From assembly GCA_035264445.1 (NCBI GenBank), contig DATFQE010000283.1, forward strand, positions 1 to 34,179: DNA of 34,179 nt, read 5' to 3'. This document shows positions 1 to 34,179 of this stretch, one piece after another. Every line of letters starts with the position of its first letter. Within the stretch, counting starts at the first letter, position 1. A model generated the notes under the pieces. That model did no database searches. It was not told the DNA's origin and saw only the letters and a program-made list of their open reading frames with translations. Source of the DNA: Gaiellaceae bacterium. Lineage in GTDB: Bacteria; Actinomycetota; Thermoleophilia; Gaiellales; Gaiellaceae. Position numbers and translations under genes: made by a program.

Positions 1-1
1 C

Positions 2-769
<768 letters not shown>

Positions 770-780
770 GGCAGCACTAA

Positions 781-814
781 GGGGAAGGCCGGGCCAGAGG
801 GCCGGCCTTCCCCT
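781..814 (+). terminator. GC-rich hairpin immediately after groEL (putative intrinsic terminator)
   Basis: GGGGAAGGCCGG (781-792) is the exact reverse complement of CCGGCCTTCCCC (802-813), with a 9-nt loop, 12 nt after the groEL stop. There is no real U-tract, as is common in high-GC genomes. Confidence 0.55.
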
Positions 815-1004
815 ATGGCCCAGGGGCTTCTCTGCGCCGGTACTGTGGTGCGTGGGCCGGCGGGGTGTAGCGAGTGGCGCGCACGCAAGACGGTGGAACT
901 CGCGCTCGACGGCCGCGCGGCCACAGTAGAGGTCGCGTCACTGCTGACTGTGCCGCTGGACGCGCGGGCTGAGCGCCTGAACCGCCGCCCACCGCGGGCT
1001 TCCT

Positions 1005-1071
1005 GGGGACAAAATTCCGTTGTTAGTTTTCAGATGTGAGAACTCAGCCACTTTTGCAGGTGTTTTAGAGC
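1005..1071 (-). repeat. Composite-repeat copy A (truncated: left arm only, no tRNA-derived core)
   Basis: GGGGACAAAATTCCGTTGTT, then hairpin AGTTTTCA-GATG-TGAGAACT (1025-1044), then CTTTTGCAGGTGTTTTAGAGC. This is collinear with the left arms of copies B, C and E. Similarity stops at 1071, where the other copies continue into GCGGATGATGGG. Confidence 0.6.
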
Positions 1072-1737
1072 TCCGAAGCGCCTCCTCGTGGAGGCCCGTC
1101 CTGGGCGTGCGCGGTCGGGCGCTCGACTCGAACAGGAGCCTCGCATCGGAGCCTCCAAAGAATTCCCAGGCTGGTTCAAGGAACGCCGTCCCCAGGAAGA
1201 CCCAGACCGAGCGGGAAGACGCACACCGAGCGGGATCCTGACGGTGAACCAGGCTGTGCGCACAACAGAGAACTGGCCCTGCTGAGTCGAACTCTGTTCG
1301 CCTTAGCTCTAACGCCTCGCGCGCCGGATGGCGCCTCGGTGGGTTCTGGGCTTAGGCCGGAATCCTGGCTGCAGGGCCAGCCCACACCACTCTACACCTA
1401 ACTTTGTGTTTCCGTGCAGTGGCGGTACCCCGTTTCGGTTGCCACGGCTTTGGACGCGACTGCCGTCGGTAGGTCGTTCCTCATCATCATCTGTCTGAGC
1501 CGGGCCGGCTTTGACGGGCATTCGCTTCGCGTTCCAGCCGCCGATCTCTTTGCTCATCGCGGAAGCGGAGGTCGCCGACATCTGCGTGGACTGATTAGCG
1601 GGCGTGCACGACCAGATCGCCAGCGTCGACATCGCCGCACCCGGGAGCGTTGCCGCATTGAGCAACGTCGCCAATCACGAGAACGGTCAGATCCTCCGCC
1701 TCGCGTCGACGAACGCCAGTGTTCAACGGCGCGCCTC

Positions 1738-2628
1738 TCACGGTCGCAGGGTTATCCCGCTCTGCCGCTCCACAGGGCTGAAGCCGACCGAGCGTAGACG
1801 GAGCCGTAGCTGGTGGAGCACCTCCGCCCACAGCGTTGCAGGCTCCGCGCCGTACGCTCTGGCGAAGTCGTCGAGCACCCCCGGATCCGCCTGCTCGAGC
1901 AGATCGTTCCCGAGCGCCTGGAACCCCTCGGCGATCTCCTCGATCAGCGCTCGGGCGCGGGCGCCGTCGCGGGTCAGCCGGCGGCGCGCGTAGGAGACGC
2001 CGATGCCGATGTGGCGCACTTCGTCCCGCACGGCGAACCGCTGCGCCGCACGCAGGCCGGGGAACGAGCCGACCCGCTCGAACTGCGCCGCGACGAAGTT
2101 CTGGTTCGCACGCCCAATCGACCCTTCCCCGATCAAGTGGTAGGCGGTCACGGCCCTCAGGAAGCTGTCCTCGTCACGGCTTGCCTCGAGCGCGTGGATG
2201 ATCCCGTCGAGCGCCGCATAGAGCGCGGCGGCGACGGGATCGAGCTGCGCATCCGCGAGCGCCTTGACTGCCGCGATCCCACCCTCGACCGCGAAGACGT
2301 CCGAGTACACGCGCAGGACCGACTCGATGTGGCGGTGCTCGTCGGCCACCTGCGTCGCGAGCAGGAGCTGCACATCGTAGTCGGGCGCGGCGAGCAGGAA
2401 GGGCGCGAGCAGTGCGGCGACGTTGAACTCGGCCTGGAAGCGGTGCGCGAACACCGAGACGAGGCCGTCGCGCGTCGCCTCGTCGAGGGCCGCGAAGCTG
2501 GCGGCATCGGTCGAGAAGTCGATCGCAAACGGCGACCACTGGTGCCGCTCCCAGTGCTCGTAGAGCGCTCTGAACGGCCGCCCTTCCGCGAGCTCCTGGA
2601 TCTGCATTTCCCCCCAGCCGACGCGCAT
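1738..2628 (-). CDS. Ferritin-like diiron protein related to the ribonucleotide reductase small subunit (R2-like)
   Basis: 296-aa ORF with high GC3. It has the R2-type N-terminal pattern HQWSPFAIDFSTDAASFAALDEATRDG and two E-x-x-H diiron motifs (ADEHRHIE, RDEVRHIG). An alternative start is the Met at 2607. Confidence 0.8.
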   Translation of the reverse strand: MRVGWGEMQIQELAEGRPFRALYEHWERHQWSPFAIDFSTDAASFAALDEATRDGLVSVFAHRFQAEFNVAALLAPFLLAAPDYDVQLLLATQVADEHRHIESVLRVYSDVFAVEGGIAAVKALADAQLDPVAAALYAALDGIIHALEASRDEDSFLRAVTAYHLIGEGSIGRANQNFVAAQFERVGSFPGLRAAQRFAVRDEVRHIGIGVSYARRRLTRDGARARALIEEIAEGFQALGNDLLEQADPGVLDDFARAYGAEPATLWAEVLHQLRLRLRSVGFSPVERQSGITLRP

Positions 2629-2817
2629 GCAAGCAGCACCTAATCATGCGCCCGCCAATGGGGCGGCCCGCTGCTCGAGACACGAGAAAGGGGGTCTGCC
2701 CCGCTGCAGCTCACGGCGACGACGAGCGAGGCGCGCGCACTCATCCGGCGCACAACACACACAAGAAGGGGAGCGCCGCCACAAAGCCTGGGCGTGCGCG
2801 TCCGGGAGAGAATTGTT

Positions 2818-3042
2818 ATGGGCGGCGACGAGGGGCCGGCGTTTTGCGTCATCGACGCTTTGATCGACGCCGCCGAGGTCAAACGCGAGGGGATAGTCGC
2901 CACAACGTTCGACGTCGCCCTGGCGAAGTTCAACCGCTTCCAGAGCGACGACAGCTCCTATGAGCACCAGGTCGACCTGCCGACGGCGCTCGGGGCGGCG
3001 CTGATTGGCGCCGAGAGGGCCCCCGATACATGCCCCTTTTAG
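2818..3042 (+). CDS. Hypothetical small protein (74 aa)
   Basis: ATG at 2818 is preceded by GGGAGAG. GC3 is strongly biased across the ORF (MGGDEGPAFCVIDALIDAAEVKREG...). The TAG stop (3040-3042) abuts the first GGACAAAG of repeat copy B. I recognise no family. Confidence 0.5.
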   Translation: MGGDEGPAFCVIDALIDAAEVKREGIVATTFDVALAKFNRFQSDDSSYEHQVDLPTALGAALIGAERAPDTCPF

Positions 3043-3380
3043 GACAAAGTTGCGTTCTTAGTTCTCAGATGTGAGAACTAAACATTAACTTTTCCAGGTC
3101 TTTTAGAAGCGGATGATGGGACTCGAACCCACGACCTTCTGCATGGCAAATCGCGAAATCCGATGCAGCATGACCCATTATCCGCATTGGGCAGCCATGT
3201 TCCATGCAGCACGGTTAGGTTAGATCGACGTATTCGGGGACAAGATTCGGGACAAAGAACGTTTGCTGTTCCGAAAACGCGAAGTCTACGCAAGTGCGGG
3301 CGGGGTCGACCCAGGCCCGACCCGCGGCACCTAGGCCCGCCTTCCCGTGCGAGGAAAGCCACGCGACCTCCAAGCACTCA
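3042..3380 (-). repeat. Composite-repeat copy B (full length, B/E subfamily)
   Basis: Order of parts: GGACAAAG (3042), 10-bp hairpin 3058-3081, TTTTCCAGGTCTTTTAGAA, tRNA-Gly-derived core (40-nt block 3109-3148 identical to copies D and E), TTAGGTTAGATCGACGTATTC, GGGGACAA (3236) and GGGACAAA (3249). A right extension aligns with copy E up to about 3380. Confidence 0.85.
3108..3185 (-). pseudogene. tRNA-Gly(GCC)-derived pseudo-tRNA inside copy B
   Basis: Minus strand reads GCGGATAATGGG...TTGCCAT-GCAGA-AGGTC-GTGGG-TTCGAGT-CCCAT-CATCCGC-T. The T arm, variable loop, GCC-containing 7-nt loop, 3' acceptor strand and U73 are all recognisable. There is no pairing partner for the anticodon stem and no canonical D arm. 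Confidence 0.6.
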
Positions 3381-3736
3381 CGTTCAGGTCAGTGATGCGC
3401 CGGCGACTCGTCGGGCTCGCCGCCGCGGCGGGCTGACTGCGATCGCTGGAGCGGTCGAAAAGCGGTTCGCCCGGCGTGACTCTCGTGCCATACCCGCTAC
3501 GAGCCGCCCTGCGACGGCCCGCGTCGCGTCTTGCGCCGTCCGCGGTCTACCGGCACCCTGAAACTGTGGGCGGGCATCAGGTCATTGTCGGGGTGAGTAC
3601 TCACCATGATGGGTGCGCTCGCCGACATCTCGGCGGACACGCTGGAGATCCTGCGCGGGCCAGCTCGACGAAGCGGCAGAGCGCGCTTGCTCGAGGCGAA
3701 GCGGTGAGCGTGGGCGCGCGCGTCGTCGGCGTGAGC

Positions 3737-4192
3737 ATGGCCTGGCTGATCGCAGGTGTCGTCCTCGTCGCGGCGAGCTCCGCCTGCGGTGGCGAGGACA
3801 CGCCCGCCATGCCGTCCGCGCCCGCGCAACGGATGCTGGCAGAGCGCTTCGCCGCCGCCGTCTTCGGCGGCGACACGGTCGGCGCTCGCGCCTTGCTGCT
3901 GCATCGAGACGAGCCTGCCCTCCTCTTCCTCGTACGCCGGGCGACAGCGCCGTGGCGGAGGCAGCACGCGTCGATCGACCTCCCCGCCCGGCGTCGCGGT
4001 GATCGTTGGGAGGTGCGCTACGCGGGCAAGCGCACGCATCGCGACGGACGATTCGAGCTCGAGAGGGGAGCTCTGCACGTGTTCGTCGCACCGTCGGCTG
4101 CGGAGGCGCGTGTCCGGTTCTTCGCCTTCGCGGGCGTTCGCACCCGCTTCAGCACGCACCACGATTCCGAGCTGCTGCCGTCCAAGCGGTAG
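3737..4192 (+). CDS. Putative secreted protein or lipoprotein (151 aa)
   Basis: ATG at 3737 gives MAWLIAGVVLVAASSACGGEDTP, a hydrophobic signal segment followed by a Cys in a lipobox-like context. The upstream part of the 3476 ORF is Arg-rich and looks non-coding. No family recognised. Confidence 0.5.
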   Translation: MAWLIAGVVLVAASSACGGEDTPAMPSAPAQRMLAERFAAAVFGGDTVGARALLLHRDEPALLFLVRRATAPWRRQHASIDLPARRRGDRWEVRYAGKRTHRDGRFELERGALHVFVAPSAAEARVRFFAFAGVRTRFSTHHDSELLPSKR

Positions 4193-4209
4193 CGAAGTAC
4201 AGTCGCGGC

Positions 4210-5124
4210 ATGACGTTCCGCCTCGCAAGCGCGCCGTGCACGTGGGGCGTCTGGGAACGCACGATCGACCGTGACGACGTCATCCCCCCCGACCGGATGG
4301 TGGAGACGGTGCGCGAGCTCGGCTACAGCGGCATCGAGCTGGGCCCACCCGGGTACTTTGGAGACGATCCCGACACCGTCGCCGAGCTGCTCGGGTCGTA
4401 CGGGCTCGAGCTCGTCGGCGCGTTCGCGCCACTCCGCATCGACGACGAGGAGGGGTTTCGCGACGACCTCGCGTTCCTCGACCGGACGATCGGATTCCTC
4501 GCCGCGACCGGGGCGCGCGGCCCGGTGGTGCTCGCTGGCGCGGAAAACGACGTCCGGCTGGCGGCCGCCGGACGGCCCGACCAGACCTACGCCACCGGCC
4601 TGAAGGGCGACGACCTCGCGCGGGCGGCCGACCGGATCGAGCGCGCCGCCGACCGCGCGCGCGAGGGCGGAGTCGCGTCCGCGTTCCACCCGCATACCGC
4701 CACGTACATCGAGAACCCCGACGAGGTCTCGGCGCTCCTGGACGCGACCGACCCAGAACTGGTCAGGCTCGCGTTCGATACCGGTCACACCGTCGTTGGC
4801 GGCGGCGACGCTGTCGAGCTCGCGCGATCCGCGCGCGGCCGCATCGGACACCTTCACCTCAAGGACGTCGACCCTGCGGCGCTCGCGCGCGTTCGCTCCG
4901 GGGAGCTAGCGGTGGAGGAGGCATGGGATGCAGGACTCTTCTGTCCGCTCGGCGAGGGGTCCGTCGACTTCTCGGCCGTGCTGTCGGCCCTGCACGGCTA
5001 TGACGGCTGGGCGGTGGTGGAGCAGGACCGGGTCGCCGTGCAGCTCGGCGACCTGGCCACGATCCGCGACGTCGAGCAGCGCAACCTCGCGGTCCTCGAA
5101 GAGGCCGCTACACACTTAACCTGA
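4210..5124 (+). CDS. Sugar phosphate isomerase/epimerase, xylose-isomerase-like TIM barrel (IolE/MocC-like class)
   Basis: ATG at 4210. Motifs include MTFRLASAPCTWGVW, GYSGIELGPPG, AFHPHTATYIE, RLAFDTGH and IGHLHLKDV, typical of the AP-endonuclease-2/xylose-isomerase-like fold. Confidence 0.85.
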   Translation: MTFRLASAPCTWGVWERTIDRDDVIPPDRMVETVRELGYSGIELGPPGYFGDDPDTVAELLGSYGLELVGAFAPLRIDDEEGFRDDLAFLDRTIGFLAATGARGPVVLAGAENDVRLAAAGRPDQTYATGLKGDDLARAADRIERAADRAREGGVASAFHPHTATYIENPDEVSALLDATDPELVRLAFDTGHTVVGGGDAVELARSARGRIGHLHLKDVDPAALARVRSGELAVEEAWDAGLFCPLGEGSVDFSAVLSALHGYDGWAVVEQDRVAVQLGDLATIRDVEQRNLAVLEEAATHLT

Positions 5125-6138
5125 GCTCCACGGCCAGTCGGGACCGACCTCGAGCGGGCGCGCGAGAACGGCACTCGCACGCGCCGCCACGCCGACCGCG
5201 ACGGCGCGGCGGTCGTCGTCCACGCCGGGCCCGGCAGGGCGCTTGCCGGTGCAGGCGGCGACGAACGCAGCGAGCTCCGCGACATAGGCGTCCGCGAACA
5301 GCTCTCGGTAGTCCTGCGGGAACGTGGCGCCGTCGGCGCGCCGCATCACCGTCACGCCCTCCCGGGAGCCGGCGTTGCCGACGAAGATGGATCCTTCGTC
5401 GCCGACGACTTCGACCCGGACTTCGTGCCCCCACGGGCACGTCCGTGAGACGTGCAGCGCGGCGATCCCGCCGCCGTCGAAGCGAACCGTCACCGCGGCG
5501 TTGTCGAGGTCGCCCATCGTTTCGAGCTCTGGATAGACCGAAGCCTGGCGCGCGACGAAGACCTCGATCGGCTCCTGCCCGAGGAACCAACATGCGGCGT
5601 CGTAGTCGTGCGATGCCATGTCGACGAGGAAGCCCCCGGTCGGCCTCGGGTCCTCGGGCTCCGGCGTCCGCACGTCGCGGGCGACCCCGAGGACGAGGAG
5701 TGGCCGGCCGATGGCGCCCTCCGCGACGCGGCGCTGCGCTTCGCGCCAGCGCGCGTCGAAGCGGCGGTGGTAGCCGACCTGCACGACGCACTCCGGGTGC
5801 GCGGCGGCGGTGGCTCGGACAGCCGCGTGGCCGGCAACCGAGGTTGCACCCGGCTTCTCGAGGAAGAGGTGCTTGCCGGCCTCGAGCACCGCGCAGGCGT
5901 GCACCGCGTGGTCTACCGAGCGGGCGGCGAGGATCACCGCGTCCACGTCCTCGGCTGCAAAGAGCTCGTCGTAAGTCGACCCACCCACACCGAGCTCGGC
6001 CGCAGCGGCAGCCGCCTGCTCGGGCCGTGTCGACGCGACCGCGACGAGCCGCGCGCCCTTCAGCTGGGCCGCGTTCCGGGCGTGGACTCGCCCCATCCCG
6101 CCGAGCCCTGCGACACCGATGCGGAGCACGCTTGACAT
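5116..6138 (-). CDS. Gfo/Idh/MocA family NAD(P)-dependent oxidoreductase (inositol-dehydrogenase-like)
   Basis: N-terminal Rossmann motif LRIGVAGLGGMGRVHARN, then HLFLEKP and the C-terminal alpha/beta domain. It converges on the isomerase gene with a 9-nt overlap. Confidence 0.9.
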   Translation of the reverse strand: MSSVLRIGVAGLGGMGRVHARNAAQLKGARLVAVASTRPEQAAAAAAELGVGGSTYDELFAAEDVDAVILAARSVDHAVHACAVLEAGKHLFLEKPGATSVAGHAAVRATAAAHPECVVQVGYHRRFDARWREAQRRVAEGAIGRPLLVLGVARDVRTPEPEDPRPTGGFLVDMASHDYDAACWFLGQEPIEVFVARQASVYPELETMGDLDNAAVTVRFDGGGIAALHVSRTCPWGHEVRVEVVGDEGSIFVGNAGSREGVTVMRRADGATFPQDYRELFADAYVAELAAFVAACTGKRPAGPGVDDDRRAVAVGVAARASAVLARPLEVGPDWPWSSG

Positions 6139-6161
6139 GCCGGGGGCGACTATGACAGCGT

Positions 6162-6194
6162 CGCAATCGCTTGCGCAACCGTTTGGGAAACGGT
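6162..6194. promoter_or_regulatory. Two candidate LacI-type operator palindromes in the divergent promoter region
   Basis: CGCAATCGCTTGCG (6162-6175) matches its own reverse complement at 12 of 14 positions and fits the TGNAANCGNTTNCA operator style. ACCGTTT-GGG-AAACGGT (6178-6194) is a perfect 7-bp inverted repeat. Confidence 0.35.
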
Positions 6195-7202
6195 CGGGTG
6201 GTCACGCTCGCGGACGTCGCAAAGCACGCGGGAGTCTCGGCGTCGACTGCATCGCGGGCGCTTAACGGACGCGGCGAGATGTTCCCGGAGACGCGCGCGG
6301 CGGTGCTCGAGGCGGCGGACGCGCTCCAGTTCGAGCCCTCGCTGCTCGCGCGCTCACTACGCACCCGGACGACGTGGACGGTCGGCTTCGTCGTCCCCGA
6401 CGTCTCGAGCCCGTTCTACGCGTCGGCGCTGAAGGGCGCGCAGACGGCCCTGGAGGAGGCGGGGTACCGCGTGATGCTGATGGATTCGCGCCAGGACCCC
6501 GGCGGCGAGCTCGCCGCACTCCGGACGCTGCTCAACCACCAGGTCGACGGCCTCCTGCTCTCGACCGTCGGGATCAACCGCAAGCAGTTCCGGGCGACCG
6601 TGGAGCGACGCGGGACACCCTGTGTCTTCTTCGACAGCGTCGTCCCGCGCGCCGGCGAGGGCAGCGTCCTCCTCGACAATGCGGCCGGCATCGAGCACCT
6701 CGTCGACCACCTGGTCGGCCACGGCCATCGGCGGATCGCACTACTCACGGGCTCACTGGTCGAGACGTCCGGCCACGAGCGGCTCGACGCGTTTCGCGCC
6801 GCGATGGCCCGCCACGGCCTCGACGTGCTGGACGCCCACCTCCGCGGCGGTCGCTGGTCGAGCGATGCCGGCCGGGAGGGGACGCTCGAGCTCCTCGCCG
6901 CCGACCCAAGGGTCACGGCGATCGTCGCATCGAGCGTGGAGCTCGCGCTCGGCTGCATGTTCGCCTGCCGGGAGCGCTCCGTGCGGATCCCGGACGACCT
7001 CGCGTTGGCGGCGTTCGACGACGCTTACTTCGCCGAGCTGCTCGACCCCTCGCTGACCGCCGTGGCCTACGACCCAGCGGAGGTCGGCAGCGCCGCCACG
7101 GCGCTCCTCGTCGAAGCGATGCAGCACGGGAATGCAACCCGGCGCGAGCTCAAGGTTCCCGTCAACCTCGTCACGCGCGAATCCTGCGGCTGCACGCCAT
7201 GA
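6171..7202 (+). CDS. LacI family transcriptional regulator
   Basis: N-terminal HTH VTLADVAKHAGVSASTASRALNG followed by a periplasmic-binding-protein-like sugar-binding core. The start is uncertain: TTG at 6171 or GTG at 6198. The stop overlaps the next gene as ATGA. Confidence 0.9.
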   Translation: MRNRLGNGRVVTLADVAKHAGVSASTASRALNGRGEMFPETRAAVLEAADALQFEPSLLARSLRTRTTWTVGFVVPDVSSPFYASALKGAQTALEEAGYRVMLMDSRQDPGGELAALRTLLNHQVDGLLLSTVGINRKQFRATVERRGTPCVFFDSVVPRAGEGSVLLDNAAGIEHLVDHLVGHGHRRIALLTGSLVETSGHERLDAFRAAMARHGLDVLDAHLRGGRWSSDAGREGTLELLAADPRVTAIVASSVELALGCMFACRERSVRIPDDLALAAFDDAYFAELLDPSLTAVAYDPAEVGSAATALLVEAMQHGNATRRELKVPVNLVTRESCGCTP

Positions 7203-8308
7203 CGACGCAGCAGCCGGGCGCGATCACGCTACGCCTTGTCAGCAAGCGCTATGGCAGCCACCTTGCTCTGGAGGCGATAGACCTCGAGATCGGCGAGGGT
7301 GAGTTCTTCTGCCTGCTCGGCCCGTCCGGCTGCGGCAAGACGACGACTTTGAACCTGATCGGCGGATTCGTCGCGCCCACCACCGGCGAGATCTATATCC
7401 GAGGGCAGCGCGTCGACCGGCTGCCGCCGCACCGGCGGAGCGTCAACACGGTCTTCCAGTCGTACGCGCTCTTCCCGCACATGACCGTACGGGCGAACGT
7501 CGGCTTCGGCCTGAAGATGGCGCGGGTGAACACGTCGGAGTCTGAGGAGCGGATCGCAGAGGCGCTGGCGCTCGTCGGCCTCGAGACCCTCGGCGACCGT
7601 CTGCCGGCCCAGCTCTCCGGCGGCCAGCAGCAGCGCGTCGCCGTCGCGCGGGCCCTGGTGAACCGGCCGGCCGTGCTCCTGCTGGACGAGCCGCTCGGCG
7701 CACTGGACCTCAAGCTGCGCAAGCGGCTCCAGCTCGAGCTCTCGCAGATCCACCGCGACGTCGGCACTACGTTCGTCTACGTGACGCACGATCAGGAGGA
7801 GGCAATGTCGGTGTCGTCGCGGATCGCGGTGATGAGCGAGGGCCGGATTCGCCAGATCGGGACACCAAGCGAGATCTACTTCAAGCCGAACTCGCGCTTC
7901 GTCGCCGACTTCATCGGCGAGTCCAACTTCCTCGACGTAGACGCAAAGGACGCGTCGAGGGGGACCGTGTACCTGCCTGACGGACGCGCCCTGCCGGCGC
8001 TGGCGAACGGCTGGGTCGGCGGGCGCCAGGCGACGTTGATGGTGCGGCCCGAGTCCGTCCACGTCGGCGACCCGGCCGACGTGCCGGAGGCGTTGCTCCG
8101 CGGCAGGATCGTCCAGACCTCGTTTCTCGGTAGTCAGACCAGGGTCGCCGTGAGCACCGACGCCGTCGACGCCCCCATTACGGCCGCGCAGTTCGGGCGC
8201 GACCGCGCGCTCACACGCGACCTCAATCCTGACAGGGAGGTGGCCATCTGGTGGAGCAGGGAAGACGCAGTGCTGTTGCCCGAAGAATCGACAGAGGAGG
8301 CTGAATAA
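7199..8308 (+). CDS. ABC transporter ATP-binding protein (PotA/spermidine-putrescine type)
   Basis: ATG at 7199. Walker [13 protein letters not shown], signature [15 protein letters not shown], Walker [12 protein letters not shown], plus a C-terminal TOBE-like domain. The 275 upstream codons of track ORF 6374..8308 are Arg/Pro-rich out-of-frame lacI sequence. Confidence 0.93.
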
Positions 8309-8309
8309 C

Positions 8310-9410
8310 GTGTCTGTAACCGAAGGACGGCTCACCCGCGCGGACCTGCTCAAGCTCGGAGGAGCGGGTGCGCTCGGGCTGACGCTCGCCGGGCCCGCGT
8401 TCGGGCGGCCGCTATCGCTGGAAGCAACCACGATGACGATGCTCACGTGGTCCGACCACTACGCGAACAATCAGCTCGCCGCCGTCGCGAAGGCGACCGG
8501 GCTCAGAGGCCGGCCGACCCTGTTCAGCGACAACGCCGACGCGTACCTGAAGATCAAGCAGACGGGCAGCCAGTTCGACGTCGTGTCGGCGGACGGCCTC
8601 TGGGTGCCGAAATACGTGAAGAGCGGGCTGACGGAACCGTTCGACCTGTCCGACCTCCCGGTCTCGAAGCAGCTCTTCTCGCTCGCGCGGCAGTTCTCGT
8701 TCTGGAAGAGCGGCTCGAACTACATGGCGTACCCGTTCTCGTGGTCGACCGTGCAGATCTACTACAACCCGAAGTACGTCAAGACGAAACCCGACTCGTG
8801 GCAGGCGATCCTCGACAAGAAGTACGCGGGGAAGATCTCGCTCGAGAACATCCCGACCGACGTGATGGCCATCGCCGGCCGGGCGACGGGCGCCAAGAAG
8901 CCCTACGCGATGACCAGCGCCCAGATCTCGCGGGCCAAGCAGTGGCTGAAGGAGCTGAAGCCGAACGTGCTCAAGCTCGCCTCCCAGAACAACGAGGTCG
9001 TGCGCGCTCTGGCGGACGAGTCCGCCTGGATCGGGATCACGAACCTCGGCACGGACGACCGCGTCAAGGACGCGCGCGGTCCCGTGGTGAAGGCGGCGTA
9101 CCCGAAAGAGGGCACGATCGGCTTCATCGACTCCGAGAGCATCGTCAAAAGGTCGAAGCACAAGGACGTCTGGATGAAGTACATCAACGCGCTGGAGCAG
9201 GCGCCGTGGATCGCAAAGAACTTCATCACCAACGGCCGCCCGCTCTTCAACGAGAAGGCATACAAGCTGCTCGTCAACCAGGGGCACGGCGCCCGAGCGC
9301 GCCGCCTGCTCTACAACAAGCCGGAGCTCGCCCTGAAGATGACGATCAAGGGGCCCGCCGGTAACCAGCAGGCGTACATCGACGCGTTCAACGAGGTCTT
9401 CGGAGCCTGA
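8310..9410 (+). CDS. ABC transporter substrate-binding protein (PotD/PotF-like family)
   Basis: GTG at 8310. It has an N-terminal signal-like segment LTRADLLKLGGAGALGLTLAGPAFG. Length and composition fit polyamine-type binding proteins (FDVVSADGLWVPKYV, YPFSWSTVQIYYN). Confidence 0.85.
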   Translation: MSVTEGRLTRADLLKLGGAGALGLTLAGPAFGRPLSLEATTMTMLTWSDHYANNQLAAVAKATGLRGRPTLFSDNADAYLKIKQTGSQFDVVSADGLWVPKYVKSGLTEPFDLSDLPVSKQLFSLARQFSFWKSGSNYMAYPFSWSTVQIYYNPKYVKTKPDSWQAILDKKYAGKISLENIPTDVMAIAGRATGAKKPYAMTSAQISRAKQWLKELKPNVLKLASQNNEVVRALADESAWIGITNLGTDDRVKDARGPVVKAAYPKEGTIGFIDSESIVKRSKHKDVWMKYINALEQAPWIAKNFITNGRPLFNEKAYKLLVNQGHGARARRLLYNKPELALKMTIKGPAGNQQAYIDAFNEVFGA

Positions 9411-9420
9411 TCGAACCGGG

Positions 9421-10344
9421 GTGGAGCAGCAGGTCGCGACACCTCCCCACGCCCTCCCGCCGGCCGACGTGTCGGCGGGACGGCGTGGCTCGCGGCTGTC
9501 CGGCTTGACGCAGTACGCCGGCTTCATCCCGGCGCTGCTCCTCTACGGACTGTTCTTCCTCGCCCCTTTCGGCCTGATCGTCGCCTACAGCTTCTGGCAG
9601 ACGATCGACTACGAGGTCGTCCACAAGTGGACGGTCGACAACTACCGCTACTTCTTCAGCGTCCCGACTTACGTCCGGACGATGTGGGCGACGCTCTGGG
9701 TCTCGTTTGCTGCGACGGCGATCACGCTGCTGATGGCCTTCCCGCTCGCCTACTGGCTCGTCCGCTACGTGCGGAAGAGCCTGCAGGGCTTCTTCCTGGT
9801 GCTCGTCGTCGTCCCGTTCTGGACCAGCTATCTGCTCCGCGTCTACGCGTGGCTGAACATCCTGGGCGAGGGCGGGGCGATCAACCGCTTCCTGCAGTGG
9901 ACGGGCGTCACCGAGCACCCTGTCTCGTTCTTTCTCTACGACCGGCCCGCGGTGATCCTCGTCCTCGTCTACCTCTACTTTCCCTTCGCGGCGCTGACCC
10001 TGTACGCGTCGCTCCAGAAGTTCGACTGGAATCAGTACAAGGCGGCGCTCGACCTCGGCGCGCCGCCTCGCATGGCGCTACTGCGGATCGTGCTCCCGCA
10101 GATGAAGGCGGGGATGGTGACCGCGGTGATCTTCGTCTTCATCCCGATCCTGGGCGAGTACCTCACCCCGCAGCTCGTCGGGGGCGCGAAGGGCGTGATG
10201 ATCGGGAACCTCGTCGTGAACTTCTTCTCCGGCGCCCAGTACACGCGCGGCGCCGCCGTGTCGCTGCTGATTGCCGGGCTGATCGTGTTCCTGCTCCTCA
10301 TCGTTCGGAAGTCGCTCGAGGTGGAGGACCCCTACCGTGCGTGA
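9421..10344 (+). CDS. ABC transporter permease (PotB-like)
   Basis: Multi-TM protein whose EAA-type loop region is ALDLGAPPRMALLRIVLPQ. It lies in an operon with the ATPase and binding protein. Confidence 0.85.
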   Translation: MEQQVATPPHALPPADVSAGRRGSRLSGLTQYAGFIPALLLYGLFFLAPFGLIVAYSFWQTIDYEVVHKWTVDNYRYFFSVPTYVRTMWATLWVSFAATAITLLMAFPLAYWLVRYVRKSLQGFFLVLVVVPFWTSYLLRVYAWLNILGEGGAINRFLQWTGVTEHPVSFFLYDRPAVILVLVYLYFPFAALTLYASLQKFDWNQYKAALDLGAPPRMALLRIVLPQMKAGMVTAVIFVFIPILGEYLTPQLVGGAKGVMIGNLVVNFFSGAQYTRGAAVSLLIAGLIVFLLLIVRKSLEVEDPYRA

Positions 10345-11176
10345 CGTCGGGGTCGTCTCCCGGCACGCGGGCCTGGCCCGGCTCTCGTTCAGCGTATGGG
10401 CAGTGTTGATCTACCTGTTCCTGTTCGCGCCGATCGCCGTGCTCGTCGCATTCAGCTTCAACGCGAACGAGTACGGCACGTTCCCCTTCACCGGCTGGAC
10501 GATGGACTGGTACCGCCAGGTCTTCGCCGACTACCAGATCAAGGATGCGCTCTACACCTCGCTCAAGGTCGCACTCGAGGTGACGGTGATCTCGACCGTG
10601 GTCGGCACCGCTGCGGCCTTTCCGCTCGTGCGTTCCAACCTCCCTTTCCGCAGCGGGATCCGGATCGGGATGACGCTGCCGATCATGATCCCGGGCCTGC
10701 TGATCGGGGTCAGCCTCCTGATCCTGATGACGAGCGTCTTCCACTTCCAGCTCTCGCCGCAGACCGCCGTGATCGGCCAGGCCGTCTACACGACGCCGTT
10801 TGTCGTCCTGCTCGTTGCGGCGCGGCTCCAGGGCTTCGACCCGGCGCTGGAGCGGGCGGCGAGCGATCTCGGCGCCAACACGCTGAACCGGCTCCGGCAC
10901 GTGGTGCTGCCGCTGATCATGCCCGCGATCCTGGCCGGGGCGCTGTTCGCGTTCACGCTCTCGCTGGACGAGTTCATCATCACGCTCTTCCTGATCGGCG
11001 GCCACAACACCCTGCCGATCTACATCTACACGCAGGTCAAGTTCGGGATCACGCCCGAGGTGAACGCCCTGGCGAGCCTGCTCCTCTTTGCGTCGCTGCT
11101 GCTGCTCGTGATCGCGTTCACGCTGCCGATCGCGCTGCGGAAGATGCGGTTTGCGTACCGCGCGCGGCGGGCCTAG
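10337..11176 (+). CDS. ABC transporter permease (PotC-like)
   Basis: Six predicted hydrophobic segments and the EAA loop AASDLGANTLNRLRHVVLP. It overlaps the preceding permease by 8 nt. Confidence 0.85.
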   Translation: MRDVGVVSRHAGLARLSFSVWAVLIYLFLFAPIAVLVAFSFNANEYGTFPFTGWTMDWYRQVFADYQIKDALYTSLKVALEVTVISTVVGTAAAFPLVRSNLPFRSGIRIGMTLPIMIPGLLIGVSLLILMTSVFHFQLSPQTAVIGQAVYTTPFVVLLVAARLQGFDPALERAASDLGANTLNRLRHVVLPLIMPAILAGALFAFTLSLDEFIITLFLIGGHNTLPIYIYTQVKFGITPEVNALASLLLFASLLLLVIAFTLPIALRKMRFAYRARRA

Positions 11177-12213
11177 ACGTCGACGCCGACCCAGCCGCCG
11201 TCGCGGGCGCTGCGGACGGCAGCCTCCACCGCCGCGACGCCGCGGTGGCCGTCGTTGAAGGTCGGGAACGGACTGTGGAGCTCGCCTGCGATCGCGGCGT
11301 AGACGTCGGCGAAGAGGTTGCGAAACGCCTGGCCGTAGCCCTCCCCGTGCCCGGCCGGGTAGCGGGAGAGGCGGCGCGCCTGCTCGGCATTGGTGGCTGG
11401 ATCCTTGACGACGATCCGGCGTGGCCCGTCGGCCGGTCGCAGGAGCATCTCCGTCGGTACCTCCTGGTCCCAAGTCAGGCCGGCCAGCGTTCCCTCGCAT
11501 TCGAACAGGAGCTGGTTCTTCCGTCCCGCGACCCCTGCTGAGAGCACGAGCGAGCCGGCGACGTCGCCGTCGTAGCGCAGCAGCAGCGCCGCGTAGTCCT
11601 CGAGCGGCCCGCCGGCGAACGACCGGAACTCCGCCTGCACCTCGAGCAAGCGGCGATCCAGCACGTGCTCGGCGAGATCGAGCCAGTGCGTCCCCAGATC
11701 GGCGGCGACGTACGACCGGCCGGAGGCAGCCGGGTCGACCCGCCAGCCGGAGGCGGGGAAGAGCACGTCGTCGCACACGTACCTGCCGTGGACGAACGAC
11801 ACCTCGCCCACCACCCCGGTCGCGACGTCGGCCCGCATCTGCTCGACCAGCGGATAACCGCGCACGTGGTAGCACGTCGCGTGCACGAGGCCCCGCTCCT
11901 CCGCGGCTGCGACGAGCGCGCGGCTCTCCTCGGTGGAGATCGCGAGCGGCTTCTCGCAGACGACGTTGACGCCGCGCCCAATCGCGGCGAGCGCCTGGGC
12001 GGCGTGCAGGTTGTTCGGCGTGCAAACGTGGAGCGCGTCGACGCGCTCCCGCTCGAGCAGCTCGTCCAGATCGCCGTACGCCGTCGTCGGGCCGAAGCTC
12101 TCGGCGCGCTCGCGCGCGCGGCCGCAGACGGCTGTGATCTCGACCCCGAGCGCCTGCAGCGCGAGCGCGTGGACGCGGGCGATGAAGCCGGTGCCGACGA
12201 TCGCCGCGCGCAT
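11173..12213 (-). CDS. Gfo/Idh/MocA family oxidoreductase
   Basis: ATG at 12213 gives MRAAIVGTGFIARVHALAL, then VVCEKPLA. The remainder of track ORF 11173..13413 is an artefactual upstream extension. Confidence 0.85.
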   Translation of the reverse strand: MRAAIVGTGFIARVHALALQALGVEITAVCGRARERAESFGPTTAYGDLDELLERERVDALHVCTPNNLHAAQALAAIGRGVNVVCEKPLAISTEESRALVAAAEERGLVHATCYHVRGYPLVEQMRADVATGVVGEVSFVHGRYVCDDVLFPASGWRVDPAASGRSYVAADLGTHWLDLAEHVLDRRLLEVQAEFRSFAGGPLEDYAALLLRYDGDVAGSLVLSAGVAGRKNQLLFECEGTLAGLTWDQEVPTEMLLRPADGPRRIVVKDPATNAEQARRLSRYPAGHGEGYGQAFRNLFADVYAAIAGELHSPFPTFNDGHRGVAAVEAAVRSARDGGWVGVDV

Positions 12214-13298
12214 CAGCGCGCCGCGAGGAACATCTGCGTCAGCACATCGATGTCGAGCCGCGCGCCTTCCGGCGGCGTACGGCACGACGTCCCGTCGACG
12301 ACCCGGTCGTGGAAGTGACGCAACTCGCGCGAGAACGACTCGTCGTAGGCCGCGAAGACCGACGCGTCGACCGCCCGGCCGCCCCTGCGGCTGCGGCGGT
12401 AGATGGTGCTGTGCTGCTTGAGCCACGGAGAGGGGAACTCGAGCGAGTGCAGTTCCTCCGCAAACATGAGCTGGATCGTCTCGCGGTACTCGAACGTGCC
12501 GAGTAGCTGGATCCAGGCTAGGTCGATCCGGGCACCGTTGCGGAGACGCAACGCCCCGTAAACGGCGCGTCCCTCGTTCCACCAGTCTCCGCCGACGACC
12601 CGAGCCGGGAGCGGCTCGCCCAACCGCTCGAGCGCGCCGTGGACGACGTTGAGGTCGTGCACCATGCTCCCGAGGAAGCCCTCGCTGAACGCCCGGACGA
12701 CGTGCGGGTCGCCGGAGCCGACGGCCTGCTCGACCTGCTCCGCCTCCTGCCGCCGGGTCGCCTCGATCAGCTCGGCGGGGATGTCGTCGCCGCGGATGAT
12801 CTCGCCCGGCTCGAAGAACGGCTCGAACTCGGCGTCGTTGACGACGACGCTGCCGTAGCGGAGGCCGCCGGGGGCGTCGGGCAGCGCCTCGAGCATGGCC
12901 TCGACGGCGGGGTCGTAGCGCTTCATCGTCCCCACCTGGACGACCTTGCCGGCGCGGTCGCGCTCGGCCACGATCGCGTCCGCGTCGGCAAGCGTGATGC
13001 ACATCGGCTTCTCGACGAAGACGTGCACGCCGGCATCGAGCGCACCGAGCACGATCTCGGCGTGCGTCCCGGCCGGGGAGCAGACGACGACCGCGTCGAG
13101 CCCGCCGGCGTCGAGCATCGCGCGGTAGTCGGCGTGCAGGCCAGCGATCCCGTAGCGCGCCCCGAGCGCCTCGCGCACGGTCCGGCTCGGCTCCGCCAGT
13201 GCTGCCAGCGTGAACCGGTCGCGCAGCGCCGAGAGGTACGGAAGGTGTTCGGCCTGGGCGACGAGACCCCCGCCGACGACGCCCACCCGTACCGTCAA
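12213..13298 (-). CDS. Gfo/Idh/MocA family oxidoreductase
   Basis: MTVRVGVVGGGLVAQAEHLPYL Rossmann motif and HVFVEKPM. It is translationally coupled to both neighbouring genes (overlapping stop and start codons). Confidence 0.85.
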   Translation of the reverse strand: MTVRVGVVGGGLVAQAEHLPYLSALRDRFTLAALAEPSRTVREALGARYGIAGLHADYRAMLDAGGLDAVVVCSPAGTHAEIVLGALDAGVHVFVEKPMCITLADADAIVAERDRAGKVVQVGTMKRYDPAVEAMLEALPDAPGGLRYGSVVVNDAEFEPFFEPGEIIRGDDIPAELIEATRRQEAEQVEQAVGSGDPHVVRAFSEGFLGSMVHDLNVVHGALERLGEPLPARVVGGDWWNEGRAVYGALRLRNGARIDLAWIQLLGTFEYRETIQLMFAEELHSLEFPSPWLKQHSTIYRRSRRGGRAVDASVFAAYDESFSRELRHFHDRVVDGTSCRTPPEGARLDIDVLTQMFLAAR

Positions 13299-14551
13299 AC
13301 AGCCTCCAGGACGGCATGCGCGACCTTCTCGAGCGCGAAGCCGATCTCGTCGAGGTCCTGCTCGTCGTTGCGGGGCGAGAGGTCGACGTGGATCGAGCGC
13401 TCGAGCAGCGCAAGCGTGCGCGGGCAGTCGGGCTGCGGGCGTCCGGCGCGCGCGATCGCGTCGAGCACGGGCTGCCAGTACGGGTAGACGTGCAGGTCGA
13501 CGATCTCTCGGTCGTAGATCCGCATCGCCTCGACGCCCTCGGCCCGCAGCGCCTCGACCGCCTCGATAGCGAGCTCGGGGCGCTGAGCGAACGCGACCAG
13601 GCAGATCCCGGCGTCTCCCTCGTCGTCGTTCAGCCGCCTGAGCGTGAGGCCCGGGAGGCCGCTCACCCGCTCCGCGAGTTGCGCCTGCTGCGCGCGCATC
13701 CGCTCGAGCAGGCCGTCGAGCCGCGTCAGCTGGACACGCGCGATCGCTCCTTGGATCTCCGACGCACGGAAGTTCCAGCCGGCGAACCGCGGCAGGCCGG
13801 CGCCGCGACGGACCGAGCCGGCGCAGTCGTGGACGTCGATCGCGAGCTCAGAGAGGTCGTCTCGATCCGTGATCAGCACGCCGCCCTCGCCCGTCGTGAT
13901 GATCTTGTTGAACTGCAGGCTGAACGCCCCGGCGTCGCCGAACGTCCCCAGCCGGGCGCCGCGATAGCTCGCCCCCGCCGCCTGGCAGACATCCTCGATC
14001 AGAGCGAGCCCATGCTCGGCCGCGAGCGCGGTCAGCGCGCCCATCTCCGCCGGCGCGCCGCGCATGTGGACCGGAATGATCGCCTTCGTCTGTGGTGTGA
14101 GCCGCCGCTCGACGTCCTCCGGGTCGAGCGTGAGCGAGTCGTCGACCTCGGCCAGCACCGGCACGCCGCCCGCGGCGATCACCGCGTTCGGCGTCGCATT
14201 CCAGGTGTAGGCGGGGACGACGACTTCGTCGCCGGGGCCGACTCCGGCGCCGATCAGTCCGCAGATGAGCGCGGACGAGCCGGCGTTTACGCACAGCGCG
14301 TGCTTCGTGCCCATGTACGCCGCGAACTCACGCTCGAAGTCGACCACCTCGTGCGGTCCGTCGCCGACGCCGTAGTAGCGAAAGACGTTGTGGCTGCGGA
14401 TGACGCGGGCGGCCGCCTCGACCTCCTCCTCGCCGAGTTCCATGCCGCCCGGGAACATCGGCCGCTCGGGCCGCGACCGCGCTCGGAGGCCACCGTCGCG
14501 CGCCAGCCGCATGTCGACGCTCGTCCTCGCCACCTGACCGATTCTGGACAT
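13295..14551 (-). CDS. DegT/DnrJ/EryC1/StrS family PLP-dependent aminotransferase
   Basis: ELGEEEVEAAARVIRSHNVFRYYG, ALCVNAGSSALICGL, and the PLP-lysine context SLQFNKIITTGEGG. The start is uncertain: in-frame Met codons occur at 14587, 14551, 14512 and 14458. Confidence 0.88.
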   Translation of the reverse strand: MSRIGQVARTSVDMRLARDGGLRARSRPERPMFPGGMELGEEEVEAAARVIRSHNVFRYYGVGDGPHEVVDFEREFAAYMGTKHALCVNAGSSALICGLIGAGVGPGDEVVVPAYTWNATPNAVIAAGGVPVLAEVDDSLTLDPEDVERRLTPQTKAIIPVHMRGAPAEMGALTALAAEHGLALIEDVCQAAGASYRGARLGTFGDAGAFSLQFNKIITTGEGGVLITDRDDLSELAIDVHDCAGSVRRGAGLPRFAGWNFRASEIQGAIARVQLTRLDGLLERMRAQQAQLAERVSGLPGLTLRRLNDDEGDAGICLVAFAQRPELAIEAVEALRAEGVEAMRIYDREIVDLHVYPYWQPVLDAIARAGRPQPDCPRTLALLERSIHVDLSPRNDEQDLDEIGFALEKVAHAVLEAV

Positions 14552-14782
14552 GCCGCGAATCCCACGCAACCGGTCTCTCGGTCGCACTAGCTCTTGTTCT
14601 TCGTTTTACGATGGCAGCTGCATGAATTCCGGTCGTCGGAGTAGCTCGTCAGGAGGAAGGCACGGCGATCGGGCAGTGGGTGGACTCGACCCTCATGAAC
14701 CTCCGCACGTCGCCGCCGGTCCGGCTCGTCCTCAGTTCGTCGCCGTGTCCAGCGCGCGGAGCCGCCGCCGACTGGCTCGTGC

Positions 14783-15036
14783 GGGGACAAAGTTGTGTTC
14801 TTCGTTCTCAGGCGTGAGAACTAAGATCCCATTTTTGCAGGCGCTTTAGAGCGGATGATGGGTCCAACCCACGACCTTCTGCATGGCAAATCGCCTTCGT
14901 CGAGTGAGATAGACGCAGAAACCCGCTAACTGAGCGATTCTAGGCGCGGGAGTGTCGAGTTAGATTCGCCTATTCGGGGACAAAACTGGGGACAAGAAAC
15001 GTTGTCACACGAGGCGAAAGAACGAACTTGCGGGCG
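14783..15036 (-). repeat. Composite-repeat copy C (full length, C/D subfamily; T-loop region carries a 2-nt deletion)
   Basis: Order of parts: GGGGACAAAG (14783), hairpin GTTCTCA-GGCG-TGAGAAC (14804-14821), TTTTTGCAGGCGCTTTAGA, tRNA-derived core 14851-14888 (GGGTCCAACCC instead of GGGACTCGAACCC), an internal region homologous to copy D, then GGGGACAA at 14976 and 14988. The right arm aligns with copy D up to TTGCGGGCG (15028-15036). Confidence 0.8.
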
Positions 15037-15120
15037 GGTGCGTGGCATTTTCGTAAGGAGACGGGCTTCCCGCCATCCCCGCCCCGGGGCAGCGAGACGC
15101 TCACCGGCTTCCCGTGTGAC

Positions 15121-15261
15121 CTAGCGCCCTGAGCGGGTCGCCGCCGGTCTACGCCGGTACTCCTCCAGCCGCTCGCGCACGGGGTCGCGGTCGTAGAAGC
15201 GTCGCCACAAGCCTCGCCGGCCGAAGCCGCGGCGGCCACGGTGTCTACGTTCGTGGGACAT
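15121..15261 (-). CDS. Possible 46-aa Arg-rich small ORF (very tentative)
   Basis: ATG at 15261 has GGAG 9 nt upstream. The product is MSHERRHRGRRGFGRRGLWRRFYDRDPVRERLEEYRRRPAATRSGR, with roughly 80% GC3. It is below the size cutoff of the ORF track. No family recognised. Confidence 0.25.
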   Translation of the reverse strand: MSHERRHRGRRGFGRRGLWRRFYDRDPVRERLEEYRRRPAATRSGR

Positions 15262-15349
15262 CGCCGGATCTCCGTGATCGGCGTGGAGGGTACGCGCCGT
15301 CCCCCCCGCAGAGCTTGCAATCGAGCCGCGCCGCTGTATAGGAGTAGGC

Positions 15350-15820
15350 GTGGCGGTCCGCCTGCGTCCAGTGGCCGACGACGAGATCGCGGCCGTCGTC
15401 GCCGCAACCCGCGCCGACTACGAGCGTGCGATCGTGAACGCCGGGCTCAGCGAGGAGGAGGCGCATGCGAAGGCGAAGCGCGACTTCGGGCTGCTGGTTC
15501 GCGACGGCCGCCCGGTCGCGGGCCAGGAGCTGTTTGTCATCGAGGACACCGAGACGAGCGAGCGCGTGGGCCGCGTCTGGCTGGGAGAGCGCTTCGCCGG
15601 GCAGCCGATCGGGTTCCTCTACGACATCGAGATCGACGAGCGGTTCCGGGGCCGGGGCCTCGGCCGCGAAGCGATGCTACTGGTGGAGGAGGAGGCGCGC
15701 CGTCGCGGTTTCGCCGAGATCCGCCTGAACGTCTTCGGCGGCAACGAGACCGCTTATTCGCTCTACCGGTCGCTCCAGTACGTCGAGTTCACGATCGGGA
15801 TGCGAAAGCGGCTTACCTAG
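15350..15820 (+). CDS. GNAT family N-acetyltransferase
   Basis: GTG at 15350 is preceded by GGAG. The acetyl-CoA-binding motif is FRGRGLGREAMLLVEEEARRRG, and the size (156 aa) is typical. Confidence 0.85.
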   Translation: MAVRLRPVADDEIAAVVAATRADYERAIVNAGLSEEEAHAKAKRDFGLLVRDGRPVAGQELFVIEDTETSERVGRVWLGERFAGQPIGFLYDIEIDERFRGRGLGREAMLLVEEEARRRGFAEIRLNVFGGNETAYSLYRSLQYVEFTIGMRKRLT

Positions 15821-15852
15821 ACACGTCCGGTGCGCCTTCCTAGCATCGAGCC

Positions 15853-18800
15853 ATGGTGACCTGTCCGAGCTGCGGCGCGGAGAACCGCGAGGGCGCGCGC
15901 TTCTGCGACGCCTGTGGTCGCTCGGTGACCCTGGCTCAGGCCGCAGAGCCGTTCCGCAAGACGGTGACCGTCCTCTTCTCCGACGTCGTCGGCTCGACCT
16001 CGCTCGGTGAGCAGCTCGATCCCGAGGCGCTCACGCAGCTGATGACCGAGTACTTCGCCGCGATGCAGCCGATCGTCGAGCGCCACGGCGGGACGCTCGC
16101 GAAGTTCGTCGGCGACGCGGTGCTCGCCGTGTTCGGGATCCCGACCCTGCATGAGGACGATGCGCTGCGGGCGGTGAGCGCCGCCGTCGAGATGCGGGCG
16201 GAGCTCGTCCGCCTCAACGAGGACCTCGAACGGCGCTTCGGGGTCGCTCTCTCGACCCGCGCCGGCGTGAACACGGGTCCGGTCGCCGGGGTCGGCCTGG
16301 TTCCCGATCGGAACTTCGTCGCGGGTGACACCGCGAACGTCGCGGCCCGGCTCCAGCAGCTGGCCGACGGCGGCGACATCCTGCTCGGCGACGGCACCTA
16401 TCGCCTCATCCGCCACGCGGTCGACGCCGACCTCTTGCCGCAGATGGAGCTCAAGGGGAAGGCGGCACCCGCGACCGTTTACCGCCTGCGCGAGGTTCGA
16501 AGCGCAGAGGGGCTTCCGCGCCGCCTCCAGGCGCCGATCATCGGACGCGAGGCCGAGCGCGGACAGCTAGCCGGTGCGTGGGAACGAGTCGTCGTCGAGG
16601 GGACGCCGCACCTGTTCACGCTGCTCGGCGCGGCAGGCGTGGGCAAGTCGAGGCTCAGCGAGGAATTCCTCGCCTCCCTCGACGGGGCCGGCGTCGTCCG
16701 CGGCCACTGCCTCCCCTACGGCGACGGCATCACGTTCTGGCCGGTTGTCGAGATGCTCGTCCAGCTGCTCGGGAGAGACCCGACGGCGCGCCTGGAGGAG
16801 CTCGGCGTCGACCCGGTCGCAGGCGAACGGATCGCGGCGCTGCTCGGGCGCCGGTACGACGCCTCGTCCGTGGACGACCTCTTCTGGGCGGTCCGAAAGA
16901 CGCTCGAGGCCGCGGCGGCACGGACGCCACTCGTCGTCCTCTTGGACGACGTGCATTGGGGCGAGGAGGCCTTTCTCGACCTCGTCGAGCACATCGCCGA
17001 CTGGACGCGCGAGGCGCCGATCCTGCTCCTGTGCCTGGCGCGGCCCGACCTGATCGAACGGCGCCCCGCCTGGGTGGACGCGAGGCCGAACGCGACCTCG
17101 GTGCTGCTTCAGCCGCTGTCGCAAGAGGAGTCGGAGCTGCTGGTGGAAGGGCTCCATGGGCGCCTCGACGAGCACCTTCGGCGGCGGATCCTCGCGGCGG
17201 CGGACGGCAACCCCCTCTTCCTCGAGGAGATGGTGGCGATGGTGGAGCACGGCGGCGATGTCTCGGTCGTGCCGCCGACGATCCACGCGCTGCTGGCGGC
17301 TCGGCTCGATCAGCTCCCGGCGGGCGAGCGCGCTGTGCTCGAGCGGGCAGCGATCGAGGGGCAGGTCTTTCACTACGGCGCACTGCGGGCACTCCTGCCC
17401 GACGAGCCCGAGCTCAGTACGCGCCTCCAAGCGCTCGTCCGGAAGGAGCTCTTGCGGCACGAACGGCCACAGTTCGAAGGGGAAGACGCGTTCCGCTTCC
17501 GCCATCTCCTCATCCGCGATGCCGCCTACGAGGCGCTGCCCAAGCGGGCGCGCGCAGAGCTGCACGGGCGCTACGCGGACTGGCTCGACCGGCACGGCGG
17601 TGCGCTCGTCGAGCGAGAGGAGCTCGCCGGCTATCACCTCGAGCAGAGCCATCGGTACGCGCTGGAGCTCGGCGCGGCCGACGCACAGGCTTTGGAGACC
17701 GCGGCGCGCGCGGCCGACCTGCTGACGGTCGCGGGCCGACGCGCCTTCGCCCGCGGTGACATGACCGCCGCCGCCGGCCTCTTGCGTCGAGCTGCGGCCT
17801 TGCTGGAGACCGACCCGCCTCGGAGGCTCGAGCTGCTGCCGGAGCTGGGGAGGGCGCTCAGGTTCTCGGGCGACGGCGCCGGCGCTGCCGAGGTGCTTCG
17901 TTCCGCCGTCGACGAGGCGGCCGCGAGCGGCGATCGTCGCCTGGAGCAGCTCAGCCGGGTCGAGCAGGCGCTCCTGCGCCTGAACATGGACCCGGACGTC
18001 GCCACCGAGGACACGATCGCGGTGGCGGAGCGGGCGCTCGCCGCGTTCTCCGAGCTCGGCGACGAAGGCGGTCTCGCCCGGGCCTGGTCGCTCGTCGGGC
18101 ATGCGAACTGGCTGTTGTGCCGCAGCGAGCGGATGGAGGATGCATTCACGCGCGCGTTGGAGTCGGCGGAGCGAGCGGGCGACCTGCGCGAGGAAGGCTG
18201 GATCCTGCGCATGCTCGCGCTCGTCTATTGCCACGGGCCGACGCCGGTCGAGCAGGCGATCGCCCGCTGCGAGGAGATTCTCGAGCGCGGCCGGGGACAC
18301 GTAGCGATCGAGGTCTCCACGCGGGCGAAGATCGCCATGCTGGAGGCCATGCGGGGCCACTTCGGACTGGCCCGCGAGCTGTACCGCTACGGCAGGGCGG
18401 TCGGCGAGGAGTTCGGCGCCGGCCCAGTGCTCGCGGCGCTGCCCAACTACTCCGGGCCGATCGAGCTGCTCGCCGGGGACGCGGAAGCGGCGGAGCGGGA
18501 GCTCCGCGCCGGTTGCCGTGCGCTCGAGGAGCTGGGCGAGACGTCGGTGCTTTCGACGAGCCAGGCGCTCCTCGCGCGCACGCTCGAGCACGTGGGCCGG
18601 CTTGACGAGGCGGAGGAGCACACGATCCTCAGCCAGCGGAACGCTTCCCGCGACGACGTCGCCTCCCAGGCGACGTGGCGCGCCGTGCGCGCGCGCGTCC
18701 TCGCGCGACGGGGCGAGCTCGAGCCGGCTCTACAGCTGGCGCGGGACGCGGTCGCGATCGTCGACCGGACCGACTTCCTCGTCTGGCGCGGCGAAGCGTT

Positions 18801-18963
18801 GCTCGACCTCGGCGAGGTACAGCGGTTGGCCGAAGACTCCACCTCGTTTGCGCGGACGGTGACCGACGCGCTTCGGCTCTTCGAGGCCAAAGGCCACGTC
18901 GTCCTCGCGGAGCGGGCACGCGCGTTTCTGCGGCAGTCGGCGGTGGGGCTTCGGCGTGCTTGA
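15853..18963 (+). CDS. Multidomain signalling protein: zinc ribbon, class III adenylate/guanylate cyclase, P-loop STAND/AAA ATPase, TPR-like repeats
   Basis: N-terminus CPSCGAENREGARFCDACG. Cyclase core VTVLFSDVVGSTSL...GGTLAKFVGDAVLAVFG...GVNTGPV...GDTANVAARL. Walker A LLGAAGVGKSRL and Walker B LVVLLDDVHW. A long helical-repeat C-terminus follows, with no LuxR-type HTH visible. Confidence 0.9.
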   Translation: MVTCPSCGAENREGARFCDACGRSVTLAQAAEPFRKTVTVLFSDVVGSTSLGEQLDPEALTQLMTEYFAAMQPIVERHGGTLAKFVGDAVLAVFGIPTLHEDDALRAVSAAVEMRAELVRLNEDLERRFGVALSTRAGVNTGPVAGVGLVPDRNFVAGDTANVAARLQQLADGGDILLGDGTYRLIRHAVDADLLPQMELKGKAAPATVYRLREVRSAEGLPRRLQAPIIGREAERGQLAGAWERVVVEGTPHLFTLLGAAGVGKSRLSEEFLASLDGAGVVRGHCLPYGDGITFWPVVEMLVQLLGRDPTARLEELGVDPVAGERIAALLGRRYDASSVDDLFWAVRKTLEAAAARTPLVVLLDDVHWGEEAFLDLVEHIADWTREAPILLLCLARPDLIERRPAWVDARPNATSVLLQPLSQEESELLVEGLHGRLDEHLRRRILAAADGNPLFLEEMVAMVEHGGDVSVVPPTIHALLAARLDQLPAGERAVLERAAIEGQVFHYGALRALLPDEPELSTRLQALVRKELLRHERPQFEGEDAFRFRHLLIRDAAYEALPKRARAELHGRYADWLDRHGGALVEREELAGYHLEQSHRYALELGAADAQALETAARAADLLTVAGRRAFARGDMTAAAGLLRRAAALLETDPPRRLELLPELGRALRFSGDGAGAAEVLRSAVDEAAASGDRRLEQLSRVEQALLRLNMDPDVATEDTIAVAERALAAFSELGDEGGLARAWSLVGHANWLLCRSERMEDAFTRALESAERAGDLREEGWILRMLALVYCHGPTPVEQAIARCEEILERGRGHVAIEVSTRAKIAMLEAMRGHFGLARELYRYGRAVGEEFGAGPVLAALPNYSGPIELLAGDAEAAERELRAGCRALEELGETSVLSTSQALLARTLEHVGRLDEAEEHTILSQRNASRDDVASQATWRAVRARVLARRGELEPALQLARDAVAIVDRTDFLVWRGEALLDLGEVQRLAEDSTSFARTVTDALRLFEAKGHVVLAERARAFLRQSAVGLRRA

Positions 18964-19013
18964 CTGCGGTTTCGCATCGGGGATACGCTCGCCGCCGACA
19001 AGGGAGGAACGCG

Positions 19014-19346
19014 ATGAGTACGTTTGGCGAGCAACCCGAGCCGCCGGGACGGGACGCCGACGAGGAGGCTGGGTCGATCGAGCCGCCGCAGTCGCCTGCA
19101 GAGGAGGCCGGCGAGGAGGCTGGTTCGATCGAGCCGCCGCAGTCGCCTGCAGAGGAGGCCGGCGAGGAGGCGGGGTCGATCGAGCCGCCGAAGCGTCCCG
19201 AGGAGGAGGCGGAGGAGGAGGTCGGCTCGATCGAGCCGACGTACCCGGAGGCCGAGGAGGAGACGGGGTCGATCGAGCCGCCGCAATCGCCCGCCGAGGA
19301 GGCTGAAGACGAGGCGGGGTCGATCGAGCCACCGCAGGCCGGATAG
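19014..19346 (+). CDS. Acidic Glu/Pro-rich tandem-repeat peptide (110 aa) with six GSIEP(P/T) units
   Basis: AGGGAGG (19001-19007) lies 6 nt before ATG 19014. This frame uses preferred codons (GAG, CCG, TCG, ATC), whereas the overlapping 19024 frame is full of rare AGG/CGA codons. The product reads MSTFGEQPEPPGRDAD(EEAGSIEPPQSPAEEAG)x2 followed by variant units. The stop is TAG at 19344-19346. Confidence 0.6.
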   Translation: MSTFGEQPEPPGRDADEEAGSIEPPQSPAEEAGEEAGSIEPPQSPAEEAGEEAGSIEPPKRPEEEAEEEVGSIEPTYPEAEEETGSIEPPQSPAEEAEDEAGSIEPPQAG

Positions 19347-20484
19347 AGCCCGATCCAGCATCGAGCCGCCCGCGCGCCCGCCCGCGTATGTCCGACGCAC
19401 GCGGTTCCTCTTCCTGCGGCCTCAGGACGACGGCTCGCTCCTCGCCGTCTCCGTTCTCAAGGGCGAGGAGATCCCACTGAGCGAGGAGCAGGCGCGGCTA
19501 CTGCGCGCGGTTCCGGCCGATCGATGGATCCCCCTCGAAGAGAATCGCGACTCCGCAGGTTTGCTGGATCTCGCCCGGGAGGGCCTCGTCGTCACCGACG
19601 GCCCCGACGAGACGCTGGCCGAATTCCGTCGCCGCGACGAAGAGCTCGCCGCCCCCGCGTGGAACCGGTACGCGGCGCTATACCACTCGATGACGCGCTG
19701 GAAGGGCGTTCGCGCGGTCATCGCTGGGGCGGCTCCGCTACCGCGGACGCGGGGCCGCTGGCCTCCTCCGCCTCACTTCCATCGCCTTCCGCACGCCAGC
19801 GGCACGGCCCGGCTCCCGCTGGTCGATCCTCCAGGCCCGCTCTACGACTTGTTGCGCAGGAGGAAGACCGGTCGTGGCTTCGACATCGGCGCGTCACTCT
19901 CGCTCGACGAGCTGGCGACGGTGCTGCGCTACGTATGGGGGTGCCACGGCACCCACGAGGTCGCGCCTGAGCTGACGATCCTAAAGAAGACGAGCCCGTC
20001 GGGCGGCTCGCAGCACCCAGTCGAGGTGTATCCCCTTGTACGCGCCGTGGACGGCGTCGAGCCCGGGGTCTACCACTACGCGGTCGACGCACACGAGCTC
20101 GAGCTGCTCCAGTCCCTGGCCGGTGAGGAGGCCGCCGACCTAGTCGTCGAGCTCACCGCCGGTCAGGAGCACTTCCGCGCCGCCCAGGTGCTATTCCTGC
20201 TGACGGCACGGTTCGCGAGGAACTTCTGGAAGTACCAGGCGCATGCGAAAGCGTACCGAGCCGTCCTCTTCGACGCGGCCCACCTGAGCCAGACGCTCTA
20301 CCTCGTCTGTGCCGACCTCGGCCTGGGAGCGTTCGTGTCTGGGGCGATCAACGAGCAGGACATCGACCGGCGCCTCGGCCTGCGCGCCTTCACGGAGGCG
20401 GCGATTCTCGTGTGCGGCTGCGGCCGGCCAAACCCCTCTGACCGCGAACCGCCCTACCGCCCGTATACACCGCGGGAAGGTTGA
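19024..20484 (+). CDS. SagB/ThcOx-type dehydrogenase (nitroreductase fold); true start unclear
   Basis: Conserved body from about 19384 (YVRRTRFLFLRPQDD...). SagB-like motifs: LLRRRKTGRGF, KKTSPSGGSQHPVEVYPLV, GVYHYAVDAHELELL, AAHLSQTLYLVCADLGLGAFVSGAINE. The only ATG/GTG/TTG in frame before Met 19690 is ATG 19024. That start would add about 120 Arg-rich codons read out of frame through the repeat array, which is probably not real. Confidence 0.85.
   Translation: MASNPSRRDGTPTRRLGRSSRRSRLQRRPARRLVRSSRRSRLQRRPARRRGRSSRRSVPRRRRRRRSARSSRRTRRPRRRRGRSSRRNRPPRRLKTRRGRSSHRRPDRARSSIEPPARPPAYVRRTRFLFLRPQDDGSLLAVSVLKGEEIPLSEEQARLLRAVPADRWIPLEENRDSAGLLDLAREGLVVTDGPDETLAEFRRRDEELAAPAWNRYAALYHSMTRWKGVRAVIAGAAPLPRTRGRWPPPPHFHRLPHASGTARLPLVDPPGPLYDLLRRRKTGRGFDIGASLSLDELATVLRYVWGCHGTHEVAPELTILKKTSPSGGSQHPVEVYPLVRAVDGVEPGVYHYAVDAHELELLQSLAGEEAADLVVELTAGQEHFRAAQVLFLLTARFARNFWKYQAHAKAYRAVLFDAAHLSQTLYLVCADLGLGAFVSGAINEQDIDRRLGLRAFTEAAILVCGCGRPNPSDREPPYRPYTPREG
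19062..19371 (+). repeat. Imperfect tandem DNA repeat, 51-nt unit (range 42-57 nt), six copies plus a seventh partial copy beyond the stop codon
   Basis: The first two units (19062-19112 and 19113-19163) differ at one position. Every unit contains TCGATCGAGCC(G/A)(C/A)CG. A seventh copy of the motif, GCATCGAGCCGCCC (19358-19371), lies after TAG 19344 and is in the downstream gene's frame. Confidence 0.9.
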
Positions 20485-20770
20485 CGACGCTCTGATTTCC
20501 CGAGCAGCGGCGAGTCAGTCAGGCACTACGGCTGGCGCCTGCTCTGGCAGCTGGAGAACTGCTAAGCGCTGCTCGTCGCCTGGGAGGTCGAGCCGTACAG
20601 CACGGCCCTGGAATGCGACCTGCTCGAGGAGTTCATCGAGACGTAAGGAAGGCTGCCTTCGCAAACCTCAAGCGCGGCCACCAGAACGCTCCTCACCCAC
20701 CTGATGGAACAGGCGAGTTAGGCCACTATCGGGCCACAACCGGCCGACCGCGGCTCCCGACTCCCCGACA

Positions 20771-20795
20771 GAAAACCCCGCCTGAGCGGGGCTTC
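20771..20795 (-). terminator. Intrinsic-terminator-like hairpin directly 3' of the tRNA fragment of copy D
   Basis: Minus strand reads CATCCGC-TCCTCGAAGAAG-CCCCGC-TCAG-GCGGGG-TTTTCTGTC: a 6-bp GC stem (20776-20781 pairing with 20786-20791), a tetraloop and a U-run. This is the context expected downstream of a genuine tRNA gene. Confidence 0.5.
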
Positions 20796-20802
20796 TTCGA
20801 GG

Positions 20803-20986
20803 AGCGGATGATGGGACTCGAACCCACGACCTTCTGCATGGCACACCCTCAAGCGAGTCAGCCTGTCCCAGAAACCTCCTATTTGAGCCATTCTGGCGTC
20901 AGCGGCGCTAGGTTAGATTTGCGTATTCGGGGACAAAACCGGGGACAAGAAACGTTGTCACAAATAGGCGAAGCCAATTGCGGGCG
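20803..20986 (-). repeat. Composite-repeat copy D (C/D subfamily; tRNA core and right arm present, left arm replaced by a terminator)
   Basis: The 40-nt block 20804-20843 is identical to copies B and E. The internal region is homologous to copy C (CAGAAACC...TGAGC.ATTCT.GCG). Then come TAGGTTAGATTTGCGTATTC, GGGGACAA at 20929 and 20941, AACGTTGTCACA and TTGCGGGCG (20978-20986). Confidence 0.8.
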
Positions 20987-21049
20987 CCTGCACAACAGGA
21001 GCTTGCAGGCCAAAGAACGCGGTCGAATCGGCCAGATGAAAGGCGGTAG

Positions 21050-21250
21050 TCGTTACGAGAGGAGGTGGTCGGCGAGGTCTCCGCCTTCGAGGTCGCCGCG
21101 AAGACGGGCATTAGCGGCGGGGCGGCGCGGCGGTACTTCGAGTAGCTCGCCGGGTCCGGGCTGATCGAGCTCATGCTCCACGACCGCGCGATCGGCCGCC
21201 CGGAGCACCTCTATCGCTACGTGCCGCCGCCGTCTGCGCGCGTTCGCTGA
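21050..21250 (+). pseudogene. Remnant of a CitB/DcuR-type response regulator gene (C-terminal HTH only, with an in-frame stop)
   Basis: It translates to SLREEVVGEVSAFEVAAKTGISGGAARRYFE*LAGSGLIELMLHDRAIGRPEHLYRYVPP. This aligns with the C-terminus of the intact regulator at 30783-31472 (AERAGISRGTARRYLEYLAGTGAVELSLRYGATGRPEHLYRW), about 24 of 41 identical by eye. TAG at 21143-21145 replaces the Tyr codon TAC. No receiver domain lies upstream. Confidence 0.7.
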
Positions 21251-21495
21251 GAACTACGAGCCCGCCCGCTCGGACGACGATCGATCCGCGTCGTTCCCCG
21301 ATTGAGCGCCGCTTCGCCCCGCGCGGTGAGCTCCACCCTGGACGCGCGGATCCGCACTAGCCCGTCGCGGACCGCGTCCTCCCAGATGGGGAGACGAGGA
21401 CAACTCGTCCGCCATGCCTCCATTGTCTCTCGGTACGTCCGCGGCGCACTCGCAATCCATACGAGCAGATCACGCGTCAGCGGCGTTGTTTCCAT
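21217..21495 (-). CDS. Hypothetical protein (92 aa)
   Basis: ATG-initiated ORF METTPLTRDLLVWIASAPRTYRETMEAWRTSCPRLPIWEDAVRDGLVRI..., protein-like in its first ~65 aa. The C-terminal tail is Arg/Ser-rich and overlaps the regulator remnant, so the true end is uncertain. Confidence 0.45.
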   Translation of the reverse strand: METTPLTRDLLVWIASAPRTYRETMEAWRTSCPRLPIWEDAVRDGLVRIRASRVELTARGEAALNRGTTRIDRRPSGRARSSQRTRADGGGT

Positions 21496-21819
21496 ACGCC
21501 CAGCCTAGAGCAGCGGCGGCGGCCGGCGCACGCGTGGGATCGCCCATGCGGAATTCCCCTTCGTCTCGTGCGGCGGAGGATCGCGGCAGTGAGGGCAACC
21601 TCCCCGGCCGCTGCGCGCTGGCCAAAGAGATACGCGATGCCGAGCGCTGCCAGCGCGTCGAGACGTTCTTGCCGAGAGCGCTCGCGATAACCGTTGGACG
21701 CAGCGAGACGCGGCTGCGATGCAGGATGATCCCGGTGGTGAAGAGGCCGACCCCGACTCCACCGGCGGCCTGCCCCCACGAAGCCCGAGAGCCTCGTTCT
21801 CGAAAGGAGCTGACCTCCC

Positions 21820-23004
21820 TCAGCGTCGTGGCGCCAGGCCGCCCGCGGATGAGCGCTGGACGACGACGCCCGATGCCGCGAGGACTGCAGCCAGCAGCCA
21901 GAACGCCGCCGCCGACCCGGCCGCACCGGCGACGACGCCTGCCGCGGCCGGCGCCGCGATCTGACCGATCCGGTTACCGCTGATCCGGACCGACAGCGCC
22001 GTCGCGCGTGCGTCCGGCGGCACCAGCTGGGCGACGAGGGTCATCGACAACGGCTGGCCGAAGCCGAGACCGAATCCGGCGACGGCGCTGAGCGCGAGCA
22101 GCAGCGCGAGGTCGCTCAAGAGGGCGATTCCGGCGAACGCGAGACCGGACGCGAGTGCGCTGATCGTGATCAGGCGTAGTCGGCCGACGCGGGCGACGAT
22201 GCCGCCGATTCCGAGCCTGGCGGCCATCGAGGCCGCCGCGCGCACCGCCAGGAGCACGCTGACCGCGCCGGGCGTGATGCCCCGCTCCTCGCCGAGCACA
22301 GGCATGTACGCGGTGAAGATGTCCGCTGCGGCCAGCACGGCGACGCTGGCGAAGATCCCTGCCGGCACGCCGGGCGTCGCGAGAATCATCCGTACGCTGC
22401 CACTCCTCGTCTCGAGAGGGCGTACGACGGCCCCGGCGACCCGATGACGCTGGGCGAGGACGCCGCACACGGCCGCGGCCCCGGCGATCCCGGCTCCGAC
22501 GAGCATGGCGCGGCTCGTCGCGGCGGTGAGCGCGCTGCCGCTGCTGTCTCGTAGCACGGCGCCCGCGATCAATGGGCCGATCAGCTGCCCCAACGAGACG
22601 CCGGCGGTGAGTAGGCCGAAATGCTGGTCGTGTCGCTCCGGATGTGACTCCCGCGCGATCACGTCCTGGACGCCTAGCGCGACCGCGAGGTGACCGAGCC
22701 CCAGGATCGTGCTCGCGAGCGCCAGCGTCGCAGCGGTGTCCGCAACTGCGAGCAGCGCGCAGGCGGCGGCCTCGAATGCGCAGCCCACCGCGATCAAGGA
22801 CCCCGCATGGCGCCGGTCGGAGTACCGCCCGAGCGGAATCGCCGCGACTAGCGGCAGAACGGCGTACGCCGCCGCGACGAGCCCGACGTCGCCGGCGTCG
22901 TAGCCGAGGCTGAGGAGCCGGTAGGACGTGGTCGGGCGGACCACGTAGACGGCCGCCTGCCCGGCCGCCATCGCGAGCAACGCGTAGACGAGCCGGCGGC
23001 TCAA
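21820..23004 (-). CDS. MFS transporter
   Basis: 394 aa and highly hydrophobic, with about 12 TM segments. The MFS loop motif is LGRYSDRRHAG. The TTG start at 23004 directly follows the upstream stop. Confidence 0.85.
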   Translation of the reverse strand: MSRRLVYALLAMAAGQAAVYVVRPTTSYRLLSLGYDAGDVGLVAAAYAVLPLVAAIPLGRYSDRRHAGSLIAVGCAFEAAACALLAVADTAATLALASTILGLGHLAVALGVQDVIARESHPERHDQHFGLLTAGVSLGQLIGPLIAGAVLRDSSGSALTAATSRAMLVGAGIAGAAAVCGVLAQRHRVAGAVVRPLETRSGSVRMILATPGVPAGIFASVAVLAAADIFTAYMPVLGEERGITPGAVSVLLAVRAAASMAARLGIGGIVARVGRLRLITISALASGLAFAGIALLSDLALLLALSAVAGFGLGFGQPLSMTLVAQLVPPDARATALSVRISGNRIGQIAAPAAAGVVAGAAGSAAAFWLLAAVLAASGVVVQRSSAGGLAPRR

Positions 23005-23856
23005 CTACCCCGCGAGAAGTCGCTTCGCCTGCTCGTAGAACGGGATGTCGACGAACTCGCCGTCGACGAGCACGGCGCCCTCGCCGGCGGCGAGCGCCTG
23101 CTCGTACTCCTCCACCACCCGCCGCGCCCGGGCGAGCTCGTCGTCCGTCGGCGCGAAGACCTCGTTGAGGATCGGAATCTGGCTCGGGTGGACGCAGGGT
23201 GCGCCACGCAGGCCGAGCGCGCGCGAGCGCTCGGCGACCCGGCGAAACGCGTCGAGGTCGCCGAACTCCGTGATCGAGCCGACGAGGCCGATCGGGACGC
23301 GACCGGCCGCGATCGTGGCAGTCACGACCTGGAAGCTCGCGATCACGTTCCCGTCGCCGCCCGCCTCCATTCCGGTCGCGATCGTGAAGTCGCTCGAGCC
23401 GAGGCCGATCGCGACGACGCGGGGATGAGCGTTGGCGATCTCCGCTACGCGGAGCAGGCCCCTAGGCCCTTCGATGCGGGGGAAGAGGAGCATGTGTCCG
23501 ACCGGGAGCCCGCGTTCCTCCTCGACCGAGGCGGCCACCTCCGCCAAGCCGATGACATGCTCGGCCGAGTCGACCTTCGGCAGGACGAGGGCACGGACGT
23601 TCGGGTCGACGGCCGCCTCGATGTCCCGCACGGCCAGCCGCCACGGGCGGTTGATCCGGACGAGCACGTCGACGCCGGCCTCCGCGATCCTCGCGGCCGC
23701 CTCGCGAACAAGCGCCCGAGCGCGGTCCTTCTCGGACGGGGCGACCGCGTCCTCGAGCTCGAGGATGACCGCGTCCGCTCCGCGCTCGTGCGCTTTCGCG
23801 ACGAAGCGCTCCGACGTGACCGGCACGTAGAGGAGCGAGCGCCAGCGTGGGGTCAT
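23005..23856 (-). CDS. HpcH/HpaI aldolase / citrate lyase beta-subunit (CitE)-like acyl-CoA lyase
   Basis: RSLLYVPVTSERFVAKAHERGADAVILELEDAV, followed by LVRINRPW and IGLGSSDF, typical of the CitE / malyl-CoA / citramalyl-CoA lyase family. Confidence 0.88.
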   Translation of the reverse strand: MTPRWRSLLYVPVTSERFVAKAHERGADAVILELEDAVAPSEKDRARALVREAAARIAEAGVDVLVRINRPWRLAVRDIEAAVDPNVRALVLPKVDSAEHVIGLAEVAASVEEERGLPVGHMLLFPRIEGPRGLLRVAEIANAHPRVVAIGLGSSDFTIATGMEAGGDGNVIASFQVVTATIAAGRVPIGLVGSITEFGDLDAFRRVAERSRALGLRGAPCVHPSQIPILNEVFAPTDDELARARRVVEEYEQALAAGEGAVLVDGEFVDIPFYEQAKRLLAG

Positions 23857-25094
23857 ACAACGCCATCCTTCGCCAGCTCCGCGAGCTCGCGCTCGGAGAT
23901 TCCGAGCTCACCGTAGACCTCGGCGTTGTGCTCGCCCAGGTTCGGCGCCGGCCTCCGGATCGCTCCGGGGGTGCTCGAGAGCCGCGGCACGACGTTATGG
24001 AGCACGACACCATCCTCCGTCTCGACGATCGCCTCGCGAGCGCGGTAGTGCTGATCCTCGAGGATGTCGAGCGCGTCGTACACCGGCCCGATCGTCAGGC
24101 GGTTGTCCGCGGCGAGCGCGAGCAGCTCGTCACGCGTGAAGCGCGCGAATTCCTCGGCGAGCACGTCGTGGAGCCCGAGCCGGTTTGTCAGTCGCGCCTC
24201 GTAGGTCGCGAAGCGCGGGTCGAGCAGCAGGTCGTCGCGCCCGAGGGCCGCGAACAGCCGCGCGACCGTCTCGTCCGTGGCCGCGGAGACCGCGATCCAG
24301 TGCCCGTCGCCGGTCTGGAACGCGCCTCGGACCGATGAGACACCGGCGCCCTCGCCGCGCTGCCGGAGCTTCCCGCGAGCCGCGTAGGCCGTCGCGTCCG
24401 AGCCCATGATCGAGAACAACGGCTCGAACAGCGAGACGTCCACGACCTGCCCGCTCCCGCCGTTGACGCGCGCCTCCCAGAGAGCAGCCAGCGCCGCCGC
24501 AGCCGCATAGGTCCCGGCGACGGTGTCGGCGAGCGACGTCGGTGCCGAGGTCGGCGGACCGTCGAGCGTGCCGTTCAGGTACGTGAACCCCGAGTACGCC
24601 TCGGCGAGCGTGCCGAATCCCGGCTGCGCTGCCTTCGGGCCCGTCTGCCCCCAGCCGGTGATCCGCACGATCACGAGCCGCGGGTTGCGCTCGAGCAGCG
24701 TCTCGGGGCCGCCGATGAGCCGCTCGAGCACGCCCGGGGTGAAGTTCTCGGCGAGCACGTCGCCGGTCTCGGCGAGACGCAGGAGCAGCTCGCGTCCACG
24801 CGGCTTCGAGAGGTCGAGCGTGACGCTGCGCTTGTTCCGTGCGTACGCGCGCCAGTTCGCGTCGTAGCCGTCGACGGTGGTGTGGCGGAGCCCGTCGCCG
24901 CTACCCGGCCGCTCGACCTTGATCACGTCCGCGCCGAGATCGGCCAGGACGAGCCCGAGTTGGCCGCCGGAGATCAGCCTCGTGAGGTCGAGGACGCGAA
25001 CACCGGTGAGCGGGCCGCGCGCATCGGAGTCGAACCGCGCCTTGGGCAGGTCGAGGCGTGTCGGCTCGACCGTCGTCACTCGACCATCGAGCAC
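23853..25094 (-). CDS. Family III CoA-transferase (CaiB/BaiF type)
   Basis: GPLTGVRVLDLTRLISGGQLGLVLADLGADVIKVERPGSGD is the family N-terminal signature. Length is 413 aa. The GTG start is uncertain. Confidence 0.9.
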   Translation of the reverse strand: MLDGRVTTVEPTRLDLPKARFDSDARGPLTGVRVLDLTRLISGGQLGLVLADLGADVIKVERPGSGDGLRHTTVDGYDANWRAYARNKRSVTLDLSKPRGRELLLRLAETGDVLAENFTPGVLERLIGGPETLLERNPRLVIVRITGWGQTGPKAAQPGFGTLAEAYSGFTYLNGTLDGPPTSAPTSLADTVAGTYAAAAALAALWEARVNGGSGQVVDVSLFEPLFSIMGSDATAYAARGKLRQRGEGAGVSSVRGAFQTGDGHWIAVSAATDETVARLFAALGRDDLLLDPRFATYEARLTNRLGLHDVLAEEFARFTRDELLALAADNRLTIGPVYDALDILEDQHYRAREAIVETEDGVVLHNVVPRLSSTPGAIRRPAPNLGEHNAEVYGELGISERELAELAKDGVV

Positions 25095-26152
25095 GCGTCC
25101 TGCGGGATGTGCACCCTGATCCGGGCACCGTCGACCGGCCTCGAGGTCTGGGCGATCAGCCGGAGCGCGCCCGCCTCGAGCTCATACTCGTAGTGGTCGC
25201 CGAGGAAGGCGGTCGAATGCACGTCGGCATCCCACGTGTTCGTGCCGTTGACGGACGTGTCGCCGCTCGTGAGTAGCGTCATCGCCTCCGGGCGAACGAC
25301 CACCGTCACGCGGTCGGAGACGCGTGCACCTTTCGCGGCGCGCACGGTCAGGCGCCGCGACCCGTCGAGCTCGAGCACCGCCTGGCCGCCGTCGACGCCG
25401 GCGACGACGCCCTCGAACAGGTTGACCCGGCCGACGAACTCGGCGACGAACCGATTCGCGGGGCGGTGGTAGACGTCCTCGGGCGCGCCGATCTGCTGGA
25501 TCTCGCCCGCGCTCATCACGGCGACCCGATCGCTCATCGACAGCGCCTCGTCCTGGTCGTGGGTGACGAAGATCGTCGTCAGCCCGAGTCGGTGCTGGAG
25601 ATCCTTCACCCACGTGCGGGCGCGGATCCTGAGCTTGGCGTCGAGGTTCGAGAAAGGCTCGTCGAGCAGCAGGACGGACGGGGAGTAGACCAGCGCCCGG
25701 GCGAGGGCGACGCGCTGCTGCTGCCCGCCGGAGAGCTCGTGCGGGTAGCGCTTCTCGTACGGCGTCATCTCGACAAGCTCGAGCGTCTGCGCGATCCGCG
25801 AGCGGATCTCGGCCCGCTTCAGCCTCCGCACCTTGAGCGGGAACGCGAGGTTCTCGAAAACCGTCATGTGCGGCCAAACGGCGTAGGACTGGAAGACGAT
25901 GCCGAGGTTGCGCCGCTCGGCCGGAAGCGCGATCCGCTTCGCGGCGTCGAACACCGTCTCGTCGCCCACGCCGATGCGGCCTTGCTCCGGCTGCTGGAAG
26001 CCCGCGATCGACATCAGGGTCGTCGACTTGCCACAGCCGCTCGGGCCGAGCAGCGTGAACAGCTCGCCGTCCCTCACCGTGAAGTCGACGTTGTCGAGCG
26101 CGCGCTGGTCGCCGAAGGTCTTGACCAGACCCTCGACGGTGATCTCAGGCAT
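25076..26152 (-). CDS. ABC transporter ATP-binding protein (FbpC/PotA type)
   Basis: ATG at 26152 gives MPEITVEGLVKTFG. Walker [13 protein letters not shown], signature [15 protein letters not shown], Walker B LLLDEPFSNLD. It overlaps the permease stop by 8 nt. Confidence 0.93.
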   Translation of the reverse strand: MPEITVEGLVKTFGDQRALDNVDFTVRDGELFTLLGPSGCGKSTTLMSIAGFQQPEQGRIGVGDETVFDAAKRIALPAERRNLGIVFQSYAVWPHMTVFENLAFPLKVRRLKRAEIRSRIAQTLELVEMTPYEKRYPHELSGGQQQRVALARALVYSPSVLLLDEPFSNLDAKLRIRARTWVKDLQHRLGLTTIFVTHDQDEALSMSDRVAVMSAGEIQQIGAPEDVYHRPANRFVAEFVGRVNLFEGVVAGVDGGQAVLELDGSRRLTVRAAKGARVSDRVTVVVRPEAMTLLTSGDTSVNGTNTWDADVHSTAFLGDHYEYELEAGALRLIAQTSRPVDGARIRVHIPQDACSMVE

Positions 26153-27884
26153 CGGGGCCTCCAGTTGTGTTGATCTTGAACAGCTTGCTGCCGACGGCGA
26201 GCACGACCACCGTGATGGCGACCTGCAGCATCGCGAGCGCCGCAACGGGCCCGACGGCGCCCTGGATGAACTGAGACAGCATCGTCGCACCCATCACCTC
26301 GGTCCCCGGCTTCACGAGGAACACCGCCGGGTCATAGTCGTTGAGCAACTCCACGAAGAGGAGGATGAAGGCCGCGAACATCGCCGGCCGCAGCAGCGGG
26401 AGGACGATGCGCCGGCTCGTCGTCCACCAGCCTGCCCCTGCAGCCCGTCCGGCGCGATCGAGCTCCTCGCCGATCCGCGCGAGGGTGGGATACATGACGA
26501 CGTACGCGAGCGGCACGTTGCGGACGCAGAAGGCGAGCATGATTCCCCAGATGCTGTTCCGGAACCAGTCACCGAGCGCACCAGTGAGCAGGAATGCCCA
26601 GAAGAAGCCGATCCCGATGATGATCCCGGGGACCGCACGCGGATAGAGCATCACGAACGGCAACGTGCGTCGCAGCCGGAAGGTCGAGCGGTGCGCGACG
26701 AGCGTCGCCAGAGCGACGAACGCCGTCGACAGCACGGCACCGACGAGCGCGATGATCAGGCTGTTCTGGATCGAGTTCCGGAAGATGCCGTCGTCGAGCG
26801 CCTGCCAGTGGCTCCAGGTGAGCAGGTCCCATGGGGCGATCAGGGGGGTGAGGAAGACGACGAACGACATCAGGGCCAGACCGAGGACGGGCAGGAGCGT
26901 CGTGAAGAGCAGATACAGCGTGATCACGCCCGCGAGCGGCCAGCGCCAGCTGCGTAGCGAGAGGAAGGCGACCCTGCCGGCCTTGCCGCCGACCGAGACG
27001 AACCGTGCCTCGGCGCCGAGCAGCCGGTTGCGGACGACGAGGAGGAGCGTCGCCACCAGGAGCAGGATCATGGCGCCGGCGCTGACCGCACCGGGGTCGG
27101 GGGAGGTGCCGTTCGTCCAGAGGGTGTACAGGTAGCTCGAGACGAACTGGATGTTGTTCGGCACGCCGAGCAGGAGCGGGATCCCGAGCACGGCGATCGA
27201 GAGCGTGAAGATCAACGTCGCCGAGTTCAGGAGCGCCGGCCTCAGCATCGGGATCGTGATGCTGCGAAGCACCCGCAACGGTGTCGCGCCCGTGCTGCGC
27301 GCCGCGTCCTCCAGCGACGAATCGGCGCGGGCGAGCGCCGCCTGGCAGGTCAGGAACGCGACCGGCATCAGCCTCGTCGCCTCGACGAGCGCCATCCCGA
27401 AGATCGTGTTGATCGCGGGTACGCCGATGTGCAGCCGCTGGTTGAAGAAGCTCGTGATGTAGCCGCCCTCGCCCCAGACCGCGATCCAGCCGAGCACCAT
27501 CCCGAGCGACGGCAGCAGGAGGGGCAGGAGGACGAGCTTGCCGAACGACCGCCGCCCCGGCAGGTCGGTACGGGTGCAGAGGATCGCGACCGCCGCCCCG
27601 AGTGCGACCGCCATCGCCGTCGTGAGCACGGCGAACTGGAGGGTGTTCCACCAGGCGTGCCAGAAGGCCCGTTCGCGGAGCAGCTCACGGTACGGCTCGA
27701 GCGTGAAGACCCCGCCGGACTCGTACAGCGGGCGGTCTCTGATCGAGGCGTAGGCGAGGGGGAGGAACGGGCCCAGGACGAGCGTGACGACGAGCGCCCA
27801 GGTCAGCCACTGGAGCAGGCTGGCCGGGACAATGCTCCGCCTTGGGCGGGGGAGCGCGTCGGTGGCGTAAGTCGTCGACGTCAT
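26145..27884 (-). CDS. Fused two-domain ABC permease (FbpB/AfuB iron(III)-type architecture)
   Basis: 579 aa with two tandem permease halves, each carrying an EAA-like loop (ARSTGATPLRVLRSITIP and GRAAGAGWWTTSRRIVLP). Confidence 0.88.
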   Translation of the reverse strand: MTSTTYATDALPRPRRSIVPASLLQWLTWALVVTLVLGPFLPLAYASIRDRPLYESGGVFTLEPYRELLRERAFWHAWWNTLQFAVLTTAMAVALGAAVAILCTRTDLPGRRSFGKLVLLPLLLPSLGMVLGWIAVWGEGGYITSFFNQRLHIGVPAINTIFGMALVEATRLMPVAFLTCQAALARADSSLEDAARSTGATPLRVLRSITIPMLRPALLNSATLIFTLSIAVLGIPLLLGVPNNIQFVSSYLYTLWTNGTSPDPGAVSAGAMILLLVATLLLVVRNRLLGAEARFVSVGGKAGRVAFLSLRSWRWPLAGVITLYLLFTTLLPVLGLALMSFVVFLTPLIAPWDLLTWSHWQALDDGIFRNSIQNSLIIALVGAVLSTAFVALATLVAHRSTFRLRRTLPFVMLYPRAVPGIIIGIGFFWAFLLTGALGDWFRNSIWGIMLAFCVRNVPLAYVVMYPTLARIGEELDRAGRAAGAGWWTTSRRIVLPLLRPAMFAAFILLFVELLNDYDPAVFLVKPGTEVMGATMLSQFIQGAVGPVAALAMLQVAITVVVLAVGSKLFKINTTGGPDA

Positions 27885-27906
27885 CCTGGGCTCGAGTCCC
27901 AGCGGC

Positions 27907-29010
27907 CTAGCCGAAGATCGCGTGCCAGCGGTTCTGGAAGGTCGGCCGGTCGTTGACGAACTTCTGGCTGAAGGGGACGAAGATCACGTTCTTCTGTCCG
28001 ACCTTTGCGTACACCTCCGCGAGCGTGTTCTTGCAGCCGTTGGCCGGCTTGAACTTCAGCCGGAAGGCGGTGAAGCCGGCCTCGCACATGATCTGCTGGC
28101 CCTGCGTGCTGTAGACGTAGTTCAGGAACAGCTTGCCCGAGGCTGGGCTTGCACCCCGCTTCGTCACGCCGATCCCGCGAGGCACGAGCGAGGTGGCGTC
28201 GCGCATGTATGCCCAGCCGAGGAGCTCTCGATACTGCGCGTTCGTCTCGATCGTGAAGCGCGCCGTCGGCGAGGTTAGGTACGCCGCCTTGGCCGCTCCC
28301 TGAGCGAGCAGCTGCAGCTGCTGGGCGACACCTGTCGCCGCTCGCAGGCGGTCCTTGCCGACCCGCTGGAGGTTCGCCCAGCCCTTCTTCTGCACGTAGC
28401 CCCAGAGTGCGGTGTAGCCAAAGAGGTTGTCGACCGTGTAACCCGTGAGCTTGTCGTACGTGCCGCTGTCGCTAGCGAGCGCGGCGAGCGTCGTCGGCAC
28501 CTTGCCCCCGGTCAGGCGCTTGTTGTAGACGATGATCGCCGGGTCGGGCGAGAGCACGAAGATGCCCTTGTACTGCTTGACGAAGCTCGGGTACTTGTCG
28601 ATCCCGCCGGGCACGAAGTCCTGGACGTAGCCCTGGCGCCGTGCGTAGACCCACAGGTTCGGGGCGCTCGAGACAAGCAGGTCGGCCGTGCGCGAGCCCT
28701 GCGCAGCCTCGGAGGCGTACTTCGAGAAGATGACGTTGTTGTCGAGGTCGTAGGACGTGACCTTGATCCACGGATACTTCGCCGTGAACGCGTCGGTCAC
28801 GACCTTCCAGTTCGCCGCGGGCGCGTTGCCGTAGACGACGAGCCCCGACTCGCCCCGCGACTGGGCGACGAGCTTCGCGACGGGCGGATTCGCCTTGATC
28901 GGCGTCTGTGCGGGTGTGCCGGCGCCCGCCAGCGCGGCGCTGGCAAGCGCGGTGACGAGGACGAGTCCGAGCGCGACAACCCGCCCCTTACGAGATGAGA
29001 ACGTGGCCAC
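27907..29010 (-). CDS. ABC transporter substrate-binding protein (FbpA/AfuA-like, family 1)
   Basis: GTG at 29010 has GGAGGG 5 nt upstream. The signal peptide is VATFSSRKGRVVALGLVLVTALASAALAGAG. The rest of track ORF 27907..30753 is antisense to the kinase gene and is rejected. Confidence 0.85.
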   Translation of the reverse strand: MATFSSRKGRVVALGLVLVTALASAALAGAGTPAQTPIKANPPVAKLVAQSRGESGLVVYGNAPAANWKVVTDAFTAKYPWIKVTSYDLDNNVIFSKYASEAAQGSRTADLLVSSAPNLWVYARRQGYVQDFVPGGIDKYPSFVKQYKGIFVLSPDPAIIVYNKRLTGGKVPTTLAALASDSGTYDKLTGYTVDNLFGYTALWGYVQKKGWANLQRVGKDRLRAATGVAQQLQLLAQGAAKAAYLTSPTARFTIETNAQYRELLGWAYMRDATSLVPRGIGVTKRGASPASGKLFLNYVYSTQGQQIMCEAGFTAFRLKFKPANGCKNTLAEVYAKVGQKNVIFVPFSQKFVNDRPTFQNRWHAIFG

Positions 29011-29175
29011 GGTATCCCTCCGGTTAGCGAGTGGTGAACAAAGCGGCGGTGATGTTGCGATCTGCACAACCGCGCGTCCAGGCTTGTGGCCGTTGTCGAG
29101 CGAATCGACCTTTGTGAGCGTTTTCTCCTTTTTGCTCACGCGGGATTCGGCGACCGGCGTCGTACCATCTGACGC

Positions 29176-30786
29176 ATGGAGCGGCCGAAGGTCTGGCGGC
29201 GTCCGCGTCTCTCGACGCAGATCCTGCTGCTCCAGGTCGCGATCATCGTCCTGACCGTCGGGGCCGGACTGGCCGTTTCGGTGATCCAGGCCCGCCGCCA
29301 GCTCGACAAGCAGACGGGCGAGACCTCGCTCGCTATCGCGCGGTCGGTGGCGTCGCTCGACTCGATCGTCGAGGCCTTCGGCGAACCTCGTCCCGAGCGG
29401 ACGATCAACCCGATCGCGGAAGGGATCCGGAAGCGCACCGAGGCGGCGTTCATCGTCGTGGCGAACCGGCAGGGAATCCGCTACTCGCATCCGGATTCGG
29501 CCAAGATCGGCGAGCGTGTCTCGACAGACCCGAGCGTCGCGCTCTCGGGCCGCGAGTACATCGGCAGCCAGACGGGGACGCTCGGCCGCTCGGTCCGGGC
29601 GAAGGTTCCGGTTCGCGACCGCGACGGACGGGTGATCGGGCTCGTCTCGGTCGGCATCCTCGAACGCACGATCAGCGCGCGGCTCCTCGCCGACCTGCCG
29701 GTGATCCTGATCGGGCCGGCGCTCGGCCTCGCGCTCGGCATCTTCGGCTCCGTCCTGCTCGCGCGCCGCATCAAGCGGCGGACGTTCGGCCTCGAGCCCC
29801 ACGAGATCGGGACGCTGCTCGAGCACCGCGAGGCGATGCTGCACGGGATCCGCGAGGGCACGATCACCACCGACCTGGACGGACGCGTGACGCTCGTGAA
29901 CGACGAGGCCCGCCGCCTTCTCAAGCTCGACGACGACGCCGTCGGCCGCGACATCATCGAGATCGTCCCGACGGGCCACGTCCGCGAGGTGATGGCCGGG
30001 AACGTCGGTGCCGCCGACCAGGTCGTGCTCGTGAACGACCGCGTGCTCGTCGTCAACCGGATGCCCGTCGCGGTGAGAGGCACGGAGGTCGGCGCAGTGA
30101 TTACGCTGCGCGACCGCACCGAGCTCGAGGGGCTGATGCGCGAGCTGAACGACGTGCGCAGCCTCGCCGACGCGCTCCGAGCCCAGGAGCACGAATTCTC
30201 CCATCGCCTCCACGTGATCGCAGGGCTGATGGAGGTCGGCCGCCACGAGGACGCCGTCCGCTTCATCAAGCAGGAATCGCTCGTCCGGCAGGCGCTCGTC
30301 GCGTCGCTGATGGAGAGCGGCGCCGATCCCGTCCTCGTCGGCCTGCTGCTCGGTAAGGCCGCAGTCGCGTCCGAGCGGGGTGTGGAGCTGCGCGTGACCG
30401 AGGACTCCCGCCTCCCCGGCGAGCTGGCGGATGCGCGGGACCTGATCACGATCGTCGGCAACCTTGTCGACAACGCGCTCGACTCGCTCGCTCCCGCCGG
30501 CTCGGGATCGATCGAGGTGACGATCCGTGAAGAGGCGGGCGGAATCCTCATCCGCGTCCACGACTCCGGCCCCGGGATCGACCCCGGGCTCGTCGAGGAG
30601 ATCTTCACGGACGGCTTCACGACGAAGGTCGCCACCGGCGTCGGCCGGCGAGGGCTCGGACTGGCCCTCGTCAGCGGCGCGGTTCAGCGACGGCGCGGGA
30701 CGGTCAAGGTCGAGAACGCTGACGGCGCCCGCTTCACGGTCTTCCTGCCTCACGTAGCGGCACCGACGGAGCCGGTGTTGACGTGA
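29176..30786 (+). CDS. Sensor histidine kinase, CitA/DcuS family
   Basis: Two TM segments flank a sensor domain, followed by a PAS region, the H-box EFSHRLHVIAGLMEVG, and ATP-binding boxes VDNALDS, DSGPGI and GLGLALV. Confidence 0.9.
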   Translation: MERPKVWRRPRLSTQILLLQVAIIVLTVGAGLAVSVIQARRQLDKQTGETSLAIARSVASLDSIVEAFGEPRPERTINPIAEGIRKRTEAAFIVVANRQGIRYSHPDSAKIGERVSTDPSVALSGREYIGSQTGTLGRSVRAKVPVRDRDGRVIGLVSVGILERTISARLLADLPVILIGPALGLALGIFGSVLLARRIKRRTFGLEPHEIGTLLEHREAMLHGIREGTITTDLDGRVTLVNDEARRLLKLDDDAVGRDIIEIVPTGHVREVMAGNVGAADQVVLVNDRVLVVNRMPVAVRGTEVGAVITLRDRTELEGLMRELNDVRSLADALRAQEHEFSHRLHVIAGLMEVGRHEDAVRFIKQESLVRQALVASLMESGADPVLVGLLLGKAAVASERGVELRVTEDSRLPGELADARDLITIVGNLVDNALDSLAPAGSGSIEVTIREEAGGILIRVHDSGPGIDPGLVEEIFTDGFTTKVATGVGRRGLGLALVSGAVQRRRGTVKVENADGARFTVFLPHVAAPTEPVLT

Positions 30787-31472
30787 TCCGGACGCTCATC
30801 GTCGACGACGACCCGATGGCGGCGTCGATCCACCGCTCGTACGTCGAGCGGGTCCCGGGCTTCGAAGTGATCGGAGAGGCGCACGCCGGCGGCGAGGCGC
30901 TCGCCTACGTGCGCGTGCTCCACCCGGATCTCCTGCTGCTCGACATTTACCTGCCGGACATGAGCGGAATCGACGTCCTGCGCGAGCTGCGGGAGCGCGG
31001 ATCGCACGCCGACGTGATCGCAATCACGGCGGCCAAGGACGTCGACACGCTGCGAACAGCGATCCACGGCGGGGTCATCCACTACCTCGTGAAGCCGTTC
31101 TTCTTCGACGCACTCCGGGAGCGCCTCGAGAGCTACGCCGCCCACCGCGCACGTCTGGAGCGCCTCAGCGAGCCCGAACAGGCCGACATCGACCACGTGT
31201 TCTCGCTCCTGCGGACGCACGGCCGGACGTCGCTCCCGAAGGGGATCTCGGCGCCGACGCTCGCGCGCGTCGTCGAGACGATCCGCGGGTCGGACGAAGA
31301 GTCGACGGCGGTCGACATCGCCGAGCGCGCCGGCATCAGTCGCGGCACCGCCCGCCGCTACCTCGAGTACCTCGCCGGGACGGGCGCAGTCGAGCTCTCG
31401 CTCCGCTACGGGGCGACGGGCCGCCCCGAGCACCTGTACCGGTGGGCAGGCACCGTCAGCACGGCGCGCTGA
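30783..31472 (+). CDS. Response regulator, CitB/DcuR family
   Basis: Receiver motifs LIVDDDP, LLLLDIYLPDMSG, ITAAKD and YLVKPF, plus the C-terminal HTH AERAGISRGTARRYLEYL. The 4-nt overlap with the kinase gene (GTGA) suggests coupling. Confidence 0.9.
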   Translation: MIRTLIVDDDPMAASIHRSYVERVPGFEVIGEAHAGGEALAYVRVLHPDLLLLDIYLPDMSGIDVLRELRERGSHADVIAITAAKDVDTLRTAIHGGVIHYLVKPFFFDALRERLESYAAHRARLERLSEPEQADIDHVFSLLRTHGRTSLPKGISAPTLARVVETIRGSDEESTAVDIAERAGISRGTARRYLEYLAGTGAVELSLRYGATGRPEHLYRWAGTVSTAR

Positions 31473-31521
31473 CGTCCACTCGCTAGGCGGAAGGCCGATC
31501 GTCCTGGCGCTCGGGCGACCC

Positions 31522-31888
31522 GGACAAAGCTCTGTTCATCGGGACAAAGTTCCGTTCATCGTTGTCAGTTCGATGAACAGAACACGCGTTTTGCAGGGAT
31601 TCTAGAGCGGATGATGGGACTCGAACCCACGACCTTCTGCATGGCAAATGGCGAAATCCGGGGCAGCATGCCCCATCATCCGCATTGGAGAGCCATGTTC
31701 CATGCAGCACCGTTAGGTTAGATCGACGTATTCGGGGACAAAATTCGGGACAAAGAACGTTTGCTGTTCCGAAAACGCGGCCTGGAGACACGCGAGTGCG
31801 GACGGGCTCGTTCCGTTGGTAGGCCCGACCCGGGGGCACCTTGTGCCCGCCTTCCCTTGCACGGAAGCGACGCGACTCCGAGTACTCA
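31522..31888 (-). repeat. Composite-repeat copy E (full length, B/E subfamily; the best-preserved copy)
   Basis: A duplicated 20-nt left unit (GGACAAAGCTCTGTTCATCG / GGACAAAGTTCCGTTCATCG), hairpin GTTCATCG-N9-CGATGAAC (31554-31578), TTTTGCAGGGATTCTAGA, then the tRNA-derived unit 31606-31683. GGGGACAA is at 31734 and GGGACAAA at 31747. By manual alignment, 31607-31779 differs from copy B 3109-3281 at 9 of 173 positions. Confidence 0.85.
31606..31683 (-). pseudogene. tRNA-sized tRNA-Gly(GCC)-like unit inside copy E (not a canonical tRNA)
   Basis: GCGGATG-AT-GGGGCATGCTGCCCC-GGATTTCGCCAT-TTGCCAT-GCAGA-AGGTC-GTGGG-TTCGAGT-CCCAT-CATCCGC-T. It has a perfect acceptor stem, G1-C72/C2-G71/G3-C70 plus U73, a T arm, and GCC in a 7-nt loop. 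The 5' anticodon-stem strand does not pair, and the D-arm position holds a 6-bp hairpin with a 3-nt loop. Confidence 0.6.
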
Positions 31889-31894
31889 TCTCAG

Positions 31895-32095
31895 CTACCA
31901 AGCGGCGATGGTCTCCGCTATCTCGTGCTCGAGATCAGCCCACGACCACTCGCCCGAGCTGAATAGGTCGTGCCACTCGAGCTCGTGACGAAGGACCAGG
32001 TTCCGCTCCCAGCTTTCGAGGGTGCCGATCCAACGGACCCACAATGCCTCCAAGCGATCGTGTGCTCCGAGGCTGTGTGTGAGGGTCATGCTCAT
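31895..32095 (-). CDS. Hypothetical Trp-rich acidic small protein (66 aa)
   Basis: AAGGAGGTG lies 6 nt upstream of ATG 32095. The product is MSMTLTHSLGAHDRLEALWVRWIGTLESWERNLVLRHELEWHDLFSSGEWSWADLEHEIAETIAAW, with roughly 75% GC3. It sits directly downstream of the RTX-like gene on the same strand. Confidence 0.45.
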   Translation of the reverse strand: MSMTLTHSLGAHDRLEALWVRWIGTLESWERNLVLRHELEWHDLFSSGEWSWADLEHEIAETIAAW

Positions 32096-32141
32096 CGTGC
32101 TCACCTCCTTCCTCTTTTTCGAGCCGGTCGCGTGGCGAAAC

Positions 32142-32172
32142 GCGATCGGGGCCCGGGCGGGGCCCCGATCGC
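32142..32172 (-). terminator. 12-bp GC-rich hairpin between the RTX-like gene and the small ORF
   Basis: GCGATCGGGGCC (32142-32153) is the exact reverse complement of GGCCCCGATCGC (32161-32172), with a 7-nt loop, 20 nt after the RTX-like stop. Only a weak U-run (GUUUCG) follows on the minus strand. Confidence 0.45.
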
Positions 32173-32191
32173 TCCCGGGGAGAGGGTGTAG

Positions 32192-34179
32192 TTACTCGTC
32201 GCCGCCCAGGTCGACGAGCGTCTGGATCAATGCCGCCACGCCGGGGCCGATGACGACGTCGTCGCCGCCGTCGAGCGTGTTGATCGCGAGCAGGTCGTTC
32301 GCAAGCTCTGGGTGGCTGATTCCGATTGTGGTGAAGAGGCCGGTGACGTCGACGACACCGCCGTTTGCGGCCACCGCGATGTTGTCGGGGCCGTTGGTGC
32401 CGTTGACGGTGATCGTGTCGGCAGCCGCGTCGCCCGCTCCGCCGCCGATCGCGCCGGCCAGGTCGATGTTGACCTTCGTTACGTCCGTGCCGGTCAGGTC
32501 GTTGAGGTCGGCAGTGTCTTTGCCGCCCAGCACCCGGAGATCGACGGTCTCCGTGCCGTCGACGTCCATGACGATGTTGCCGAGATCGCGGGTGAAGCGG
32601 AGCCGTCCGGCGACGGCCGAGGCCTCGAAGGCCTCGTCGCCGGCGGCGCCGATGAACTCCATCGTGTCGTTGCCGGCCTGACCCTCGACCAGGTCGTTGG
32701 CGTCGCCGGGGTTCCACACGAGCGTGTCGTTTCCGGCGCCGCCGAACATGGAGTCGTTCCCCTGCTGACCGGCGATCCGGTCGTTGCCGTCGCCGCCGGT
32801 GAGGACGTCGGCCTCGGTGCCGCCGTTGATGACGAGCTGGATCAGTGCCGCGAGGCCGGGCCCGGCGGTGATCGTGTCTGCGCCGCCGAGGCCGTTGACG
32901 GTCAGCTTGTCGTTGGCGGCCTCCGAGTGCTCGATCTGGACTGCGGGTGAAGTCCCGATCACTTCCACGACGCCCTCGAATGCGTCGATCTGGATGTCGT
33001 CTGGGCCGTTCGTGCCGTTGACCGTGACCGAGTCGGCCGCGCCGTCGCCCACGCCGCCGCCGATCGCAGGCTCGAGGTCGAACGCGACGGACTTGAGCCT
33101 GGTCCCGCTGGTGTCGTTCAGGACCGCGTTGTCGTTACCGCCGAGCGCTTGGACGTCGATGAACTCGATGTCGTTCAGGTCCATCGTGATGTTGGCGACA
33201 TCGCGGAAGAACTTGACGCGCTCGCCGTTGGCCGAGACGTCGAAGTCCTCGGCCGCACTGGCCCCGTTGAAGAGCAGCGTGTCGGCGCCGTCGGCGCCGT
33301 CTTGGCCCTCGACGACGTCGCTGCCGTCGCCGGGATCCCAGATGAACGTGTCGTCGCCGGCTCCGAGGAGACCGGTGTCGTTGCCGCGGTTGCCGTCGAT
33401 CGCGTCGTCACCGTCGCCGCCGACGAGCACCTCGGCACCGTCGCCGCCGTTGATCGTGTCGTCCCCGGCACCGCCGTCGATCCCGAGCTTGATCAGGGCT
33501 GCGAGCCCGACCGCGCCGGAGACCGTGTCGTTGCCGCCGAGCCCCTTGACGTTCAGCAGGTCGTTCGCTGCCTCCGAGCCCGTGATCTTGACGGCTGCGG
33601 CCAGCCCGGTCACGTCGACCGCACCCGTGTTGGGCGTGATCGCGACCGTGTCGTTGCCGCCGGTGCCGTTGACCGTGGTCGTGTCGACCGCCGCGTCGGT
33701 GGCGAGGTCGAGCACGATGTTCTTGACGTCCGTTGCGGACAGGTCGTTCACGACTGTGCTGTCGATGCCGCCGAGCGCGCGGAGATCGACTCGCTCGGTG
33801 TCGTCGACGTCCATCGTGATGTTGGCGACGTTGCGGAAGAACTTCAGGCGGTTGCCGTTGGCGGAGAAGTCGAAGCTCTCCGCGACACCGGCGCCGTTGA
33901 AGAGCATCGTGTCGGCGCCGTCCTGACCTTCGACGACGTCGCTGCCGTCCCCCGGATCCCAGACGAAGGTGTCATCGCCGGAGCCCATCAGCGCCACGTC
34001 GGCGCCTCCGTTTCCGTCGATCGCGTCGTTCTCGCTCCCGCCGCGTAGCGTGTCGTTGCCGTCGCCGCCGTTGATCGCGTCGTTGCCCGCTCCGCCGTCC
34101 AGCGTCAGCTGCGTGAGTGCGGCGAGCCCGATGGCTCCGTTGAGCGTGTCGTTGCCGGCAAGAGACTCGACGGCCAGCG
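32192..34179 (-). CDS. Large calcium-binding hemolysin-type (RTX-like) repeat protein; the N-terminus lies outside the window
   Basis: The frame is open to the window edge. Upstream of the track's GVG start at 33997 it still reads LAGNDTLNG...GGAGNDAINGGDGNDTLRGGSENDAIDGNGGAD. Numerous GGxGxD nonapeptide-like motifs occur, and a module of about 207 aa is repeated at least three times (GDDTFVWDPGDGSDVVEGQDGAD / GDDTFIWDPGDGSDVVEGQDGAD / GNDTLVWNPGDANDLVEGQAGND). Confidence 0.85.
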   Translation of the reverse strand, partial: LAVESLAGNDTLNGAIGLAALTQLTLDGGAGNDAINGGDGNDTLRGGSENDAIDGNGGADVALMGSGDDTFVWDPGDGSDVVEGQDGADTMLFNGAGVAESFDFSANGNRLKFFRNVANITMDVDDTERVDLRALGGIDSTVVNDLSATDVKNIVLDLATDAAVDTTTVNGTGGNDTVAITPNTGAVDVTGLAAAVKITGSEAANDLLNVKGLGGNDTVSGAVGLAALIKLGIDGGAGDDTINGGDGAEVLVGGDGDDAIDGNRGNDTGLLGAGDDTFIWDPGDGSDVVEGQDGADGADTLLFNGASAAEDFDVSANGERVKFFRDVANITMDLNDIEFIDVQALGGNDNAVLNDTSGTRLKSVAFDLEPAIGGGVGDGAADSVTVNGTNGPDDIQIDAFEGVVEVIGTSPAVQIEHSEAANDKLTVNGLGGADTITAGPGLAALIQLVINGGTEADVLTGGDGNDRIAGQQGNDSMFGGAGNDTLVWNPGDANDLVEGQAGNDTMEFIGAAGDEAFEASAVAGRLRFTRDLGNIVMDVDGTETVDLRVLGGKDTADLNDLTGTDVTKVNIDLAGAIGGGAGDAAADTITVNGTNGPDNIAVAANGGVVDVTGLFTTIGISHPELANDLLAINTLDGGDDVVIGPGVAALIQTLVDLGGDE

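Follow-up and report, generated by a model that had tools for sequence, protein, structure and literature searches.

A tRNA-Gly-like unit of a soil Thermoleophilia-type actinobacterium as a probable chimeric att junction in a tandem array of integrated elements

Mycobacteriophage L5 and other actinobacterial elements integrate into tRNA-Gly, and the 2002 classification of K. P. Williams reportedly includes integration of an anticodon-loop type. The repeat family described here resembles L5-type or anticodon-loop integration in having a core that runs from the anticodon loop to the 3' end of the tRNA and in carrying short repeated arm motifs, and is unlike L5-type systems in its arm motif (TTTGTCCCC), its spacing and its host. 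Because the common core spans the anticodon loop to the 3' end, the tRNA would be restored after integration.

The traces that such events leave behind have been described from several sides. In the description of Islander, as far as it concerns island ends, a regenerated target gene and a displaced fragment of that gene mark the two ends of an island (PMC4383910). Integration-derived tRNA fragments, the attR sites, get listed as standard tRNAs or as tRNAs of undetermined isotype (PMC9897764). Elements can also accumulate by tandem accretion, in which a newcomer integrates into a resident's att site, and att-flanked modules without an integrase (CIMEs) have been described for ICESt1/ICESt3 of Streptococcus thermophilus (PMC5704250).

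The window, that is, the whole 34,179-nt stretch of DNA analysed here, holds a 78-nt tRNA-sized unit (unit E, minus strand) that shares with island-end fragments a tRNA 3' block that starts inside the gene and is duplicated at an element boundary. Unlike those fragments, it appears as an internal attP-like junction between tandem elements and not as a terminal attR, and it has no nearby integrase; additionally, the element-derived left side of unit E and of a second copy, unit B, happens to rebuild a perfect acceptor helix. The window as a whole resembles CIME arrays in its four to five att units, its metabolic cargo, the lack of an integrase and its strain-variable modules. It differs from the CIMEs of ICESt1/ICESt3 in that it belongs to uncultured soil Thermoleophilia-like Actinomycetota and shows a non-simple order of sites.

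The tRNA-sized unit and the repeat that surrounds it

An earlier note on this DNA had described the 78-nt unit as one that keeps the identity elements of tRNA-Gly on a different fold, and the sequence quoted there was confirmed at 31606-31683 on the minus strand. The tRNA-like features listed in that note are all present: a perfect 7-bp acceptor helix (GCGGATG/CATCCGC) with U73, the classical bacterial glycine identity set (G1-C72, C2-G71, G3-C70 and U73), GCC at the anticodon position within a TTGCCAT loop, and a canonical T arm (GTGGG-TTCGAGT-CCCAT). The described departures from a tRNA were found as well. The D arm is absent and a GGGGCA/TGCCCC hairpin occupies the D position, the anticodon stem is missing in that GCCAT is unable to pair with GCAGA, and the 5' end is complementary over 12 nt to the T-stem/acceptor 3' strand (GCGGATGATGGG/CCCATCATCCGC), with a further complement upstream (CTGCATGG/CCATGCAG). 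The pseudo-tRNA of copy B, at 3108-3185, has the same layout as that of E, plus substitutions.

No confident canonical tRNA call was obtained for unit E. ARAGORN reported a 'tRNA-???' with a 2-nt anticodon at 31605-31683, leaving the isotype unassigned, and the Rfam tRNA model (RF00005) gave it 27.2 bits, where the gathering score is 29. The unit falls outside RF00005 on its covariance score and on the four-helix cloverleaf, while the acceptor stem and the T arm are in place. The only other weak Rfam match was to mascRNA-menRNA (21.6 bits against a gathering score of 42.5). No family was matched when the whole window was compared with Rfam at gathering scores, and a tmRNA search of the window with ARAGORN found none.

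Overlooked in the earlier note was a larger repeat around the 78-nt unit: unit E is embedded in a repeat of about 240 nt on the minus strand, which occurs in five copies in the window, one of them (A) partial. The 3' 28 nt of the 78-nt unit have three exact occurrences in the window. Read in tRNA orientation, a unit consists of two TTGTCCC direct repeats, an 84-nt spacer, a 43-nt core and a second arm, which contains CCTGCAAAA, then a hairpin and then another TTTGTCCC. The features of the five copies are as follows:

31542-31779, minus strand: unit E, attP-like (P-O-P'), delimited by repeat finding
31729-31753, minus strand: P-arm direct repeats of E, TTGTCCC-N5-TTGTCCCCGAATA, putative protein-binding arm sites with an over-represented pattern
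31648-31728, minus strand: P-side spacer of E, element DNA by comparison with sister contigs
31648-31683, minus strand: pseudo 5' half of E (the last 36 nt of the spacer), with GCGGATG, the GGGGCA/TGCCCC hairpin and GGATTTCGCCAT
31605-31647, minus strand: 43-nt att core of E, TTGCCATGCAGAAGGTCGTGGGTTCGAGTCCCATCATCCGCTC, corresponding to tRNA-Gly(GCC) from position 32 through the discriminator +1 base
31521-31604, minus strand: P' arm of E, with CCTGCAAAA, the hairpin GTTCTGTTCATCG/CGATGAACGGAAC, then ACTTTGTCCC and GCTTTGTCCG
3042-3281, minus strand: unit B, attP-like (P-O-P') and of the E subtype, with the pseudo-tRNA at 3108-3185 and 11/12 inverted-repeat matches
14785-15009, minus strand: unit C, attP-like (P-O-P'), of a different P-side subtype, with 2 nt deleted from the core within its T-loop part
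20772-20962, minus strand: unit D, attR-like (P-O-B'), with P arm, spacer and core, then the native tRNA downstream flank, repeat finding placing the unit at 20794-20962
1007-1072, minus strand: unit A, a P' arm remnant with CTCTAAAACACCTGCAAAAG, hairpin and TTTTGTCCCC, the core being degraded or absent

In unit D, a terminator hairpin (CCCCGC..GCGGGG TTTT) after the core replaces the second arm. The hairpin of the P' arm is kept with differing sequences in B and C and in three copies from outside the window (L001, L003 and L004). The arm repeats stand far above expectation: the pattern TTGTCCC-N5-TTGTCCCCGAATA occurs four times in the window against 0 expected, and TTTGTCCC occurs eight times, always on the minus strand, against 0.21 expected. 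The repeats of TTTGTCCC lie on both arms at fixed spacing, and judging from the sequence pattern they are candidate binding sites for an integrase or an accessory protein.

Alternative states of the E locus in sister strains

Contigs of sister strains that cover the E locus were chosen by their identical histidine kinase (window 29176-30786); these contigs end at or just beyond E. Across the window and sister contigs L169-L172, three states were found at the exact position of E. Two contigs, L170 and L171, carry a canonical tRNA-Gly(GCC), GCGGATGTAGCTCAGTTGGCTAGAGCGTCTGCTTGCCATGCAGAAGGTCGTGGGTTCGAGTCCCATCATCCGCT, which ARAGORN called as tRNA-Gly gcc and which reached 72.4 bits with Rfam in L170; after this tRNA come the P' arm and the response-regulator and kinase genes that the window also has. 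Two others, L169 and L172, carry a P-O-P' unit with a different P side, the L172 copy having a substitution in the acceptor 3' strand. A search with the response regulator for sequence past the right end of the window gave no match, and the intact tRNA-Gly of the window's own strain was not found by ARAGORN in the 34-kb window.

Aligned with the tRNA of L170 and L171, unit E is 100% identical from T32 to the 3' end plus 1 nt and shows essentially no identity at positions 8-31, the boundary of similarity being a single step at the anticodon loop. The 5' 36 nt of E are element DNA, since L170 and L171 hold the true tRNA 5' half there and L169 and L172 hold another P side. The 78-nt unit is therefore chimeric, with 36 nt that come from an element and 42 nt that are genuine tRNA-Gly. 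Since the latter, on the 3' side, repeat the host tRNA-Gly letter for letter, the 3'-side glycine identity elements, the GCC loop and the T arm of E have been passively inherited. Compared with the canonical tRNA-Gly(GCC), E is identical over the 3' 42 nt, and it scores 27.2 against 72.4 bits and has a predicted rod fold. The core itself is identical in attL-type (L170 and L171), attP-type (E, B and L169) and attR-type (D and L042) sites, and the core block matches annotated or real tRNA-Gly(GCC) genes elsewhere. An abrupt block of tRNA 3' identity, an intact tRNA at the same position in L170 and L171 and a presence/absence polymorphism mark E as an att site.

The step-like boundary also bears on the suggestion that E is simply a dead tRNA, that is, a tRNA-Gly pseudogene whose D and anticodon arms have decayed in place through point mutations and small indels. 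Its tRNA-like length of 78 nt and the intact state of both acceptor strands and of the 3' half would suit such an origin. Gradual decay is nevertheless wrong as an account of this unit because the boundary runs in a single step from perfect identity to no similarity: the divergence from the sister-strain tRNA is not graded. E moreover has P and P' arms that are common to more than a dozen other loci, and the tRNA 5' half, when aligned locally with the P-side spacers, does no better than with shuffled sequences (best p = 0.03, in copy C only; others 0.17-0.99). Decay in place is thus given next to no probability. A degenerate tRNA 5' half, with a GCTCAGnTAGG D arm and a TCTGC anticodon strand, was considered for the P side of C and D and rejected, the alignment being no better than that of shuffled sequences.

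Very probably, unit E is an internal attP-like junction (P arm-core-P' arm) where integrated elements have accumulated in tandem at a tRNA-Gly(GCC) gene, the host of the array being a soil Thermoleophilia-type actinobacterium. An incoming element that carried the tRNA 3' part, from position 32 to the end, would have recombined with a chromosomal tRNA-Gly that already had an earlier element downstream. By the crossover, the true 5' half of the tRNA would have ended up at the newcomer's far end, and the tRNA 3' half would have been joined to P-side DNA of the newcomer. Among the candidates of the earlier note, a recombination-site hairpin came closest: a recombination site or att scar is essentially right, and the hairpin gives way to a double-stranded att junction with arm repeats. 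What looked like a designer tRNA mimic would accordingly be a chimeric att junction, of a kind known to confuse tRNA finders. As such, it poses no new question for tRNA biology; the att-junction feature is ordinary and well known in kind.

Fold, transcription and the inverted repeat

The structure drawn in the earlier note was followed by pair counts through an alignment of 16 distinct family copies, and no conserved tRNA-like fold and no covariation in favour of one emerged: by pair counts and by RNAalifold, only the T arm is kept as a helix across the 16 copies. The T arm is 100% paired, and its UA to AU compensation merely tracks the variant of the host tRNA. Pairing in the acceptor-like helix amounts to 64%, without covariation, and positions 2, 5 and 7 are mostly unpaired; in the hairpin that substitutes for the D arm it amounts to 63%. 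RNAalifold predicted no acceptor helix and gave the T arm and short local pairs only. In hosts with a CCCTT T stem (L001, L002, L004 and L030), the 5' strand keeps T where A would be needed, and in L030, the nearest member of the subtype, the acceptor helix cannot form.

Folded by itself, E is predicted to take, at its minimum free energy of -43.4 kcal/mol, the shape of a rod whose 14-bp terminal helix consumes the T stem; the tRNA-like fold, at -27.6 kcal/mol, is 15.8 kcal/mol worse, and the T-stem pair probability is about 1e-5. Compared with shuffled sequences, the fold of E has z = -5.6. The rod-like alternative that the earlier note had sketched from CTGCATGG/CCATGCAG together with ATGGC/GCCAT was rejected. 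The complement between CTGCATGG and CCATGCAG is present in E, but family-wide the fold is 59% paired, no better than shuffled sequences.

These results weigh on the reading of E as a functional tRNA-like RNA transcribed from the unit, whether as a mimic, a decoy, a substrate of RNase P or the CCA-adding enzyme, or a ligand of GlyRS. Such an RNA would account for the perfect 7-bp acceptor with U73 and the identity pairs, for the canonical T arm and for the notice that both ARAGORN and the Rfam tRNA model took of E; the fold z-score of -5.6 and the 12-nt complementarity above chance likewise speak for it. The predicted stable rod, however, consumes the T stem and leaves the tRNA-like fold 15.8 kcal/mol less stable, the D arm and the anticodon stem are missing with an Rfam score below gathering, and the 5' strand neither is conserved nor covaries in the 16 relatives. 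The nearest subtype member (L030) is without an acceptor helix, and sister strains carry a real tRNA or another P side at the E locus. A consensus scan of 31450-31950 found 0 sigma-70-like promoters and 0 terminators. With its 5' strand unconserved, its T arm sequestered and a real tRNA standing at the same spot in sister strains, a tRNA mimic or decoy with a new fold, as the earlier note had envisaged it, finds no support, and a functional RNA of any of these kinds retains a very slight probability. A regulated promoter with a small RNA (TTGTCC as -35, TAACCT as -10, and the P' hairpin as terminator) was also considered and was rejected on the same promoter and terminator scan, which returned 0.

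The complementarity within the unit is nevertheless real. The longest exact inverted repeat between P side and core was 8 nt in 300 shuffles against the 12 nt in E. The complement to the tRNA 3' end covers 12/12 positions in E and 11/12 in B, its perfect form being confined to the E/B lineage, and both E and B additionally have an 8-nt complement to CCATGCAG in the anticodon loop/stem. Over the 16 copies of the family, the baseline is 6-9/12 complement positions against about 3 expected. An older imperfect inverted repeat, corrected in one step by quasipalindrome template switching, would be a plausible source of the 12-nt complement. That the P side of E and B is instead a functional inverted copy of the core, serving as an extra core-type site for the integrase or as a cruciform, or that it gives a read-through RNA a tRNA-shaped or rod-shaped processing signal, is quite improbable.

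Two observations stand beside these. The model of an att junction predicts neither the 12-nt complement of E nor the family-wide baseline of 6-9/12. Additionally, the P arm and the left edge of the core are connected throughout the family by an inverted repeat of 7-8 bp, GGCAAATC...GATTTGCC.

Relatives of the unit, cargo modules and integrases

With the arm pattern, the unit was also recovered from MAGs that are labelled Actinomycetota, Gaiellaceae and Acidobacteriota (L001-L004), and nine further soil metagenome loci have the same P arm and tRNA-Gly core. In total, the family has at least 13 distinct loci beyond the window, each of the attP type (P-O-P') or of the attR type (P-O-native terminator flank), and attP-type and attR-type forms with the same P side occur in one MAG (L001/L002). 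Counted from the first repeat as far as CCGCT, 14/17 distinct copies measure exactly 148 nt, the P-side spacer being fixed in length and poorly conserved in sequence. Contig L027, from the same locus as L030, lacks 52 nt of the spacer between P arm and core, among them the stretch where E has its pseudo 5' half; this speaks against an RNA function, as does the acceptor-strand substitution of L172.

Within the window, the segments between B and C and between D and E have att units on both sides and encode only metabolic, transport and regulatory proteins, as follows:

3282-14784: B-C cargo module, with a LacI regulator, an ABC sugar transporter, GFO/IDH/MocA oxidoreductases, a xylose-isomerase-like protein and a DegT aminotransferase (Pfam)
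20963-31520: D-E cargo module, with an MFS transporter, an HpcH aldolase, a CoA-transferase, an ABC transporter and a two-component system (Pfam)

Other genes among the units of the window encode a GroEL fragment, a GNAT acetyltransferase, a cyclase-AAA-TPR protein, a nitroreductase and an RTX protein. Both modules have counterparts in other strains. On its E side, the D-E module has a real tRNA-Gly, acting as attL, in L170 and L171. Contig L173 has the P side of C joined, within the core, to the P' arm of B and precisely lacks the 11.7 kb that separate B from C in the window. At the locus of D, contig L042 has the same downstream flank after the core and a different element upstream. RecA-mediated recombination between direct repeats is an equally possible route to the B-C deletion. 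In the window, units C, B and A lie downstream of the native flank of D, an order unlike that of a simple attL...attR array; capture of flanking DNA or nested insertions may underlie this odd order of sites.

No integrase was found in the 34-kb window by Pfam on 30 ORFs, by tblastn with two integrases or by a motif scan, nor was one found within the examined flanks of any tRNA-Gly-type family member. Two small ORFs beside P' arms (815-1039 and 2794-3042) were considered as excisionases, and neither had a Pfam match. Since the window has no integrase, it can be described as a tRNA-Gly hot spot at which cargo modules lacking an integrase form an array. An integrase of the tyrosine type, encoded elsewhere, would act on the units in trans, and the modules between them would behave as integrase-less (CIME-like) cassettes.

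The lack of an integrase near any tRNA-Gly-type unit would equally be expected if the units were inert dispersed repeats, such as old att scars or MITE-like sequences, with differences between strains arising from homologous recombination and not from ongoing integrase activity. The 2-nt deletion in the core of C, the loss of the core of A and the core substitution in L172 agree with such inertness, and the B-C deletion product is also expected from direct-repeat recombination. Inert repeats do not readily explain, however, how two different P sides came to replace the tRNA 5' half at one locus, which needs foreign insertion at the core, and the different element upstream of the locus of D in L042 weighs in the same direction. 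The arm repeats and the exact 148-nt spacing are kept in diverged copies, suggesting continuing selection on the geometry of the site, and in a single MAG one P side is found in both an attP-type and an attR-type version (L001/L002). We consider inert repeats unlikely, if still worth keeping in mind.

Read as an array of integrated elements, the window records an integration hot spot at tRNA-Gly among uncultured soil Thermoleophilia-like actinobacteria, in which whole metabolic modules, integrase-less and bounded by complete att units, vary between co-occurring strains. The 11.7 kb block for sugar catabolism and ABC transport is one such strain-variable example, and the tandem accretion and cis-mobilizable picture is thereby extended to a poorly studied clade.

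Some relatives place the P arm beside integrase genes. In L032, a PF00589 integrase gene starts 65 nt from the same P arm, and a tRNA-Arg 3' fragment and a terminator follow the arm; in L067, the P arm precedes a tRNA-Ala 3' half, with a fragment like the C-terminus of an integrase on the other side. The link between P arm and integrase through these two loci is suggestive, not clean: their tRNA cores differ from tRNA-Gly, and the two integrases are of different types. In the L032 integrase, Cys replaces the catalytic Tyr. Its homologues are abundant in soil Thermoleophilia (e.g., Paraconexibacter antarcticus), where they lie beside tRNA-Arg(ACG), and L166 combines two integrases with a tRNA-Arg array in which one full copy and two partial ones stand in tandem.

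Searches of mobile-element collections for the unit gave only a 43-nt match to a phage tRNA-Gly in the phage collection and no match in the plasmid collection. Viral contigs scanned for the E-type P side and for the junction of core and P' arm gave 0 matches each, and those scanned with the P-arm pattern gave only unrelated low-GC or coding repeats. Viral contigs L017-L019 have the same tRNA-Gly core from GCCATGCAG on, with other arm repeats; in L018, the flank after the core is similar to that of D, and in L017, a tyrosine integrase directly adjoins the tRNA-Gly core.

A cassette-like module and its absence from a sister strain

The B-C module, 11.7 kb of DNA lying between two of the att units at the tRNA-Gly(GCC) core, is missing in its entirety from the sister-strain contig L173 (positions 1-900).

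3282-14784: B-C module, sugar catabolism/ABC transport, bounded by units B and C

The absence is precise, and the junction that replaces the module in L173 falls within the tRNA-Gly core. Judged from these sequences, the B-C module behaves as an integrase-less cassette bounded by att sites. According to BLAST offsets, L173 also lacks approximately 160 nt that the window carries between its nitroreductase gene and unit D (about 20511-20671).

A 51-nt tandem repeat is present in six copies (one of 42 nt) at 18986-19337, where the array covers the last part of the cyclase-AAA-TPR gene and the first part of the nitroreductase ORF. Going by BLAST offsets, the corresponding array in L173 appears to be one unit shorter. 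Large internal repeats of about 615-650 nt, together with numerous 54-nt sub-repeats, occupy 32255-34178 within a minus-strand gene that carries RTX/HemolysinCabind repeats; this gene extends toward the window end and is located in the element DNA upstream of unit E.

Non-coding DNA around the P arms

Units B and E have in common a non-coding stretch of approximately 110 nt directly upstream of their P arms, and an inverted repeat found across the family connects the P arm with the left boundary of the core.

3282-3400, minus strand: non-coding stretch upstream of the P arm of B
31780-31900, minus strand: the same stretch upstream of the P arm of E
about 31720-31727 and 31645-31651, in E: inverted repeat GGCAAATC/GATTTGCC (alignment A2 columns 27-34 and 108-114)

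The conserved pattern of the B/E stretch, …GCGTSGCTTYCC..GCAMGGGAAGGCGGGC..AGGTGCC.CGGGTCGGGCCT…, displays stem-like complementarity, and no match to the stretch was found in Rfam. The inverted repeat is kept in 15-16 of the 16 distinct att-unit copies in alignment A2, with no compensatory change, and may be a protein-binding site. At the locus of E in the sister contig L169, two additional T-arm-like fragments, GACGGTTCGAGTCCGTC and CAGCCGTTCGAGTCCGACAG, were noted upstream of the alternative P side (about 11650-11850); these may have been left behind by other tRNA-derived att sites.

Putative arm sites of other elements

Just downstream of the terminator of unit D, a 20-nt GGCCCGATAGTGGCCTAA-like sequence (window 20718-20737) exactly matches L168 2921-2940, which has an integrase gene on one side and a tRNA-Arg fragment on the other. 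This sequence may be an arm site of yet another element, and such an extra element could partially account for the placement of units C, B and A past the native flank of D.

The pattern TTGTCCC-N5-TTGTCCCCGAA was also matched in unrelated metagenome contigs (L020, L050, L074, L079, L116 and L126), some of human gut origin, with several of the matches close to integrase-like ORFs, at distances of 0.4-2.7 kb in the four loci checked. Direct repeats resembling this pattern may act as arm sites in other element families.

Integrases and arrays at tRNA-Arg

The integrase adjoining the P arm in L032 (P0001, 2844-3974) carries the motif TLDNCGH, in contrast to TLDNYGH in its close homologues (P0002, P0007 and P0030). 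A cysteine stands in place of the catalytic tyrosine, and the encoded protein is therefore probably inactive, barring a sequencing error. Separately, a clean tandem array was observed at tRNA-Arg(ACG) in L166 (9861-18540), comprising the full tRNA followed by two partial copies that each begin in the anticodon loop; its genes include two integrases, one HTH_17 (excisionase-like) gene and one PIN/PhdYeFM pair.
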